DNA of 64,000 nt. Source: an uncultured bacterium. Lineage in GTDB: Bacteria; Patescibacteriota; Patescibacteriia; Patescibacteriales; UBA12465. The stretch spans positions 705 through 64,704 of the forward strand of contig CAJAVM010000025.1 of the NCBI GenBank assembly GCA_903945435.1, given 5' to 3'. Below, one piece after another: positions 1 through 64,000 of the stretch. The notes under the pieces are model-generated. The model saw only the letters and a program-made list of their open reading frames with translations. It was not told where the DNA came from and made no database searches. The translations under genes were made by a program, and so were the position numbers. Numbering within the stretch: position 1 is the stretch's first letter; every line of letters starts with the position of its first letter.

Positions 1-1074
1 GCTAGACTCAAGAACTAACTGTCCCATATTTCCAGTAGAGTTTCCGTAACCAGTAGCTATAGTTGGCGTTAATCCTTTTACATTAAGAATATTTCCAGTT
101 CCAGGAACAGTTGTTCCAATTCCGACTTTACCATTGCTTGTTATTCTCATCATTTCTCCTAAAGATTCATTATTTCTAGTTGAAAAAGCTAAATATGCAT
201 TATTTCCGGCAGATGTAGTTGTTAAATAAGAACCAATTTTAGCAAAGGCTCTATTGTCATTAAATCCATTAAATAATATTTCTGGACCAGTACCCGCAAC
301 AGTTGAGCCACTTGTTTGTAATAATAAAACAGAGTTCAAAGATGTTTTTATTTCTAAAGGTGCCCCTGGATTAGTTGCCCCAATTCCCACATTCCCAGCA
401 TTAGAATTATAAATATGGGTTCCGTTTGTAGTCCATTGTCCGCCACCACCAGCTGAAACAATTTCACCCCAAGCAGCCTTACAATCTTCTTCAATACAAA
501 GTCGATTTGCTTTTACATCTCCTTCAACCGCTAGAGAAGCATCGTATCTAACCGGAGCACTTGAGGTTCCATAAAAAAATCCATTCCCATCGCCATAATT
601 TCCTAACAATAAAGTTGTATTCCCTGAACCAGAATTTACTATCAATGATTTATTATGGTCGATTGAAAAATCTCCAGCCGAAAGAGTTAATTTAGCAGTT
701 GGGTTTGTTGTTCCAATTCCTAGATTACCTGGAAAAGAATAGGCTGGAGTCCCGCCACTTAAATTACTATTAAAAGCACCAGGGGAAACATATCCCGCAC
801 TAAGTGAAAGACTGGTTGCTCCGTTCACTGTTAAACTCGTCGGCGTTGCAACCGTTCCAATCGTTAAAGCTCCAGTTAAGGTTGCCGCTCCATCTTTATT
901 CAAAAAATCATACTGTAAATTATTCCAATCAGTCGAAGTTAAATTTCCATCCGCCGGCTTAGAATAACTATTTAAAAAGACCGCTGAAGCACTGCGTGAA
1001 AAAAACAAAAAAGACCCGACTAATAAAATAGCGGCCGTAAATTTAAACTTATTTTTCCCTGAAATTAGGGGCAT
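1..1074 (-). CDS. Secreted repeat protein with tail-fibre-like motifs. Only the N-terminal 358 aa lie in the window; the gene continues past the left edge.
   Basis: ATG at 1074-1072 (minus) opens a frame that stays open to position 1. My translation starts MPLISGKNKFKFTAAILLVGSFLFFSRSASA, which looks like a signal peptide. Motifs of the phage tail-fibre type recur: GNLGIGTTNPTAKLTL, GNVGIGATNPGAPLEI, GKVGIGTTVPGTGNILNV. This frame is absent from the ORF track because it is truncated. Confidence 0.6.
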   Translation of the reverse strand, partial: MPLISGKNKFKFTAAILLVGSFLFFSRSASAVFLNSYSKPADGNLTSTDWNNLQYDFLNKDGAATLTGALTIGTVATPTSLTVNGATSLSLSAGYVSPGAFNSNLSGGTPAYSFPGNLGIGTTNPTAKLTLSAGDFSIDHNKSLIVNSGSGNTTLLLGNYGDGNGFFYGTSSAPVRYDASLAVEGDVKANRLCIEEDCKAAWGEIVSAGGGGQWTTNGTHIYNSNAGNVGIGATNPGAPLEIKTSLNSVLLLQTSGSTVAGTGPEILFNGFNDNRAFAKIGSYLTTTSAGNNAYLAFSTRNNESLGEMMRITSNGKVGIGTTVPGTGNILNVKGLTPTIATGYGNSTGNMGQLVLESS

Positions 1075-1187
1075 GAATGCTTAATCAAAAACTTTTTTAT
1101 ACCCTCTGACTTTTATATTCTGTTAACTAAATTATATCATTTTTTTAATTTACTGCCAAGCATTTTTAAGCTGATTTTTCAACTGAG

Positions 1188-1352
1188 CTATCTTACAAAA
1201 TACCCGCCAGTTTTGCTGCCGCCCCTATATTCTATTTTATTATCACTTTTCAATTTCTTTAACCATCGCTCTATGGTTCCTAGCGGCTTTTTAATTATTT
1301 TTGATAAACTATTAGCTCTGAGCCCTGGCTTCTCTTTTATAATCTTTAGCAA
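1188..1352 (-). pseudogene. Winged-helix (wHTH) C-terminal domain fragment. It is either a gene remnant or a 54-aa TTG-initiated small ORF.
   Basis: A minus-strand frame is open from 1436 to the TAG at 1190-1188. It reads KIYHKRNV(GVSD)x4GVSELLKIIKEKPGLRANSLSKIIKKPLGTIERWLKKLKSDNKIEYRGGSKTGGYFVR. The tail resembles the C-terminal wHTH of AlbA_2/RecG-like putative DNA-binding ATPases. There is no in-frame ATG, only a TTG at 1352. Confidence 0.3.
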
Positions 1353-1353
1353 T

Positions 1354-1413
1354 TCACTTACTCCATCACTTACTCCATCACTTACTCCATCACTTACTCC
1401 ATCACTTACTCCT
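1354..1413. repeat. Perfect 12-bp tandem repeat (tcacttactcca), 5 copies, with the last copy imperfect.
   Basis: Read directly: tcacttactcca repeats head to tail from 1354. It encodes (SLTP)n on the plus strand and (GVSD)n on the minus strand. Confidence 0.95.
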
Positions 1414-1503
1414 ACATTCCTTTTATGGTATATCTTTTATCATCCAATGATTAAAAAGATATAACTAATTATGCATCATGCGTTATTTTTGCCAAACATA
1501 AAA

Positions 1504-2748
1504 CTATCGAGATAGCAGCCATTTCCAGAGCGGCATAATTCTTATCTTAAAAGAACCAACTCTTCGCTCTTCTTCTGTGTCATTCGTAAGAATTAGCCCC
1601 TCTTTCAAATTATATTTTTTTAAAGCTGATACAAGACCATTTATTTCTCGCTCACTGTTATTATGATTTAGAGCTTCCGTCACCTGGATAGCTTCAGATA
1701 TTTTTAACCCTTTTCTAACAATAAAATCACATTCGCCATTATCTTTATGATAATAGATTTCCTTTTCCTGTCTTTTAAGTTCCAAAAAAACTAAATTTTC
1801 TAAGTAGCGTCCACTATTTTCAGAGAAACGAAAAGAGACAGCCTTAATCATACCAGGGTCTATACCATAAACTTTTCTATCATTTATCATTTGCTTGCCA
1901 ATAGAATAATCGTATTTATAAAGTAAAAAAACAAGATAAGCCTCTTCTAAATAACCAATATAATTTTTTACCTGGCTAACACTCTTGAAACCTAATAGTT
2001 TTTTTAAATTGTTAAAACTTATCGGTGCGCCGATGTTTGATAAAAGATATAAAACAAGCTCTCTAAAGGCCTTATCATCCTTAATTTTAAATCTAACTAA
2101 AAGATCTTTAACGAGAACATCTTGATATAGTTGTTTCAATTCCTCTCTATTTCTGCTAGCTAAAACTTCCGGAAAACCACCATATTCCAAATATTCTTGA
2201 AAGCTTTTCTTTAAACCTGCTCGACCACTTGTTGTTTCTAGGCTATTTTTATCTAAGTGATAATATTTTAAATATTCCTTAAAGCTAAAAGGATATAATT
2301 CCGTTTTTAAATGGCGACCGGTTAGAGCGGTACCAAGCTCACGACTAAGCAAATTAGCGCTACTACCGGTAATAAAAATCTTGTAACCATTTGCAAAAAG
2401 GCGACCGACAAATTTTTCCCAGCCATTAATATATTGGATTTCATCAAACAAAATAACTTTCTGCTCGCCATAAAGTTCAATAAAAATTTCTAGCAAATAA
2501 TTAAAATCCGAGCTCTTAAAATTTAAAAGACGCTCATCTTCAAAATTTAAGTAATAAAAATTCTTGTAACTACCGGCGAGTTGTTTAAGCAGTGTTGATT
2601 TACCGCAACGTCTAATACCGGTAATAATAAATATTTTTTTGGTTTTAAGAGCAGCGTCTGAGATCGCTCTTTCCAAATAAATTCCTTTCTTACGAAATAA
2701 ATCATTTTGCTCAAGCACGACCTCTTTAATTATACTTTTATTTATCAT
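1504..2748 (-). CDS. AAA+ ATPase of the AAA_14/DUF4143 type.
   Basis: Walker A motif GIRRCGKSTLLKQL and Walker B-like ILFDEIQ. The ~414-aa length and C-terminal half are typical of DUF4143 ATPases. Confidence 0.75.
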   Translation of the reverse strand: MINKSIIKEVVLEQNDLFRKKGIYLERAISDAALKTKKIFIITGIRRCGKSTLLKQLAGSYKNFYYLNFEDERLLNFKSSDFNYLLEIFIELYGEQKVILFDEIQYINGWEKFVGRLFANGYKIFITGSSANLLSRELGTALTGRHLKTELYPFSFKEYLKYYHLDKNSLETTSGRAGLKKSFQEYLEYGGFPEVLASRNREELKQLYQDVLVKDLLVRFKIKDDKAFRELVLYLLSNIGAPISFNNLKKLLGFKSVSQVKNYIGYLEEAYLVFLLYKYDYSIGKQMINDRKVYGIDPGMIKAVSFRFSENSGRYLENLVFLELKRQEKEIYYHKDNGECDFIVRKGLKISEAIQVTEALNHNNSEREINGLVSALKKYNLKEGLILTNDTEEERRVGSFKIRIMPLWKWLLSR

Positions 2749-2765
2749 ATTTTGACTTTTAAATA

Positions 2766-2818
2766 ATATACATTACCAATGTATATTAATAACTTATTTT
2801 ATACATTCACAGTGTATA
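2766..2818. promoter_or_regulatory. Two related palindromes, operator-like, immediately upstream of the AAA+ ATPase gene.
   Basis: ATATACATT-acc-AATGTATAT at 2766-2786 is perfect 9+9. TATACATT-cac-AGTGTATA at 2800-2818 has one mismatch. Their centres are about 33 bp apart. Confidence 0.5.
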
Positions 2819-2853
2819 TTATTTAAAAACGATTGTCAATTATGCTATAGAGC

Positions 2854-3231
2854 CTACCATCTAACTTCAACGCTTCTCTTAGTATTTCTGGAGTTGCCAA
2901 TTGAAGTATAAATACGTTCCCCGGCAGTTAAAAAATAAACATCGTAAGTCTCTTCTACACCGACTACCCCGCTAATTAACGGGTCAGGTGGAACAACAAA
3001 TCTATCATGACTTAAGGAGCCACTTCTAATCTGCCAAAGGATATCCTCAGTTCCTGATTCGGCCGCGAAATAAGCCTTGGTTGATTGTGCTTGAATGCCG
3101 CCCGCCTTAATTCCAAGCATAACAACATAAGAGCCGGAAATTGCAACAATCAACATCCCAGCAAGAACAAACATGGTAAGTATCATGGCGCTCCCAGTTT
3201 TATTAAATTTTAATTTCGGCCTTCGTAACAT
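2854..3231 (-). CDS. PilX-like pilus-associated protein with an N-terminal hydrophobic anchor.
   Basis: N-terminus KTGSAMILTMFVLAGMLIVAISG lacks the canonical E5. It is the last gene of the minor-pilin run. Confidence 0.45.
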   Translation of the reverse strand: MLRRPKLKFNKTGSAMILTMFVLAGMLIVAISGSYVVMLGIKAGGIQAQSTKAYFAAESGTEDILWQIRSGSLSHDRFVVPPDPLISGVVGVEETYDVYFLTAGERIYTSIGNSRNTKRSVEVRW

Positions 3232-3244
3232 CTCAACAACATAA

Positions 3245-3820
3245 TTATTTATAAAATCTAGATGCGATACTAGTTTGAATTTCTAATTGGGACTGGAAAC
3301 GGCTATCATCTAAAGCACTAGCTTGCACACGAATAGTTACTATTGGCTGGCCAGTATTATTTACCACAAATTTTAAATCACTCAACTGAATTTTTCTTGG
3401 AGAAATAAAACCAGAGTTACTATCTCTTACAATCTGGAATCGTTGCGTATTACTGGGTAAATCTAGGGCTAGCTGATAAGTAACGCACTCACCATAATAG
3501 TTTTTAAAAGAAAGTACATCACCGTAACTATTGGTTGAGAAATTAAAAATTTCCCCGACTGCCCCCGGACAGCTACCATCATTTTTTATAGCCATCCTAA
3601 CTTCCTTCCCTGTTACTTCAAAAAAATATTTCAAACTTTCTTGAACGTTTTGACTAGCAATCGCATTTCTTTGCCCATCGATAACCAAACGAAAAATTTC
3701 CGTTGCTGACATGATAATAATTACAAACAAAGAAACAGAGACTAAAACTTCAATTAAAGAAAACCCCGAATAAGATTTTCTATTTTTGATAATTTTATTG
3801 TTTCTAATTTTAGTAATCAC
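3245..3820 (-). CDS. Minor pilin or pseudopilin with a prepilin-type N-terminal cleavage/methylation domain.
   Basis: YSG|FSLIEVLVSVSLFVIIIMSA class III signal with E5. Confidence 0.7.
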   Translation of the reverse strand: MITKIRNNKIIKNRKSYSGFSLIEVLVSVSLFVIIIMSATEIFRLVIDGQRNAIASQNVQESLKYFFEVTGKEVRMAIKNDGSCPGAVGEIFNFSTNSYGDVLSFKNYYGECVTYQLALDLPSNTQRFQIVRDSNSGFISPRKIQLSDLKFVVNNTGQPIVTIRVQASALDDSRFQSQLEIQTSIASRFYK

Positions 3821-3832
3821 AAATTTAAAAAT

Positions 3833-4354
3833 TTAAGGATTAAGCCAATCAAATAAAGAGGCTTCTAAAACATAGCTATAGTCCTGATTATGCTCAGTCC
3901 AGCTAACAATAGAATGGACGATAATGGAATGAGTATTAGGAGCCGTTATTTCAATTATTCTATTAAAATTAGTTTGCGAAGCTCCTCCTCCATGCACATA
4001 AAAATCATCAGCATCTTTGTACAAATTACCATTATCTTCTGTAGCTAAAATATTAGGAGTTTCATCAGAATAACTCATATAATATTTACCTTCACCTAGA
4101 TTCTGATTAAATGGAGTACTATTCTTCCAGTTTGTATCCCTAACTTTACGTACTAATTCGACTCCTTCTTGGGCAAGCTGATAAGCAACAATACTATTCT
4201 TATTGATATTTTGGCCCTTTATGTTTTGAATAATTAAAGACAATACCCCTATCATACCTAAAGAAACGACAAACAAGACAGCTAAAATTTCTACTAGAGT
4301 AAACCCAGATTTATTTTTTAAATTTTTTATTTTCATGTTAACTATTTTAATCAC
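3833..4354 (-). CDS. Minor pilin or pseudopilin with a prepilin-type N-terminus.
   Basis: KSG|FTLVEILAVLFVVSLGMIGV motif. Confidence 0.7.
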   Translation of the reverse strand: MIKIVNMKIKNLKNKSGFTLVEILAVLFVVSLGMIGVLSLIIQNIKGQNINKNSIVAYQLAQEGVELVRKVRDTNWKNSTPFNQNLGEGKYYMSYSDETPNILATEDNGNLYKDADDFYVHGGGASQTNFNRIIEITAPNTHSIIVHSIVSWTEHNQDYSYVLEASLFDWLNP

Positions 4355-4958
4355 TTGAGACTTCCGCTAAACCTAAGAAATTAACCCTAATCGTTTTAAT
4401 AGTGTTGTTATTTAATTCTTTTAAATCAATCTCCAAAGCTGTTGAGGTTGCTCCGCTACTATAAATATATGTCTTTGGATCTGGTGGTAAAAATGTAACA
4501 CTAGCCGAATAACGTGAAGACTGACTATTCCCGATACGAATCGCATTAATTTCTGTTTCTGGCGGTAACTGAACAATACGTGCCCCCTTGCTTATATCTC
4601 CCTCTCCCGCGTTATTATAAACCATAGAGCCATAAGTCCCTGGCGTTTCTAAATCAGCAAAAAGTGTATATTGATTTCTATTGTTATATAAATCAAAGCT
4701 CACGCCCCATCCACCAGCCGGAACTGCATCTCCATATTTTAACAACCCTAAAGAATTATTTTGTGCCTGATGTAAATCAGCAACCAATGATTGTGCCGCC
4801 ATTACCAAATCAGTTCTTTTATTTGTAGTTCGATAGTTAGTCACAAAAATCGCAGTAATAAATACAATAATCGCCATACTAACTAAAAGCTCAATCAGAG
4901 ACATCCCCGTTAAAAAATTACTAGCGACATAAGTTTGATTTTTGTTTTTTAAAAACAT
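4347..4958 (-). CDS. Minor pilin or pseudopilin with a prepilin-type N-terminus, FimT/GspH-like in size.
   Basis: LTG|MSLIELLVSMAIIVFITAIF motif. It overlaps the next gene by 8 nt. Confidence 0.65.
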   Translation of the reverse strand: MFLKNKNQTYVASNFLTGMSLIELLVSMAIIVFITAIFVTNYRTTNKRTDLVMAAQSLVADLHQAQNNSLGLLKYGDAVPAGGWGVSFDLYNNRNQYTLFADLETPGTYGSMVYNNAGEGDISKGARIVQLPPETEINAIRIGNSQSSRYSASVTFLPPDPKTYIYSSGATSTALEIDLKELNNNTIKTIRVNFLGLAEVSSD

Positions 4959-4972
4959 AATTTTATTTTCAA

Positions 4973-6424
4973 TTATTCAGCCTTAACCTCACGCCAGAGT
5001 GGTAATTCATAATTAATCTCCAGAGAATTAGAAATACTACATTGATAATTATCAGAATCAATAACTGTTAGGGAAACCGAGGTAGTATTATCTTTTTCCC
5101 AAAAATTAATCAGGGTTGTTGAACTCGTACTAGCGGAAATTACAATACCGTTTCCAACAGCAGACCATTGGTACGTACACAAGCCAGGTTCACAACTTTG
5201 AGGCAACGGTTGACCAATAATATATGCTTCGGAACCAGCACTAGTAAATTCCGTGCTTGAGGCTCCAATATTAATTATTAGCGGGTCCCAAGTAAAAAAC
5301 GGATTAGGAAATTCATGTTTATAGGTTGTGAATGTATTAGGATTACCATCTGGGTCCCCGCCATTACTCAAAGCGCTATTAGTATTATACTGGTACCAGT
5401 CAGTTGCTTTATTGTCCACATCATATGCCCTAACCCACCAATAATAATTAGTATTGTATTTTAAACGTCCGCCACAATCTGGATTAGAATTAGAAATTAT
5501 ATATTGTGTTGCCTCCGCATTACCTACCTTACCCGACCAACAAACAGTCCCAGTTGAAGTACTAATAACATTATCCTCTCTAACTAAAACTTCATAAGCC
5601 GTTTGAGTACCGCTTAATTTTTCCCATCTTAAAACGGCATTAAGCGCCGTACTATTACAAGCGTTCGTATAGGACCAATTTGGAGCAGATAATTTTCCTA
5701 AACGCAAATTTTTTATATAAACTCGATACGGCCTAGTAGCACAAGTTGAAGACGGGTATGTTTCTCCCTCACAATTAAAACTTACATTTCCAAAGGTTGT
5801 CGCTGAATTTGGCATAGCGGTTCCAATAAAATCACCAAGTTCAACATTATAGCCGGCGGGAATAAAATCACCAGAACGCAATTTAACCGGTAATGGGGCG
5901 GCGGAATCAAGCTTTAACCATTCATCAGTTGCTTCAACTCGTGCCCAACCATGAATTGTCTGGTCAACTGTATCATAACAAGCAATACAGTCATTAGCCG
6001 AGGTACACTGAGAACAATGCGAAGAATTAAAAGAATAATTTGGAGGATTATGAGTACCATCGTGCTCGAAACTTATAAAACCAAGCGATGGATTCCAAGC
6101 TTTACCAAAAAAATTATTATTATCATCAATATAAACACCGTGATTAGATAGAGTACAAGGCGGCGAATAAAAATGAAAACCAGGATCTGCTGGCGGAGCT
6201 TTATATCTACTTTTTCCAATAAGATTCTGTGTTTCATTAAAAAGATTACCGATTACATCATCCTCACAATTAAAATAAATATAACCATAATCACCCCAGT
6301 AAGCCTTACCGCGAATAGTTGAAGTTGCCGCATTAACATTCGAAGTAAAAAAGAAAAAACCAGAGATTACAAAAATCACAGTGATCAAAAAATTTAATTT
6401 TTTTTGAAAATTAGTCATAGCCAA
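4973..6424 (-). CDS. Secreted Cys-rich protein with GxAW...G(F/W)ISF motifs and a PKD-like C-terminus. It is pilus-associated by context.
   Basis: Signal peptide LNFLITVIFVISGFFFFTSNVNA. Motifs GKAYWGDYGYIYFNC and GKAWNPSLGFISFEH, with many Cys residues. The C-terminus CTYQWSAVGNGIVISAS...VSLTVIDSDNYQC is PKD-like. Confidence 0.5.
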   Translation of the reverse strand: MAMTNFQKKLNFLITVIFVISGFFFFTSNVNAATSTIRGKAYWGDYGYIYFNCEDDVIGNLFNETQNLIGKSRYKAPPADPGFHFYSPPCTLSNHGVYIDDNNNFFGKAWNPSLGFISFEHDGTHNPPNYSFNSSHCSQCTSANDCIACYDTVDQTIHGWARVEATDEWLKLDSAAPLPVKLRSGDFIPAGYNVELGDFIGTAMPNSATTFGNVSFNCEGETYPSSTCATRPYRVYIKNLRLGKLSAPNWSYTNACNSTALNAVLRWEKLSGTQTAYEVLVREDNVISTSTGTVCWSGKVGNAEATQYIISNSNPDCGGRLKYNTNYYWWVRAYDVDNKATDWYQYNTNSALSNGGDPDGNPNTFTTYKHEFPNPFFTWDPLIINIGASSTEFTSAGSEAYIIGQPLPQSCEPGLCTYQWSAVGNGIVISASTSSTTLINFWEKDNTTSVSLTVIDSDNYQCSISNSLEINYELPLWREVKAE

Positions 6425-6461
6425 GAATACGCGAGTGTCTCATCAAAGTCTTGTATCAAAA

Positions 6462-6974
6462 TTATACCACTTTTTTCTTAAAAAATCCGCTGAGGTAGGT
6501 CTCTCCCAAAGTTATCATTGCGGTGCGCGTTTTTTCAGTCTTATCATCATACCCTAAAAGATGTAGTAATCCGTGAACAAGCAAAAAATAAAAAATATAA
6601 TCACGAGATTTTTTGTTTTCTGGCCCAAAGATTTCTTGATATTTTTTCACCCGCTCTGCCTCTTGAATATTAATAAAAATTTCACCGAGAAATGTAGGGG
6701 CTAACGGCACACTTTTAGCGATTAGCGGTTTTCTGGGATGTTTATCTTTTGTTATTTTTTGAAAATCGGACAACTGACTAGAAAAAGATAAAACATCTGT
6801 TGTTTTATCTATTCCTCTAAAAACACAATTCAAGCTCTGCATTTTCTTATCCCCAATTATAACTAAAGAAACTTCTTGATTGTTTTTTTTATAGAAATCC
6901 AATAAACCATCCGCAACAGCTATTGCTGTTTTTTTATTTATTTTTTGTTGAGTTTTATTTGTTATTTCTAGCAT
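6462..6974 (-). CDS. ybeY: rRNA maturation endoribonuclease YbeY.
   Basis: Metal-binding motif VHGLLHLLGYDD and a size of 170 aa. The third canonical His position reads Asp. Confidence 0.75.
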   Translation of the reverse strand: MLEITNKTQQKINKKTAIAVADGLLDFYKKNNQEVSLVIIGDKKMQSLNCVFRGIDKTTDVLSFSSQLSDFQKITKDKHPRKPLIAKSVPLAPTFLGEIFINIQEAERVKKYQEIFGPENKKSRDYIFYFLLVHGLLHLLGYDDKTEKTRTAMITLGETYLSGFFKKKVV

Positions 6975-6977
6975 ATT

Positions 6978-7982
6978 TTATTTTAAAATTTTTCTCACTT
7001 TTTTAGCTAAGACGTATAAATAATAGACTAATGATTTAAATGGGATATCAAACACGCCTGGATAACTACGTTCTTCCCCGCCAAAGCCTAATTTAAATCT
7101 TGTTACACCTGGCCATTTTTTTCCATCAATCCCATAAAAATCATAAATTTTAAAACCATCAATACGAGCTTGCCTAATTATTTCCCATTGCAATAAATAA
7201 GGTGCCATAATATTTCTAAACTCATTATCACTCGCTCCATGGAGATAAGTCGCTTTTCCGCTAAAATAGCAAACAACCGCCGCCGCAATTTTTTTACCCT
7301 CGTACTGTGCAAAAAATAATTTTATAAATCCTTGATTATCATTTCCGTTTCCAACTAAGTTCTGATAATGTTCTGTATCATGAATTCTAAAACTATCGCG
7401 CGCTCCAGTGAGCTCCATTAAACGGATAAATTCCGAAAAATCTTTTTCACCTCCCTCAATGATGTTAACCCGCTTTTTCTTAGCTAAATTAATATTATAA
7501 CGAGTCTTTTGATGCATCTCCGTTAACAGCTCCTCTTCGGTCTTTTGTAAATTTAAAACTAAAGTTTTTTTAGGTTGAATATCAGAAGCACAAATAAATT
7601 TCGCATCTTCCCAAAAATTATTTAATTTTTGTGCTGGTTCAATTCTTAAAAAAACCGCTTGCTTATCTATTTTTTTAAGTGCTAAAACAAGAGCATTAAA
7701 AACCTGATTTATTGTTTCAGCTGATAATCCTAATTTAAATATCGGACTACGACCAGCATACCAATATACAAATCGGCCGCCTAATGATTTCTTAGTCAAA
7801 CAAATTAAGCCTAAAATATTTTGCTCCTCCTCAACAACTGCTAAATATTTAATAGTCTTTTTTTCTTTAATTAAAATACTAGCCCACTCCGAACTACTCA
7901 AAAATTCCGATCCCGATTCCCCTGGATTAGAAACTATAAAATTGGTCAATATTTTATTATCGTTTATTTCAATTATTTTCAT
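6978..7982 (-). CDS. FemAB-family peptidyltransferase for peptidoglycan interpeptide bridge formation.
   Basis: APYLLQWEIIRQARIDGFKIYDFYGI and overall FemAB-like length. I prefer the ATG at 7982 (MKIIEIN) because the 8006 start overlaps the pilin terminator. Confidence 0.7.
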   Translation of the reverse strand: MKIIEINDNKILTNFIVSNPGESGSEFLSSSEWASILIKEKKTIKYLAVVEEEQNILGLICLTKKSLGGRFVYWYAGRSPIFKLGLSAETINQVFNALVLALKKIDKQAVFLRIEPAQKLNNFWEDAKFICASDIQPKKTLVLNLQKTEEELLTEMHQKTRYNINLAKKKRVNIIEGGEKDFSEFIRLMELTGARDSFRIHDTEHYQNLVGNGNDNQGFIKLFFAQYEGKKIAAAVVCYFSGKATYLHGASDNEFRNIMAPYLLQWEIIRQARIDGFKIYDFYGIDGKKWPGVTRFKLGFGGEERSYPGVFDIPFKSLVYYLYVLAKKVRKILK

Positions 7983-7996
7983 AAGAAAATTATAGC

Positions 7997-8034
7997 ATAA
8001 AAACAAAAAGAGACCAGTTTGACTGATCTCTTTT
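7997..8034 (-). terminator. Rho-independent terminator after the major pilin gene.
   Basis: The minus-strand RNA folds as AAGAGAUCAG-UCAAA-CUGGUCUCUU, 10 bp with one G.U pair, followed by UUUGUUUUUAU. Confidence 0.75.
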
Positions 8035-8054
8035 AGAAATAAGAACTTAAGTTT

Positions 8055-8507
8055 TTATTTAATACCAGCTGGAGATGCGGTTTGAAGAGTATTACCAGCA
8101 ACACTATTAACAGTTGCCCCTAAACAATAGTTTAGAGTATATGCAGCAGTACCAGCGGTTCCTGTTCCTGATTTTGCATATTTGTACTGGGTTGTAAGAT
8201 CGGCCGCTAAAGCTCCACAAGTTGTACCATCAACCGGAGTTGGGGCAGCTGGGACAGCAGCTAAATAAGTACTACCACTATAAGCAATTGCGGATCCCGT
8301 AGTAATCGAGGCTGGATAATCGCCAGCGTCATTGTAATAAAGTTCCAAAGCGGTTTGAATTTGTTTAACATCAGAGATACGCTTAGCATCTCTAGCTCTA
8401 GCTCTAGCTTGATTTAATGCTAAGATTGATAGAGTTGATAATAAGCCAATAATGGCGATTACAACCAACAATTCAATAAGCGTAAATCCTTGTTTGTTTT
8501 GTTTCAT
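8055..8507 (-). CDS. pilA: Type IVa major pilin, copy 2.
   Basis: MKQNKQG|FTLIELLVVIAIIGLLSTLSILAL. A Cys pair sits in the C-terminal region. An AAGAGGG Shine-Dalgarno sequence lies 6 nt upstream. Confidence 0.9.
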   Translation of the reverse strand: MKQNKQGFTLIELLVVIAIIGLLSTLSILALNQARARARDAKRISDVKQIQTALELYYNDAGDYPASITTGSAIAYSGSTYLAAVPAAPTPVDGTTCGALAADLTTQYKYAKSGTGTAGTAAYTLNYCLGATVNSVAGNTLQTASPAGIK

Positions 8508-8632
8508 AATGGACCCTCTTAAAAGGTTAATCCCTATTTTACTACCGGTAAGTAAAATAATGATTAAAATTAAATAATTATTTATCTAAATTAATTATAG
8601 CAATGTTTAAAATAAGACACAATACTCAAGCT

Positions 8633-9085
8633 TTATTTAATACCAGCTGGAGATGCGGTTTGGAGAGTATTACCAATAACATTGTTAACAGTTGCCCCTA
8701 AACAATATCTTAATAGGTATGAAGCTGTACCCGCTGTACCAGTTCCTGATTTTGCATATACATAAGAAGTAGTATACGGAGTTCCTAAACCATTACAAGT
8801 GTTTCCATCGACTGGAGTTGGGGCAGCTGGGACAGCAGCTAAATAAGTATTACCTCCGTAAACGATTGGCGAACCAGTAATAATCGAGGCTGGATAATCG
8901 CCAGCGTCATTGTAATAAAGTTCCAAAGCGGTTTGGATTTGTTTAACATCAGAGATACGTTTAGCATCTCTAGCTCTAGCTCTAGCTTGATTTAATGCTA
9001 AGATTGATAGAGTTGATAATAAGCCAATAATGGCGATTACAACCAACAATTCAATAAGCGTAAATCCTTGTTTGTTTTGTTTCAT
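8633..9085 (-). CDS. pilA: Type IVa major pilin, copy 1.
   Basis: Residues 1-68 are identical to the 8055..8507 product, and the middle of the protein is divergent. Confidence 0.9.
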   Translation of the reverse strand: MKQNKQGFTLIELLVVIAIIGLLSTLSILALNQARARARDAKRISDVKQIQTALELYYNDAGDYPASIITGSPIVYGGNTYLAAVPAAPTPVDGNTCNGLGTPYTTSYVYAKSGTGTAGTASYLLRYCLGATVNNVIGNTLQTASPAGIK

Positions 9086-9152
9086 AGATGTTACAAAGGC
9101 TTAGACAAGTAAAAAATTACTTTAAGTCTATATAATAAAATAAAAATAAGTT

Positions 9153-10358
9153 CTAGAACTGACTAGCCATATTATACATCGGCATAATAACGGCCGCAAC
9201 CATAATTCCTACACCAATACCCATGATTACCATTATAATCGGTTCCATTAATTTGCTCAAGTTATCCAGCATATTTGCCGTCTCACGAGAATAAAAAGTA
9301 GTAACTCTATCAAGGACCGAATCAAGCTTTCCAGTTTTCTCACCAACAGCAATCATCTGCGGAACCATCTTAGGAACATACGGACTTGCCTCCATAACAG
9401 AAGATACTGGATTACCATCGTTAATAGATTCCAATGTTTCTAAAATAAGTTCTCGATATACAACATTACCAATAATATCAGCAACAATTTCTAATCCTTT
9501 AGTAATTGTAACACCTCCTTTTAATAGTGTCGATAGGGAGCGAGTAAAGCGCATTAAATAAATATACTTAAACAGCTTCCCAAAGATTGGCATTCTTAAT
9601 TTTACAATATCAAACTGACGACGCCCAAAGTATGTCTTTAAATAAAGACGAACAGCAAAAATAGCGGCTAACAACATTAGCCCGACTAACCAAAGATAAT
9701 CTTTAAAAAAATTAGAAGCACCAATAACCATGCGCGTTGAAAAAGGCAATGGGGCATTAGTTTCAGTTAAAATTGCTGTTAAATTTGGAATTACATAAAT
9801 CATTAAAACAATACCAACACCAATCAAACCGCAAGTAATAAACACGGGGTAAATCATGGCTCCTTTAATTTTAGAAACCATATCATAATTCTGCTCCATT
9901 TCATCCGCTAAATAATTTAAAACTTCATCTAACTTACCGGAAGTTTCACCAGAACGAATAATATTGATAAAAAATTCCGAAAATATTTTTGGACGCTTTC
10001 CAAAAGCTTCTGATAGAAAAGAACCACTATCAACTTCAAAAGCAATTTCAGCAATCATGTTCTTTAAAGTAAAATTATCAGTCTGTTCTACTAAAATCAT
10101 CAAAGATTCTACTACGGTTACGTTAGCACTAATCATAACCGAAAACTGACGAGCAAAAATCGCTAACTCCCTAATTTTAATTGGTGCAATCAACATCAAA
10201 AACCGAGTTTCGTAAGTCGTTGTAATATTCAGTAAGGAACTGACGGTTAATTCTTTTTTACGCAATCGTAAAATTGCATCCGCCTCGCTCAAGCCGACTA
10301 CCTTACCAATTTTGCGACGACCGTTTTTATCTTCAGCCTGATATTTAAAAATTGCCAT
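9153..10358 (-). CDS. pilC: Type IV pilus platform protein of the PilC/GspF family.
   Basis: 401 aa with two T2SSF-type repeats, three TM segments, and the motif FINIIRSGETSGKLDEVL. Confidence 0.9.
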   Translation of the reverse strand: MAIFKYQAEDKNGRRKIGKVVGLSEADAILRLRKKELTVSSLLNITTTYETRFLMLIAPIKIRELAIFARQFSVMISANVTVVESLMILVEQTDNFTLKNMIAEIAFEVDSGSFLSEAFGKRPKIFSEFFINIIRSGETSGKLDEVLNYLADEMEQNYDMVSKIKGAMIYPVFITCGLIGVGIVLMIYVIPNLTAILTETNAPLPFSTRMVIGASNFFKDYLWLVGLMLLAAIFAVRLYLKTYFGRRQFDIVKLRMPIFGKLFKYIYLMRFTRSLSTLLKGGVTITKGLEIVADIIGNVVYRELILETLESINDGNPVSSVMEASPYVPKMVPQMIAVGEKTGKLDSVLDRVTTFYSRETANMLDNLSKLMEPIIMVIMGIGVGIMVAAVIMPMYNMASQF

Positions 10359-10382
10359 ATATATTTCAAATGAAAGAGAAAA

Positions 10383-12146
10383 TTAACTTTCAATAACTCT
10401 TAAAACCTCCTCCATAGTTGTCATCCCCTTTAAAACTTTAATGATACCATCCTGTTTAATAGAAATAAAATCTTCAGTTTTTTTAACCGCTTCTAAATTA
10501 AAATTTTTATCGCCATTATTAATCATCTCTTTCAAGGCTTCGTTGATTTCAATAACTTCCGCAATAGAAACACGACTTGAATAGCCAGTATTTTCGCAAC
10601 GCTGGCAACCGACCGCCTGACAAAGTTTATATTTAATAAATAGTTCGTCAAAATTTGTAAATTCCGGTAATTCCATTTTAATAACTGCTTCAGGGAGTCC
10701 TTTTAATTCATTTACCATATCCTGTTTGGCATCAACCGATAAATCTGTCTCTTTCTTACAATGTTCGCACAAACGACGCGCCAGACGTTGTGCCACAACC
10801 GTTTTTAAAGTTGAAGAAAGTAAGAATCTCTCAATCTTCATATCTAATAAACGAAAAACTGCACCGATAGCATCATTAGTATGTAAAGTAGATAAAACAA
10901 GATGGCCAGTTAAAGAAGCATGAATTGCTAATTCCGCAGTTTCTTCATCACGAATTTCTCCAACCATAATAATATTCGGATCTTGACGCAAAAGAGAACG
11001 CAAACCATTAGCGAAAGAAAACCCGATACGAGGGCGAACTTGAGATTGATTAATTCCTTTAATTTCGTATTCAATAGGATCTTCGAGAGTAGAAATATTT
11101 ACCCCCTCTTGATTTAAAATATTTAAAATTGAATATAAGGTCGTTGTTTTACCACTTCCAGTAGGTCCGGTAACTAAAACAATACCACTAGTCTTTTTAA
11201 TACCTTCACGCATGCGGCGCAAAGCAATTTGATTAAAGCCTAGACTTTCTAAAGTCTGAACTCCACTAACGGTATCCAAGATTCTCATTACTACCTTCTC
11301 ATTACTAGATAATGGAAGAGTCGAAACACGAAAATCAATTTCACGATTATTAATAACTAAACGAATACGACCATCTTGAGGAACGCGAGTTTCATCAAGT
11401 TTTAATTTTGCTAAAACTTTAATACGAGCAATAACCGCATTATGAATACTCTTTGGTAAAGTAAGCGAAGTATGTAAAATACCATCAATACGATAACGAA
11501 CACGACTCTCTTTTGCAAAAGGCTCAATATGAATATCAGAAGCACGAGCTTCAACCGCATGGCGAATAACAACCGAAACGATACGAGAAACTGGAGCGCT
11601 ATTTATATCATCAGTATTTAAATCGCTCGACTCACTACTAACCGTAACTAATTCCTCACCCTCTTCTTTAGCCTTAACTTCCAGGGCGCTAGAAATTTCT
11701 TCTTCTAGTTTCTGATATTGTTTAAAAGCTTTTTGAAAACTAGAATTAGAAATTAAATAATATTCAACTTTTAATTTTTCGTCAGCAGCCAAAAAGTTAA
11801 CCGCTTCAATCGCTTTTAAATTAGACTCAACCAAGCCAATTTTAATACTTTTATTTTCTTTACCGAAGCAAATGATTTTATATGTTCGAGATATTTCCTC
11901 TGGTAAAAAATTTAAAATCGCTTCCGGGACTTCATTATCAGCTAAATTAAAATAATTTAAACCATACACCTCGGCTTTTAATTCTGTTAATTTCTCTTCA
12001 TCAACTATCTTTTGGGCAATTAAAAAAACAGATAGGTTTCCCTCCTTATCAATCACTTCTTTTTGTATTTCGGCTGATTTTTCTGGAGAGATAATTTTAT
12101 TTGTCTCCAACAAACTCAGCAACCTTATATCATTATTTGCGGGCAT
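10383..12146 (-). CDS. pilB: Type IV pilus assembly ATPase of the PilB/GspE family.
   Basis: Walker A GPTGSGKTTTLY, the motif RQDPNIIMVGEIRD, tetracysteine CEHC...CQRC, and an N-terminal T2SSE_N-like domain. Confidence 0.9.
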   Translation of the reverse strand: MPANNDIRLLSLLETNKIISPEKSAEIQKEVIDKEGNLSVFLIAQKIVDEEKLTELKAEVYGLNYFNLADNEVPEAILNFLPEEISRTYKIICFGKENKSIKIGLVESNLKAIEAVNFLAADEKLKVEYYLISNSSFQKAFKQYQKLEEEISSALEVKAKEEGEELVTVSSESSDLNTDDINSAPVSRIVSVVIRHAVEARASDIHIEPFAKESRVRYRIDGILHTSLTLPKSIHNAVIARIKVLAKLKLDETRVPQDGRIRLVINNREIDFRVSTLPLSSNEKVVMRILDTVSGVQTLESLGFNQIALRRMREGIKKTSGIVLVTGPTGSGKTTTLYSILNILNQEGVNISTLEDPIEYEIKGINQSQVRPRIGFSFANGLRSLLRQDPNIIMVGEIRDEETAELAIHASLTGHLVLSTLHTNDAIGAVFRLLDMKIERFLLSSTLKTVVAQRLARRLCEHCKKETDLSVDAKQDMVNELKGLPEAVIKMELPEFTNFDELFIKYKLCQAVGCQRCENTGYSSRVSIAEVIEINEALKEMINNGDKNFNLEAVKKTEDFISIKQDGIIKVLKGMTTMEEVLRVIES

Positions 12147-12160
12147 GATTTTGTGATAAA

Positions 12161-12475
12161 CTATTTTTTAAGAAAAGGATTATTATTCCCTTTAGCACAA
12201 CGTTTAGAAGTATTCACGCTTTCGCCGCACACTTCTTCAAAAACAAAAACTTTAATATTATTTTTTAAACTTAATAATCTGTCGTTCTTTAAAATTTCAG
12301 TATTAATTAGTTCACTCGCTGGTGGAGATTTTCTAGTTGGAACATCAATCGCCGCGATACCAGTTTTTTCACGTAAGATATCAACAAATGGCTGGCGTAA
12401 GAATAAAAGACTTAGCCCCGCAAGAACAAGAATAACAATAAATATATATAATAGTGAGTTATAATTATTTCTCAT
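12161..12475 (-). CDS. Small single-pass membrane protein of unknown family within the pilus operon.
   Basis: TM segment LLYIFIVILVLAGLSLLFL. It overlaps the pilO-like stop by 11 nt and lies in the same orientation as the operon. Confidence 0.5.
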   Translation of the reverse strand: MRNNYNSLLYIFIVILVLAGLSLLFLRQPFVDILREKTGIAAIDVPTRKSPPASELINTEILKNDRLLSLKNNIKVFVFEEVCGESVNTSKRCAKGNNNPFLKK

Positions 12476-13127
12476 ATTGTTTCACGGGCTTATAGAAATA
12501 AGCAGCTAATAGTAGTTGAGCCGAATTTTCTCCCTGAGAAAAGGTAACCGACTCAATATCTAACAAACGCGAATTAGCCTCCAGAGTTCTCAGTAGACTT
12601 TTAAATCCAGAATAATCAATCGCTCCAATAGAAACTGTAGCAACAACTCTCCCGACTCTTTCGCTAACAGCCGTTCCGCCAATAGTTGGCATCTCTGCTT
12701 TTTCCGATGCAGACGGCGCCGGTTCTGAACCCGGTATTTTTTCTTCTTCTGCTGGAGCAATAGTTACCGCATTTATCAAAAATCCATTATCTATTATAAT
12801 TTCTTCAAATTCTCCAAAGAGCTGTTCTCGAACATATTCCTCAGGAAGAACACCATTAAATCTTTTTAAATCAACTGGCGTAATTTTATCATAAATTTCT
12901 TTAACGGTTTTTAAATCTTTTAATTTTTTATCCTGCTCTGCATACAACTTCTTCTGCGCCTCAATATTATCCTTAATAACCGCCTGCGTAGAGGCAAACT
13001 TAGGGCCGAGCAATAAAAAATAAGCAGCTACAAAAATAACAATCATCAATACAACAACAAGGGCATTGAAATATTGATTCAAAAAAATATTTAGAGAATA
13101 TTTATTTTGTAGATTGTTTTTAACCAT
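12465..13127 (-). CDS. PilO-like pilus assembly protein.
   Basis: One N-terminal TM segment followed by a coiled-coil (QKKLYAEQDKKLKDLK). It sits after the pilM/pilN-like genes. Confidence 0.45.
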   Translation of the reverse strand: MVKNNLQNKYSLNIFLNQYFNALVVVLMIVIFVAAYFLLLGPKFASTQAVIKDNIEAQKKLYAEQDKKLKDLKTVKEIYDKITPVDLKRFNGVLPEEYVREQLFGEFEEIIIDNGFLINAVTIAPAEEEKIPGSEPAPSASEKAEMPTIGGTAVSERVGRVVATVSIGAIDYSGFKSLLRTLEANSRLLDIESVTFSQGENSAQLLLAAYFYKPVKQYEK

Positions 13128-13136
13128 TTTTATTTA

Positions 13137-13826
13137 TTATTTTTTGAAAATCTCGGGCTTAACCTGTAAAAATAAGGAAAAGTTAACTGATGACGCAACT
13201 TCTTCAGTAGTACTTGATAATTGGTCTACCGGGATAACGGGCTGAGCCGTAGACTCCTCTTCAGACGCACCGCTAGATGCCGTTGCGGTCTCAACTTTAG
13301 CTTTCACAGTCATAGGATCATCAAGCAAAGTTTTAACTTGCCAAGAAATATCAGCAAAAGAACTAGCAGACCCAGATAAAGAATACTTCCCTTTCAAATC
13401 TCCAGAAAAATTTCCATAAGAAACAGTATTCAAAGTATTTTTTTCTAACCAATTAAAGAAATTAGTCCAATAAATATGATTATTTAAAAGATTGTTTACT
13501 TCAATTGTTTTCTCTTTGTATGATAAAGCATCGCTCGCCGCTTTTCTAAAGTCATTAACGTCTTTAACTTGTACTTTAATTTGTGATTTTAGGTTTTCCA
13601 GTCTTAATTCCTCATCCTTCTCCCACCAACTTAAACCAAAATAAAGTTCAGCAATAATTAAAACAACAACTACTAAGGCAATCGCCAAGCCTCTTATGTG
13701 TTTTTTCCAATCAAAATTAAGAACAATCTCATCCTTGATAAGATTAACTTCTAAAATCTTAGGATTTTTCAAAATCCTATCAAGTTTTTCCTCTATTGGT
13801 TTTTTATTCTTACCGAAAGAAAACAT
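13137..13826 (-). CDS. PilN-like pilus assembly protein.
   Basis: Short cytoplasmic N-terminus, then a single TM segment (LAIALVVVVLIIAELYFGL) and a coiled-coil. It lies directly downstream of pilM. Confidence 0.45.
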   Translation of the reverse strand: MFSFGKNKKPIEEKLDRILKNPKILEVNLIKDEIVLNFDWKKHIRGLAIALVVVVLIIAELYFGLSWWEKDEELRLENLKSQIKVQVKDVNDFRKAASDALSYKEKTIEVNNLLNNHIYWTNFFNWLEKNTLNTVSYGNFSGDLKGKYSLSGSASSFADISWQVKTLLDDPMTVKAKVETATASSGASEEESTAQPVIPVDQLSSTTEEVASSVNFSLFLQVKPEIFKK

Positions 13827-13847
13827 AAATTATTTTAACAGCTAGGC

Positions 13848-14903
13848 TTACTCAATTTCTCGCATCGCTAGACCAATGGCAACTGCTAGCTTCGGCCCAA
13901 CTTCTTCTAAGACTGGCCTTATTTCTTGAGCATATTCAATTCTATTCCAAGGGTTACCGATTATTACTTTTGTATTTAAACGTTTTGAGAAATAATCAGC
14001 CAAATTAAGAAATAGAGAGCCGCCACCAGACAAAATTATTTTTTCTAAATTTTCGTTATTTTGTGAATGATAGAAATCAATCAAATACTGCATTTCAGTA
14101 ATAATCGGCTCTAAAGTCTTAGTGATTAACTGAGGAAAATCTTCCTGGCTACCATCGGCATTTAAAGAAATACTTAAATCTAACTTAAACTGCTCTGCTT
14201 GAGCATAAGTCATTCCTAGTTTTTCAGAAAGAACTTTAGTTACCGTCGAAGCACAAACAGTAAGACTACGATTTAAAACAGGAATACTTTCTTTAACAAT
14301 GGATAAATCGGTACTATTAGCACCTATTTCGACTATCATCATCGGCGCTTTATCATCCCCTACTAAAGAACGGACTAAAGAAAAGGTTTCTGTTTCTAAA
14401 CTAGCAAGAACCACTCCTGCTTGTTTAAAAATATCTATATATTTACGAACTAATTTTTTTGGAGAGCCGGTCAAAAAAACTTGCATATTCCCAGAAACAG
14501 GAATTTTTCCGTTTTTATCAGGAATTACCTTCCAATCAAGAATCATTTCTTCAAGAGGAAGAGGAATTACTTTTTTTGCTTCTTCATTAACTGAGTCGGC
14601 TAAAGTTTTTTTATCGGCATTAGCAATATTAATAATCGAAGAAAAAACAGCAAAAGTAGGAAGGGAAACTGTTGCACGCTTAGCCTTAAGGCCAGCTTCT
14701 TTAATTACTTTAGCAATTGCTTGAGCAAGATAATTTATATCTTCAACTTTATTAAAATTTATCTCGCTAACATTTTCACTAAAAGCGTAATTTGAAAGTT
14801 GTATTTTACGGCCTTTTTTCTTAAGCTCAACCATCTTCAAGGATGAGTCGCCTATATCTATCCCTAAAAAAAGATTATCGCCGCCAAAAGAAAATAAACT
14901 CAT
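13848..14903 (-). CDS. pilM: Type IV pilus assembly protein PilM, an actin-like ATPase.
   Basis: LGIDIGDSSLKMVELKKKG and EIGANSTDLSIV phosphate-binding motifs, with a GGGS motif. Length 351 aa. Confidence 0.85.
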   Translation of the reverse strand: MSLFSFGGDNLFLGIDIGDSSLKMVELKKKGRKIQLSNYAFSENVSEINFNKVEDINYLAQAIAKVIKEAGLKAKRATVSLPTFAVFSSIINIANADKKTLADSVNEEAKKVIPLPLEEMILDWKVIPDKNGKIPVSGNMQVFLTGSPKKLVRKYIDIFKQAGVVLASLETETFSLVRSLVGDDKAPMMIVEIGANSTDLSIVKESIPVLNRSLTVCASTVTKVLSEKLGMTYAQAEQFKLDLSISLNADGSQEDFPQLITKTLEPIITEMQYLIDFYHSQNNENLEKIILSGGGSLFLNLADYFSKRLNTKVIIGNPWNRIEYAQEIRPVLEEVGPKLAVAIGLAMREIE

Positions 14904-14958
14904 AATATTTGAAAAAGCATCAAAAACTAAATTGAATTATCCTGATTCTTAGTATATA

Positions 14959-16257
14959 ATGAATTATATAATATCTGGAAACATTAAACAAGTATATATG
15001 AGTATTTTTACTCGCTACAAAAAACTATTTATCATTATAATTTTCCTTGCTGTGGTCGCCTTCTTGGGCTATCTTCTTTGGAAAGTTTTTTTTCAAGTTC
15101 CTATATCTATACCTGGCAACCAACAAACAACAACTACAACTCCCGGAGGACTTCCGGCCGTTGGACCTAATGGTGAAATTGGTGGCGAGATAACTGGTCC
15201 AGGGAATTTACCTGGCGAAGAAAATCAACCAGGAATTACAACTGGGATTCCTAATCCCGATGCCTTTGCGCCCGATGAAATTGCTAATGGCGGATTAACT
15301 AGAGTATCTCCTTTAACACAAGCTACTGTTTTAAATCCAACACTATCTCGTGATGGCGGCGTCCAATACTACAATAAAGATGACGGCCTTTTCTATAAAA
15401 TAGACGAAAACGGAAATGCGGTTAAATTAAGTGATAAGATCTTTTATCAAGCAGATAAAGTAACTTGGGCTCCTGATAAAGATCAAGCAATCATAGAATA
15501 TCCTGATGGAAGTAAAATTATGTATAATTTTGCAACCGAAAAACAAGTTACTCTTCCTGCTTACTGGAAAGATTTTTCTTTTGCGGATAATAGTTCTCAA
15601 ATAGTTGCAAAAAGTATTGGCCTTGATCCCGATAATCGTTGGTTAGTAGTTTCCGGAAGTGACGGTTCTCAGGCAACGGCTCTAGAATCTATTGGAACTA
15701 AGGATGCAACCGTTTATCCTTCATGGTCTCCTAATAATCAAATTGTAGCGATGTATACTCGCGGGGTTGATTTCGATAGACAAGAAATATTTTTTGTTGG
15801 TTTAAATGGCGAGAACTTTAAATCAACTATTATTGAAGGGCGCGGGCTACAATCACAATGGTCGACTGAAGGCGATAAACTTTTATATAGTGTCTACCAT
15901 ACTAGGGATGATTTAAAGCCAAGATTATGGATAGTTGATGCCAGCGGCGATAATATAGGCGCCGAACGTCGTAGCTTCAATCTTCAAACTTGGGCTGATA
16001 AATGCACTTTTGCTTCTAATACCGAAGTCTACTGCGCTGTTCCAGAAAATCTAGAAGCTGGCTCAGGCATGTTTCCAGAATTAGCCGATAAAACAAAAGA
16101 TAATCTTTATAAAATTGATTTAGCAACCGGAACGCAAAAATTAGTCGCTGTTCCTGATGGGGCTTATAATATTTCTCAAATTATGGTTCCCGATAATCAG
16201 GGCTATATTTATTTCACCGACAAAAGTACTCAAAAAATTTACAAAGTGAAAATGTAA
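14959..16257 (+). CDS. Membrane-anchored TolB-like (PD40/WD40-like) beta-propeller protein.
   Basis: N-terminal TM segment, a Gly/Pro-rich linker, then repeats such as YPSWSPNNQIVAMY. Confidence 0.6.
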   Translation: MNYIISGNIKQVYMSIFTRYKKLFIIIIFLAVVAFLGYLLWKVFFQVPISIPGNQQTTTTTPGGLPAVGPNGEIGGEITGPGNLPGEENQPGITTGIPNPDAFAPDEIANGGLTRVSPLTQATVLNPTLSRDGGVQYYNKDDGLFYKIDENGNAVKLSDKIFYQADKVTWAPDKDQAIIEYPDGSKIMYNFATEKQVTLPAYWKDFSFADNSSQIVAKSIGLDPDNRWLVVSGSDGSQATALESIGTKDATVYPSWSPNNQIVAMYTRGVDFDRQEIFFVGLNGENFKSTIIEGRGLQSQWSTEGDKLLYSVYHTRDDLKPRLWIVDASGDNIGAERRSFNLQTWADKCTFASNTEVYCAVPENLEAGSGMFPELADKTKDNLYKIDLATGTQKLVAVPDGAYNISQIMVPDNQGYIYFTDKSTQKIYKVKM

Positions 16258-16290
16258 AGATTAAAAAAAATTTATCCTCAGTTTATACTC

Positions 16291-16339
16291 AATAAGTCAT
16301 CATACTTATCAAGGTGATAAAAATTATGACTTATTTTTT
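16291..16339 (+). terminator. Two-tier hairpin with a T-run after the TolB-like gene.
   Basis: The outer stem is AATAAGTCAT/ATGACTTATT and the inner stem is TTATCA-agg-TGATAA, followed by TTTTT abutting the comF ATG. Confidence 0.5.
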
Positions 16340-16993
16340 ATGTTCAAACTTATTCAAAATTTTATTATTGATTTATTATTCCCTATTTGTTGTCTCGGAT
16401 GTCAACAAGAAAATAAAACAAAAGAATATCTTTGTGAAAAATGTTTTAAAAAATTAGTTTTTTGTAAAAGAAGTTATCATTTCCAGCTAGATTTCCTAGA
16501 TAACATTGCTATTGCTGGTGATTATGAAGATAAAATTTTAAACCAACTAATCACTACTTTAAAATTTAATGCGATAAAACCGATTGGAAATATTCTAGCA
16601 AAATTTTTATGCTTATTTTGGCAAGGGCGAGCCATATTATATCCTCAAAAATTTATAGTAATACCTATTCCTCTTTCTGAGACACGAGAACGTTATCGAG
16701 GATTTAATCAAGCAGAAGTAATTGCGCTTTATTTTGCTAACTATTTCCAATATGAGCTTAATTTACAGTTAAAGAAAATAAAAAATACCAAAGCGCAAGC
16801 AGAGCTAAGCGAAGAAAAAAGGCTCAATAATGTAAAGGGTATATTCCAATGGAAAGGAGAAAATTTATCAGGAAAAAGTATTATTATAATAGACGACGTA
16901 ATTACTACTGGGTCGACAATTAACGAAGCCGCTAAAACTTTAAAATTGGCCGGAGCTAAAAGCATAATTGCCCTGGCTATCGCTAAAGGATAA
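16340..16993 (+). CDS. comF: ComF-family competence protein with a phosphoribosyltransferase domain.
   Basis: N-terminal Cys-rich finger (CCLGC...CEKC) and a PRTase motif IIIIDDVITTGSTINEA. Confidence 0.8.
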   Translation: MFKLIQNFIIDLLFPICCLGCQQENKTKEYLCEKCFKKLVFCKRSYHFQLDFLDNIAIAGDYEDKILNQLITTLKFNAIKPIGNILAKFLCLFWQGRAILYPQKFIVIPIPLSETRERYRGFNQAEVIALYFANYFQYELNLQLKKIKNTKAQAELSEEKRLNNVKGIFQWKGENLSGKSIIIIDDVITTGSTINEAAKTLKLAGAKSIIALAIAKG

Positions 16994-17020
16994 CTATAAA
17001 GACTCCTCACAATCCCCGTA

Positions 17021-17049
17021 TTTACAAATTAAGCCCAATTTGCTATATT
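17021..17049 (+). promoter_or_regulatory. Sigma-70-type promoter for the thrS leader.
   Basis: TTTACA at 17021-17026, a 17-nt spacer, and TATATT at 17044-17049. Confidence 0.55.
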
Positions 17050-17052
17050 AGT

Positions 17053-17233
17053 AATAGCTGATTGTTGAGCCCACCAAGCTCAAGATAGAAATATCGCTAA
17101 TGCCTAAAGCTAAAACAATTTAAAAGAGCTTTCTATTTTATAGAAAGAACCCGGGTGGAACCGCGAGACTCAAATAAGTCCCGTCCCGGTAAAAGCAGTT
17201 TATCTGTTTTTACTAGGATGGGATTTTTTTATT
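17053..17233 (+). promoter_or_regulatory. T-box leader (tRNA-sensing riboswitch) with an intrinsic terminator upstream of thrS.
   Basis: T-box core AACCCGGGUGGAACCGCGAG at 17148-17167, preceded by hairpin CTTTCTA-ttta-TAGAAAG. The terminator is UCCCGUCC..GUAAAAGCAG-UUUAU-CUGUUUUUAC..GGAUGGGA followed by U7 (17079-17230). A candidate ACC specifier lies at 17073-17075. Confidence 0.8.
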
Positions 17234-17252
17234 AATTAACCTAAAAAAATAT

Positions 17253-18989
17253 ATGGAAAACTTAGAAACAAAACGTCATTCTCTTTCACACATAATGGCG
17301 GCGGCGATTAAAGAGTTTTGGCCGGACGCGCAACTTGCTATCGGCCCAGCGATTGAAAATGGCTTCTATTATGATATCGATTTTAATGAAACTAAAATTA
17401 CCGAGACTGATTTAAAAAACATCGAAAAGAAAATGAATCATCTTATCAAACAAAACTTAAAGTTTGAAAGAGTTGAATTAGAAATTCAAGCGGCCTTACA
17501 AGAAGCAGAAAAAGAAGGTAATCCTTATAAAACCGAGCTAATTAGTGAATTAATCAAAAAGGGCGAAACAAAGGTTAGTTTTTATACTATTGGTAAATTT
17601 ACCGATCTTTGTCGTGGCCCCCATATTGAAACTAGCATTAAAATTAAACCCGGAAGCTTCAAACTACATAAACTTGCCGGGGCCTATTGGCGTGGAGATG
17701 AAAAAAATAAAATGTTAACTCGCATTTACGGCCTAGCTTTTGAAACTAAAGAAGAGCTTGATGAATATTTAAAGATGATGGCCGAAGCAGAAAAAAGAGA
17801 CCATAGAAAAATTGGAAAAGAACAAGATTTACTGATGATGCACGAATATGCACCAGGTATTCCCTTTTTCCTTCCGAAAGGTTTTATTATTTTTCAAGAA
17901 TTATTAAAAGTAGCTCGCGAACATTCTTATGGTGAGGGCTATAAAGAAGTCAGAACCCCACAGCTTTTAAATGCTGAGCTTTGGAAAGTTTCCGGTCATT
18001 GGGACCATTATCAAGAAGATATGTTTATTTTGCATCATGCTGAAGATGATTGTGATTTAGGGATTAAACCAATGAACTGTCCAGCACACATGTTAGTTTT
18101 CAAACGCGACATTCATTCTTATCGTGACCTCCCCTTACGTTTAGCGGAAACAACGACTCTATATCGCAACGAAAAATCCGGGACCCTACATGGACTTACT
18201 CGTGTTAGAAGTTTATCGCAAGATGATAGCCATATTTTCTGTCGCCCAGAACAAATTTTAGAAGAAATTAATATATTATTAGACAAGATAAAAAACATAT
18301 ACAAAATCTTTAACCTCCAGATAGATGAAATCCATTTATCAACCCGCCCGGAAAAATTTTTAGGTGAACGGGCAGTTTGGGATGAAGCAGAAAATAACTT
18401 ACGCACTGCTTTAGAGGGTGCTAATCTAGCATATAAAATAAATGAGGGGGATGGTGCTTTTTATGGACCAAAAATAGATGTAAAGGTAAAGGACGCAATT
18501 GGAAGACAATGGCAACTAGCAACTATCCAGCTTGATTTTCAATTACCTCAGCGCTTTGAACTTCATTATACTGATACCGACGGTTCTCAAAAAACTCCAG
18601 TTGTTATTCATCGCGCTCTACTTGGCTCTTTAGAAAGATTCATGGGAGTAATTATTGAACATTACAGCGGAGTGTTTCCGCTCTGGCTCTCTCCAGTACA
18701 AATCAAAATCGTTTCAGTTGCTGAAGCTCATGTCCCTGCTTGTCAGAAGCTAGCCGAGGAATTAAAGGCCGCTGGAATTCGAGTAGAAATTGATGACAAC
18801 AACGAAACCATGGGAAATAAAATTAGAAAAGCGGCTAATGAAAAAATTCCGCACGTCCTAATTATCGGCGATAAAGAAGCTAATTCCGAAGTTTTAAGCG
18901 TACGCGATAGAGGTCAACAAGAAACTCGAGAAATTACGAAAGATAAGTTTATTAACGAATTATTAGATAAGATTAATAACCGTCTCTAG
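17253..18989 (+). CDS. thrS: Threonyl-tRNA synthetase, short form without the N-terminal TGS domain.
   Basis: Class II motifs (FRNEKSGTLHGLTRVR, HRALLGSLERF) and an anticodon-binding C-terminus. At 578 aa it begins at the second-additional (editing-related) domain. Confidence 0.9.
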   Translation: MENLETKRHSLSHIMAAAIKEFWPDAQLAIGPAIENGFYYDIDFNETKITETDLKNIEKKMNHLIKQNLKFERVELEIQAALQEAEKEGNPYKTELISELIKKGETKVSFYTIGKFTDLCRGPHIETSIKIKPGSFKLHKLAGAYWRGDEKNKMLTRIYGLAFETKEELDEYLKMMAEAEKRDHRKIGKEQDLLMMHEYAPGIPFFLPKGFIIFQELLKVAREHSYGEGYKEVRTPQLLNAELWKVSGHWDHYQEDMFILHHAEDDCDLGIKPMNCPAHMLVFKRDIHSYRDLPLRLAETTTLYRNEKSGTLHGLTRVRSLSQDDSHIFCRPEQILEEINILLDKIKNIYKIFNLQIDEIHLSTRPEKFLGERAVWDEAENNLRTALEGANLAYKINEGDGAFYGPKIDVKVKDAIGRQWQLATIQLDFQLPQRFELHYTDTDGSQKTPVVIHRALLGSLERFMGVIIEHYSGVFPLWLSPVQIKIVSVAEAHVPACQKLAEELKAAGIRVEIDDNNETMGNKIRKAANEKIPHVLIIGDKEANSEVLSVRDRGQQETREITKDKFINELLDKINNRL

Positions 18990-19062
18990 CACCCCCTGGG
19001 TAGGTATTCCCAATTTCTATATTTATGCTATTATATTGTTAATAATAATTAAGCTTAAAGTT

Positions 19063-19437
19063 ATGAAAATACAAAAATACCTACCAGCCATACTTGGCAC
19101 CATAGCGCTAATTTTCGTTATTACGTTAATGGTGATAAATAAAAATTCTGAAATGATTCTTTTCTACGGTGATACTTGTCCTCATTGTAAAAATGTTGAT
19201 GAGTTTATGACTGCCAATAAAATAGAGGAAAAAATAGAATTCAGAAAATTGGAAGTCTACAATCATCAAGACAATGCTCAGTTATTAACTCAAACAGCAA
19301 AAAACTGTGGCCTTGATACAACTAAGGGGGTTGGAGTTCCCTTCTTCTACGATGGAAAAACTTGTTTAGTAGGAGATACCGATATTATTAACTTTTTTAA
19401 GAACTACGGTAATAATTCTTCACAAGCAACAGATTAA
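19063..19437 (+). CDS. Membrane-anchored thioredoxin/glutaredoxin-fold protein with a CPHC active site.
   Basis: TM segment LPAILGTIALIFVITLMVI followed by FYGDTCPHCKNV. The ATG at 19063 is preferred over the TTG at 19036. Confidence 0.65.
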   Translation: MKIQKYLPAILGTIALIFVITLMVINKNSEMILFYGDTCPHCKNVDEFMTANKIEEKIEFRKLEVYNHQDNAQLLTQTAKNCGLDTTKGVGVPFFYDGKTCLVGDTDIINFFKNYGNNSSQATD

Positions 19438-19446
19438 AAAATAAAT

Positions 19447-19965
19447 ATGAAAAAAATAAATTTGATTGTCGCTTCAACTATAGCAACCTTTAGTCTCATC
19501 GCTTTACCAGCGAAAGCTGTTTGCCCGGTGTGCATTGTTGCCGTTGGAGCTGGTTTAGGCTTATCTCAGTATCTAGGAATAGATGATACTATTTCTGGAG
19601 TTTGGATTGGAGGATTAACAGCCGCCACAGCCGCCTGGACGATTAATTGGTTCAATAAAAAACATTGGAGCTTTGGGAGCAAATCATGGCGCGATGTGAT
19701 AACAGTAATTTTATACTACCTGATGGTTTTTTACCCCCTCATTAGTCAAGATTTAATTGGCCATCCTGCTAACAAGCTCTATGGAATCGATAAACTTGCT
19801 TTTGGTGCCATTTTCGGAAGCTTAGCTTTTTCTGGCTTTAGTTTATGGTATGTAAACTTGAAAAAAAATAATAATGGGCATGCTTATTTTCCTTTTCAAA
19901 AGGTAGCTATGCCATTTGGAGCTTTAGTATTTTGTAGTTTAGTCTTTTACTTTCTTACTAAATAA
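19447..19965 (+). CDS. Polytopic membrane protein with an N-terminal CPVC motif and no known family.
   Basis: Signal or TM segment, then VCPVCIVAVGAGLG, followed by about four hydrophobic segments. Confidence 0.5.
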   Translation: MKKINLIVASTIATFSLIALPAKAVCPVCIVAVGAGLGLSQYLGIDDTISGVWIGGLTAATAAWTINWFNKKHWSFGSKSWRDVITVILYYLMVFYPLISQDLIGHPANKLYGIDKLAFGAIFGSLAFSGFSLWYVNLKKNNNGHAYFPFQKVAMPFGALVFCSLVFYFLTK

Positions 19966-19971
19966 AAATAT

Positions 19972-20490
19972 ATGAGTGAAATTTTAAATTTAAATGAATT
20001 AGTTGAAAAAGTTGATCAACTAAAAAAGGATAATGCGCTTGACTTATCTTCCGATCAAGACTTAAGTATTGCAATTATGAATCTAGTTAGCATTGAAGAG
20101 CATTTTTTCTTTACTGGTGCTAAGACCGGTAATGACAAATACTATGACCTGCTAACTGAAGTTCGAGAAATGCGCAAACAACTATTAAAAAGAATCATCA
20201 AAGAATATGAAGGTGAGGTGTGGTGTATTTCTAAACATATGCTCGCCGCTTCCTATCGCTTAATGGAAGTAGGAACCAAGGCTCAAGCTAAGGGCAATAA
20301 AGAAGATGCTAAAGAAATGTTTCAGAAAGCTTATGATTTATATTCTTTATTTTGGGGTTTAAACATGAAATTGATTGATATCGGCGAAGTTAAAAAAATT
20401 GATGATAACGATTTAAACGTTAAAAAACAGACCGTAGCCGGAAAACTTGGCGCTTTAGTAAAAAAAGTAGTTGATTGTTGTATCGAATAA
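19972..20490 (+). CDS. Hypothetical soluble protein.
   Basis: 172-aa ORF tightly spaced after the two preceding genes. I recognised no motif. The C-terminus ends VVDCCIE. Confidence 0.45.
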   Translation: MSEILNLNELVEKVDQLKKDNALDLSSDQDLSIAIMNLVSIEEHFFFTGAKTGNDKYYDLLTEVREMRKQLLKRIIKEYEGEVWCISKHMLAASYRLMEVGTKAQAKGNKEDAKEMFQKAYDLYSLFWGLNMKLIDIGEVKKIDDNDLNVKKQTVAGKLGALVKKVVDCCIE

Positions 20491-20524
20491 AAAAATTAAA
20501 AAATATAAAAACTCTTACATACAT

Positions 20525-20560
20525 AAAAAAGGCTATCCTGCATAAAGATAGCCTTTTAGT
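20525..20560. terminator. Bidirectional hairpin terminator between convergent genes.
   Basis: AAGGCTATC-ctgcataaa-GATAGCCTT at 20529-20555, flanked by an A-run and a T-rich tract. Confidence 0.6.
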
Positions 20561-20601
20561 TTCCAACACTAACTTTAAAAACGGTCTTTAAAATACCAAT
20601 T

Positions 20602-20982
20602 TCAAATATTAGTACATTTTTTTCTTTCATTAAAAAAATCACGAGGAAAATCTTCATGAAAAGACGCAAACGCTTTCTGCTGATGATGGTTAAGATGCAA
20701 AATTTCAATCGGGATAAAGGTCATAGAACCAATGCCACCAAATTTTAATCCGCTAACAGCGACTGTTTCATTGGAACAAAACTCTTTGCGAGAAATATTC
20801 TCAACAAAATAGGAAACGATATCGCCCCCAATTAAAACTAAACCGCAAGGAAGTTTATGAACCCCAGCTTTAACTTCCGCTAAATGATGAAGAACCTTAC
20901 CCTCTTCACTCTGATACCAACCATCGGCATTTTTAGTTAATTCCATTAATGCCTTTCCAATACTTTTGTTTTTTTCTACCAT
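20602..20982 (-). CDS. Hypothetical protein.
   Basis: 126-aa ORF ending in TGA, with no recognisable motif. Confidence 0.4.
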   Translation of the reverse strand: MVEKNKSIGKALMELTKNADGWYQSEEGKVLHHLAEVKAGVHKLPCGLVLIGGDIVSYFVENISRKEFCSNETVAVSGLKFGGIGSMTFIPIEILHLNHHQQKAFASFHEDFPRDFFNERKKCTNI

Positions 20983-21122
20983 GATGCTTTGTTTTTATAA
21001 CGTAGGACAATAAAATTTAAAAGAACTAGAGAATATAATAATGATAAATTGGAAAAAGTCAATACTCTAAAAATACAAAAAACTGGGATAAACCAGCTTT
21101 AATACAGAAAAGAAGATATATT

Positions 21123-21803
21123 TTATTTTTTAGGACTAACAACAATAACCTCTTTAATAATTTCTTTAATCGGCTCATGATAGCCCGTTGTATAAGCTCT
21201 AATAGCATTCAATATCACCTTCTCATCATAACGATAAGATTCGCCCTTACGGGTTCCGGGGTCATTTGTAATAAACTGCCTATTTTTATAGTCATAACCA
21301 TTAATTAGCAGCATATGTCTTTCTGGTCCAGCTCCTGAAAAATTAGGATTTTTTAAGGTTTTTCCGTTAGTCGGTGCAATTACTAAATTCCCTGCTTCTA
21401 GCTCTTTAATAATATCTTCCTTATTCTGGATTTTTCTTATTGCCGTATTCTTATATTTAAAATAATCTCTAAATAGCCAGGCCTCGATATCACGCAAAGA
21501 AACATCGCGATATTCTCCGTACTTCTTTTTTTCAAAATCTGATAAAATAATAATTCTTAAGCGCCAATTTTTAGCAATAATATTTTTCTCTCCTCCAACC
21601 CAAGCCATAGCCATTAAAACCGAAGCCTCTTCGCAACCATCTTGTTGTCTTTGGTCCTTCCATTCACCTAGAGGTGCTTGAGAAGTAAATGGAACGTTTA
21701 TTAATAAATTACGCTTGCTACTTTCAGCAGCAAAAACATCGCCCACAAATCCAGCGAAAAAAACGAAAATTAGAAATAAGACAAAATAATGTTTAAATTT
21801 CAT
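21123..21803 (-). CDS. Secreted C39-like (papain-fold) peptidase domain protein.
   Basis: Signal peptide FVLFLIFVFFAGFVGDVFA. The motif VPFTSQAPLGEW...DGCEEASVLMAMAW resembles Peptidase_C39_2-type catalytic Cys context. Confidence 0.45.
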   Translation of the reverse strand: MKFKHYFVLFLIFVFFAGFVGDVFAAESSKRNLLINVPFTSQAPLGEWKDQRQQDGCEEASVLMAMAWVGGEKNIIAKNWRLRIIILSDFEKKKYGEYRDVSLRDIEAWLFRDYFKYKNTAIRKIQNKEDIIKELEAGNLVIAPTNGKTLKNPNFSGAGPERHMLLINGYDYKNRQFITNDPGTRKGESYRYDEKVILNAIRAYTTGYHEPIKEIIKEVIVVSPKK

Positions 21804-21821
21804 ATAAAGTTATTATAACAG

Positions 21822-21855
21822 AAAAAAAGCCATTCTTTAAGGAATGACTTTTTCT
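21822..21855 (-). terminator. Rho-independent terminator after the 21873..22631 gene.
   Basis: The minus-strand RNA folds as AAAAAGUCAUUC-CUUAAA-GAAUGGCUUUUU with one G.U pair, followed by UUUCUG. Confidence 0.6.
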
Positions 21856-21872
21856 AAAATACTTTTAAGGAT

Positions 21873-22631
21873 TTAATTTGCAACCGTTAATTTTTGCACT
21901 GCTCTTAAATCAGTGCGAATAATATTGTAGAATTCGATTTCTCTCATTTTACAAACCTGAGCATCGCCATCAACCAGAAAAAAGAAATGTCGTACAACTC
22001 CAGAATCTTCATAATGTCGTTCACGAATGGCAATAACTGTCGCTTTTCCAAAAATTGTAGAACATCTTTTCTTTTTTTCCGATTCCAAGATGCTAGATTC
22101 TTGAATGACAGTCTTTCCTCCTTTCAGAGTAAAAACTACTTTTCCTTCAGAATGTGAAGAAATAGTATCGCTAATAATTTCTGAGATAAACTTAGCATCA
22201 CCAAAAATTTTCTTTTTGATTAAGAGCTGCTTAAGACGAGCCTGTTCATCATTTTCAGTTAATAAATTTTGAATCACTTTTACAGAGGGTAATTTTCCCG
22301 AAGGAATACTAAATATCACTGCCTGAGCCTGATCGGCAAGCAAGGGCTTTCTTTTAATAACATCGAGAAATAGCGATAAGTGTTTTATGGCCATATCTTG
22401 TGGATACTGCAAAGCGAACTTTCGCCAAGAAAAAGAATAAGGGCCGACAATGGCCCCCTTAGTGGCTAACCGCAACCAGTCATCAAAATCAAAAAAAGTA
22501 ACTCCTTTTTGAGCCAAGTTAACTCCAGCCTTAGGGCTTTGATTAGCAATACTTAAAATTTCCTCCACAGCTGGACCGGCCTGTCCAGAAATTTTTAGGC
22601 ACGAATTCAAAAAACCGAAAAAATTTTTCAT
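21873..22631 (-). CDS. Hypothetical protein.
   Basis: 252-aa ORF with no recognisable motif. Confidence 0.4.
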   Translation of the reverse strand: MKNFFGFLNSCLKISGQAGPAVEEILSIANQSPKAGVNLAQKGVTFFDFDDWLRLATKGAIVGPYSFSWRKFALQYPQDMAIKHLSLFLDVIKRKPLLADQAQAVIFSIPSGKLPSVKVIQNLLTENDEQARLKQLLIKKKIFGDAKFISEIISDTISSHSEGKVVFTLKGGKTVIQESSILESEKKKRCSTIFGKATVIAIRERHYEDSGVVRHFFFLVDGDAQVCKMREIEFYNIIRTDLRAVQKLTVAN

Positions 22632-22804
22632 AACGAATAATTTGTTTGTTAAACAAAACGCTCGAGGCGCAAATTAATTTTAAAAAGAACAATTTAAAAA
22701 ACGCTCAGAATACTATAAACTAGGCGTATTTTATCCACCAATTTAAACATACTAGTCACACCCTGTCAATATGATATACTATTTCGGTAAACAATTTATT
22801 TTTT

Positions 22805-23614
22805 ATGCCCGACCTCACACTACTCCTTCATTTATTAACTCAATTTTCTTGGCTAGGTAACTGGCTCTTTTTAATTTTAGCCTTTATTGAATCGGCGCCA
22901 TTTATTGGAATGTTTATGCCTGGAGCAACACTAATCTCAATCGGTGGATTTTTAGCGGCTCAGGGATACCTGAATACTTGGGATATTGTGCTTTTTGCAA
23001 CTATAGGGGCAATCATGGGTGATTTTTTTAGCTATTCCCTCGGACGCTGGGGAGGAGACTGGATTAAAAGAAATAAGATCATTAATCAAAGACTACTCTA
23101 TCATGGCGAAAACTTCTTTCAAAATCATGGTAATAAAAGTGTTTTTCTGGGTCGCTTTTTCGGCCCAATTAGAGCAATTATTCCTTTTATCGCTGGCTTA
23201 TCAAAAATGCCCACTAAAGCTTTCGTGTTTTGGAATATTTTAAGCGCAATTGGCTGGGCATTATTAAATGTTTTTTTAGGATATTTTTCTGGAACTTTAT
23301 TAGCACTACTATTCAAGAAATGGTCAGGACGAGCAAGTCTAGCCGTAGTTATTATTCTCGCTGTTTTATTGGGCTACTGGCTGACTAAAAATAAAGGTGA
23401 ATCAATTATTGCTTATTTCCGTTTAAGTAGTTTAAATTTTTCTACTCGACTACGTAGCTATGCTTGGTTTAATAAATTTAATATTAAATACCAGATTGCT
23501 AACGAATACTTCACGGAAACTAAATATGCCGCCGAAAAGTTATTCGGCGGCATTATAATACTTATTTCTTTAATTGGAGTTTATATCCTAATCGAAATTC
23601 TTGATCTTATTTAA
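22805..23614 (+). CDS. DedA-family (SNARE-associated) membrane protein.
   Basis: GRFFGPIRAIIPFIAGLSKMP and an overall DedA-like topology. Confidence 0.7.
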   Translation: MPDLTLLLHLLTQFSWLGNWLFLILAFIESAPFIGMFMPGATLISIGGFLAAQGYLNTWDIVLFATIGAIMGDFFSYSLGRWGGDWIKRNKIINQRLLYHGENFFQNHGNKSVFLGRFFGPIRAIIPFIAGLSKMPTKAFVFWNILSAIGWALLNVFLGYFSGTLLALLFKKWSGRASLAVVIILAVLLGYWLTKNKGESIIAYFRLSSLNFSTRLRSYAWFNKFNIKYQIANEYFTETKYAAEKLFGGIIILISLIGVYILIEILDLI

Positions 23615-24734
23615 AGATTTTAGAATTTATAATTTCATCAATCACTAATTGTTTACCTACAGGAGAATAATGGGTATCGCCGCCATAAAAAAGCAAATCA
23701 TCAGGGTTTGTTTTTTTGTATTGAGTAAAAATTTGATATACATCAATATATTGTATTCCTCTTTTTTGAAGAGCAGCTTGTAATAAGGGAATAAAGTTAT
23801 CATAAGATTTACCGCCAGCAACCAAATCTCCATAAACAGAAAATTTATTAGGAATTATTAAATATACAAAAGTTAAATTATATTTTTCTTGAATTAACCT
23901 TGCTTCTTGAGCGATATTATCCGCCAAGTAATTTATTTCCTCGAGCTTTTTCTTATCTTCATTAAAATTTATCTCTGCATCAAAAAATAATAAGTTAGGG
24001 TTATCTAAATAAATTGGAGTTTTACTATTAATATCACCAAACCAATTAAAAGCCTTATTTTTTAACCAAATATTTACTGGCCTAAATAATATATTATTTT
24101 TAATAAAATATTCCACGCTTACTCTATCAAATAAAACACTACGAATATTGGACTTAGTTATAAATACCTTAACCCGGCTCTTAATATCAGACCAGTAATC
24201 ATTTTTTAAGGTATTAATATCGCTTACAGAATTATTTTTAAAATCAAATTCTAGCCCACGTGCCCTTTCAACGGCATTGCGTTCAACCGTTTCTAAAATA
24301 AAATATTTCCCTGTTCCTGTTTGATAATTTATTTCTGCCAAATATTTTAAAGGTGTTACTTCTCTACCCGATGTCGGCTTATAAAAAATTTTCTGATTCC
24401 AATTATTTTCTAAAGCATTAGGGACTGGGTCAGAATCATAGCCAGTATTAAAAAACGAGTCACCTTTTAAAATTACGGCCGCTTCATTTACTGACCAGTC
24501 AGCTGTTAATGGAGTATTCTGAATTTTTTCTTTGAACCTCTCTACCTCCGAAAAGCCAAACAAATCTCCACCCAGATATTTTTTTCCGTCATCTCCCAAG
24601 TAAATTCCGGTGCCATAGTCCTGATATAAGAACTTGCGCCCTAACTCTTTATCTTTTCCGGCTACTAAGAAAAAGGCTCCCAGAAAAAAGAAGATAAATA
24701 AAATAAAAATTGTAATTTTTTTTAAAACTTTCAT
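23607..24734 (-). CDS. AlgX/AlgJ-like (DHHW-type) accessory protein for polysaccharide O-acylation.
   Basis: N-terminal TM segment and a C-terminal GGDTHYSPVG motif. It lies immediately downstream of the MBOAT gene. Confidence 0.45.
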   Translation of the reverse strand: MKVLKKITIFILFIFFFLGAFFLVAGKDKELGRKFLYQDYGTGIYLGDDGKKYLGGDLFGFSEVERFKEKIQNTPLTADWSVNEAAVILKGDSFFNTGYDSDPVPNALENNWNQKIFYKPTSGREVTPLKYLAEINYQTGTGKYFILETVERNAVERARGLEFDFKNNSVSDINTLKNDYWSDIKSRVKVFITKSNIRSVLFDRVSVEYFIKNNILFRPVNIWLKNKAFNWFGDINSKTPIYLDNPNLLFFDAEINFNEDKKKLEEINYLADNIAQEARLIQEKYNLTFVYLIIPNKFSVYGDLVAGGKSYDNFIPLLQAALQKRGIQYIDVYQIFTQYKKTNPDDLLFYGGDTHYSPVGKQLVIDEIINSKIFK

Positions 24735-24738
24735 TTCA

Positions 24739-26181
24739 TTAAAATTGAAAGTATATAAACTGCTCGTTCACGAAGCGTCCTAAAAGCATAATTATAAATA
24801 CGATAAACAAGCAGGCAACGACTTGAATAAACAGGGGCAACCTAAATAATTTTTCCAAGCGTTTATCTTCAGCAATAAAATAATCAACAAAAGTTAAAAA
24901 ACTAATTGCACCAAAAATAATCAAAAAAGAATAACGATATTGAAGCAAAAATGGCCATAAACCTGATAAATTATAGCCATCGCTTACTATCTGTTTTAAA
25001 ATATACCAAGCTTCACCTACTGTTTGCGCCCTAAAAAATATCCAAGCGATACAAATTAGTATAAAAGTACTTATCATCTGATAAATATTATATACAGTGC
25101 CAAATAATTTAAAATTCTGCGTAAATTTTTGGCTAAGTTTATCTACCCAAATTGCGAAGACTAGATAAAAACCATTTAAACCGCCCCAAATAACATAAGT
25201 CCAATTCGCGCCATGCCAAATACCGCTCAGCAAGAAAGTAATAAACAAATTATATTGCCAGCGCCAAACAGCAACTCGACTACCGCCTAAAGGAATATAA
25301 ACATAGTCGCGAAACCAAGATGATAAAGATATGTGCCAACGACGCCAAAATTCAGAAATTGATTTAGAAAAATACGGCGCTTTGAAATTAACCATTAATT
25401 CAAAGCCAATAGTGCGCGCCAATCCGCGAGCCATATCTGAGTAGCCAGAAAAATCACAATAAATTTGAAATGCAAACAAAAAAGTTCCCAGAACAAAATA
25501 AGCCCCCGTATATTCATAGGGGTTATTAAAAATCTGATTTACAAAAATAGAAACCCTATCTGCAATAACGACTTTTTTAAATAAACCCCAAATAATCAAA
25601 CGCAGACCACTAAAAAAACGCTCAATCTGAAAAAAATGCTTTTCATGAAACTGATGCAATAAATTTTGCGGCCTTTCTATAGGTCCAGCGACTAACTGCG
25701 GGTAAAACATTACATACAACGCAAAAATTCCAAAACTTCTTTCAACTTTTTGACGACCATAATAAACTTCAATAATATAGCTCAAACTTTGAAAAGTATG
25801 AAAAGATAGGCCAATTGGCAACACCCAGGACAAGCTTTGAAGAGAATAGTTCCAATGAATGATTTCCGCTAGAGCTCCCAAATTGGCATTAAAAAAATTA
25901 AAATATTTAAAAACAAACAACATCCCGATATTAGATAGGATGCTTATCATTAAAATTATTTTTTTCTTAGCTCCAGACGACTTAGCAAGTAAAATCCCAG
26001 CAAAATAATCAACTGTAATGGTAAATGCTAAAATTAAAATATACTGAGGGACAAACCCCATATAAAAATAGCAACTGGCAAACAGAAGCCATAACCAACG
26101 GAACCTATGTGGAAGAATATAATAAAATCCCGTAACTAACGGAAAAAAGACAAATAAAAAAAATAGAGAATTAAAAAGCAT
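24739..26181 (-). CDS. MBOAT-family membrane O-acyltransferase, AlgI/DltB/PatA-like.
   Basis: 480 aa and polytopic, with FWRRWHISLSSWFRDYVYIPLGG and GIWHGANW motifs (conserved His). Confidence 0.8.
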   Translation of the reverse strand: MLFNSLFFLFVFFPLVTGFYYILPHRFRWLWLLFASCYFYMGFVPQYILILAFTITVDYFAGILLAKSSGAKKKIILMISILSNIGMLFVFKYFNFFNANLGALAEIIHWNYSLQSLSWVLPIGLSFHTFQSLSYIIEVYYGRQKVERSFGIFALYVMFYPQLVAGPIERPQNLLHQFHEKHFFQIERFFSGLRLIIWGLFKKVVIADRVSIFVNQIFNNPYEYTGAYFVLGTFLFAFQIYCDFSGYSDMARGLARTIGFELMVNFKAPYFSKSISEFWRRWHISLSSWFRDYVYIPLGGSRVAVWRWQYNLFITFLLSGIWHGANWTYVIWGGLNGFYLVFAIWVDKLSQKFTQNFKLFGTVYNIYQMISTFILICIAWIFFRAQTVGEAWYILKQIVSDGYNLSGLWPFLLQYRYSFLIIFGAISFLTFVDYFIAEDKRLEKLFRLPLFIQVVACLFIVFIIMLLGRFVNEQFIYFQF

Positions 26182-26243
26182 AGATTACTTATACAATTTA
26201 AAAGAAAAAATGCTATAATAAATATAAATTAGATTATAATATT

Positions 26244-28772
26244 ATGCAAATCAATAAAGTTACAACTTCCGATTTAAAAGTTTTACCGCTTTCGGATTTA
26301 TATACAATTACTAGCTCAAGTCCAGAAGGCTTAAAAACTGCAGAAGCTATCGAAAGGTCAAAACTTTTTGGTTATAATGAATTTAAATCAGCAAAGAAAG
26401 TATCTTCCATAATTCTATTTCTCGGCTATTTTAAAAATCCTTTAATTATAATTTTAATCGTAGCCGCTTTAATCTCAGGAATGACTGGCGAACTACGCAG
26501 CATGTCGATTATCTTATCAATGATTTTTTTTAGTATTATTTTAAATTTCTATCAAGAACATAAATCCAGCAAAGCCGCCGAAAAGATTGCCCGTCGTCTC
26601 GCCATTCAAGCAAAAATTAGACGCAACGGAAAAGATCAAGAATTTGATAAAAAATATATTGTCCCTGGGGACATCGTTTTACTCGCCGCTGGAGATATAG
26701 TCCCGGCTGACGGGAAGATTATTAGCGCTGATGATTTCTTCTTAAATGAAGCGAGCTTAACCGGAGAAAGTTTGCCGACCGAAAAATTTATTGATAATAA
26801 CAATTATATTTTTGCTGGAACTAATGTTATTTCTGGTTACGGTAGTTTTTTAGTAACCAATATAGGAATTACAACTGAATTTGGCCAAATTGCTCAAAAC
26901 ATATCAAGACCCGAAATAGAGAACGCCTTCGAAAAGGGTATAAAGAGTTTTGGCTTTCTTATTATCCGTGTAATCATTTTAATTGTAGCGATTATCTTTT
27001 TGATAAACGCTATTATGCATAAAGGTTTCTTAAACTCCTTTCTCTTTGCTTTAGCGGTTGCTGTTGGTGTAACCCCTGAATTATTACCGATGATTATGAG
27101 TATTAATATGGCTAAAGGCGCCGCTAAAATGGCCAAAGGCGGTGTTATTGTCAAGAAGTTAAACTCTATACCAACATTTGGCTCTATGGATATTTTATGT
27201 ACAGATAAGACCGGAACTCTAACGGAGGATAAAATAACTCTCATTAAACACGTTGATATTTTCGGAAAAGAATCGGAAAATATTTTTCTCTCAGCTTATA
27301 TTAATGGCTACTTCGAGACTGGAATAAAAAGTATTTTAGATAAAGCGATTCTAGAACATCAAACACTAGAAATGGGGCCATATAAAAAAATTGAAGAACT
27401 CCCTTACGACTTCAATCGCAAACGCTCTTCCATTGTTTACGAAAAAAATGGAAATCTAACAATGATTACGAAAGGGGCACCCGAAGAAGTTTTCAAAATA
27501 AGTACCGAATATTTTGATGGTGGAAAAGTGAGACCGCTAACTCCAGAAATTTTAAAACAAGCAAGTGCTATATATGATAGTCTTAGCAGCCAAGGTTTAA
27601 GAGTATTAGCAATTGCCGAAAAAAATATTACAGAAAGAAAAATGCAGTATCCTCTATCAGAGGAAAGCTGTCTTATTCTTAAAGGCTTTATGGCGTTTTA
27701 TGACCCGCCCAAAATAGACGTGAAAGAAACCTTAGTATTTATGAGGGAACACGGAATAGAAATGAAGATTCTTACTGGCGATAGCCCTCTGGTAACTAAA
27801 AAAATCTGTGAAGATATTGGTCTTGAAGTAAAAGGGATCATTACTGGTGCTGATTTAGACTTAAACAAATTAACCGATGAAGAAATTTATAAAAAAATAA
27901 AAGATGTGACCATCTGTGCGCGTTTAAGCCCGAGTCAAAAAGAAAAAATTATTATTGAACTAAAAAGAAATGGTTTAGTTGTTGGCTATTTAGGCGACGG
28001 CATTAATGATGCTCCATCTTTAAAATCAGCCGATGTGGGAATCTCAGTAGATAACGCCGTTGATATCGCTAAAGAAACGGCAGATATCATTTTAATGAAA
28101 AAAGGGTTGAAAGAACTTATGGATGGCGTTATTGAAGGAAGAAAAACATTCGGCAACACCATGAAATATTTACTGATGTGCCTTAGTTCTAACTTTGGAA
28201 ATATGTTCTCCATGATAGGAGCGAGCTTATTCCTTCCATTTTTCCCTATGACTGCTGGCCAAATTTTACTTAACAATTTTATCTATGATACTTCTCAACT
28301 CTCGATTCCGTCTGATAATGTTGATAAAGAATATTTAAAAAAGCCTAAACACTGGAACATAAAATTTATTAAAAAATATATGCTGGTATTCGGGCCTATA
28401 AGCTCTCTATTTGATTTTCTAACTTTCTATATTTTATTCGGAGTACTTCATTTAAGTGGCGGAACCTTTCAATCTGGCTGGTTTATCGAATCACTAGCAA
28501 CTCAAACTTTAGTCATTTATATTATCCGTACTCAAAAAGTTCCCTTCTTTGAATCCTGGCCAAGCAAGTTATTATTAGCTACTACCCTAGGTGCGGTTGG
28601 CCTTGGCGCCATAATTGCTATAAGTAAATTTGGAGCCATCTTCGGTTTTGAGCCATTACCAATTATCGCCTTCTTCGCAATCTTTGTAATGGTAATCATC
28701 TACTTAATAATGGTAGAGATTGTAAAACAGCAATTCTACAAAAGAACAGCTAGCGCTGAGATTATAAGATAA
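26244..28772 (+). CDS. P-type ATPase, MgtA-like Mg2+ importer type.
   Basis: DKTGTLT phosphorylation site, TGES, and GDGINDAPSLK. The MgtA-like C-terminal TM region contains SNFGNMFSM. Confidence 0.7.
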   Translation: MQINKVTTSDLKVLPLSDLYTITSSSPEGLKTAEAIERSKLFGYNEFKSAKKVSSIILFLGYFKNPLIIILIVAALISGMTGELRSMSIILSMIFFSIILNFYQEHKSSKAAEKIARRLAIQAKIRRNGKDQEFDKKYIVPGDIVLLAAGDIVPADGKIISADDFFLNEASLTGESLPTEKFIDNNNYIFAGTNVISGYGSFLVTNIGITTEFGQIAQNISRPEIENAFEKGIKSFGFLIIRVIILIVAIIFLINAIMHKGFLNSFLFALAVAVGVTPELLPMIMSINMAKGAAKMAKGGVIVKKLNSIPTFGSMDILCTDKTGTLTEDKITLIKHVDIFGKESENIFLSAYINGYFETGIKSILDKAILEHQTLEMGPYKKIEELPYDFNRKRSSIVYEKNGNLTMITKGAPEEVFKISTEYFDGGKVRPLTPEILKQASAIYDSLSSQGLRVLAIAEKNITERKMQYPLSEESCLILKGFMAFYDPPKIDVKETLVFMREHGIEMKILTGDSPLVTKKICEDIGLEVKGIITGADLDLNKLTDEEIYKKIKDVTICARLSPSQKEKIIIELKRNGLVVGYLGDGINDAPSLKSADVGISVDNAVDIAKETADIILMKKGLKELMDGVIEGRKTFGNTMKYLLMCLSSNFGNMFSMIGASLFLPFFPMTAGQILLNNFIYDTSQLSIPSDNVDKEYLKKPKHWNIKFIKKYMLVFGPISSLFDFLTFYILFGVLHLSGGTFQSGWFIESLATQTLVIYIIRTQKVPFFESWPSKLLLATTLGAVGLGAIIAISKFGAIFGFEPLPIIAFFAIFVMVIIYLIMVEIVKQQFYKRTASAEIIR

Positions 28773-28855
28773 CGCCCAATAGTAGAGAAGGTTCTGTATT
28801 TGATTTTAAGAGTCGCCTGTATTAAAATATACCTAGTTACTTAAAAATTATAAAC

Positions 28856-29668
28856 ATGAAAAAATTACTGACTTTCGGAATTTCGTGTCTTGTTTATCTT
28901 GTCTTACTTACCCTATCACCCGTAATTTTTATAATGGTAACAATAATATTCTTAGCCCCTGGCCATGTAGTAATTTATCTACTGAGAATAATTGTTTATA
29001 TTATAATTTACCTGATTTTTGAAGTAGGCAATCGAGTAAAAATTAGTGGAAGAGAAAATCTTCCTAAAGGAGAGCGTATTTTATTCCTCTCTAATCACGA
29101 GACTTTAATCGATTCATTCCTCATCGCCTTGGGAACGCTAACTTTTTGGGATGCTATTTTTCACCAAAAAAGAATGGCCTACAATGTTCCTGAAGTAAAA
29201 AATTTTTATTACAACGAATTTGTAAAAATATTTTTTACTGCCCTCAAAACTGTGCCCATATCTAGAAGCGGAGTTAGCCGAGCTAAAATAGAAGCACAGA
29301 TTAATCAATTTGCCAGTCTGCTGGAACGTGATAATCTGGTCATCTTTTTTGAAGGAACCCGCAGTAGGGATGGTGAGATCCATGAATGTCGCGTTGGACC
29401 AGCTTTAACAATTTTAAAAGCTAGGCCACGTTATGTGATTCCTATTCTACTCGACGGTATTCACTCTATTATGCCAATCAAGTACGGCTCTAAAATTAAT
29501 ACTCATATCAATATGGGTAATGTCGGAAAAATGGTTATTGGCAAGCCCTTAGATTTAGAAAAATTCTATCAAGGGGATTACAACTGGGATGATGCTATTG
29601 CAAAAAGCCCAGAACTACGAAAATTAATTGAAAATTCAATTAAAGATTTAAAAAAACCTCCCGAATAA
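28856..29668 (+). CDS. Lysophospholipid / 1-acyl-sn-glycerol-3-phosphate acyltransferase, PlsC-like.
   Basis: HX4D motif NHETLID and FFEGTRS motif, with an N-terminal TM anchor. Confidence 0.7.
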   Translation: MKKLLTFGISCLVYLVLLTLSPVIFIMVTIIFLAPGHVVIYLLRIIVYIIIYLIFEVGNRVKISGRENLPKGERILFLSNHETLIDSFLIALGTLTFWDAIFHQKRMAYNVPEVKNFYYNEFVKIFFTALKTVPISRSGVSRAKIEAQINQFASLLERDNLVIFFEGTRSRDGEIHECRVGPALTILKARPRYVIPILLDGIHSIMPIKYGSKINTHINMGNVGKMVIGKPLDLEKFYQGDYNWDDAIAKSPELRKLIENSIKDLKKPPE

Positions 29669-29680
29669 GGAGGCTTTTTT
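29652..29680. terminator. Weak hairpin with a T-run overlapping the plsC-like stop codon.
   Basis: AAAAAA-CCTCC-cgaataa-GGAGG-CTTTTTT. Confidence 0.4.
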
Positions 29681-29705
29681 ATTATAAATTTGAAGTGGGC
29701 CACTA

Positions 29706-30626
29706 CTAAATCTTTTTTGGAAATAGAATTGAGAGAATCATAGAAGCAGCTAGCGCAAACATAATAATACCAAAAGAAATAAAGGATGAGATATGTAAAC
29801 CAAATATGCCAGAAAGCATTTTTAAGCCAATAAATATAAGAATAAACGCTAAGCCTTTCTGCAAGTGATGAAAACGATGAAGAATACTTTCAATCAAGAA
29901 AAATAAAGCTCGCAAACCCATAATCGCAAAGATATTGGAAGTAAATACAACGAACAAGTTTTGAGAAATAGAGAATACAGCCGGGATAGAATCAACAGCG
30001 AAAATAATATCGGTAAATTCAACTAAAATCATTATCAAAAATAAAGAGGTGAAATAAAATTTTCCCTTCTCGCGCACGAAGAATTTTCCGCCATGATGAT
30101 TAGGGCTAAAAGGAAGAAACTTACGTGCAAGCTTTAAAATTTTATTATTATTAAAATCAACATGTTCTTCTTTTTTCTCACTAAAGAGCTTAACGCCAGT
30201 ATATAATAAAATAACACCAAATATATATAAAACCCAATAAAACTGATGAATGATATATGCTCCAGCGCTAATAAAAATTGCTCGAAATACTATTGCCCCC
30301 ATAATACCCCAAAATAGTACTCGATGATGATACTTTTCTTCAAGTTTAAAGAAACTAAAAATTAGCATGATAACAAAAAGATTATCAACTGAAAGCATTT
30401 TCTCAGTAACGTAAGCGCTAAAAAATTCTACCGCCATCTCCCTGCTAACAAAAAGGAAAATTAAAGAACCAAAAATAAGTGAAATAATAATCCAGAATAG
30501 AGATTGATACAAGGCTGGTTTAAATTCGACTTTATGGCTCTTCCTATTAAAGTAGCCCAAATCCAGAGCCAAAAAGCCGACTACGATAACTCCGAATAAG
30601 ATAGTAAGATTAGTTTGTGCATCCAT
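29706..30626 (-). CDS. TerC-family integral membrane protein.
   Basis: MLSVDNLFVIMLIF and AVDSIPAVFSI motifs. Confidence 0.75.
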   Translation of the reverse strand: MDAQTNLTILFGVIVVGFLALDLGYFNRKSHKVEFKPALYQSLFWIIISLIFGSLIFLFVSREMAVEFFSAYVTEKMLSVDNLFVIMLIFSFFKLEEKYHHRVLFWGIMGAIVFRAIFISAGAYIIHQFYWVLYIFGVILLYTGVKLFSEKKEEHVDFNNNKILKLARKFLPFSPNHHGGKFFVREKGKFYFTSLFLIMILVEFTDIIFAVDSIPAVFSISQNLFVVFTSNIFAIMGLRALFFLIESILHRFHHLQKGLAFILIFIGLKMLSGIFGLHISSFISFGIIMFALAASMILSILFPKKI

Positions 30627-30641
30627 AGATATTTACTTATA

Positions 30642-32183
30642 TTAATTTGATAAATTAACTGCATCTCTATAATAGCACAAAGAAACAGGATCGCCATACA
30701 CCAAGTACCAAGAGTTGTCACTAGATAAATGTTTAATTAGATTCGCATTCTCCTGTTTATTAGCAATCATAACTAAACTAATATTATACTCTTTTAATTT
30801 TTTTGCAATTACCGCCTCCGTACTAAAGAAATCTAAATATTCTTCCAAGAAAGTCTGCCCGTTAACTTGTATCTGGGGAAAGCGGCCATCAATAAATATT
30901 TTTTTAGTTTGATAATTCCAGATTAGATATCCTCCCCACTCATAACTATTAAAAATATTACCCTCAGCGTATTGGCCATTATTTTTTAAAAAATGTACTG
31001 CATTATAGGGATAAGATAAAGAAAAAAACTGAAAGGGGTCATTAAAAGATTTAATATTATAGATTTGCAGACATATAAGGAGTCCCAAATAAATAATAAC
31101 GGAGACTTTTAACAAGTTAATAATCAAAACGTTTTTGAAGAGTCGAAGTGCGCTACCGATTTTTAGTCGAAAAAAAGAATAGGCAACTAAAATAACCATT
31201 TCAAACGAAACAACAAATAGTAATGGCAGATGACGACGAGATTTCAAGCTTAAAAATACAAACATAATTGCCAAGAACAAGGGCCAGATATTAATCTTAA
31301 AATCTTTTTTAACAATAGAGCGATAAATATAAATTGCAACCGTAGAAATAACCGTTAGAATATAAGCAAGTTCCAAATAATTTAAAGGCCAATCAAATTG
31401 AGAACGCCATTCCTCTAATAACGACATATAGGCGGTATTTCTGTAATCTGCTAAAAAAGAATAAAGTTCCAATTTATAAGGAGTAAGCAAAGTAAGTATA
31501 AAAGCAGCTAAAGAAAAGCCAAAAAACACTAAAAGCTGTTTATTAGTTAAGGAGTTAATATTTAAAAAACGTTCAAAAATTTTAATACATAACCAAGCAC
31601 CAAGAAGAAAAAGGCCAATCAAAAAACTAGCATGCAAATTTGCCCATAGATAAAACAGGGGTAACAGAAAAAATAAATAACAGTAACGCCTTGTTTTTTC
31701 ATAATAAGAAATAACAAACAATTCTATCAATAAAAAAAACGGCGTTAATTCTTGAATTCTAACGCCGCAATAACGCAAAATAGCTAATAAGCCAAAAAAT
31801 TGCAAACTAGCGATTAATATTAATTTCAAGGGCTGTGAAGAGATTTTTTTATTAACCAACAAATTTAAGCCTATAAATACCACCAGAATTAAGAGACTAA
31901 ATAAAACAACTAGAGCCTGATAACCGAATTGATGATAAACCTTAAACATGATTGCGTTAGCAAGCCATTCATGGTCAACCCAATCACCCATATAAGAAAA
32001 GTTATATAAGTTTACAGAAGGAACAGCCTGAGTAAAAATAATATCTTGGCCAATTTTTAAATGCCAGCCCAAATCTGGGTCCAATCTCGAAAATGTATTC
32101 TTTAATAAAATAACAAAGACTACAAAATAAAAAAGAAACCAAAAGACGTGAGCAAATTTTATTTTTTTTAAATTATTCAACAT
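30642..32183 (-). CDS. Polytopic membrane protein, tentatively a GT-C-like glycosyltransferase.
   Basis: More than 10 TM segments, a first-loop DPDLGWHLKIGQD motif, and a soluble C-terminal domain. Confidence 0.3.
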   Translation of the reverse strand: MLNNLKKIKFAHVFWFLFYFVVFVILLKNTFSRLDPDLGWHLKIGQDIIFTQAVPSVNLYNFSYMGDWVDHEWLANAIMFKVYHQFGYQALVVLFSLLILVVFIGLNLLVNKKISSQPLKLILIASLQFFGLLAILRYCGVRIQELTPFFLLIELFVISYYEKTRRYCYLFFLLPLFYLWANLHASFLIGLFLLGAWLCIKIFERFLNINSLTNKQLLVFFGFSLAAFILTLLTPYKLELYSFLADYRNTAYMSLLEEWRSQFDWPLNYLELAYILTVISTVAIYIYRSIVKKDFKINIWPLFLAIMFVFLSLKSRRHLPLLFVVSFEMVILVAYSFFRLKIGSALRLFKNVLIINLLKVSVIIYLGLLICLQIYNIKSFNDPFQFFSLSYPYNAVHFLKNNGQYAEGNIFNSYEWGGYLIWNYQTKKIFIDGRFPQIQVNGQTFLEEYLDFFSTEAVIAKKLKEYNISLVMIANKQENANLIKHLSSDNSWYLVYGDPVSLCYYRDAVNLSN

Positions 32184-32493
32184 GTTCTAAAAAAATTTGC
32201 TTATCAAACCCTCCCCTTTCTGCTTTTCTTTTGTTTTTTAGCTCAGTAACTTCACTGGCTTCAATTGCAAATGCTTTCATGGTATAATCAAGAACCTCAA
32301 AAATATCTCCGAGCTCTTTTACGAGCTCATTACGGTTTGAAGCATTTACAGCCTCAGTAGATTCTTCAATTAACTTCTCCAACAAGGCCCACTTATAATC
32401 ATGATTATTTAAAATTCTTACTTTTGGAGTCTTCCCTGATTTAGTAATTATTTCCGGGATATTATCCCTCACCAACTTATTATAAGTTTCCAT
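32173..32493 (-). CDS. MazG-like nucleoside triphosphate pyrophosphohydrolase, small house-cleaning type.
   Basis: METYNKLVRDNIPEII start, an EE..E acidic helix, and a length of 106 aa. Confidence 0.55.
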   Translation of the reverse strand: METYNKLVRDNIPEIITKSGKTPKVRILNNHDYKWALLEKLIEESTEAVNASNRNELVKELGDIFEVLDYTMKAFAIEASEVTELKNKRKAERGGFDKQIFLEHVE

Positions 32494-32520
32494 AAATATT
32501 TTTAGGCTAACAATAAAAAT

Positions 32521-33318
32521 TTATTTATTCCTAATCTTTACTTTACTAAACACATATATCAAAGTAATAACAAAGGCAACGATACATAGGATAGTTGTAG
32601 CAATAATGCTCGGATAATTACCAGCAAAACCGGCCGCCGAAACATGCTTAAATAAAATTCCAGCATAAGCCCACACTAAAACTAGACCATAAGCAATATT
32701 CTTATCACTTAAAGTTCTTTTTACACCGATAGCCATTCCAACCAACAGAACAACACTAGTCCAAATATAATCAGCTATCCCGAAGCCATTCCAACCAAGG
32801 CTAACTAACAATACCGTAATATTAGCAATCGTTGCTACGGTAATCCAGCCAAAATAAACACTAAACGGAGTTAGAATCAGAAGTTTATCTTTCAATAAGA
32901 ATTTCTCTCGCTTTAAAATATCGGCAATTTTAATTAAAGAAAATAGTATGACGCCCATGATAAGGACCGAAATTGCGAGAAAATCATAGTGCCAAGCAAA
33001 AATCCACAAAGCATTAGCGATTGAACTAACGGAAAAATAAAAACCAATTTTTTTGAGCAACTCTTCGCGATTACTATTCTTATTATCTCTAGTTGGAATA
33101 AACTGATAAACAGTGTACATGCCCAATAAAAGATAAATTAGTCCCCAAATACTAAAGGTGAGGCCAGCGGGAGCAAATAAATTGAGATAGTTATCGGAAA
33201 TTTTTCCAGTAGAAATTCCATTTATCGGTAAAATGTTAGCTAAGGCATTAACCACAACCATCGCCACATAAGTCACAGCTACGAAAATTTTCACTAAAAT
33301 GTTGTTTTTTGTATTCAT
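32521..33318 (-). CDS. Trp-rich polytopic membrane protein, TspO/MBR-related.
   Basis: NALANILPINGISTGKISDNYLNLFAPAGLTFSIWGLIYLLL. Confidence 0.45.
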   Translation of the reverse strand: MNTKNNILVKIFVAVTYVAMVVVNALANILPINGISTGKISDNYLNLFAPAGLTFSIWGLIYLLLGMYTVYQFIPTRDNKNSNREELLKKIGFYFSVSSIANALWIFAWHYDFLAISVLIMGVILFSLIKIADILKREKFLLKDKLLILTPFSVYFGWITVATIANITVLLVSLGWNGFGIADYIWTSVVLLVGMAIGVKRTLSDKNIAYGLVLVWAYAGILFKHVSAAGFAGNYPSIIATTILCIVAFVITLIYVFSKVKIRNK

Positions 33319-33346
33319 ATTTTTATTAGATTAGATTACTAATTTA

Positions 33347-36300
33347 CTAGCTATTAATCTTTTTTCTAGTCACCGGCCCAAAAATTCCTATAGCCGGATC
33401 GATTTTATTAGCTTTTTGGAACTTAATAAGCGCGACCTTAGTTGCTTGACCAAAGTACAGAGTTTCTTTTCCCTTCGAGCCTACACCTGATTTAGAAACT
33501 GTATATCCGTGAAGATTAAGATATTTTTGTAATTCTCTAACATCATTGCTATTAGACCCTAACTTTAAATTATTCTTAAACAAAAATTTATTAGTCTTGA
33601 TAACGCTAGTAGTGGTTGCTGCGGGAGATAACTGGCTTACATCATTTTTGATTAAAGATTTCACTGTAATTTCAGCACGATTGATATAGGTATTAACAAA
33701 AGAAACTAAAATATCATTTTTTTTATCTCCATCCAAATCAACTTCTCGTCCCTCTCCTTTCTTAAGACTTATGGTCTGGGGTTTAGAAGAAATTGTTAAT
33801 GTAATAATATCAGTTGCTAAATTTAAATCGGAAATAAATAAGCTGTGGCCACCATCACTCCAACTGCTAGAACTTTCTGGGGCCACAAAATTAACTCGTG
33901 AATTAATATAACCCAAGATATTAACCCCATTTGAAGTCACAGGACTAATTGAGCGCACCTCGTTCATAGGAACAGAAATATCTGAAAGGCCACTACCAAT
34001 CGCGGCCGGTAAGGATATAGGATTATTGGAGATGATATCAGGGGCAGTCTCATCATCAACTGACGAGACAGAATAACTTAACCGAGATGCATTAGTTAAC
34101 CCATTACTATTGGTGCTATCAAGATTGATTAAGCCCGCGGTGGTTGGGTGTATTAAAAAAGTTTGAGTAGTTGAAGAATTAATAAAATTTAATATTATCG
34201 GGTTAAGACCAGCGCTACCAGAACCACTAGGAGTAATGGTAATATTACCAGTATATAAATCATCAGGGGTAACGGAGAAATAATCTGAATCAATATTTTC
34301 ATTGCCCGTAGCCGGACCAGAAAAACTAAAAGTGGTAGCTAGATAAATTTCAACAGATGCTGAAGCGGATGAAGAGATATTATTAGCTGAATCTTTGGCC
34401 CAAGCATAAATCATTTTACTCCCATAACTCGTAAACGTATGCGAACTAGGAGCGCTAGTACTCCAGGCAACATCATTTATCGCAGGTGCTGTAGATGATT
34501 CAGTTAAAGCATATCCCGTAACAGCAACATTATCAGAGGCGGTAAAACTATTAATATTAACCGTCAAAGAAGAGCTTGTTGCTTGTACAGAAAAAGAACT
34601 AACGGTCGGTACAGAAACATCGTTTACGACCGTAATAGGTTTATCAAAATGTACAGCCCAATTATATAATGTATTACCATACAGAGATGGCGCATTATCT
34701 GTATCACGTAGATTACCAGCAGCGCTACCACTATTTTGAGCACCTGGCGCTGACCCCGGAGTTCCAGTATAGGCATACCGTAAACGTTGACTATAACCCG
34801 TAGGGGTTCCGGATAAAGTTATTTTCACTGTATCAGCATCCAAGATTTCAACTGAATTAATTGTTGCTGAAGAGTTGGAGTCTGAATATTCAAAACCATA
34901 ATTAGCCCTTGCGGAAACCAAAGTAGTATCAAAAGCTAATTGGCCAGCTGGAACATGGAAATTTGCATAAATAATATTATTACTACGAACGATAGAATCT
35001 GGACTCAAAGGCCGCCACTGCTCTCTATCAATAATAACTTTTTTCATAATCTTTCCATAATATTCTCCTAACCATCTATAGCTTGTATTAGTTAAATGGG
35101 CATAATCCGAATAAGTTAAGAAGTATTTTGGACCAATAAGAAATATGCTATTAGGATTATTTTCCGCAGCCGCAAGTTGAGCCCCAGGAATAACTGAAGT
35201 AGCCGCATTATATCCAGTATAAGAGACCATTTGATCTGTAAAGAGTGGGACGTTATCTACCTGACCCGTTATTGCCTTAGCATCAGTTTCATAATCATTT
35301 TGCCATTCAACTAAGTAAGATTCGTATTCGGAAGCGGTTGTTCTCGCCTGATGATCAGCTTCACCATGAATAATCATTACCCCAGAAACTCTATCAGTCT
35401 TTCCCAAAACATTAGCAGCATTATAAACATTAGATATCTGAGTTAAGCCATTACTATAAACCGTGCTACCCTTTTTTAATCCAGAATAAGCAGTGTTTCC
35501 TAAAGCATTTAAAGTAGCGACTGCTTGATAGCTATTATTTTCAGATAACGCTGTTAAATTATTCGCCGCTGAACTACGTATAGTTTCCCGATTTGCTTCT
35601 GTTAAAGGGATAAACGTTACCCCTAGACCTTCGGTCCCTTCTAAAGTTTTATTGCTGTATGGTTGAGAAGACGATAAAACAGGGGTACCACCATACCCAA
35701 CAGCTAAGCTTTGCCCTGATAATAAAATATGATTAATAAAATCAACATTGGTTACTGGGCCAATAGCTAGACTAGAAACAGCATTGCCGATAGCCGGGCT
35801 AACTGTTGCAACTGGCGTAACTTCAAATTTTAAATATTTACCTAAATCACTTGAAGTAATTTTATATCTAATACTGGTAGCCCCAACAATAGGGGTATAT
35901 AACCCCAACAAAGAATCTGAACGCAGCCATCTATAAGTAGAGATAGCTTCTGTATCTCCATTAATATCATTAAAAGCATAAACTCCTAATACAACTTCAT
36001 TAGTAGCTGGTGCCCCTAAAATATAAGTCGAAGAAATAGTAGGAACTGTTGGTGTTCCAGAAACTGGAGTAGCGGTAACAATAGCCGATACATCGCCGTT
36101 ATTATTGCTACTAACAGCCGAGACTCTAAAGTTATATGCTAAACCGGTAGTAAGGCCGGTCACGACAGCTGCAGTAGAGGTAGAAACTCCATCATTAAAA
36201 GTATTCCAATTAGATAACTCGGAAACTAATTTATATTCGATGATGTAATCTATAATTTCAGATCCATTATTAGCAGTTGCAATCCAGTTTAAATTAATTT

Positions 36301-38224
36301 CTTCATTATTAGCAGAAGCTATAAGCTCAACTGGAGCATCTGGGCCAGACATATAACCCTTAACAGTTATGAACTTATACGTCGTTGCGTTACTAGAAGC
36401 TTTACTTTGCATCCAAACTGGCTTATTAGTAAAAGTTCCATCAGCTAAGACAACCGCAGCTGTATTAGAAGCATCTAAATAAACCGCTACTCCCCCCGTT
36501 TCTTGAGCAACTAATTTAATATTAACATCCTGATTATCGCCACAAACTACGCCAGGAATAGCAACGCCTAAACCGCTTTGGTTAACGCCATTGAAATAGT
36601 AATATAACAACCAAGAACTATTATTTTTAGTAATAAAATAAGCAGTCCCATTTCCAGTAACGGCATCTATATCTCCATATCCAAATTGCATAGTACTGCC
36701 GCTAGAACAACTCGTTGAATTCATTAAAACATTAACTTCAACATCTCCTCTTCTTCTATCAAACGGAATAACGGATTCCAATCCATTGGCATCCCAAATA
36801 TCATTACCAATAATAGTTAAGTGGTTATTTTGTTGTACTCTACCAGCAGAGCCACCATTACCACCAACAGCCGAATCAATCTCTCTCCATTTATTTACAT
36901 TAATTGTAGTACCTTGAAATTCATCAAGAAAAACAAAATTACCAGGAGTAAAAGATACTACAGTTGAAGGAGAGCTCGTCCCGGCAGCATTAATAGCCGA
37001 AACTCTAACGTCATAATTTAAATCATTACTTAAATTAGTTATTCGAGTTGAAGTAGCAATAGAAGTACCGTCATTAACTATAGTCCAAACACTTGGTTCT
37101 GAAGATAATTTATATTCAATCAAATAGTCAGTCACTGCCGCCCCGCCATCACTCAGTGGACTTGTCCAAGTTAACAAAGATTGAGCATTCTCATGACTAC
37201 TAGCAGTTAAATTTTGAGGAGCCGAGGCAGTACTTAAGGCTGGTGTACCAGTTGCGATTATTGAAGACGAACTTGTACCCATACCATTTACGGCCGAAAC
37301 TCTAAAATCATAAGACTGACCATTAGCCAAACCGGAAACTACAGCGGTGGTTGTAGTAGAAGTCCCATCCGCAAAAGTAGTCCACACGCTCGGTTCTGAA
37401 CTAAGCTTATATTGAACAATATAATCTATTAAATTAGAGCCGGCACTTGTCGCCGTTGTCCAATTTAAAGTCATCTGACCTACGGCCGGAGTAGTGACTA
37501 AATTTGTTGGGGCCAATGGCACATCGCTAGACGATACTAAAATATTATCAATAGTTATACTGGGATTAACAAGATTACTTTGTTGTTGTAATATAATCGG
37601 ATTATTATTATAGGTATTTGGTGCTTGAACAGCAGTCAGAGAAGCATTTGGGGTAGCCCTCCCATTAATATAAACATCAGCGCCCCCATTCTGTTTAATA
37701 ACTAATTTAAAATGCTGAGATGCTCCGACAGTACAAGTTACTCCTGTTAGATTACTCATGGCAGACCCACTCCATAATCTAAAACTAGTTCCATAAGATA
37801 CTAAACCAATTGTAGCGCCGCCTCCAGGAGCATTGCCGCCGGTCCAAGGACTATACATAACTGCTACTGAAAGCAAAGTATCAACAGAACAGCTATTATT
37901 AATAGTCCAATCCCCCTCAATAATTAAATCGCCACTCGACCTATCAAAAGTATTAATTGACTTCAGAGCATTTTTCCCCCAAGAGCCATTTCCAGTTATA
38001 GTTACCGCACCATTTTGCTGAACATTACCAGTAGAGCCTCCACTTCCACCAGCGGAAGAGTCATATTCCACCCATTTACTAGAATTAATTGTACTACCCA
38101 AAAAATCATCGGTTAAAAGAGTAGCTGCCTTAGTTGGCTTTAACAAAATAATAAAATTTAAAATAAAAAGAAAAAAGAAAAAAGAAAATTTTCTAGTATT
38201 AAATGGCGTTTTAATTTGTTTCAT
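33347..38224 (-). CDS. Giant secreted modular protein of 1625 aa. Domains are 2x LamG/ConA-like, FN3, a sialate-O-acetylesterase-like (SASA/SGNH) domain, Ig-like domains, the shared ~124-aa module, and a PG_binding_1 C-terminus.
   Basis: Signal peptide. Duplicated LamG-like segments (FLGSTINSSKWVEYDS.. and FQGTTINVNKWREIDS..). FN3 units (..YDFRVSAVNGMGTS). SASA-like LSGQSLAVGYGG and IIHGEADH. The C-terminus DVRELQKYLNLHGY...ATKVALIKFQKANKI matches PG_binding_1. Confidence 0.7.
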   Translation of the reverse strand: MKQIKTPFNTRKFSFFFFLFILNFIILLKPTKAATLLTDDFLGSTINSSKWVEYDSSAGGSGGSTGNVQQNGAVTITGNGSWGKNALKSINTFDRSSGDLIIEGDWTINNSCSVDTLLSVAVMYSPWTGGNAPGGGATIGLVSYGTSFRLWSGSAMSNLTGVTCTVGASQHFKLVIKQNGGADVYINGRATPNASLTAVQAPNTYNNNPIILQQQSNLVNPSITIDNILVSSSDVPLAPTNLVTTPAVGQMTLNWTTATSAGSNLIDYIVQYKLSSEPSVWTTFADGTSTTTTAVVSGLANGQSYDFRVSAVNGMGTSSSSIIATGTPALSTASAPQNLTASSHENAQSLLTWTSPLSDGGAAVTDYLIEYKLSSEPSVWTIVNDGTSIATSTRITNLSNDLNYDVRVSAINAAGTSSPSTVVSFTPGNFVFLDEFQGTTINVNKWREIDSAVGGNGGSAGRVQQNNHLTIIGNDIWDANGLESVIPFDRRRGDVEVNVLMNSTSCSSGSTMQFGYGDIDAVTGNGTAYFITKNNSSWLLYYYFNGVNQSGLGVAIPGVVCGDNQDVNIKLVAQETGGVAVYLDASNTAAVVLADGTFTNKPVWMQSKASSNATTYKFITVKGYMSGPDAPVELIASANNEEINLNWIATANNGSEIIDYIIEYKLVSELSNWNTFNDGVSTSTAAVVTGLTTGLAYNFRVSAVSSNNNGDVSAIVTATPVSGTPTVPTISSTYILGAPATNEVVLGVYAFNDINGDTEAISTYRWLRSDSLLGLYTPIVGATSIRYKITSSDLGKYLKFEVTPVATVSPAIGNAVSSLAIGPVTNVDFINHILLSGQSLAVGYGGTPVLSSSQPYSNKTLEGTEGLGVTFIPLTEANRETIRSSAANNLTALSENNSYQAVATLNALGNTAYSGLKKGSTVYSNGLTQISNVYNAANVLGKTDRVSGVMIIHGEADHQARTTASEYESYLVEWQNDYETDAKAITGQVDNVPLFTDQMVSYTGYNAATSVIPGAQLAAAENNPNSIFLIGPKYFLTYSDYAHLTNTSYRWLGEYYGKIMKKVIIDREQWRPLSPDSIVRSNNIIYANFHVPAGQLAFDTTLVSARANYGFEYSDSNSSATINSVEILDADTVKITLSGTPTGYSQRLRYAYTGTPGSAPGAQNSGSAAGNLRDTDNAPSLYGNTLYNWAVHFDKPITVVNDVSVPTVSSFSVQATSSSLTVNINSFTASDNVAVTGYALTESSTAPAINDVAWSTSAPSSHTFTSYGSKMIYAWAKDSANNISSSASASVEIYLATTFSFSGPATGNENIDSDYFSVTPDDLYTGNITITPSGSGSAGLNPIILNFINSSTTQTFLIHPTTAGLINLDSTNSNGLTNASRLSYSVSSVDDETAPDIISNNPISLPAAIGSGLSDISVPMNEVRSISPVTSNGVNILGYINSRVNFVAPESSSSWSDGGHSLFISDLNLATDIITLTISSKPQTISLKKGEGREVDLDGDKKNDILVSFVNTYINRAEITVKSLIKNDVSQLSPAATTTSVIKTNKFLFKNNLKLGSNSNDVRELQKYLNLHGYTVSKSGVGSKGKETLYFGQATKVALIKFQKANKIDPAIGIFGPVTRKKINS

Positions 38225-38249
38225 AAAAATATCAGTATCTAATAAACTT

Positions 38250-39176
38250 TTAAATATTGCTCATTAAATATTTTAAAATTTGTTTTCTTAATAATAATTT
38301 ATTATTCTTAGCAATTCCCGTTTTTTCAAAAGATAAGCCATCTAATTTAGATAGTAAATTTTGCGTATTTTCATCAATTGTTAAAAAAATATTATACCCG
38401 TTTTTTATATCAGCCGCCGTTAAGAAAATATAGACTAAATTATTTTTTTCTTTAATTTTTTGTAAAATACTAGCTATCTCGCTAAATTTATTACTTATAA
38501 TTATATCCAAATCGAAACCTTCAAGCTGAGCAATACCCAGACCATCATTAAAAATTTTAAAATCACTATTAATAACTTCTTCTAAATTATTCTCTATATA
38601 TTCGGTCTTATACCTGAACATATCATCTATCAAATCATCGGGAATAGAAAGCCCGTAATCATTACTCAATGATTGTACCGCCACTCTATCTCTTGGGCTA
38701 ACTAAATCTGATTTAAAATTAAGAGTATTTGAAAAAATAGCTCCCAAAAGTAAATACAAACTATTTTTATCAATTGAAAAATTAAGAAGTTTTAACTTTT
38801 CAAAAATTAAAGTAGCAGCAGCGCCGATAATTTCTATTTGAATTTTCGCTTGAGGGAAAATTTCTGTTGCTTGGTGTATTTCGCGATGGTCAATAACCTC
38901 AATAACGTCTTGCGACCTAATTACCTCGGGCATCCCCTTTATATCGCTCGCATCAACAATAATAAACTTATCAAACAAGGTTGTAGGATTAAGAATAAAG
39001 CCTTCTTTAATACTAAATTTTTCTAATAAGAATCTAGCCTCGATTTGAGGTGTTCCATAAATACCAGCAGTATAATGATTCTCTTTATCAATAATATTTA
39101 ATAACTGCGCATAAGCATACGCGCAAGCAAAACCATCTAAATCAGGATTAATTTTAGGAGTAATTAATATTTCCAT
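38250..39176 (-). CDS. DHH/DHHA2-family phosphoesterase, family II inorganic pyrophosphatase-like.
   Basis: NPDLDGFACAYAYAQLL, VIDHRE, and SNTLNFKS (DHHA2 region). Length 308 aa. Confidence 0.5.
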   Translation of the reverse strand: MEILITPKINPDLDGFACAYAYAQLLNIIDKENHYTAGIYGTPQIEARFLLEKFSIKEGFILNPTTLFDKFIIVDASDIKGMPEVIRSQDVIEVIDHREIHQATEIFPQAKIQIEIIGAAATLIFEKLKLLNFSIDKNSLYLLLGAIFSNTLNFKSDLVSPRDRVAVQSLSNDYGLSIPDDLIDDMFRYKTEYIENNLEEVINSDFKIFNDGLGIAQLEGFDLDIIISNKFSEIASILQKIKEKNNLVYIFLTAADIKNGYNIFLTIDENTQNLLSKLDGLSFEKTGIAKNNKLLLRKQILKYLMSNI

Positions 39177-39183
39177 AAATATT

Positions 39184-40053
39184 TTAATTAAGAGGAACGG
39201 TATTACTCTTATCGAATTGGATTGGATAGTCTTTTCTCAATAATTCTATATCCTCATTTTCCATTATCCAATCAACTGCTCCTAAATTTTCCTCTAGATG
39301 TTTCAAGCTACTTGTTTTTGTTAAAGTAATAACGTTTTTTTGTGAAATAAGCCAATTGAGGGCAATTTGTCCCGGAGTTTTATGATATTTTTTACCTAAT
39401 TCATCAACAATAGTTATTCCCTTTTTTGCCAAACTTCCATATTGAACCGGTCGCCAAGCTTCAATAAAAATATCATTATTTTGGCAATATTCAATCACCC
39501 CTCTTAATTCAGGTTCTCTAAATATTAAATTATAATGAACCTGATTTAACACAATTTTATTTTTTGTTTTACTCTGTGCTTCTCTTAATCTCTCAACATT
39601 AAAATTACAAACTCCGATATTTTTAATCAGGCCCTTTTCTTTCAAATCATCAAAAGCTCTCATTGTTTCTGTAATATCAATTTCAGGATTCGGCATATGA
39701 ATTAAGTATAAATCTAAATAATCCATTTGTAAGCGTGCTAAACTTTTTTTACAAGCAAATATTACATCATCGTATTTCAAATTTGTTGGGCTAACCTTGG
39801 AAGTAACAAATAATTTTTCTCTTTCGTATCCCTTTAAGGCTTTTCCGAGAACTTCCTCGCTATACCCGTCAGCATACATCTCCGCGGTATCAAAACGGTA
39901 TCCACCAAGTTCAATTGTTTTTTGAATAACTTCAAGGTCGCGACTATCGTCATAATTATTTTCTTTTTCCATACGTCCACCCATCAACCAAGTACCAAAA
40001 CCCAAAACCGATATTTCAAACCCGTTGTTCAATTTTTTTGTAGGGATATTCAT
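39184..40053 (-). CDS. Aldo/keto reductase.
   Basis: GFGTW, a DTAEMY-type motif, and LDLYLIHMP, consistent with an AKR fold and length. Confidence 0.8.
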   Translation of the reverse strand: MNIPTKKLNNGFEISVLGFGTWLMGGRMEKENNYDDSRDLEVIQKTIELGGYRFDTAEMYADGYSEEVLGKALKGYEREKLFVTSKVSPTNLKYDDVIFACKKSLARLQMDYLDLYLIHMPNPEIDITETMRAFDDLKEKGLIKNIGVCNFNVERLREAQSKTKNKIVLNQVHYNLIFREPELRGVIEYCQNNDIFIEAWRPVQYGSLAKKGITIVDELGKKYHKTPGQIALNWLISQKNVITLTKTSSLKHLEENLGAVDWIMENEDIELLRKDYPIQFDKSNTVPLN

Positions 40054-40057
40054 AATT

Positions 40058-40729
40058 TTATAATAGTAATGATTTTATCAACTCAATCAAAACTGGCCTC
40101 GCCGCATTATTAAAACCGTGATTACCATCAATTGAAATTAATTTTATTTGAGAATTGAGTTCTTCTAAATCAACCCGAGGCAATAATTCATCCTGATTAG
40201 CTTCAATCGCTATAATTTCAATTTTTTTAGCAAACGCATTATATTCAGTAAATGGTTTTACAGCTAAACGCTCTTGCCAATACTCCTTTGGGATAATTCT
40301 AGTTAATCCATCAGAGGATGGAATAGATGATATCCCGTCCAGGTTTATCAAAGCACCAGACTTAGCTTGATAACGCGCTAAAGTACGTTCAAGGCTCATA
40401 TCAAACACTGGAGCAAGCAGAATGGCTTTTCGTACACCATCAGGCCTAGCCATAGCTGCTACGATCGTCCCCTGAGAATGACAAACTAAATCAATGACCG
40501 CTGTTGGATTATTTGTTCTAATATCACGGATAATTTGATTTAATTTATCAACTTGAGAACTAAGCGTAACAATAAATATTTTCTTTTCATTCTCATCTAC
40601 TGCAAAATAATCAAACAGCACTGAGTCTACTTGAGGAAGCGCGGCGACAATATCGGTAAAAAGACCATGGTCGTCTTTTCTGACTCCAAAACCATGAGAA
40701 TAGATTATAATGTGTTGTTTATTTGGCAT
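40058..40729 (-). CDS. Alpha/beta hydrolase.
   Basis: HGFG oxyanion region and nucleophile elbow CHSQG. Confidence 0.6.
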   Translation of the reverse strand: MPNKQHIIIYSHGFGVRKDDHGLFTDIVAALPQVDSVLFDYFAVDENEKKIFIVTLSSQVDKLNQIIRDIRTNNPTAVIDLVCHSQGTIVAAMARPDGVRKAILLAPVFDMSLERTLARYQAKSGALINLDGISSIPSSDGLTRIIPKEYWQERLAVKPFTEYNAFAKKIEIIAIEANQDELLPRVDLEELNSQIKLISIDGNHGFNNAARPVLIELIKSLLL

Positions 40730-40744
40730 AATAAATTATATCTA

Positions 40745-40786
40745 TTATATAACAAAAATAGCATAAAAAGTGCTATTTTGTAAATC
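40745..40786 (-). promoter_or_regulatory. 42-bp conserved palindrome-containing element, copy 1, heading the 40729->29706 operon.
   Basis: ttatataacaaaaatagcaTaaaaagtgctattttgtaaatc matches 59530-59571 at 41 of 42 positions. It contains AAATAGCA(T/C)-aaaaa-GTGCTATTT and, on the minus strand, TGTTATATA (extended -10-like). Confidence 0.6.
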
Positions 40787-40817
40787 AAAAATAATCTAAA
40801 ATATATTAACCCTACAA

Positions 40818-40846
40818 TTGACAAATGTGACATAATCTTATATTAT
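40818..40846 (+). promoter_or_regulatory. Consensus-like promoter for the small HIT-like ORF.
   Basis: TTGACA at 40818-40823, a 17-nt spacer, and TATTAT at 40841-40846. Confidence 0.6.
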
Positions 40847-40888
40847 ATCTAGTTAATAATAACTGAACATTAAAAATTGGAGGTAAAA

Positions 40889-41023
40889 ATGTGTGTATTT
40901 TGTGAAATAAACCAAAATCTTCTGCTAAAAGAAACTCAATACAGCAGACTAATAGTTAATTATTTTCCCTTTTCAGGAACAGCTATTGATAAGTATCAAA
41001 AACTATTTCTAAAAACAATCTGA
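40889..41023 (+). pseudogene. Truncated HIT-family N-terminal fragment, a 44-aa ORF.
   Basis: GGAGG Shine-Dalgarno followed by ATG. The product MCVFCEINQNLLLKETQYSRLIVNYFPFSG resembles the CxFCxI start of HIT hydrolases. The ORF ends before any His-triad. Confidence 0.4.
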
Positions 41024-41026
41024 TTT

Positions 41027-41057
41027 AAAAAAGAGTTGTTAACGCAACTCTTTTTTA
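41027..41057. terminator. Bidirectional rho-independent terminator.
   Basis: AAAAA-AAGAGTTG-ttaacg-CAACTCTT-TTTTATTT lies between the convergent small ORF and the 1328-aa gene. Confidence 0.75.
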
Positions 41058-41064
41058 TTTCTTT

Positions 41065-44000
41065 TTACTCTATATTCCCCACAGGAATTTGACGGAGGCT
41101 ATCATTAATTATTCCTAGAGATAAAGTGCGCATTATCTGATATGCAGCCTCACCATCTGCTAAATAATATCTGTAACCATTCCGGGGATTTATATACCAG
41201 GCCTCACCGCGATTCTCTACCTGTAACAAAATACGGCCCTGCAAACGCTTCACAAGAGAATCAGAATATAGAGTTTTGCTCTGTACAAAATTACTTGGTA
41301 GAGCTGAATCAGGAGCTACTGGGATTTTATTTAAATCAGCATTAGTTATCCCTAAACCAAACTTACGTAGTGCTTCATAGGCTGTCGGACCGTCCGCTAA
41401 ATAATAACGAGATAGTGATACAGAGTCTAAATACCAAGCCTGGCCCAACTTCTCAACTTGCAACAAAATATATCCAGCTAATCTTTTCGCTAACCGACTA
41501 TTTATTTTTATAGACAGTAGGCTTTCTTCGTTCATAACATCTATTTTATCAACAGCAGAACTTGTGTTTCCAATGTTACCTTGCAAAGATTTAACCGTAA
41601 TTTCTGCCCTATTAACAAAAACATCTACAAAAGTAATCACAATATCATTTTTTTTGTCGCCATCTATATCAGCTTCTTTGCTTTCTCCTTTCTGTAAAAT
41701 CATAGTTTGCGGCTCAGATGAAATATCTATTGTGATGATATTCGAGGATAAATTTAAATCAGAGATTTTTAAACTATGATTACCTGGCATCCAATTATTA
41801 GAACTCTCTGGAGCCATAAAATTAGCCTGAGAATTCATATAAGCTAAAATATTCACTCCGCCAGCACTAAGTGGAGAAATAATTTGAGCTGTGTTCATAG
41901 GAATAGATACATCAAATACACCGCTTCCTGTAGCAGCAGGCAATGAAATTGGTGCGCTATTACTGCTGGCGACATCCACAGCAAACTGGGCCACAACAGA
42001 CAAGTTATTAGTTATATTAATATCTGTTCTAGATGGTGTCAGTAAATCATCGGACCATTTAACAAAATGATAGCCGGAATTCGATACTGCAATTACCGCT
42101 GAGCCATTAGCACCGCTAACGACTGACTGAGCAGAATCTCCATTTAAAGTTCCCCCGGATTCCGCACTATATGATAAGGAATAACGAATCTGCTCATTTA
42201 CTGTAATAGTTAAATCAAAAGTAGTGTTGCCACCCGTATTACTTGCAGTGACGGTATATACAGTAGCACTAGAAGTCGCAGTTGGTGTCCCCGAAATAAT
42301 ACCAGTAGAGGTGCTAATGGCTAAACCCATCGGCAAGCTAGGCGAAATTGAATAAGTTAGTTCTTCACCAGTTACGGTTGGAGAAAGCGAGGTAATAGCA
42401 ATGTTTTCAGTATAAATATTTGGCGAAGTGTAAGATAAAGAACTAGGAGCTATATTATTAACTGCAATGGCTATATCAAAAGACGTGCTTCCTCCATTAT
42501 TAGTAGCCGTTACGGTATAGGTAGCCAAACTAGAAGTCGCAGTCGGTGTTCCTGAAATAACGCCAGTATCAGTATTTAAAGATAACCCAACTGGTAAACT
42601 AGGCGAAACGGAATAAGTTAGTTCTTCTCCAGTTACAGTTGGAGAAAGTGGAGTGATAGTACTATTCTTAATATAAGTATTTGGTGAAGTATAGGATAAG
42701 GAACTAGGGACAATATTGTTAACAGCAATAGCTACACCAAAAGATGTACTTCCGCCATTATTAGTAGCGGTAACGGTATAGGTAGTTAAGCTAGAAGCTA
42801 TGGTTGGCGCTCCTGAAATAACTCCAGTATCAGTATTTAAAGATAATCCAGCTGGTAAACTAGGCGAAACGGAATAAGTAATTCCTAATCCAGTTACAGT
42901 TGGAGAAAGTGGAGTAATAGTACTATTTTTAGTAAAAGTATTTGGCGAAGTATAAGATAAAGAACTAGGGGCCGCTAAAATATTCTCCTTGATTTCAATA
43001 GCGTTTAACATACCATAACCCCATGCGGCAACTTTAGGAGCAATTGTAATTTCTATCTCACCACTAACAGGTACGATATTTGTAAACTCTACAGTATTAC
43101 TCAAATTAGCCTTAACAATTAATTCTTTAGTTGTGCTAGCTATAGTATAGTTAGTCATAGTGTTATTACCAGTAGCGCCAGACGCGGAGGTATAACCATA
43201 TAATTTAACATTATAAGTCTTGATAGCTTCTAGGCCATAAATCTTAACCTTAGCTGGAGTGGTCACAGATGAATAAATTTGGGCTTTATCCATAATAACT
43301 GTATCAGGATAAATTGCAGAATTACTACCAGTCGAAACTGACTGCAGACTACCATTTTTAAAAGGGGCAGTATTTGCAAGCGCAAGAGTAGAAATCTGAT
43401 TATCTGAATCTCTTAAATTTAATAAATCGCCACAAGCAACAGCAGAAGTATTACCAACTGTAAAATAATTCCAATTATAACTTGGGTGATTAGCTGACGG
43501 ATAAGCCTTAGTTGTTGTAGCATTACCACAAAGAGAATCTACTCCATTTACATTGACATACCAAGTACGAAGAGGAACAACTATAGCATCCAACCTATCT
43601 GAATAAGCGGTTTTTATTGAGGCGGGATTCGTAGTTAAAAGATTGACGTATGCACGAGCTACGTCTATATCTGATTTTCTTTTACTCACCTCAGCAGCAG
43701 ACACCAATGCATTCACGCGAGTAATATCATTTTTTGAATAAGAATTAATACCCCAATCAAGATTTATGAGTCCAGTTGTTTTATTATCGGTATGATGTGT
43801 AAAATCAACCCCGTAATCAATACTACTTATTGCCGAATCAGCCTCAACAAGCAAAGAAAGAGCATGGTTTTTTAAATTAGCCGGAACATTAGTTACGTCG
43901 ATAGTAATAGTTAACTGATTACCAACTAATTCATGGCTAATAACTGAAGCTTGTTTAACCATCATGTAATTATAAACTTCTTCCGCACCAGCTACCCAAA

Positions 44001-45051
44001 TATTATCAGCCCCAAAACGACCATACGTATTCTCTACGTGATCCATTAAACTTTTCCAACTATTCCAAGTTGTACCGCCATTCCAATCGGGATAATAAGT
44101 ACTAGTAGTAATTTGATGGGTAAAAGCCTGACTCCAATATTTCGAAGAACCAGAACTTAAAGAGGCTAATTCATCAACGTGATTAAAAAGACCATTAGGA
44201 AATTCTCCTCCGGCAAGATATCTATATTCATAATCAAACCAACGAGGCATGACATGACGATCACTACTAATTGTACTAGTAACATCCGTGAATTTAGGAG
44301 CATTTATAGTACTATTATCAAACGGAAAGACGTTATTTTGAGCATAAACGGCATTAAAATTATTATCAAATGCTGGTTGAATATAGTTATCATCTCCATT
44401 TGGTAAAATCACTTGAGACATAGTAAACGGGGTAGTAGTCGCTCCGCTATCATTTCGAAGCGTAATATGACTAGCGACATCAACATTAGATTGCGTTAAT
44501 TCATAATCATAATCTAGCGTTCCCGTAGCATGGCCGCCGGGGTCGCCAATATAATATACCTCCTCCGGATCCCCAACTGTAGCAGAGATATACCCATGAT
44601 TAAAAACATTCCAACCATTATCAACAGCGTCTTGCAATTGCGTCCAGGTTATATAGCTCGGAGTATTTACATGAATATCGGAATAGTTAGCATTTCTAGT
44701 ATAAAACGCATAACCGCCGCGAAAAGGAACATTGTTCCCAGCGCCATCTGTAAAATATAGCCCGCCAAAATATTGACCGAGGTAGCTAGAATAACCGCCA
44801 TTCATATACTTAAAGGCAACATCATACCCCCTAACAATACCGTCATCGAAAGAATAGCTCCATGCAAAATCTTTATTATATTTTAAATGAGCTTTGGTAA
44901 CGCTAACTGAGCCTGGCGTTGGAGGAGTAGCAAAAGTAACTATAATAGTTTTAATATCAGCAGCCTGAGCATAATCAACTGAAGTTGCAAAGCTTGCAAA
45001 AAGTAAATTACACAGCAAGAAGATGGCTAGATATTGCTTAAGTTTTATCAT
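41065..45051 (-). CDS. Giant secreted modular protein of 1328 aa. Domains are an N-terminal NodB/CE4-deacetylase-like domain (tentative), 3x putative Ig (He_PIG-like) repeats, an InlB-type B-repeat, the shared ~124-aa module, and 2x a C-terminal ~55-aa repeat.
   Basis: Signal peptide, then FAWSYSFDDG. Three 87-aa repeats (LSYTSPNT..TYTVTATNNGGSTSF). YHFVKWSDD...VVAQFA is the B-repeat. The tail carries twin GRILLQVE..GEAWY..RYYL..GLGI repeats. Confidence 0.7.
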   Translation of the reverse strand: MIKLKQYLAIFLLCNLLFASFATSVDYAQAADIKTIIVTFATPPTPGSVSVTKAHLKYNKDFAWSYSFDDGIVRGYDVAFKYMNGGYSSYLGQYFGGLYFTDGAGNNVPFRGGYAFYTRNANYSDIHVNTPSYITWTQLQDAVDNGWNVFNHGYISATVGDPEEVYYIGDPGGHATGTLDYDYELTQSNVDVASHITLRNDSGATTTPFTMSQVILPNGDDNYIQPAFDNNFNAVYAQNNVFPFDNSTINAPKFTDVTSTISSDRHVMPRWFDYEYRYLAGGEFPNGLFNHVDELASLSSGSSKYWSQAFTHQITTSTYYPDWNGGTTWNSWKSLMDHVENTYGRFGADNIWVAGAEEVYNYMMVKQASVISHELVGNQLTITIDVTNVPANLKNHALSLLVEADSAISSIDYGVDFTHHTDNKTTGLINLDWGINSYSKNDITRVNALVSAAEVSKRKSDIDVARAYVNLLTTNPASIKTAYSDRLDAIVVPLRTWYVNVNGVDSLCGNATTTKAYPSANHPSYNWNYFTVGNTSAVACGDLLNLRDSDNQISTLALANTAPFKNGSLQSVSTGSNSAIYPDTVIMDKAQIYSSVTTPAKVKIYGLEAIKTYNVKLYGYTSASGATGNNTMTNYTIASTTKELIVKANLSNTVEFTNIVPVSGEIEITIAPKVAAWGYGMLNAIEIKENILAAPSSLSYTSPNTFTKNSTITPLSPTVTGLGITYSVSPSLPAGLSLNTDTGVISGAPTIASSLTTYTVTATNNGGSTSFGVAIAVNNIVPSSLSYTSPNTYIKNSTITPLSPTVTGEELTYSVSPSLPVGLSLNTDTGVISGTPTATSSLATYTVTATNNGGSTSFDIAIAVNNIAPSSLSYTSPNIYTENIAITSLSPTVTGEELTYSISPSLPMGLAISTSTGIISGTPTATSSATVYTVTASNTGGNTTFDLTITVNEQIRYSLSYSAESGGTLNGDSAQSVVSGANGSAVIAVSNSGYHFVKWSDDLLTPSRTDINITNNLSVVAQFAVDVASSNSAPISLPAATGSGVFDVSIPMNTAQIISPLSAGGVNILAYMNSQANFMAPESSNNWMPGNHSLKISDLNLSSNIITIDISSEPQTMILQKGESKEADIDGDKKNDIVITFVDVFVNRAEITVKSLQGNIGNTSSAVDKIDVMNEESLLSIKINSRLAKRLAGYILLQVEKLGQAWYLDSVSLSRYYLADGPTAYEALRKFGLGITNADLNKIPVAPDSALPSNFVQSKTLYSDSLVKRLQGRILLQVENRGEAWYINPRNGYRYYLADGEAAYQIMRTLSLGIINDSLRQIPVGNIE
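42188..42970 (-). repeat. Three in-frame tandem repeats of 261 bp (87 aa) inside the 1328-aa gene.
   Basis: The landmark aactagg recurs at 42441, 42702 and 42963, exactly 261 bp apart. The protein repeats are about 75-85% identical. Confidence 0.85.
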
Positions 45052-45061
45052 ATTTAGTCAA

Positions 45062-46264
45062 TTATTTTTTCTTGATTAGAATTTGAACATCATTAATATA
45101 GTCAGTTTCAAAACCTACTTCACAATAAATAAAGTAGTATAACCATTTTCTATAAAAATATTCATCGAATCCCAGTTGTTTAATTTCTTTTTCTCGAGCA
45201 ATAAAATTTTCCCTCCACTGATACAAAGTTTTAGCATAATCTTGGCCGATATAGTGAATATCGAGAATCTCTAATTTTAAACTAAAACTCTTTACTTGAA
45301 TTTGTTTTAAAGATAATAATTCTCCGCCAGGAAAAATATATTTCTTAATAAAGTTAGGGTCACGCAAATATTTTTGAAAGTGTTCATCGGGATAAGTAAT
45401 ACATTGCAAACACATCAAACCATCTTGCTTAATTAGTTTCTGACACTTACTTAAAAATAAAGGGACATATTCATAACCCAGAGCCTCCATCATCTCGATA
45501 GAAACAAGTTTATCAAAACTTCCCTCTAAATCACGATAATCACTTTTAATTAAGGTAATTTTATCTGCCAAATTTTCACTTTGAATAAGCGCCTCAACGT
45601 AAGCAAACTGCTCCTCAGAAATAGTAGTAATTGTTAGATGGCAACCATAATTTTTTGCAGCAAAAACAGCAAAACCGCCCCAGCCACAACCAATTTCTAA
45701 AACCTGGTCATCTTTATTCAATTTAATCTGTTCACAAATACGACGATATTTATTTTCTTGTGCTTCTTTTAAGCTATTACCCTTACGAAAAATCGCTGAG
45801 GAATAAGTCATGGTTTCATCTAGCCATAAACGATAAAAATCATTTGAAACATCATAGTGGGCACGAATATTATTTTTGCTTCCAGTCTTAGTATTTTTAT
45901 TACGCCAGTGTTCAACTTTTAGTCTCAAGTTAGCAAATTGAAATAAAGTAGATAAAATATTATTATCTCTAAATCCTGGTAACAACTCTTTATTTTGAAC
46001 AAACCACAACAAAACCTTTTTTAAATCAGGGGTAGTGAATTCTCCGAATAAAAAAGCTTCTCCAAAACCGGTATCACTAAATAAAATCACTCTCTTAAAA
46101 AAATTTTTATCTATTACTGTAATCCGCGCTAATGAGACCATACTTTGATTAGAATCATTACTCTGATTCTCGCCAAAAACATATTTACGATTATTAAACT
46201 CTAGCTCTAAAATTCCTCTAAATTTTTGATGTTTAAAAAATGTTAAAAATATTTTCCTATACAT
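45062..46264 (-). CDS. Cyclopropane-fatty-acyl-phospholipid synthase family SAM-dependent methyltransferase.
   Basis: SAM motif VLEIGCGWGGFA and CMAS-like length and flanks (AHYDVSNDFY). Confidence 0.8.
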   Translation of the reverse strand: MYRKIFLTFFKHQKFRGILELEFNNRKYVFGENQSNDSNQSMVSLARITVIDKNFFKRVILFSDTGFGEAFLFGEFTTPDLKKVLLWFVQNKELLPGFRDNNILSTLFQFANLRLKVEHWRNKNTKTGSKNNIRAHYDVSNDFYRLWLDETMTYSSAIFRKGNSLKEAQENKYRRICEQIKLNKDDQVLEIGCGWGGFAVFAAKNYGCHLTITTISEEQFAYVEALIQSENLADKITLIKSDYRDLEGSFDKLVSIEMMEALGYEYVPLFLSKCQKLIKQDGLMCLQCITYPDEHFQKYLRDPNFIKKYIFPGGELLSLKQIQVKSFSLKLEILDIHYIGQDYAKTLYQWRENFIAREKEIKQLGFDEYFYRKWLYYFIYCEVGFETDYINDVQILIKKK

Positions 46265-46271
46265 ATCTTTG

Positions 46272-47114
46272 CTACTCTTTTTTGTTAATTTTTCTTACTA
46301 TTTTTTCATCAGTCTCATCTTTACGATAAAATTTTACTTTTTTCAGGAATAACTTTAGAGCTTGATAATGAATTAAGATAATTGCCATTAAAGTTATCAT
46401 TGGATATCTTAGCATAACCCATATTAAACTGGAATTACTTAATTCTTTTCTGTTTCCTGTAAAAACAGTATGCAATTCTACTTCATCGTTTTTAACAGAA
46501 TCAATCGCCATCATTATTTTATCCCCAGGAACCTTAAACTTCCAATGCAGGTTGTTATCATAGTTGATAAAAGGTGAAATATAATAATTTTTCCTCTGGT
46601 TATCAGAAAATATTTCTGCGTCCGAATTATTAATTTTACAATAATACATTTTCTGATCGCCAAAAGTATTACTCACCTCGCTAAACATCGCCTTAAATTT
46701 ACCCGTCTTATCAAAACAATAATAAAAACTAACCGGATTAAATATATAACCAAAGTTTCTCAAACTTGTTAGAAGATAAACTTTATCAAGCTCAAACCCA
46801 AGCTTAAGCTCACCAATTAAAATTTTTAAACGCGCTTTAGTATTATTATTTAAGTATTTAGTCGCCTCAAAATTAGTAGTTTCTCGAGCGATGACTTCAG
46901 CATTACGACTTTTTTGTGAAACAAATTTAAAATGATCTTTATCAAAAAAACTAAGAGCATTCCATTTATTATATCCAAACAAAAACAACGCATGAGAAAG
47001 GTTTTCTAATTCATCCAAATCTAAATACACCATGTAAATTGAATATTTGAAAGAATTATTTCGCGGTTCCTGGCGTTTATGGATTAATTTTAAAGTATAA
47101 AGACAGGAATTCAT
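46272..47114 (-). CDS. DUF1365-family protein.
   Basis: CLYTLKLIHKRQEPRNNSFKYSIYMVYLDLDEL start, typical of DUF1365. It overlaps the upstream oxidoreductase by 4 nt. Confidence 0.6.
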   Translation of the reverse strand: MNSCLYTLKLIHKRQEPRNNSFKYSIYMVYLDLDELENLSHALFLFGYNKWNALSFFDKDHFKFVSQKSRNAEVIARETTNFEATKYLNNNTKARLKILIGELKLGFELDKVYLLTSLRNFGYIFNPVSFYYCFDKTGKFKAMFSEVSNTFGDQKMYYCKINNSDAEIFSDNQRKNYYISPFINYDNNLHWKFKVPGDKIMMAIDSVKNDEVELHTVFTGNRKELSNSSLIWVMLRYPMITLMAIILIHYQALKLFLKKVKFYRKDETDEKIVRKINKKE

Positions 47115-48367
47115 TTGCTTAATTTATTATTTTTTAAAATATCAACTACCTGCAAACCAGCCTTAATGCCATCTTCATGAAAACCATAACCAAAATAAGC
47201 GCCAGCAAAAAATATTCTAGTATCTTTATTTAATTCGGGTAATATTTTTTGAAGGGCAAAATTCTCTACAGTAAATAAAGGGTGATCGTAAATCAACTCT
47301 TTAACAATCTTCTTCTTATCTATTTCTTGAAAGGGATTAATAGAAACAAAATAATTAGTCTTGGTGTTAGGATGTTGTAATTCATTCATCCAATAGACTG
47401 TCGAAGATTGGCCATTCTCGCGATTAATAATGTGATTCCAGGAAGCCCAAGCATTTCTAATGGTTGGCATCACTGAAATATCCGTATGCAAAACAGCACG
47501 ATTACTACTATAACTAAATTTTTCCAACAATTGTCTTTTTTCAGAAGACAGTTCAGTCGCTAATTTCAAGCTCTCATCGGAATGGCTAGCTAAAATTACA
47601 TAATCAAAATCATAGCTTCCCTTTTCAGTAATTAACTGTACCCCATTTATAGTTTCTTTAACTTTCAAGGCGGCCTCCTTTAAATAAATATTAAAATTAC
47701 CTTGGTCAACTATTTTTTTAGTATACTCATTAGAACCACCTTTAACGGTATACCATTGAAACTGTCGATTAACACCGAGCAACCCATGATTATAGAAAAA
47801 TGGGATTATCAAAGAGATCGGTAAATCATAAGCGCTATGATGAGGCGTTGACCAGACCGCGGATGACATCGGAGCTAAATAATTATCTAAAAAATAGTGA
47901 GATAATTTTTTTCGCTCACAATATTGACTAATTGTTTCCTCACTTCCCCTAATAGATTCGCGCTCTTCTAGGGCCATCTTAAAAAATTTATTTATTTCAA
48001 ATAGAAACTTCCAATATTTTGGAGAAAGTAAGTTTTTTGGCTGAGAAAAAAGATGCAATAAACTGCTTCCAGAGTACTGAAGACCGGTCTTCTGATTATA
48101 TACCGCGAACGACATACTACTTTTTTGCTTTTCAACCCCTAATTCACTAAATAATTTAAGCAAGCTACCGTAAGTATGGAGATTAAAAACAATGAACCCC
48201 GTATCAATAGTAAACTTGCGTCCGTTATCTTCAAACTGATGAGTATGAGTATGCCCTCCTAAATAATCATTCTTATCAAAAATAGAGATTTCATAATCAT
48301 TACGCAAATAATGCGCACAAGTCATAGCTGAAATACCGGAGCCAATAATAGCTAGTTTCTTTTTCAT
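47111..48367 (-). CDS. FAD/NAD(P)-binding oxidoreductase, amine-oxidase/desaturase-like.
   Basis: N-terminal KKLAIIGSGISAMTCAHYL dinucleotide-binding motif and a C-terminal GAYFGYGFHEDG. Confidence 0.75.
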   Translation of the reverse strand: MKKKLAIIGSGISAMTCAHYLRNDYEISIFDKNDYLGGHTHTHQFEDNGRKFTIDTGFIVFNLHTYGSLLKLFSELGVEKQKSSMSFAVYNQKTGLQYSGSSLLHLFSQPKNLLSPKYWKFLFEINKFFKMALEERESIRGSEETISQYCERKKLSHYFLDNYLAPMSSAVWSTPHHSAYDLPISLIIPFFYNHGLLGVNRQFQWYTVKGGSNEYTKKIVDQGNFNIYLKEAALKVKETINGVQLITEKGSYDFDYVILASHSDESLKLATELSSEKRQLLEKFSYSSNRAVLHTDISVMPTIRNAWASWNHIINRENGQSSTVYWMNELQHPNTKTNYFVSINPFQEIDKKKIVKELIYDHPLFTVENFALQKILPELNKDTRIFFAGAYFGYGFHEDGIKAGLQVVDILKNNKLSK

Positions 48368-48374
48368 ATAACAA

Positions 48375-49139
48375 TTATTTAATCAAAAAGTTAGGCAACA
48401 TCGGCGGAGTTTTAGCGGCATATTCTTGAAATTCTAAATTTTCTTTATATCTTGCTTCGGCAAGTGGAACTCCAGAAACAAAACGTAGTAATAAAGTTAT
48501 TGTTATGGGTCCAATCAGACCAAGATAGAAATAATCAACTCCCCAAGTTACCAACCAAAGACCCCACCACAAAACCGCTTCGCCGAAATAATTAGGATGA
48601 CGAGTATATTTCCATAAGCCACTAGTCATAATCTTACCTTTATTTTCTTCCTGGCTAATAAATTTCTTCAATTGCTGGTCGCCAATAATCTCAAAACTCA
48701 GCCCAAAAGCCCAAATGATAATTCCCAAAAAATTAATCAGGATAGGATCACTATTATCAAAGCTGGTAACAACAATAAGACTAGAGGCTACTAATAATAG
48801 AGTAACTCCTTGTAACATAAATACTCGTAACCAAGAATTTAAGATAGAAAAGCTCTTCCAACTAGTACGCATATTTTGATAGCGCTTATCCTCTTCGTTA
48901 CTCTTTAAAAATCTGCGGCCAATATGATAAGCTAGGCGAAATCCCCAGAATGCAACCATAAAAGATATTAATAATACTCTAGGAGTTGGGTTAGAAAACC
49001 AACCAATCAATATTATTAAAACAAACCCCAGTCCCCAAGCGACATCAGCAATATCATTCCTTTTTTTAATTACTGCTATAACAAACCAAAAATTAATAAA
49101 AATGAACAAGGAGACGACCTGTAACCAAAAAGTATTCAT
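48375..49139 (-). CDS. DUF1295-family membrane protein, steroid-5-alpha-reductase/ICMT-like.
   Basis: [21 protein letters not shown] trimmed the start to the ATG at 49139 (MNTFWLQ) to remove a 100-nt overlap with the upstream gene. Confidence 0.7.
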
Positions 49140-49144
49140 AATTA

Positions 49145-49552
49145 TTACATTATATTTTTCGCAATAAAATACGTTACCACAGAGACTGATGAGGACAAGA
49201 CAATTCCCCAAATAATATCGATAATCACTATTTTCCAGGGCCAATCTTTCAAAACCGCTAAACTTGTTAAATCAAAAGTCATATAAGTGAAGAAGCCAAA
49301 CAACGCCCCATACAAAAGGGCATACGACCAAGAATTATTTTTCATTGCTGGCGAAATAACAAAAATAACTAGACCGATAATAAAAAGTAAATAAAACAGC
49401 ACGGCTACTGGCCAATTAGGCATTGGCCTCATTAAGTGACCCATGTGTTTCTGATATAAATCTTTAGCGATTACTCCCAGCCAAGTTAAATCAATAATGA
49501 AAAAAATAGGAACAGCTATTAAATAAAGCTTTACAAAGTTAATTACTGACAT
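49145..49552 (-). CDS. DUF2177-family membrane protein.
   Basis: [24 protein letters not shown] and four TM segments. Length 135 aa. Confidence 0.55.
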
Positions 49553-49566
49553 AAATGTATTTTTAA

Positions 49567-50070
49567 TTAGTTAATTTTATCTAATATTTTATTATCAACT
49601 AAATATTCTTCAATTTCTTCAGGCGTTACCATCGGCGCAAAACGTTTAAGAGGCTTCCCTGAGCGGTCTATTAAAAACTTAGTAAAATTCCATTTAACGC
49701 GTCCGCCTAATATTTCTGATAATTCTTTTTTTAAATAAACAAATAATGGATGTGCCTCCGAACCATTAACTTTTATCTTCTTAAAAATTGGGAAACTGAC
49801 TCCGTAGTTAAGCTTACAAAAAGAAACAATTTCTTCTTCGCTCCCCGGCTCTTGTCCGGCAAATTGATTACACGGGAAGGCTAAAATAATAAAACCTTGA
49901 TTATTATAATCTTGATATAACTTCTCTAACCCAGCGTATTGTTTAGTAAATCCACATTTGCTAGCCGTATTAACAACCAGAACTACTTTATCCCGATAAT
50001 CGGACATATTAAGCACTTGGCCATTAGCGGCTTCCGCTATAAAATCATAAAAATTAATCATATACTTCAT
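49567..50070 (-). CDS. Glutathione peroxidase family protein, Cys type.
   Basis: [14 protein letters not shown] active site, FPCNQF, and WNFTKFL motifs. Confidence 0.85.
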
Positions 50071-50104
50071 TATAACTCAAAAGCTAGAATATAAACATAA
50101 TCCA

Positions 50105-51631
50105 TTATTCTGCGCTATTTTCAGGTATCGCTAAAATCAAAATCAAATCCCATTTAATTTCTATCAACTGCAGAGCCTTATATCGAGAAACATTGAAGGA
50201 CTTCCAAGAATAGCCAGAAGAATATTCATAATAACTTTTTAAAGCAATGGCAACTTCTTTTGATAACTCCCGACCGTCCTTATCCTTTACCCCTGGAATT
50301 TCCAATAAGGACATAAGCCTAGGAACGGCATCAGCTGATAAAGACGCGAGATAGGTAGTATCTAATACGCCACTTTTTGCGAATTGATTGATATTTTGTT
50401 TAGTAACAAAGGCGTCGGGATTAATTAAATTAAATAAAATAAAAAAGGTGGTAATAGATAAAAATAGTCCAAAAATAAAAGAGCGGTCGTTAACATTTTT
50501 TATGATTTTACAACCCAACCAAAGGAATACGGCGGCTAACCAAATAATAAAGGCCTGTACTAAAATGCGGTCTAGAGTAAAGCCATATGCCTGTTCATAA
50601 ATCCCTAGTCTCATAAATGCTGACGCCATAATCACTAAAATTAACAGCACTAGAATACTCGTTAGAATTTTAAATACATTACTTGGTCTATCCTCGGTAC
50701 GTTCAATATATTTTTCCGCCAAAAAAATCAAACTAAAAGTAAGCAAAGCAACAGCAATTAGTTCGCCAAATCCTTTATGAGCATATTCCGCATATGTATA
50801 ACCCAATTTTGTTATAGCGTCATGACCAGCAAATAAATATTTGATTTGAATTACCACAAAGGTGAGAAATAAAGCACTCAATGTCGCAAATAATATACCG
50901 GCTTCAATGTTGCCAAACTTGTAGCTTCTAACCATCGGGAGGGGCGAAATATTATCTTGTGAACTAACATTTTCTAAAATATAAATATAAGCCCCAAACC
51001 ACAATATAGTAAAAATAAGGGTCAGCCAAATTTGAGTCGCCACATCAGGATTAACGCTGAAGTTAATATTAAATATACCGGCTACAAACTTGTTAAATAC
51101 TAAATCTGCTGATGAAAACAAAAAGAAAAAGAAGAGTGCAATAGGAAGAGTAATCAAAATACCTTTAACAATTTGTGAAGTTTGTTTCTTTCTTGAAGAA
51201 ATTTTTACCGAAGAAATCATGCGCCCAAAAGCGGTAAAAGATTTACCGAGCATATTAAAAGGTAAATGCACAATTGTTTTAAGATAATCAAAAAACAAAT
51301 ACTGTCTTATTTTAAAACCAATTGTATTTCGAGCTAATAACAGTAAAAAGCCAAAAGTTAATACAATATTCCAGAAACGCAAAAATTCATTTTCTCTCAC
51401 CCCAACCATCGCTGCAAAAAATAAGATTACCGGTAAAAACCAAAGTCCGGCCTTATTAAAAGAAATTTTAAATAAGAAAAGAAAACCGAATAGGCCAGTA
51501 CACAACAATATTACATATATTAAAAATGATATCCCAGCGAGCTGATTATAAAATAAATAATTAAAAATGAGCCCCAATAACAAGGACACCATTCCAACAA
51601 TATAAAGTTTTTTTGTAGAAATCGTATTCAT
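50105..51631 (-). CDS. Large polytopic membrane protein, DUF4153/DUF4173-like.
   Basis: About 12 TM segments and a C-terminal DTTYLASLSADAVPRL region. Confidence 0.4.
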   Translation of the reverse strand: MNTISTKKLYIVGMVSLLLGLIFNYLFYNQLAGISFLIYVILLCTGLFGFLFLFKISFNKAGLWFLPVILFFAAMVGVRENEFLRFWNIVLTFGFLLLLARNTIGFKIRQYLFFDYLKTIVHLPFNMLGKSFTAFGRMISSVKISSRKKQTSQIVKGILITLPIALFFFFLFSSADLVFNKFVAGIFNINFSVNPDVATQIWLTLIFTILWFGAYIYILENVSSQDNISPLPMVRSYKFGNIEAGILFATLSALFLTFVVIQIKYLFAGHDAITKLGYTYAEYAHKGFGELIAVALLTFSLIFLAEKYIERTEDRPSNVFKILTSILVLLILVIMASAFMRLGIYEQAYGFTLDRILVQAFIIWLAAVFLWLGCKIIKNVNDRSFIFGLFLSITTFFILFNLINPDAFVTKQNINQFAKSGVLDTTYLASLSADAVPRLMSLLEIPGVKDKDGRELSKEVAIALKSYYEYSSGYSWKSFNVSRYKALQLIEIKWDLILILAIPENSAE

Positions 51632-51632
51632 A

Positions 51633-51878
51633 TTAATAATTATTATATGTTTTATCCGATCTTCTCTCGATAGTTAAAATAGAATATTGGCCATCATCTT
51701 GTTTTTTAAAAATAATTCTTAACTTTCCTTTTCTAATACGAAAAATGTTATCACAGTTTTTTAGTTTTTTTAGGTCCAATCCAAATAAAGATTCCTCCTT
51801 TATTTTTAAAAGGATGTTTTTAATTATCTCTTTTTCCTTAGAGGATAAATTTTGTAATGCTTTAGCAATCTTATCCAT
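51633..51878 (-). CDS. RelE/ParE-family type II toxin.
   Basis: LKKLKNCDNIFRIRKGKLRIIFKKQDDGQYSILTIERRSDKTY matches the RelE-like core pattern. Length 81 aa. Confidence 0.65.
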   Translation of the reverse strand: MDKIAKALQNLSSKEKEIIKNILLKIKEESLFGLDLKKLKNCDNIFRIRKGKLRIIFKKQDDGQYSILTIERRSDKTYNNY

Positions 51879-51882
51879 AGCA

Positions 51883-52098
51883 TTACAAAGATGCTAAAAG
51901 TTCATCAATATTAACACCTCCCTTTTTAATTTTAGTGAAATTAATAACTTCCTCCCAACTATTATCTTCATCTATGGGGGTTAATTTAAAAAGCGGCTTG
52001 CTTTGTTTCAAAACAATAAAAGATTTTCCAGCTTTTACTTCATTAGCATATTTATCCATATTAAGTCGTAAATCTTTTAGGGCAACCAGGTTTTCCAT
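51883..52098 (-). CDS. Phd/YefM-type antitoxin.
   Basis: The 71-aa product starts LKDLRLNMDKYANEVKAGKSFIVLKQSKPLFKLTPI and lies 4 nt upstream of the toxin. Confidence 0.6.
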   Translation of the reverse strand: MENLVALKDLRLNMDKYANEVKAGKSFIVLKQSKPLFKLTPIDEDNSWEEVINFTKIKKGGVNIDELLASL

Positions 52099-52169
52099 AC
52101 ATTTTTATTTAATAAATAAGATTATCTAAAGTTTAACAAAAGATAACCTTTGCGTCAAGTTGTTCCAAT

Positions 52170-52200
52170 AAACAAAACCCGCCAAAAATTGACGGGCTTT
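52170..52200 (-). terminator. Rho-independent terminator after the purF-like gene.
   Basis: The minus-strand RNA folds as CCCGUC-AAUUUUU-GGCGGG with one G.U pair, followed by UUUUGUUUAUU. Confidence 0.65.
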
Positions 52201-52224
52201 AAACATATTAATACTATAAAAATC

Positions 52225-53733
52225 TTATTTTGCGATATACTTTGGAAGTTCTGGATAAGAACCACCAAAACAACCACCACAAATACCACCGCCATACGTT
52301 TCGGCTACGACTTTATAAAGCCCTGCCGTTTGAAGATAAATCAGCTCATCAGCGCCAACAGTCTGTCTAATGGACTCTAAACTACGTTTATAAGCAATCA
52401 ACTGACTTTGGGTTTGAAAATCCATGCCATTAGGGCAGATATTGGTAATCGGCGGGAAACAAACGCAAAAAATTACTTTTTTTGCGCCCGCTTGTCGCAA
52501 CATTTCGACAATTATTTTTGCCGTATGACTGCGAACAATTGAATCGTCAACAACAATAACTTCTTTCCCAGCCACCGCCTCTTTTTTTAAATGAAGCTTT
52601 TTTCTGATTACCGAAATTCTCTCTTCAGTAGTAGTCGCCGTAAAAGAACGTGACTGTCCACCTAAAGGTTCGTGTGCTCTTTGAAAAGCTTCTTCGTAAA
52701 GATCGCCGTTATGAACCTGGAGGCGCGTACTCAAAACATGAGCAAGGCCTTGGGCGAAATGCTTACCCGAGTCCAAAATTGGAACGACAACATCACCTTT
52801 CAAATCTGGATTTTCCAATACAATCTGTTCTCCGATTTTACGACGGAAATCTTCATTATAAATTCCTTTCTTTTTGGAACGAGGATTGGAAAAATAGATA
52901 CTTTCAAAAACGCAAAAAAATTCTTCCGCTTGCGCATAAATCAGGCTTCGAAATTTTTCTGATTTCTTTTCAAAAATCAACATTTCTCCAGGAAGAACAT
53001 CACGTAAAAATTCGACTCCGGCAAATTGATCGAAAGAAACCGTTTCGGAACAAACCATAAAGCCTGAACCGAGTTTAGCGACGCTTAAAGGGCGAACGCC
53101 ATATCGGTCACGAATAGCAAAAATTTTATCGCGAGTAATAATAAGTAAAGAATAAGAACAAAAAACTTTATTTAAAGCATAAAGAATCGCATTCTCAATC
53201 TTTTTTTCACCAGACGATAAAATCAGATGGATTAAAATTTCCGTATCCGAGGTAGCATCAAATTTGCAGCCGCTTTGTTTAAGCTCGGCTTTTAAATTTT
53301 CAACGTTCACCAAGGTGCCGTTGTGAGCAATGGCAAAAGGGCCATATTTAGATTCTGTAACAATTAAGGGCTGAATATTAGCTACTAACCCTGGGTCACC
53401 TTTAGTTGCATAACGACAATGGGCAATCGCCATATTTCCAGGTAATTCTAAACGAAAACGTTTTTCGTTAAAGTCACGAAACTGGATACTGAAAGGACCG
53501 ACACGACGTCTTTCGTAAATTTTCCCCTGACGTTCTGATACAACGCCGCCGCCTTTCTCTCCACGTTTTTCAATCACGGTAATCAATTGCCCAGTTATCC
53601 AAGAGGCGTTAGGAATATTGATTGCAGCTGCTAAACCACAGTTTTCGGAGAATAAATCCCGAAAATTAAAACCGGACTCTTTACAAAATTTCAATTGCAA
53701 AGAGAATTTCTTAGAACTAGATTTTTCTGTCAT
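52225..53733 (-). CDS. purF: Amidophosphoribosyltransferase-like protein with a class II (Ntn) glutamine amidotransferase domain and a PRTase domain.
   Basis: Nucleophile context SENCGLAAAI, PRTase motif VIVVDDSIVRSHTAKI, and a C-terminal Cys cluster (CGGCFGG). The first 31 residues precede the catalytic Cys. Confidence 0.7.
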   Translation of the reverse strand: MTEKSSSKKFSLQLKFCKESGFNFRDLFSENCGLAAAINIPNASWITGQLITVIEKRGEKGGGVVSERQGKIYERRRVGPFSIQFRDFNEKRFRLELPGNMAIAHCRYATKGDPGLVANIQPLIVTESKYGPFAIAHNGTLVNVENLKAELKQSGCKFDATSDTEILIHLILSSGEKKIENAILYALNKVFCSYSLLIITRDKIFAIRDRYGVRPLSVAKLGSGFMVCSETVSFDQFAGVEFLRDVLPGEMLIFEKKSEKFRSLIYAQAEEFFCVFESIYFSNPRSKKKGIYNEDFRRKIGEQIVLENPDLKGDVVVPILDSGKHFAQGLAHVLSTRLQVHNGDLYEEAFQRAHEPLGGQSRSFTATTTEERISVIRKKLHLKKEAVAGKEVIVVDDSIVRSHTAKIIVEMLRQAGAKKVIFCVCFPPITNICPNGMDFQTQSQLIAYKRSLESIRQTVGADELIYLQTAGLYKVVAETYGGGICGGCFGGSYPELPKYIAK

Positions 53734-53783
53734 TTCGATGGTTATTTTTTGGTGTAAATAATAAATTTTAAAGGACTAATTAA

Positions 53784-53812
53784 TAAAAAAATATACCATT
53801 ACTGGTATATTT
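53784..53812 (-). terminator. Rho-independent terminator ending the 59485->53830 operon.
   Basis: The minus-strand RNA folds as AUAUACCA-GUAA-UGGUAUAU followed by UUUUUUAUU. Confidence 0.75.
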
Positions 53813-53829
53813 GGTCAAATCTGTAAATT

Positions 53830-54489
53830 TTATGATTTTCGGTTAATTATGATTTCACTCACCTCCATGTTTTTAGGAAGATCAAGTGTGTGTTTCAGCG
53901 CGAGCGCTACATCTTCCGCTCTCATCCACTCACTACCATCTGCGGTATTGTCTACTCCTGTAGCTTTTTCAAATAATTTAGTCTTAAACCCTCCTGGACA
54001 AAAACTAATCACTCGAGATTTTGTGCCTTTAAGCTCAAGCTGAAGATTGGCACTAAAACCACGCATCGCCCACTTAGAAGCGCCATAAACAGCTTGATCA
54101 AGATAACCTTTTAAGCCCACAGAGGATGCAACATTTACAATATCGGCTTCATCCTGTTTTATCTTTTTAATGAGATTAGAAATTAACAAAATAGCAGCCT
54201 TCACATTCACTGATAGCAGGCGATCAAATTCTGCTCCCGTTATTTTTTCTAATTTCTGAACTGATAAAACACCGGCGCAATTAATTATCGCTTCAATTTT
54301 TTCATCCATCTTTAATATTTCACTAACCGCTCCCTTTATTTCTTCTTCATTAGATAAATCGCACAGGATATTAGAATCGGTAAATTCTGATTTTCGTCTT
54401 GAAATATTTATTACCTTCTTGCCCGCTTCTTTATAAAGTTTCGCGACCTGCAAGCCTAATCCATCACTAGCTCCGGTAATTATAATCAT
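53830..54489 (-). CDS. Short-chain dehydrogenase/reductase (SDR).
   Basis: IIITGASDGLG cofactor motif and YGASKWA catalytic motif. Confidence 0.8.
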   Translation of the reverse strand: MIIITGASDGLGLQVAKLYKEAGKKVINISRRKSEFTDSNILCDLSNEEEIKGAVSEILKMDEKIEAIINCAGVLSVQKLEKITGAEFDRLLSVNVKAAILLISNLIKKIKQDEADIVNVASSVGLKGYLDQAVYGASKWAMRGFSANLQLELKGTKSRVISFCPGGFKTKLFEKATGVDNTADGSEWMRAEDVALALKHTLDLPKNMEVSEIIINRKS

Positions 54490-54508
54490 ATATTTTTCAT
54501 TAATTTAT

Positions 54509-54964
54509 TTAAAATTTTAACTCCCAACCTATTTCGCTGTAAGGAATATTATTTTGAATATTATTTAAAGCCATTTTAACTTCAGGGACAATATTTTTAG
54601 GCAAATCATTTAACTCGAACCATTTTAACTCATCACATTTGTCTGGCTCCATATTTATAATTTCTCCAGTCCATTTATTAGCGCTCACAAAAATATCAAA
54701 ATACTCACGATCCGTTGAAAGTCTATGAATAACGCTAACTACCTTTAAATCATTAGCAGCTATTGTTATACCTGATTCCTCAAGTGCTTCACGGGCAATA
54801 CACTGGGTGGCTGTTTCCCCGCCTTCAAAATGACCAGAAACTAAACTATAATTTCCATCTTGATATCCAGTATGATAACGTCTTAACAGCAAAATCTTCT
54901 TGTCTTTAATCAATATTAAATATGCGGAAGCATACGGCCTGAATCTTTCTTCGTGATTAGACAT
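54509..54964 (-). CDS. NUDIX hydrolase.
   Basis: Nudix box GHFEGGETATQCIAREALEESGI. Confidence 0.8.
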   Translation of the reverse strand: MSNHEERFRPYASAYLILIKDKKILLLRRYHTGYQDGNYSLVSGHFEGGETATQCIAREALEESGITIAANDLKVVSVIHRLSTDREYFDIFVSANKWTGEIINMEPDKCDELKWFELNDLPKNIVPEVKMALNNIQNNIPYSEIGWELKF

Positions 54965-54992
54965 ATTATTTTAGTTATATATCTTAAATTAA

Positions 54993-56738
54993 TTATTTCT
55001 TTCTTACATTTACGGAATTCTCTCTAGCCTGATTGATTTGTTGTCTTACTTCCGCTTCTACATTATTTTCTTGAGCTATTTTTAAAATATTTTTCTCTAA
55101 ATCTTTTTTATAAGTCTCAACCTTTTGGCTAGCATATTCTATACCGAATCTTGTTATCCCAGTTGGGCCAAATAATTGACCAAGCATGACCGTAAAGGCG
55201 TCTTTAGGTATAAATCTTGGTTTCCAAACTATTCTTTCCTCAAAAGTTGTATTTTTATCATAAAATGCAATACCTAAAGCACTATTATAATATAACGTTC
55301 TTTGTACTGAATCTGGATGAAACCACCCCATTTGATCAGCAGCCTGAACTATTTTTCCAGAAATATTTTTAGGTGGGTATAAATCTGGCGTAAACTCATT
55401 ACTTTGAAAATCATGACAAAGTATGGCATCTTCTATAAATGGCATAAGACTATTCAGCCCCAATTTATCACAAAATATTTTTGCCCTTTCAGCGCTAAGT
55501 ATATGATGAAATTTCTGCTCCTCGGCAATAACTCCGCCCTGTTCATTAAATCTTCCGGAATCATGAAAAATTGCAGCAATTTCAACTATTAATTTTACAG
55601 ACTCCATAGCATTTTTCTCATCAACTTGCATCCCCTCTCTTAAGAGTTCTTTGTTTTCAACGCTATTTAAATTATTTATTAATTTTAGACATGCTAATCT
55701 AACTTGGTTTCCATGAATAAATCCATGATGATTATCATTCAAAAAGACTTTTAACCAGTCTTTATTGCCAAAACATTTTAACAATATATTTTTAAATTCA
55801 TTCTCTCTATTCTCAATATCAAACAATAAATTTTGAGCATTCTTTTTTTTAATAGAAAAATTATATATTCCCACGCCCACCAAGGCAAAGAAGGCTCCAA
55901 CTAAAAATAAAACTGATAATTTTTCCGATAAAAAATAATAAGCCCACACAAAAGTTGCAAACGGTTGAATATACAAAACCATTGAGGCCATAACAGGAGT
56001 AGATTTTTTTACGATAATTTGGCTTATAAGATAATAAACAGCCGTACTAAAAATAGCTACAAATACTAGGGCGGCGTATGCGTTTATTGAAACGCCGTAC
56101 CACCAAGTCGGTTCTCTCAAGAAATCAAAAATTGAAAGAAAAAATAATAAAATAGTGGTGGTAAAAATAAAATAATTGTTAATTTCTAAAGATGAATACT
56201 GGGAGTGAAATTGTTTTGATAATACCCAATATAAAGAAATCGACAACATGGCACAAACAATGATTAAATTACCACCGATAGTACTTCCTCCATTATTATT
56301 GGAAATCAGGGGTAATAAGACAACTATTATCGTCCCCACAAAACCAACTACTATGCCAATAATTTTATTGACCCCGAACCGTTCTTTTAAATAATAAAAA
56401 GACAACAAAGCGGAAACTATGGGCACGGCGGTATAAATCATTTGGCTGATGTTGGCCGTTGTATACTTTATGCCATATGCAAATAACACAACATTGGCCG
56501 AAGCTAATAGAGATAAGAAAATGATTTTATAATCTTTTCGTTTAAAGGTTGGTAAGCATTTCAAAGAGAACGGAAGTAAAACAACAGAAGCAATGAAAAA
56601 CCTTAAAAAAGTAAAACTAAAAGACGGAATTTCTTTTAAAGCTATTTTACCAAAAACACCAGCGCCTCCACCAAGAATGGCCGCAAATATTATTAAAAAA
56701 AATATTAATAATTTATTTGAGTGTGCTTTATTATTCAT
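54993..56738 (-). CDS. Fusion protein with an N-terminal EamA/DMT 10-TM transporter and a C-terminal HD-domain phosphohydrolase.
   Basis: Residues ~1-295 carry two EamA-like halves. Residues ~330-581 contain HGFIHGNQV ... AAIFHDSGR ... ILCHDF, an H..HD..D pattern. Confidence 0.65.
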   Translation of the reverse strand: MNNKAHSNKLLIFFLIIFAAILGGGAGVFGKIALKEIPSFSFTFLRFFIASVVLLPFSLKCLPTFKRKDYKIIFLSLLASANVVLFAYGIKYTTANISQMIYTAVPIVSALLSFYYLKERFGVNKIIGIVVGFVGTIIVVLLPLISNNNGGSTIGGNLIIVCAMLSISLYWVLSKQFHSQYSSLEINNYFIFTTTILLFFLSIFDFLREPTWWYGVSINAYAALVFVAIFSTAVYYLISQIIVKKSTPVMASMVLYIQPFATFVWAYYFLSEKLSVLFLVGAFFALVGVGIYNFSIKKKNAQNLLFDIENRENEFKNILLKCFGNKDWLKVFLNDNHHGFIHGNQVRLACLKLINNLNSVENKELLREGMQVDEKNAMESVKLIVEIAAIFHDSGRFNEQGGVIAEEQKFHHILSAERAKIFCDKLGLNSLMPFIEDAILCHDFQSNEFTPDLYPPKNISGKIVQAADQMGWFHPDSVQRTLYYNSALGIAFYDKNTTFEERIVWKPRFIPKDAFTVMLGQLFGPTGITRFGIEYASQKVETYKKDLEKNILKIAQENNVEAEVRQQINQARENSVNVRKK

Positions 56739-56764
56739 ATATTCAAAATGTATCAGAGATAGAG

Positions 56765-57856
56765 TTATGATGCTCTTTTTAAAATCCTAACTATTCCATT
56801 ATTAGCGTCTACTTCGACTAGGTCCCCATCTTTAATAACTTTGCTAGCATTTTCCGTTGCTAAAATACATGGCTTTTTTAGTTCTCTAGCAACAATGGCC
56901 GCATGTGATAATAATCCCCCCGCGTCAGTTACAAAGGCAGAAGCTTTTTTCATTAAAGGCAAAAATTCTGGCCTAGTCATTCCGGTTATTAAAACATCGC
57001 CCTTATCAAATTTTTTTACTTTAAAGGGATTAAAAATTATTCTAGCCGTCCCCTTTGCCAAACCCCTATATGCAATAGACCCTTTTAACTCATTACCAGT
57101 AAAGCTTGCGAGGCCTTTTTGCAAATCCTTATAGGAAGAACCGACGAGTAATTCTACAGTTTTCTGCTGGCAAAAAAATGCGACACCATTTGAGCGACCA
57201 ACAAGTTCCTTCTTGGATGGTAATTTATGATTTTTTAAATATTGTTCAATTTCATCTATTGTTAAAAAATCTACCAAATCTTTGGCATGCCCCGTTTCTT
57301 GAGCAATTAATTTTGTATACTTTCTCAAGGCTAAATCTACAGCATTAAATAAATGTTCCGTTTTTAGTCTAGCAGCAATAAGCCCTGGAGTTAATTTTTT
57401 TTGTAATTTTTCCGGCAAGTAATCTACTACTTTTTTCATTGAGAAGTGTGGAGGAATATGTAAATAAAAAGCGGACTTCAGCTCTAATAAGTTAGACAAT
57501 GTAAGATTGTTTTTATTTTTTAACTTCGCCATCACTTCAAATAAATGTTCGGCCGTAGCAATAGTATCTTTCGCCCATTTTTTAGCTAATGCATTATCTT
57601 TAATGATTAACCCCGCCGTATAAGTACAATATTTATCTAACACTTTCTTAGCTATATAATTTGAACTAACTTTTTGTTCACAAACAAGCAAATTGGTATC
57701 TAAATTTTTACCTATATAAGATTTTAAGCCTTGAGTATAGGTATAATATAAAGTCGCAAAAGCTATCCGCCAATTTCCCGACCAATTTTTAACCCATTTT
57801 TCTGATTTAATTTGAGAAAGGTGTGATATTTTATTCATATAAGTTTGCACAGACAA
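56765..57856 (-). CDS. Protein with a PEP-utilizing-enzyme mobile (swivel phosphohistidine) domain.
   Basis: The C-terminus GDVLITGMTRPEFLPLMKKASAFVTDAGGLLSHAAIVARELKKPC matches the swivel domain. No ATP-grasp or PEP-binding TIM domain is evident. Confidence 0.6.
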   Translation of the reverse strand: MSVQTYMNKISHLSQIKSEKWVKNWSGNWRIAFATLYYTYTQGLKSYIGKNLDTNLLVCEQKVSSNYIAKKVLDKYCTYTAGLIIKDNALAKKWAKDTIATAEHLFEVMAKLKNKNNLTLSNLLELKSAFYLHIPPHFSMKKVVDYLPEKLQKKLTPGLIAARLKTEHLFNAVDLALRKYTKLIAQETGHAKDLVDFLTIDEIEQYLKNHKLPSKKELVGRSNGVAFFCQQKTVELLVGSSYKDLQKGLASFTGNELKGSIAYRGLAKGTARIIFNPFKVKKFDKGDVLITGMTRPEFLPLMKKASAFVTDAGGLLSHAAIVARELKKPCILATENASKVIKDGDLVEVDANNGIVRILKRAS

Positions 57857-57878
57857 TGCGGCACATTTATAAATCTGA

Positions 57879-58352
57879 TTAAGAGTTATTTATTTTAGTA
57901 GCGAAATCATTTATCACATCCGACATTTTATCTTGAGCGACTTCTTTAGTTAATAAACTAAAAGAGGCTATCGGTTTTTTATTCAATAATTGGGCCATTT
58001 GTATAAAAGCCTTTTCAGCACCAGAGCCACCTTGAGTACAGAAAAAAGCAACTTTGTTTATTTTATCCTTTTGTTCAGTTAGTAAAGTTCTCACTGGAGT
58101 AGACATCGTCCAGGCCCAAACAGGAGTGCCAATAATTACTAATTCGTATTCATTTATATTGTGGATTAGCGGTTTTAATGTTGTTAATTTTTTAAAAGTG
58201 GCATCTCGTCCAGACAATAAATAGCCACTAGCGCCTGAGCGATTAACAGTATCATAAATCTCTTCTGTATCGGCATTAAAAATAACAGCCAATTTGTCGG
58301 CTACTTTTTTAGTCATGCCAGTACGAGAATAAAACAAGATTAAAGTTTTCAT
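57879..58352 (-). CDS. Flavodoxin-family protein.
   Basis: MKTLILFYSRTGMTKKVA FMN-loop start. Length 157 aa. Confidence 0.65.
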   Translation of the reverse strand: MKTLILFYSRTGMTKKVADKLAVIFNADTEEIYDTVNRSGASGYLLSGRDATFKKLTTLKPLIHNINEYELVIIGTPVWAWTMSTPVRTLLTEQKDKINKVAFFCTQGGSGAEKAFIQMAQLLNKKPIASFSLLTKEVAQDKMSDVINDFATKINNS

Positions 58353-58360
58353 ATTTATAA

Positions 58361-58849
58361 TTATTTTATATAGCTATCAAAATATATAAAGTGACAAGTG
58401 TAGCCACCTGGATTTTTTTGTAAATAATCTTGATGGTAGTCTTCCGCTGGATAAAACTGTTGAAATGGCTCCACCGTGGTAACTACGGGGCTTTTCCATC
58501 TTTTTGATTTATTTACAATTTCGATAAAATTTTTAGCCTCTACTTCTTCTTCTTTACTACCAACAAAAATTGCCGACCGATAAGAAGAGCCAACATCATT
58601 ACCTTGTTGATTTAAAGTTGTTGGATTATGAATTTGAAAGAAAAAATCTAACAACTTTTTATAAGAAGTTTTTTCGGAATCATATTCTATTTCCACCGCC
58701 TCAGCGTGACCCTCATGATTTTCATAAGTTGGATTTTGAATATCTCCTCCAGTATAACCAACTCTAGTACTCAGCACGCCTGGCTGTTTTCGAATGAGCT
58801 CCTCCATTCCCCAAAAGCACCCGCCAGCCAATACGATTTTGTTGGCCAT
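58361..58849 (-). CDS. msrA: Peptide-methionine (S)-S-oxide reductase.
   Basis: [10 protein letters not shown] active site and YHQDYL. Confidence 0.9.
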
Positions 58850-58855
58850 ATATTT

Positions 58856-59485
58856 TTATTTTATTTCGACTAATACCTCATTTCTAGTCATCCACGGTGG
58901 AGTAAACGGTGCATTATAGCCAGCGTAGGCAATATCTCCTTCCGCTATAAATCCATCATTTGTAAGAGCTGATATTAATTTTTCTTGCATACGTTTAATC
59001 CGGGCGTCAGAGCGATACCACGAGAACCTCATAGCTCCATATTTCTTAGCCGGAATAGTTATGATTTTGACTCTGGAGTCATCCGGAATTGGTAGGGTTT
59101 CGAGCGTATATGAACGAGGCATTCCAAAAGATATTAACTGTGAATCACCCTCAGCTGTTGATAGTACCGGGGTTGTCATAGCGATAGTTTCCGATTTAGC
59201 AACTACAGGGGTGGTCATAGCAATCGTCTCTTTTGTTTTGTTTTTTCCAAAAATATATCCAGCCACTATTCTGAAACCATTGTTCATAGATTCTCCGTAA
59301 GGGCCCTGCACTCTAGTTTGAGCAACAATATGCGCTGGATATTCTCGTATTTCATAACCATGCATTTTTTTTACTACAGAATAATTTGCCTGCTCAACAT
59401 TAGAACCAAAAAATCCCCAAACTGACCAGAGCAAGGCGAGAACCATAATAACAACTATTACGTAAATCATATTAGTAAGACGCAT
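58856..59485 (-). CDS. SOUL heme-binding family protein, membrane-anchored.
   Basis: YSVVKKMHGYEIREYP and the duplicated IAMTTPV motif typical of SOUL/HBP. There is an N-terminal TM segment. Confidence 0.7.
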   Translation of the reverse strand: MRLTNMIYVIVVIMVLALLWSVWGFFGSNVEQANYSVVKKMHGYEIREYPAHIVAQTRVQGPYGESMNNGFRIVAGYIFGKNKTKETIAMTTPVVAKSETIAMTTPVLSTAEGDSQLISFGMPRSYTLETLPIPDDSRVKIITIPAKKYGAMRFSWYRSDARIKRMQEKLISALTNDGFIAEGDIAYAGYNAPFTPPWMTRNEVLVEIK

Positions 59486-59529
59486 ACATAGTTACGTCAT
59501 AAAGCATAAATTAATCTTACTCTTTTCGT

Positions 59530-59571
59530 TTATATAACAAAAATAGCACAAAAAGTGCTATTTTGTAAATC
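59530..59571 (-). promoter_or_regulatory. 42-bp conserved palindrome-containing element, copy 2, heading the 59485->53830 operon.
   Basis: ttatataacaaaaatagcaCaaaaagtgctattttgtaaatc carries a perfect 9-bp inverted repeat AAATAGCAC/GTGCTATTT. Confidence 0.6.
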
Positions 59572-59635
59572 TGTTAAGATTGACATCGCCATTAGAATAC
59601 CGGCTTCTCAACTCATTAAACTACTAGCCTTTTAT

Positions 59636-60511
59636 TTAATTTACAACTAACAAGAAAACGCCACCAAGAATAACAATAGTCGCAAGAATTTTTTTCACAA
59701 TATCTTTTTCACCAAAAAATCTTTCCCCAACAAAGACGTTAAATAAGGATGATAATCGATAAACGGCTATTATCAAACCGATGCTACCAGCAATTTTAAC
59801 TGCGGAAACATATAAATAACGATGAGCAACTGTAAGCAAAGAGATAAGCACAATTATTTTCCAGAACTTAAGAATGCTTGTTTTTAATTCTGGAAATAAA
59901 TTAGGTTTAACATTAACAAAAATTAAATAATTAAAAGCGACAAAGATTTGAATAATCGCTAAATAAGCCAAGGAATTCACCCCTAAGCCAGAGAGCATGG
60001 CCCTATCGAATACCGCGCCTAATCCGCCAAGCACAAGACAAAGACCAATATAAAGAACGTATCTTTTTCTTCCCTTTCTGAATATGCCACTACTAGTTTT
60101 AAAATTTTGAAATTCTAAAAACATAATACCAGCAACCATCAAAAATAATCCGGCAATTTGAAAAATATTCAATTTTTCTCCTAAAATAAAAAACGCTAAC
60201 AAAGAAACAACTAGTGGCAAGAGTGCTAAAATTGGAGCGACTTCACTAATTGCACTATGTTTTATAGCTTTAAAAATCAGCAATGAAGTAACGGTTGATA
60301 ATAAAGAGATAGCATAGATTAGCCCTAATATAGACCAACTTATTTGTGATAAATCAGCAAAGAAAATAAATGGAGCTAGAACAATAGCGTTACCGAAGGC
60401 AAACATAGCCGCAAAATTGAAAGTACGAGCTTCGCTTAAAGTTCTTTTTTCTAAAATTGTTTCAAAAACAATAAAAAAAACCGCAGTAATAACTAATAGG
60501 AACCAAATCAT
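59636..60511 (-). CDS. EamA-family (DMT) transporter.
   Basis: 10 TM segments in two EamA-like halves. Length 291 aa. Confidence 0.7.
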   Translation of the reverse strand: MIWFLLVITAVFFIVFETILEKRTLSEARTFNFAAMFAFGNAIVLAPFIFFADLSQISWSILGLIYAISLLSTVTSLLIFKAIKHSAISEVAPILALLPLVVSLLAFFILGEKLNIFQIAGLFLMVAGIMFLEFQNFKTSSGIFRKGRKRYVLYIGLCLVLGGLGAVFDRAMLSGLGVNSLAYLAIIQIFVAFNYLIFVNVKPNLFPELKTSILKFWKIIVLISLLTVAHRYLYVSAVKIAGSIGLIIAVYRLSSLFNVFVGERFFGEKDIVKKILATIVILGGVFLLVVN

Positions 60512-60649
60512 AAAATTATTTTAATATTTTTACTTGTTTAATAAAAGATTTAAATGTATACAATCCATTAAAAATATAAACCATACTAGCATCTTAACAA
60601 ATTAATCACAGAAGATACTTTAGTTTTAACAACATTTAACCTAAGTAAC

Positions 60650-60680
60650 ATAAAAGACCTTTAAAAATAGGTCTTTTATC
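60650..60680 (-). terminator. Hairpin terminator downstream of the beta-helix surface protein gene.
   Basis: AAAGACCT-ttaaaaat-AGGTCTTT at 60653-60676, with T-rich flanks. Confidence 0.55.
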
Positions 60681-60697
60681 TGTATTTTATAACCAGA

Positions 60698-63600
60698 CTA
60701 ATTGATTTCGGCAACTTCTATTTGCCTAATATTTTCGTTAGAAATGCCCAGCGCCAAATCACGCATCATTTGATAGGCATTATCTGGATGACCAAGGTAA
60801 TAGAGTTTTAAGTCGACTGGATTAACATAATAAGCCTCCCCGTTTCTTTCGACTGCTAAGAAAATGCGACCCGATAAATTATTTGGAGCTTTAGTAGCTA
60901 AAAACTTATCAAGATTATCATTACTGATTCCTAAACCAAATTTACGCATTAAATTAAAAGCATCACCAGCGCGCCCCATAAAATACTTTTGTTTAGACAA
61001 TGGCTCTAAATACCAGGCTTGACCTTTTTCTTCTATTTGAAGAAGGATACGGCCATTAAGACGGTTGGTTAATTTGACATTAATATTTTTAATTAGAGAT
61101 CTTTCTCCGTCCGTCACTTCTTTCATATTTAAGGCGTCTAACAATACAGTTCCTTTTATATCTACGTCTTCCAGAGATTTAATAGCAATCTCCGCTCTAT
61201 TAATATATATATCCGTAAAAGTGACTCTGATATCATTTATACCATCATTATCGAGGTCGATTCTTCTGTTTTCTCCTATTTTTAAAGACAATGTTTGAGG
61301 TTCGGAATGAAAATTTAGCGTAATGATTTTAGAAAATAAATCTAAATTAACTATCTGAAAATGATGTTCATTTAAATGCCAATGATTTGAACTTTCTGGA
61401 GCTTTAAATCCAGCTTGAGAATTTATATAAGCTAGTATATTAACCCCGCTACTACTGATTGGCATTATATCAATAGAGCTATTCATCGGAATCACAGCAT
61501 CAAAGACGCCATCACCAATGGCTGCTGGTAAAGAAACGGCGTTATTAGAATAATTATTCTCTTCATTAATAGCAAAATTTGCTATAAAATTTAAATTTGT
61601 AACAACATTATTGTCTACTCTATTAACAGACGTAGCCCCGTCAGACCACCCAATAAAATGATAATTATCGTCAGGGATTGCTGTTACTTCCGAGCCACTA
61701 CCGCCACTAGCAATTACTTGAGTTGACGAGCCCGTAATAGAACCAAATGAGTTAGCACTATATTCTAATGTATAATAAATAATCGGAGCCATTGGGGTCA
61801 CGCTATTAGATGCGGTTGATGAAGTTGAGGTTCCTACAGCATTTGTCGCAGTTACGGTAAATGTATATGACGTACCATTTGTTAATCCTGTTATTAAATG
61901 GGACAATCCTGTTTCTCCGGCATTAATATCAACCCCACCTGATGGCATTGAGGTAACGGTATAACCAGTAATAGAACTTCCCCCCATCTGATGATGGCGC
62001 GGTAAATGTAACAGTCGCCTGAGTATTACCCGCTGTAGCGGTGCCAATATTGGGGGCGACGGGTTCGCTGGTAATGAAGATTGCACCAATGTAAGAACCA
62101 TTTTCACCAGACACTGCTAAGGATTTATTTATTGGGGTAAAACCAGTTTTAAAATATGATAAAGATGAAGTAGAATTATAACCAGCTGTTAAGGTTTCTC
62201 CAAACACATTTCCATTTCTCTTCATCATTTCAGACACTAAATGATCGGCTGTTCCATTCCCACCAAGAGAAGCATCATAGGTAGTTGCAAGTCTAGTTTT
62301 ATCGAAAAATTGAGGATTACCAGCCTGATCGTGCGCCCCAAACCCAGCATCTCCTTCTATTTTGCCTGTTATCAATATTCCCTGATATTTAGTAAGGGCT
62401 GTTCCTGTATCAGGGTAAAACCAAGTGTTATCAATATGATCAATAGTATCAATAGTAGATCGAGAATCTTTATAAGCGATAGATGTACCGACATATCTTG
62501 CACCAACAAGATTATTTTTGATAATCACAGCGCCGCCAGTATGTTGAGTAGTTTCTCCCGCCCAAACTAAATTAGCGACCGTATCTTTGAGATAACTTGT
62601 ATTATTAATCACATTTACAAAACCCGAATTAGGAGATGGCGCACCACCACCACCTCCACCAGAAACACCTATATTAACCGGTGTACCGTTATTTATAAAA
62701 ATATTATTTAAAATATCAACAGGAACATAATTCAAATTTAGAACATCAGCATCTCCATCTGCCATATCAAAAACATTATTTCTTATAATTGTTTTAGGCA
62801 AATCAGCGGCATAAGCTCCAGTAAACATGATTGCATGAGTATTATAAGGAATGCCAATAAAAAAATTATCATATATTTCAAGACCGCCGCTAGTATCTAA
62901 TAATTGTCCATTTACAGAACCAGCGCTAGCATCGGCATAAAATACATTGTTATATATTTTAAATGATCTCTGGGCTACCGGGACAGACGCTAAATAAAAA
63001 TGATCCAATGAGCTATTTTTAAAAATATTATTTTTTACTTCTCGATTATTTCCAACCGAAGTTACATAAACTTTACCCATGGTTGGCTGAGAAAAAACAT
63101 TTCCGTCGAATAAAAAATTACCCAAAGTACTAAGGACGGATGTTCTGATTGTTAAATTAGCATTATAGCCAGAAAGCGTGGATGTTATATTTCTGAAATC
63201 ACTATTTGTAATTTTTAAATCATTAGCAGAATTAGCATATTGTCCAATATCAATATAGCCCGTTCCATTAAAATAACAGTGGTCAATATTCAAACTTGAA
63301 TAAGCGTTGGAATCCCAAGCATTTTTCATAGAGATAGCCGTATAGCCAGTAATATCAAAATTAACGTATTGCCAATTGACTTGCTGAACTGGTGGAAGAG
63401 TTGGAGCCGCTGCTACTATATTTCCAACACCATGAACCGATGCTCTATTTCCAGCCGTACCATATATATTCCAAACAGCCATAGAATAACCCGAACCACT
63501 CGTACCAAAAACATAATTAGCCGCTGTTACGCTACTACCAGCATTCTGTTCGAAAACTCCTACCCTATCCCAAGTAAAATTGCTAGTAACGGTAAGCGTT

Positions 63601-63886
63601 CTATTTGTATCCAAGATTAAAGTGTCTTTTTTTAAAACTGTTCCGCCAGCACCTAATTTAATACTATTTACTGTGAATTTTGATCAATCGTAATTGTAAC
63701 TGCAGCATCAACCACTATCTGAACATCATCTGACGCTCCAGGTACTACGCCGCCAGTCCAAGTAGAAGTTGCTGACCAATTACCAGATTGAGCGGCAGTA
63801 ATAGTTGCCGCATCAGCTTCTTTAGAAAAGGATAAAAATGAAATAACAAAAATGAAGAAAATAATAAATTGCTTATATTTATTCAT
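60698..63886 (-). pseudogene. Secreted modular surface protein split into three frames by two homopolymer frame disruptions. Domains are a signal peptide, a parallel beta-helix, FN3, a B-repeat, the shared ~124-aa module, and 2x the C-terminal repeat.
   Basis: Three frames join up: 63886..63668 (signal peptide MNKYKQFIIFFIFVISFLSFSKEADA), 63683..61929 (beta-helix with NN[IV]F repeats) and 62107..60698. They make sense across T4 at 63678-63681 and C6 at 61980-61985. The second junction splits a canonical FN3 start, TFTAPSSDGG|SSITGYTVTS. Confidence 0.7.
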
Positions 63887-63916
63887 TCCATTATTAATAA
63901 AAAATAAATCATATAT

Positions 63917-63981
63917 TTCTGCGTGTGGCGCAGATTGTATTTCTGCGTACAATGCATTCCATGTTCTGCGTCCCACGCAGA
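63917..63981. repeat. Three direct TTCTGCGT repeats spaced 23-24 bp apart, two of them palindromic, upstream of the beta-helix gene.
   Basis: TTCTGCGT occurs at 63917, 63941 and 63964. The palindromes are TCTGCG-tgtgg-CGCAGA (63918-63934) and TCTGCGT-ccc-ACGCAGA (63965-63981). The segment is GC-rich against an AT-rich background. Confidence 0.7.
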
Positions 63982-64000
63982 TTTTAGCAACCAGCACAAA

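Follow-up and report, generated by a model that had tools for sequence, protein, structure and literature searches.

A candidate furan-fatty-acid gene module adjoined by a thiol peroxidase gene in a CPR genome

Introduction

[quoted passage not shown] 2020, PMC7380195). The R. sphaeroides proteins are UfaD (RSP1091), an FAD oxidoreductase described as NAD/FAD-binding and phytoene-desaturase-like, the DUF1365 protein UfaO (RSP1090) and the CMAS-family methylase UfaM (RSP2144). UfaM is encoded at another site; RSP1089, the CMAS gene found at the syntenic position, is not required for FuFA synthesis (PMC7380195). In R. palustris, production of the methylated furan fatty acid 9M5-FuFA requires RPA2571-RPA2570-RPA2569 (ufaD-ufaO-ufaM), and these three genes also suffice for it; every step of the pathway acts on pre-existing phospholipid chains (PMC7380195). 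PSPTO_1118-1117-1116 of P. syringae, whose cfa is the best match of UfaM, have a matching arrangement.

In Chlamydomonas reinhardtii, a SAK1-dependent singlet-oxygen regulon co-induces CFA1, CFA2, DUF1365, DUF2177, DUF1295, GPX5, MSRA3 and SOUL1/2 (PMC4067076). The Arabidopsis lipid-droplet proteins AtUFAMD1 and AtUFAO1 belong to related families (PMC10940516). CPR bacteria are reported to be incapable of membrane-lipid synthesis (PMC7242380; PMC12455944), and the literature we searched reports no link between them and such a cluster. Here we describe this known kind of cluster in a CPR host, for which that literature has no description.

Results

Comparison with described systems

We analysed a 64,000-nucleotide stretch of contig CAJAVM010000025.1, hereafter the window. 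Its oxidoreductase, DUF1365 and CMAS genes correspond to ufaD-ufaO-ufaM in family and in gene order, the order being that of R. palustris. The sequence-only reading had connected such genes with the singlet-oxygen regulon of R. sphaeroides and with the formation of methylated or furan fatty acids; this was correct, and the genes concerned are the Ufa genes named above. The window shares with the Ufa system three families and, probably, a setting of oxidative or singlet-oxygen stress and action on phospholipid-bound chains, as that reading had held for CFA-synthase-type enzymes. This likeness is one of family and order, not of direct sequence comparison. Unlike the Ufa system, the CPR module has DUF2177 and DUF1295 genes upstream, plus a GPx gene in Falkowbacteria, and its host presumably lacks its own fatty-acid synthesis. 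No sigma-E/ChrR-type regulator was found among the window ORFs scanned.

An annotated, uncharacterised cluster on plasmid pRtrCIAT899a of Rhizobium tropici CIAT 899 (RTCIAT899_RS18940-RS18985) encodes members of five of the six window families, with identities of 28-40%: DUF1295, the FAD oxidoreductase (36%), DUF1365, a CMAS-family protein and DUF2177 (32%). DUF1295 and DUF2177 both recur in such clusters, and in R. tropici they accompany an adjacent sigma-70/ChrR anti-sigma-E pair. The R. tropici cluster differs from the window in its additional FufM-like second methyltransferase, DUF2147 and TspO genes, in its downstream DUF2177 and divergent DUF1295, and in having no GPx. Because the CPR module has no FufM-type second methylase, a monomethyl FuFA is the most that would be expected from it.

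The families in the Chlamydomonas regulon are those of the window cluster together with those of the MsrA and SOUL genes 8 kb from it. Unlike the window genes, the Chlamydomonas and Arabidopsis genes are dispersed, eukaryotic and linked by co-expression, with no operon, and plants have oxidase and CMAS domains fused in one protein.

Organization of the six-gene cluster

Six minus-strand genes were tightly packed at 45062-50070, with GPx first (Table 1). The spacings between them were 14, 5, 7, -4 (an ATGA overlap) and 7 bp. Pfam supported all six families proposed from the sequence (E-values 5e-18 to 3e-81), including DUF1365, DUF1295, DUF2177 and CMAS, for which an HMM check had been advised. 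The description of the set as "fused to a GPx" held only in that the GPx gene adjoins it; the two are separate neighbouring genes. The longest DUF1295 ORF begins at a TTG at 49244, which gives it a 100-nt overlap with DUF2177. We placed the start at the ATG at 49139, because gene callers predict a 254-aa protein, the length of all close homologues.

Table 1. Genes of the cluster and a nearby, possibly associated group (window positions)
Feature	Positions	Strand	Pfam support
GPx (Cys-type glutathione-peroxidase-family thiol peroxidase)	49567-50070	-	PF00255, 2.4e-42
DUF2177 small membrane protein	49145-49552	-	PF09945, 7.2e-48
DUF1295 integral membrane protein	48375-49139	-	PF06966, 1.1e-62; PF02544, 1.4e-9
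UfaD-like FAD-dependent oxidoreductase (amine-oxidase/phytoene-desaturase superfamily)	47111-48367	-	PF01593, 5.1e-18; PF13450, 6e-14
UfaO-like DUF1365 protein	46272-47114	-	PF07103, 8.4e-65, full profile covered
UfaM-like CMAS-family SAM-dependent methyltransferase	45062-46264	-	PF02353, 3.3e-81
Flavodoxin	57879-58352	-	7e-13
MsrA	58361-58849	-	5e-61
SOUL haem-binding protein	58856-59485	-	2e-43

Conservation of the triad across phyla

We examined GTDB species loci with 5 kb or more of flanking sequence on each side (n = 52). The oxidoreductase-DUF1365-CMAS triad was co-located and co-oriented in the same order in all 52, the oxidoreductase gene lying directly upstream of DUF1365 each time. 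In 39 of these loci, a DUF1295 gene was no more than 10 kb from DUF1365. This uniform order dismisses a chance arrangement; the gene arrangement is far beyond chance. The loci spanned about ten phyla: Bacteroidota, Leptospira, Planctomycetota, Verrucomicrobiota, Acidobacteriota, Gemmatimonadota, Cyanobacteria and relatives, Proteobacteria and Patescibacteria. The neighbourhood is thus present in Proteobacteria, as first supposed, but extends well beyond them.

The methyltransferase differs from canonical Cfa

The best NCBIfam match of the window CMAS was the Cfa model PRK11705 (1.7e-71), and its best PDB matches were Cfa enzymes, as expected of an ordinary housekeeping Cfa (E. coli-like stress-induced cyclopropanation) that lies beside unrelated genes by chance. 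We strongly disfavour this explanation. At 241 bits, the protein stayed below the 400-bit cut-off and fell under every NCBIfam Cfa equivalog cut-off, and its neighbours are those conserved in all 52 loci. In a neighbour-joining (NJ) tree, it nested in the DUF1365-linked CMAS clade, with the Cfa enzymes of E. coli and L. acidophilus outside. Two of the five bicarbonate ligands of Cfa were changed (C139 to Ser and H266 to Gln), and the Gln was invariant in the DUF1365-linked clade (79/79 members). E. coli Cfa (6bqc) shares with the window CMAS the CMAS fold, SAM and phospholipid-bound unsaturated chains, but is unlinked to DUF1365 or an oxidoreductase. The two proteins were 31% identical and alignable from Cfa residue 38 onward, so the window CMAS includes the region before the catalytic domain. 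We propose that it is a UfaM-like phospholipid acyl-chain methyltransferase rather than a canonical Cfa.

The Ser/Gln signature is no proof of UfaM-type chemistry, because plant cyclopropane synthases, which are genuine cyclopropane-ring makers, carry it as well. These oxidase-CMAS fusions make dihydrosterculate, and one of them, Arabidopsis AT3G23510, resembles both UfaM and UfaD. The same module could then yield another modified chain, either one with a cyclopropane or cyclopropene ring or one that is only methyl-branched or dienoic, with DUF1365 and the oxidoreductase acting on that product or its oxidation products and no furan formed. The dispensability of the syntenic RSP1089 in R. sphaeroides, where UfaM is encoded elsewhere, favours such a product and weakens the FuFA reading. 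So does the five-gene module in Syntrophotalea acetylenica (L088), a strict anaerobe in which O2-dependent chemistry is less expected. The FuFA reading is further weakened by its need for O2 and a cis-unsaturated substrate, as CPR are usually regarded as anaerobes (PMC5220378). However, furan formation is the only experimentally defined role of DUF1365, and a triad inseparable in every well-flanked locus is more readily explained by a single pathway than by separate activities. We consider a product other than a furan rather unlikely.

The oxidoreductase, DUF1365 and DUF1295

The oxidoreductase had an N-terminal GSGISA dinucleotide-binding motif, and its best PDB match was the amine oxidase LkcE (3e-24). 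Its NCBIfam matches were to protoporphyrinogen oxidase, carotenoid desaturases and HpnE, all far under the cut-offs. The AF2 model of DUF1295 (pLDDT 94.9) had as its nearest solved folds the delta14-sterol reductase 4quv (prob 1.00, TM 0.55) and the steroid 5-alpha-reductases 7c83 and 7bw1, with ICMT weaker. These matches would suit a non-acyl substrate from the host (a polyprenyl, quinone or sterol-like lipid), with a phytoene-desaturase-type oxidoreductase and a sterol-reductase-type DUF1295. We consider such a substrate quite improbable: the oxidoreductase matches are weak, the CMAS can be aligned to phospholipid Cfa enzymes along almost its entire length, pre-catalytic region included, and characterised triad members work on phospholipid acyl chains. 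We propose that the oxidoreductase is a candidate UfaD-like acyl-chain desaturase, and the DUF1295 model suggests a candidate membrane C=C reductase.

The window DUF1365 protein kept 23 positions with conservation of 95% or more among 139 homologues of many phyla. In its AF2 model (pLDDT 93), a beta-barrel precedes long C-terminal helices. Fold matches were weak (FABP-like Ycf58 and nitrobindin barrels), and a sequence search of the PDB found no relative. We propose it as a candidate UfaO-like, O2-dependent furan-ring-forming enzyme.

A putative FuFA pathway

It is fairly probable, in our judgement, that the cluster represents the bacterial FuFA membrane-antioxidant module in a CPR form, modifying phospholipid-esterified acyl chains. 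What we observed directly is which families the genes belong to, their order, their clade membership, and their conservation both within CPR and across phyla. Putative orthology to the Ufa proteins rests on family, synteny and clade membership, and the FuFA chemistry would carry over by analogy with R. sphaeroides and R. palustris. The UfaM-like CMAS would transfer a methyl group from SAM onto a cis-monounsaturated chain, presumably of scavenged host lipid, to give a methyl-branched trans-alkene. The UfaD-like oxidoreductase would introduce a second, conjugated double bond, and the UfaO-like DUF1365 protein would insert an O2-derived oxygen atom and so close the furan ring. The resulting FuFA chains would quench singlet oxygen and lipid radicals within the bilayer, and the Cys-type GPx would reduce lipid hydroperoxides, probably with thioredoxin as reductant. 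DUF1295, with its reductase-like membrane fold, and DUF2177 may serve as conserved accessories.

Host and distribution within CPR

The contig is CPR, as the sequence-only reading had supposed, and Falkowbacteria-like. The window also encodes type IV pili, giant surface proteins and FemAB, which are typical CPR gene content. That reading had also remarked on a lack of fab genes, and we found none among the scanned window ORFs of at least 110 aa. The complete 977-kb Falkowbacteria genome CP066698.1 carries the identical six-gene cluster on a closed chromosome, with the same NUDIX, PEP-utilizer and purF neighbours, and further Parcubacteria-group genomes carry a five-gene version that lacks GPx. 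The cluster thus recurs in the lineage, contrary to the earlier view that it is unusual in a CPR-like genome. The best ~100 DUF1365 matches formed one NJ clade holding every CPR-labelled sequence; most were metagenomic proteins, with one Syntrophotalea-like subgroup.

In S. acetylenica the module, with flagellar genes on one side and a resolvase/toxin-antitoxin pair on the other, looks mobile, and some database labels of near relatives are inconsistent (L003, Gammaproteobacteria; P0075, Woesearchaeota). Both observations would fit a non-CPR origin of the cluster, through mis-assembly or mis-binning of the contig, or a recently acquired inert passenger. The closed Falkowbacteria chromosome and the CPR-typical genes of the window argue against this. 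In addition, the GC content of the cluster (0.29-0.34) overlaps that of the remaining window (0.30-0.39), at its low end, and the six ORFs are all intact, with 77-85% protein identity to relatives. We consider a foreign or inert cluster very improbable.

Accessory and nearby genes

In every CPR-clade locus (L002-L004, L082-L085, L087), and likewise in Syntrophotalea, DUF2177 preceded DUF1295 and lay at the upstream end of the module or close to it; it is a conserved accessory of the CPR-type module. The closest homologues of DUF1295 were Falkowbacteria and Moraniibacteriota proteins on contigs shared with DUF1365 matches. Any role of either protein in the module would be by inference.

The GPx had yeast Hyr1/Gpx3 (3cmi) among its best PDB matches (2.9e-49), with GPX4 entries at ~1e-38. 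Both the peroxidatic Cys (TASKCGFT) and the Cys equivalent to Gpx3 C82 were conserved, consistent with a Cys-type, Gpx3/Hyr1- and GPX4-like enzyme. The joining of a GPx to the lipid set was seen as first described, but it is restricted to near relatives of the window and one Bacteroidota MAG: GPx adjoins the module only in the window, in CP066698.1 and in L049, where it lies next to DUF1295.

The flavodoxin/MsrA/SOUL group (57879-59485) lies outside the module and is possibly associated with the cluster. Linkage of its members to DUF1365 in other loci was sporadic, with SOUL in L010 and MsrA in L080.

Organisation of the gene cluster

Pfam searches supported all six families named in the sequence-only reading. 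The six genes lie on the minus strand within 45062-50070, with successive spacings of 14, 5, 7, −4 and 7 bp, and the oxidoreductase and DUF1365 genes overlap by 4 nt. The glutathione peroxidase (GPx), which that reading had called fused to the set, is an adjacent gene; there is no gene fusion. A TTG start for DUF1295 at 49244 was dropped for the ATG at 49139, where the gene callers and all close homologues agree on a protein of 254 aa. The GC content of the cluster (0.29-0.34) overlaps that of the rest of the window (0.30-0.39) and sits at its low end. We counted 75 promoter-like sites in the window (58±7 expected) and 9 terminator-like sites (8.6 expected), a scan that is uninformative in such AT-rich DNA. 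Of the terminator-like hairpins, only two look credible, one behind purF and one at 41026-41057.

Features of the window and their coordinates
Feature	Position	Strand	Domain match or description
GPx	49567-50070	-	PF00255, 2.4e-42
DUF2177	49145-49552	-	PF09945, 7.2e-48
DUF1295	48375-49139	-	PF06966, 1.1e-62
FAD oxidoreductase	47111-48367	-	PF01593, 5.1e-18; PF13450, 6e-14
DUF1365	46272-47114	-	PF07103, 8.4e-65; profile positions 1-234 of 235
CMAS	45062-46264	-	PF02353, 3.3e-81
Type IV pilus set	3245-14903	-	four pilin-like genes with N_methyl motifs, PilC (T2SSF), PilB (T2SSE), PilM; FemAB and YbeY genes interspersed
MBOAT and AlgX-like SGNH pair	23607-26181	-	
PlsC-type acyltransferase	28856-29668	+	
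Giant predicted surface protein	33347-38224	-	1625 aa; fn3, SASA, PG_binding
Terminator-like hairpin	41026-41057		
Giant predicted surface protein	41065-45051	-	1328 aa; He_PIG, InlB B-repeat; starts 10 bp past the CMAS stop
DUF4153	50105-51631		
Two small ORFs	51633-52098	-	71 and 81 aa; between the purF hairpin and DUF4153
Terminator-like hairpin of purF	52201-52173		
SDR	53830-54489		possible RSP1087 analogue
Flavodoxin, MsrA and SOUL haem-binding genes	57879-59485	-	in a row, ~8 kb upstream of the cluster

Comparison with furan fatty acid pathways

In Rhodobacter sphaeroides, furan fatty acid (FuFA) synthesis involves the CMAS-family protein UfaM (RSP2144; UniProt Q3J4I7), which methylates cis-vaccenate, the NAD/FAD-binding, phytoene-desaturase-like UfaD (RSP1091; Q3IYV7), which forms a conjugated diene, and the DUF1365 protein UfaO (RSP1090; Q3IYV8), which uses O2 in the formation of 9M5-FuFA (PMC7380195). 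Every step takes place on phospholipid chains already present, and in a second alphaproteobacterium, R. palustris, three contiguous genes, RPA2571 (ufaD), RPA2570 (ufaO) and RPA2569 (ufaM), are necessary and sufficient (PMC7380195). The window genes belong to these three families and keep this order, a likeness of family, order and clade: its DUF1365 protein (PF07103) corresponds to UfaO, and an oxidoreductase with PF01593 and PF13450, as expected of UfaD, is encoded next to it. The arrangement is also like that of Pseudomonas syringae PSPTO_1118-1117-1116, where cfa is the best match of UfaM. We counted one point of this comparison against the FuFA reading: RSP1089, the R. sphaeroides CMAS in the syntenic position, is dispensable (PMC7380195).

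A scan of GTDB species genomes returned at least 80 DUF1365 loci, most of them outside CPR, and CPR neighbourhoods were therefore examined individually. Those listed came from Bacteroidota, Leptospira, Planctomycetota, Verrucomicrobiota, Acidobacteriota, Gemmatimonadota, Cyanobacteria and Melainabacteria, Proteobacteria, Hydrogenedentota and Patescibacteria. We examined neighbours at the 52 listed loci where DUF1365 is flanked on each side by 5 kb or more. An oxidoreductase lay upstream and a CMAS gene downstream at every one (52/52 each), and the ufaD-ufaO-ufaM order of the window was kept throughout (52/52). DUF1295 was near DUF1365 at 39/52 loci, DUF2177 at 4/52 and GPx at 1/52.

In non-CPR phyla, DUF1295 usually adjoins a CMAS-like methyltransferase of ~340 aa (loci L005-L081, e.g. 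L040:6404-8402; also L089:4612-6444), the best PDB relative of which is coclaurine N-methyltransferase (8e-79). This DUF1295 partner is a predicted enzyme of the FufM/LIME1 type, a type that leads to dimethyl-FuFA (PMC10940516). The FufM-like partner is absent from the CPR module.

The methyltransferase compared with canonical Cfa

The window CMAS scored below the cut-offs of all three NCBIfam Cfa equivalog models compared (NF008686, 241 bits against 400; NF053839, 232 against 600; NF040703, 214 against 650). It is 31% identical to Escherichia coli Cfa and 37-46% identical to DUF1365-linked CMAS proteins of other phyla. In a neighbour-joining (NJ) tree, which like that of DUF1365 carries no support values and was read for coarse grouping only, all DUF1365-linked CMAS proteins, including that of the window, formed one clade, with E. 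coli and Lactobacillus acidophilus Cfa outside it. The bicarbonate ligands of Cfa (C139, E239, H266, I268 and Y317) are conserved in non-plant cyclopropane synthases (PMC3132707). At these five positions the window protein has S, E, Q, I and Y; Gln at 266 occurs in 79/79 DUF1365-linked CMAS proteins, and position 139 is mostly Ser. From its sequence, then, the window methyltransferase is not a canonical Cfa, and the Ser/Gln signature sets the DUF1365-linked clade apart from Cfa. The signature does not define the product, because plant cyclopropane synthases share it yet are genuine makers of cyclopropane rings (PMC3132707).

Accessory proteins and the DUF1365 fold

The AF2 model of DUF1295 (pLDDT 94.9) was nearest to the delta14-sterol reductase 4quv and the steroid 5-alpha-reductases 7c83 and 7bw1 with a probability of 1.00, at TM-scores of only 0.52-0.58 and E-values of 1e-3 to 2e-2. 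Pfam and fold comparison also pointed, more weakly, to an ICMT/PEMT-type methyltransferase fold. The modelled fold suggests that DUF1295 is a candidate NADPH-dependent membrane C=C reductase.

The DUF1365 model (pLDDT 93) consists of a beta-barrel followed by long C-terminal helices and weakly resembles FABP-like and nitrobindin barrels; a PDB sequence search returned no solved relative. The window protein retains the 23 positions conserved in 139 homologues.

The GPx is of the Cys type: it has the GSHPx domain (PF00255), and alignment to yeast Hyr1/Gpx3 (3cmi, 2.9e-49) showed that both catalytic cysteines are kept, the peroxidatic residue (Cys, not Sec) and the resolving one. Its score against GPX4 was far above that against GPX1. 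Given what is established for enzymes of this class, we infer that it would carry out thioredoxin-driven reduction of lipid hydroperoxides.

Distribution in CPR and other genomes

The window derives from an ENA metagenome scaffold of 64.6 kb. Its DUF1365 and DUF1295 proteins are 77-78% and 79-85% identical, respectively, to their closest relatives, the named ones being from Candidatus Falkowbacteria. Remoter homologues are from Moraniibacteriota and other Patescibacteria, which with Falkowbacteria belong to the Parcubacteria group. Both the closest homologues and the synteny thus place the contig in CPR. In the closed Falkowbacteria genome CP066698.1 (977 kb) all six genes of the cluster occur together, and NUDIX, PEP-utilizer and purF genes lie near them. 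The five-gene DUF2177-DUF1295-oxidoreductase-DUF1365-CMAS module is present in a Moraniibacteriota MAG, a 1.36-Mb Patescibacteria contig and two GTDB Patescibacteria genomes. In the DUF1365 NJ tree, all CPR-labelled sequences and ~100 database clusters formed one diversified clade. Because the module is found in Falkowbacteria, Moraniibacteriota and other Patescibacteria genomes, the cluster is a trait that recurs in part of the Parcubacteria group rather than a peculiarity of this genome, which makes it less unusual than the sequence-only reading had claimed for a CPR-like genome. Within the cluster, GPx is a local addition.

The DUF1365 protein of Syntrophotalea acetylenica (CP015518) nests within the CPR clade, and at its locus (L088:7006-11973) the five genes keep their order, with DUF1295 followed by two small unannotated ORFs. 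The module there is island-like, with flagellar genes on one side and a resolvase/Gp49-HTH pair on the other. The nesting of this sequence suggests horizontal exchange of the module between CPR and Desulfuromonadota. S. acetylenica is a strict anaerobe.

Several further loci were observed. In a Bacteroidota MAG (L049:3504-4760), a GPx gene adjoins a CPR-like DUF1295 gene (184 bits) just upstream of ufaD-ufaO-ufaM, an independent recurrence of the GPx-DUF1295 linkage. CPR-type versions with 52-55% identity to the window also occur under the labels 'uncultured Gammaproteobacteria' (L003, CAZIGB010000020.1) and 'Woesearchaeota archaeon' (database protein P0075), and these two may be mis-binned. 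Beside purF, the closed Falkowbacteria genome carries one more methyltransferase gene, CMAS/UbiE-like and encoding 278 aa (L082:17644-18480); there is no counterpart in the window, which has EamA, NUDIX and SDR genes there instead.

Regulatory parallels, oxygen and proposed function

A plasmid tblastn search identified an annotated, uncharacterised cluster on Rhizobium tropici pRtrCIAT899a in which DUF1295, oxidoreductase, DUF1365, CMAS and DUF2177 genes occur together, with proteins 28-40% identical to those of the window. This cluster includes a FufM-like methyltransferase, and a sigma-70/ChrR anti-sigma-E pair is encoded close by. The SAK1-dependent singlet-oxygen regulon of Chlamydomonas includes CFA1, CFA2, DUF1365, DUF2177, DUF1295, GPX5, MSRA3 and SOUL1/2 (PMC4067076), and two Arabidopsis proteins, an oxidase-CMAS fusion and one of the DUF1365 family, are both located on lipid droplets (PMC10940516). 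Taken with the R. tropici cluster and the Chlamydomonas regulon, the compact CPR operon connects DUF1295 and DUF2177 with the FuFA pathway, which offers a concrete, testable way into two widespread families of unknown function.

Two further observations count against a FuFA reading of the CPR cluster. No sigma-70 or ChrR-type domain was found in the window among scanned ORFs of at least 110 aa and precomputed Pfam hits. FuFA chemistry needs O2, and CPR are usually regarded as anaerobes (PMC5220378). The literature searched gave no published link between furan fatty acids and CPR.

On balance, we lean towards the view, by analogy with the characterised pathways, that the cluster is an antioxidant module of the FuFA type that works within the membrane on preformed phospholipids and has a lipid-hydroperoxide peroxidase joined to it. 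The sequence-only interpretation was largely right. CPR generally lack the capacity to synthesise fatty acids or membrane lipids (PMC12455944, PMC7242380), and, as that reading had stated for fab genes, neither fab nor acc genes were found among the scanned ORFs of the 64-kb window. Because the cluster type is already known, the gain is in host range and accessory genes: what is new is the host lineage and the characteristic accessory set, not a mechanism. CPR are thought to be largely anaerobic and to build their membranes from the lipids of other cells. Conserved, apparently O2-dependent editing of ready-made phospholipids would let them tune and protect a borrowed membrane, and such a pathway would flag which CPR lineages meet oxidative stress.

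An extended reading, which we consider improbable, is that the CPR module runs a complete antioxidant cycle of its own for the membrane ('make, use and repair'), in cells unable to synthesise fatty acids. Scavenged host phospholipids would be converted to furan lipids, the furan ring would trap singlet oxygen or radicals and so give rise to reactive dioxoenes, DUF1295 and DUF2177 would process or detoxify these products, and GPx would remove lipid hydroperoxides. If this holds, DUF1295 and DUF2177 would gain their first biochemical roles, and some CPR of the Parcubacteria group would prove to be adapted to regular exposure to O2 or photo-oxidation.

Surroundings of the cluster

Outside the cluster lie a type IV pilus operon and genes for FemAB, YbeY, ThrRS, giant surface proteins, a PlsC-type acyltransferase, MBOAT/AlgX, TerC, DedA, purF, NUDIX, SDR, MsrA, SOUL and flavodoxin; the window has no tRNA genes or Rfam RNAs within its 64 kb. 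We considered DUF4153, the He_PIG surface protein and the SDR as members of the module and rejected them; none is kept beside it in the closed Falkowbacteria genome (L082) or at the homologous loci L084 and L087. In addition, purF and its terminator-like hairpin stand between the SDR and the module.

The flavodoxin-MsrA-SOUL row may be a second oxidative-stress islet, since MSRA3 and SOUL1/2 share the Chlamydomonas regulon with the families of the cluster. The sole candidate for glycerolipid assembly seen in the window is the PlsC-type acyltransferase, a gene relevant to lipid scavenging. The MBOAT/AlgX-like pair probably serves O-acylation of a glycan or teichoic acid. The two small ORFs next to DUF4153, which recur as a pair on a second contig, may be a type II toxin-antitoxin pair, because the first weakly matches the PhD/YefM antitoxin (1.8e-4). 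GC skew is negative almost throughout the window (1-64000), and the cumulative skew drops steadily to −7.3; with most genes on the minus strand, this fits a single replichore.

Follow-up and report, generated by a model that had tools for sequence, protein, structure and literature searches.

A gene for a large secreted surface protein is probably a young pseudogene in an uncultured freshwater Patescibacteria population

Introduction

Young bacterial pseudogenes carry one-base indels when compared with intact, collinear orthologues and are otherwise free of decay; a second lesion can arise in a gene that is already dead, and the low dN/dS ratio stems from its functional past. A frameshift at a poly-G run inside the open reading frame of a surface-protein gene is also found in the SSR contingency genes of Campylobacter, Neisseria and Haemophilus, and phase-variable tracts are recognized with PhasomeIt at cut-offs of at least 7 for G/C and at least 10 for A/T (PMC6321876). 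Here, we describe a broken gene that resembles the young pseudogenes in all of these respects, but here both lesions are fixed in an uncultured population of Patescibacteria, as seen in several environmental samples, and the orthologues of the gene in two other lineages have been broken independently. With the contingency genes it shares the predicted type of product and the position of a frameshift at a poly-G run, but this run is only a G6, shows no length polymorphism, and is accompanied by a second lesion that lies outside repeats.

The encoded protein can be compared with two further groups. It has the FN3 and InlB B-repeat domains of modular surface proteins, here joined to a beta-helix and a C-terminal module that are both unclassified. 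Its N-terminal domain is predicted to belong to the same right-handed beta-helix fold class as PL6 chondroitinase B, GH110 and the HK620 and P22 tailspikes, but it is not a member of their sequence families and no catalytic residues were identified.

Results

The window, by which we mean the whole 64-kb stretch of DNA that was analysed, contains a 3.2-kb minus-strand gene whose host is an uncultured freshwater lake member of the Patescibacteria and whose predicted product is a large secreted beta-helix surface protein. Frame translation confirmed the three-segment anatomy originally described and the positions of an A4 and a G6 run at its two junctions (Table 1). Segment 1 reads MNKYKQF...AVTITIDQNSQ in frame 0 before its stop codon, and it aligns with the N-termini of homologues P0002-P0006 and P0049. 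Segment 2 is open from directly 3′ of a TGA at 63686-63684 and ends at a TGA at 61931-61929, its last 20 codons being out of frame. In segment 3, frame 0, the frame of segment 1, is open again down to the TAG of the gene. One base added at site 1 and one base removed at site 2 result in a 1062-codon ORF. This ORF contains no extra stops, although 4% of single substitutions would make one, which supports the view that this is not an old decayed pseudogene. The repaired protein starts with a signal peptide, followed by a predicted right-handed beta-helix of about 600 aa, an FN3 domain, an InlB B-repeat and, at its C-terminus, a module of 280 aa. Homologues P0001-P0006, aligned with the repaired protein at 44–64% identity, are collinear with it across both sites.

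Table 1. Coordinates of the broken gene, its lesions, its domains and its flanking elements in the window.
Feature	Position	Strand	Description
GC-rich "type A" upstream flank, start	63912..64000	.	Other assemblies diverge 26 nt upstream of the ATG; type C at -13/-18
Segment 1	63668..63886	-	ATG 63886; signal peptide and conserved N-terminal motif (AATITAAQSGNWSATSTWTGGVVPGA...TITIDQN); premature TAA 63670-63668
Site 1, one-base deletion	63675..63681	-	A4 run 63681-63678 is the ancestral in-frame length; missing base between 63677 and 63676
Segment 2	61929..63683	-	Frame +2 relative to the ATG; predicted right-handed beta-helix (~560 codons) and FN3 start
FN3 domain	61808..62036	-	Repaired residues 618-693, split by site 2; PF00041, E 5.6e-10
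Site 2, one-base insertion	61980..61985	-	G6 run, GAT GGG GGG AAG; in FN3 motif
InlB B-repeat domain (Flg_new_2)	61565..61774	-	Repaired residues 705-774; PF18998, E 1.5e-9
C-terminal module, ~280 aa	60698..61549	-	Two internal ~50-aa repeats (GRILLQIEEKGQAWYLEP... / GRIFLAVERNGEAYYVNP...); TAG 60700-60698
Terminator-like hairpin	60650..60679	-	3′ of the stop codon

The gene had been described as broken at exactly two homopolymers, and this is plausible for site 2 but not for site 1. The closest relative, L019 (87% identical at the amino acid level), is in frame across site 1 and reads ...ATT GAT CAA AAT GTT ACA GTA AAT..., with the same A4 run, where the window has GAT CAA AAT _TC ACA GTA. 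Judged by this comparison, the lost base is the G that forms the first position of a GTx valine codon, directly 3′ of the A4 run. Three other relatives (L006, L007 and L008) have GAT (A/G)Tx ACA at this position, and more distant relatives agree on D-x-D-(I/V)-T-V. The deletion falls in codon 70, and a stop follows three codons on, giving a product of 72 residues. One extra A, which had been put forward as the repair, does open the ORF (as QKF), yet it is not the historical change, as L019 has GAT CAA AAT GTT.

At site 2, a G5 run restores DGGSSITGYTVTS, whose position matches the FN3 motif of P0004 (FSAPSSNGGSAISYY), and the suggestion that G5 recovers the start of an FN3 domain is thus plausible. 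If instead one base of the adjacent AA is removed, the resulting protein (DGGSS) is identical, and the gene is repaired equally well. A change from G5 to G6 is a plausible event, with the ancestral state deduced from distant FN3 homology: no close relative was found across site 2, where the homology search was swamped by FN3 proteins. The window contains only three G/C runs of 6, one of which is site 2.

Both lesions are reproducible. The A4 at site 1 was identical in 10/10 spanning contigs and the G6 at site 2 in 11/11, and these consensus sequences, in which no tract-length variation was seen at either site, come from at least six BioSamples and comprise MEGAHIT k141 assemblies, SPAdes-style scaffolds and Logan k=31 assemblies. 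They differ by 0-1 SNP over 3.5 kb. All belong to a single study and probably to one lake system, so that independence here refers to samples and assemblies of a single population; a link from sample to paper inferred from BUCK21 record names indicates that the sequencing was apparently Illumina NovaSeq 2x150. The fragments are on record as a 561-aa protein on 13+5 contigs and a 429/416-aa protein on 18+7 contigs. An exact look-up of six hypothetical alleles among 15 billion proteins returned no intact or half-repaired allele, a weak negative given that one-residue variants would escape it and that the first homology search missed even the fragments present in the window. Apart from this gene, 57 ORFs of 70 aa or more were treated as genes; together they cover 88% of the window, and none was obviously broken, as judged by adjacent overlapping ORFs on the same strand or an in-frame stop.

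In the repaired protein, the FN3 domain (39.7 bits, cut-off 25) and the B-repeat (38.1 bits, cut-off 23.6) both score above the Pfam gathering thresholds. The beta-helix and the C-terminal module have no family match in Pfam (including Beta_helix), NCBIfam or PHROGs. An AlphaFold2 model of the beta-helix region (pTM 0.68, mean pLDDT 61.5) has short periodic strands over residues 1-400, and the means of 10-residue blocks are 60-89 pLDDT over residues 1-310, in an all-beta periodic pattern. Nearly all of the top 50 Foldseek matches in the PDB are right-handed beta-helix enzymes or tailspikes, all with E of at least 4e-3 and TM-scores of 0.13-0.33. Together, the model and the matches point tentatively to a right-handed parallel beta-helix as the predicted fold class of the N-terminal domain (~400-600 aa). 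In the searches made here, the C-terminal module turned up in other large secreted proteins of this genome and in a few metagenomic relatives, and nowhere else. The neighbouring genes, which had been called intact and paralog-like, are indeed intact ORFs of 1625 and 1328 aa, but they are paralogous only in part: they align with the broken gene at 41% identity over 473 aa and 49% over 171 aa, sharing its FN3, B-repeat and C-terminal modules, and the beta-helix is found in neither.

No relative was found among GTDB species representatives in two scans, one with a single protein and one with alignment A1, and a single metagenome scan yielded two distant loci and no others. The gene is also absent from the syntenic neighbourhood in a related MAG (L009), where PurF and PilB fall in the same 90%-identity protein clusters. 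Elsewhere it has been broken in other ways: in L019 a TG duplication shifts the frame by +2, and L020/L021 carry an IS insertion. Three of about ten known loci of this small gene family are thus broken by different, independent lesions. These recurrent breaks occur despite a dN/dS ratio of 0.09.

Two of the relatives, L006 and L008, clearly read TGA as a sense codon. We rejected such a code for the window, in which in-frame TGA occurs 0 times in ~18,800 codons; readthrough would lengthen its two TGA-terminated genes by only 6-8 codons, and TGA as a sense codon cannot account for either frame change.

The 5′ flank of the gene takes three alternative forms across assemblies, one of which is phage-like DNA of 60–70% GC. 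Although the GC content of the flanks differs, the upstream joins are unlikely to be assembly chimeras, since every one of the three types was recovered from two or more assemblies, Logan k=31 contigs among them. Scanning these flanks for promoters was not informative.

Discussion

We suggest that the gene is probably a genuine young pseudogene, recently inactivated, for a large secreted surface protein of this freshwater population. Very recent inactivation was one of the explanations originally offered, and it is the one that the data support: the lesions are real and, at the level of contig consensus, both fixed in the population, and the orthologues are intact at these positions. Purifying selection on the gene was strong before it broke (dN/dS 0.088 against L019, dS 0.82, 516 codons), and a ratio this low indicates that inactivation is recent. 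With no further stops present, neutral decay can have reached about 1.5% divergence at most. The ancestral protein would have been ~1062 aa long, presumably located at the cell surface, with a lineage-specific C-terminal module common to the other large secreted proteins of the genome. Of the two independent mutations, one removed the G of the valine codon at codon 70, and the other would have added one base at the G5 run, or at the adjacent A, in the FN3 domain. We infer that they arose one after the other: the first would have abolished function and thereby removed selection, the second would then have been neutral, and both could subsequently have become fixed. That both lesions lie in one gene fits relaxed selection rather than random error.

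It was also proposed that the gene may be phase variable by slipped-strand mispairing; the length of the G6 tract (and of the A4 tract) would then change at high frequency and thereby toggle the surface protein. Such switching would suit a surface-protein gene that is otherwise intact, that has one of its lesions in a run rare for the window, and whose orthologues in other lineages are also OFF. However, the OFF lesions in those relatives, a TG duplication and an IS insertion, are of non-reversible types, and the gene described here would need simultaneous reversion of two lesions. Tract lengths are the same in all spanning contigs from at least six samples, A4 is also the length in L019, and site 1 therefore involves no tract change at all. 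Both runs are below the cut-offs given above (PMC6321876), and the gene is in frame across its longer A7 and T7 runs. We thus regard phase variation as unlikely.

The 561-aa beta-helix fragment and/or the 429-aa fragment with FN3, B-repeat and C-terminal module could instead be used as separate functional proteins. Both ORFs are long, open and annotated by gene callers, and a stand-alone protein of 381 aa with B-repeat and C-terminal module is encoded in another metagenome (L022). On the other hand, neither downstream fragment has a signal peptide, and a Shine-Dalgarno-like sequence was not evident by eye before the internal TTG at 63614 or ATG at 61987. The last 20 residues of the 561-aa ORF are out of frame, and the relatives that could be examined join signal peptide and beta-helix in one continuous ORF. 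Hence, we give little credence to a use of the split products.

Systematic indel errors at A4 or G6 are not a feature of NovaSeq sequencing. If the gene were in truth intact and its homopolymers had been misread in assembly or consensus calling, this would be in keeping with the contact of both sites with short runs and with the position of the gene near a contig end. This explanation is contradicted by the identical lesions in every spanning contig, obtained from different samples and runs by three kinds of short-read assembly, and by the platform apparently used. Moreover, site 1 lies outside the run, and both the longer runs elsewhere in the gene and the other ORFs taken as genes in the window are unaffected. 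We therefore consider an error very unlikely indeed.

Conservation is a hallmark of programmed frameshifts, and a recoding mechanism, by which a -1 shift at site 1 and a +1 shift at GGG_GGG_A would yield the full-length protein, is the least credible reading: the two shifts do cancel, segments 1 and 3 share a frame and GGG GGG A would permit a +1 slip of tRNA-Gly, but neither frameshift is conserved in any orthologue, site 1 has no X XXY YYZ slippery heptamer, the RNA 3′ of the sites is no better folded than shuffled sequence (z -0.02 and +0.55), and Rfam gave no element beyond one sub-threshold chance match.

Taking the gene as a young pseudogene, three publicly annotated hypothetical proteins (of 72-114, 561 and 416-429 aa) would be the remains of one dead gene. 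The homopolymers at this locus are not a signature of error, and automatic "frameshift correction" at the A4 run would produce a residue pair, QKF, that never existed. We point out that the locus would offer a clean, datable case in which a natural population from an uncultured, reduced-genome lineage has lost a gene. The recurrent loss of orthologues, together with the three forms of the DNA directly 5′ of the ATG, gives a modest hint, which we put forward tentatively, that Patescibacteria may have a class of surface proteins, this one included, that are repeatedly lost as selection fluctuates, perhaps because they serve as a phage receptor or in attachment to a host. If this were true, the locus would be a hotspot of irreversible, contingency-like switching and of foreign-DNA capture rather than a random pseudogene, and should the hint hold once further genomes are compared, certain surface proteins of Patescibacteria would seem to be selected against.

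Reading frames and the nature of the two breaks

The original prediction described a gene in three segments, and reading of the frames on the minus strand, which is the coding strand, confirms this anatomy and the positions of the runs (see table). With one base put in at the first junction and one taken out at the second, the sequence becomes a stop-free ORF of 1062 codons. Segments 1 and 3 lie in one frame because the two shifts cancel; this sharing has no functional meaning, as frame 0 stops three codons past site 1. Gene callers begin the 429-aa distal ORF at the junction ATG, and the distal fragment therefore resembles a normal gene in public annotations. Neither downstream fragment has a signal peptide, and inspection by eye shows nothing resembling a Shine-Dalgarno sequence ahead of TTG 63614 or ATG 61987.

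The closest relative, P0049, encoded on contig L019, came from an exhaustive search of cluster representatives (84–86% identity by HMMER/BLASTP; 87% over aligned codons). At site 1, L019 reads ACG ATT GAT CAA AAT GTT ACA GTA AAT AGT ATT AAA in frame (T I D Q N V T V N S I K), whereas the window reads ACG ATT GAT CAA AAT TC ACA GTA AAT AGT ATT AAA. Since L019 carries A4 (CAA AAT) in frame, four is the normal length, and the window has lost the Val codon's first base. On these alignments the simplest history would be GTC -> TC; the codon is GTC in relative L008, and more distant relatives all have D-x-D-(I/V)-T-V here. An A5 repair (Q-K-F) also opens the ORF but costs three extra substitutions, and is not the actual history. 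The proposal that the gene is broken at exactly two homopolymers thus fails at site 1 and may hold at site 2, where G6 -> G5 would restore the frame. No close relative spans site 2; judged by family FN3 homology (FSAPSSNGGSAISYY in the homologue P0004), the ancestral reading would be D-G-G-S-S, which G6 -> G5 or equally AA -> A produces, expansion of the G-run being the more likely mutation. The two other G6 runs of the window lie in frame in intact genes, coding Gly-Gly.

Coordinates of the gene, its modules, related loci and flanks (window positions unless a contig is named)
Feature	Location	Description
Frame 0, proximal	ATG 63886 to TAA 63670-63668	signal peptide, conserved motif AATITAAQSGNWSATSTWTGGVVPGASDDVQIVVDAAVTITIDQ, then NSQ
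Second frame	directly after TGA 63686-63684 to TGA 61931-61929	open
Frame 0, distal	ends at TAG 60700-60698	open once more
A4, coding strand	63681-63678	site 1
G6, coding strand	61985-61980	site 2
Out-of-frame ATG	61987-61985	made by GAT GGG junction, exactly at the G-run
FN3	repaired-protein residues 618-693	Pfam
InlB B-repeat	repaired-protein residues 705-774	Pfam
C-terminal module	60698-61549; 41065-42420; 33347-33900	~280 aa, two ~50-aa internal repeats; three large secreted proteins
EamA-family ORF	54993-56738	581 aa, two Pfam-matched stretches
EamA gene	59636-60511	291 aa, separate
L006	1-4510	intact; single 1503-aa ORF only with TGA as sense
L007 / P0003		intact; 1125-aa protein, T9SS-type sorting domain
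P0004, P0006		intact
L008	1587-9143	intact; two full copies and a partial third stopped by the locus end; TGA = sense codon
L019	1388-1405	broken after codon 362; 2-nt insertion (TG duplication)
L020 / L021		broken after ~366 codons; 64% identity; ORF stops at ...YDNLFMGQS, start of 1182-bp IS
1182-bp IS	L020 7102-8283	DDE_Tnp_1 transposase; perfect 19-nt terminal inverted repeats
IS inverted repeats	L020 7102-7120 and 8265-8283	GGCTTTGTTGAATAATTCC
Flank type A	63912-64000; L001 1-1050; L013, L015, JGI contig	60–70% GC, phage-like small ORFs
Flank type B	L002 1-36; L014 1-85; L016, L018, others	AT-rich; 10 contigs read
Flank type C	L003 1-165; L012 1-570	joined at -13/-18; ~42% GC

Phase variation, recoding and assembly error

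We gathered public contigs by exact-sequence look-up of the neighbouring and fragment proteins. Every one of the 10 contigs covering site 1 (L001, L002, L003, L012–L018) matches the window there, as does every one of the 11 covering site 2 (L001–L005, L012–L017), with 0–1 SNP relative to the window across 3.5 kb. They are MEGAHIT (k141) assemblies, scaffold-type records labelled BUCK21-1_SAMEA6872898, -900, -901, -902, -903 and -936, and Logan assemblies of runs ERR4220615, ERR4220617, ERR4221522 and ERR4225396. The 561-aa fragment is recorded on 18 contigs and the 429/416-aa fragment on 25. From the record names we infer that the source study is Buck et al. 2021 (PMC8121793), where sequencing was by Illumina NovaSeq 2x150 and assembly by MEGAHIT.

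Slipped-strand phase variation of a surface protein, one of the options first offered, is not supported. G6 and A4 both lie under the published cut-offs for calling phase-variable homopolymers (at least 7 G/C or at least 10 A/T; PMC6321876), and in-frame A7 (63633), T7 (62865), A6 and T6 runs of the same gene are unshifted. Comparison of tract lengths, proposed as a check, gave no heterogeneity in the spanning contigs, and L019 also has A4. Site 1 involves no tract change, and the protein would be restored only if both lesions reverted together. Ribosomal frameshifting could in principle join the segments, but an X XXY YYZ heptamer is absent at site 1, the 88–90 nt past each site fold no more stably than shuffled sequence (z -0.02 and +0.55), there is no Rfam match, and neither shift occurs in any orthologue. 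Assembly or consensus error in an intact gene, also raised in the original prediction, is excluded for practical purposes: it would need to have arisen in the same form in six samples and under three assemblers, on an inferred platform without an A4 or G6 indel bias, and to have struck one gene twice while the other 57 ORFs taken as genes have no obvious break.

Age of the inactivation

Comparison of the repaired gene with the repaired L019 orthologue (516 codons) gave dN 0.072, dS 0.82 and dN/dS 0.088, which indicates strong purifying selection through almost all of their divergence. Of all possible single-base changes to the repaired ORF, about 4.0% would give a stop. Twenty neutral substitutions would leave it stop-free with a probability of 0.44, and 50 with a probability of 0.13, which limits neutral decay after the loss to at most ~1–1.5% divergence. 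One extra neutral indel and zero stops fit a young pseudogene. With reproducible lesions, low dN/dS and no further stops, very recent inactivation is the suggested explanation that finds support, and the gene is most probably a young pseudogene of an ordinary kind, fixed in the population, for a modular protein of predicted surface location.

Domains of the encoded protein

Outside the FN3 and InlB B-repeat domains, Pfam has no match in the first 600 or last 280 residues of the repaired protein, and NCBIfam adds nothing further. The 561-aa middle ORF, modelled by AlphaFold2 with six homologues as input, reached pTM 0.68; the mean pLDDT of 10-residue blocks is 60–89 over residues 1–310, and the model has short strands that recur periodically. 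A Foldseek search of the PDB gave, among its top 50 matches, almost only right-handed beta-helix proteins, including GH110, PL6 chondroitinase B and the HK620 and P22 tailspikes. As all are weakly scored (E >= 4e-3), beta-helix is a reasonable reading of the model as a fold class, without family assignment.

The C-terminal 280 aa, which have no Pfam family, match the window's 1328-aa protein at 41% identity over 473 aa and its 1625-aa protein at 49% over 171 aa. The beta-helix is absent from both, and these "paralog-like" neighbours accordingly have modules in common with the gene but are not whole-gene paralogues. The module may serve in cell-surface anchoring. It also stands after an RCC1-repeat protein in locus L022. 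Elsewhere in the window, the 581-aa EamA-family ORF is roughly double the length of a typical EamA transporter and may be a fusion or duplication.

Relatives and their genetic code

The family is small, with 7 matches at E <= 1e-30 among 1.84 billion representatives; most weaker matches cover just the FN3-like tail of the query. In L019, where site 1 is intact, the break reads TAT GTG TAG C(TG) against an expected TAT GTA GCT, and the next frame runs on as ADLPKTIIRNNVFD... up to the contig end. Contigs L020 and L021 (4687-4716) both terminate at or within the IS.

Source names attached to near-identical PurF and PilB proteins indicate that the window comes from a Patescibacteria MAG. Stop codons of the 57 window ORFs are TAA (47), TAG (8) and TGA (2), and none of these ORFs holds an in-frame TGA. 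The relatives L006 and L008 stem from organisms in which TGA is a sense codon: under table 25, four TGA-separated ORFs of L006 fuse into 1503 aa, and with table 11 no long ORF appears in L008. Among the database entries, the proteins P0002 and P0005 have W at the family's conserved G positions, which indicates translation with code 4 where the organism resembles code 25.

The 5′ flank

All assemblies break within ~1 kb upstream of the gene and differ in what adjoins. Types A and B part 26 nt upstream of the ATG. Type A carries a small ORF matching phrog_1273 (E 2.6e-17) and a pentapeptide-repeat gene; type B contigs always end within 110 nt. In type C, a PotA-like C-terminus is followed by the opening 46 codons of a PotB-like permease gene; L003 and L012 show 3 SNPs between them in 182 nt of this flank and none in 4.3 kb of gene. 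Both frameshifts are present in all three types. As each type is found in two or more assemblies, Logan k=31 contigs among them, the junctions seem present in reads. On this comparison of contigs the types may be real structural alleles of one population.

In L001, which continues the window past 64000, 60–70% GC DNA (1-1000) adjoins the 33% GC genome. It holds a pentapeptide-repeat tandem array (1-150) matching such genes of Caulobacter and Ralstonia phages, the phrog_1273-matching ORF (91 aa) and three ACGCAGAA motifs in a 110-nt spacer, and may represent either inserted foreign DNA or a chimeric join.

Possible recurrent loss in the family

About ten loci of the family are known, the window's included, and three of them are disrupted, each by a different lesion. 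With so small a sample, and with the L019 break known from a single 1.9-kb JGI contig, recurrent loss in the family is a lead and not a finding. The parallel disruption in relatives and the polymorphic 5′ flank are side observations that may be worth read-level data.
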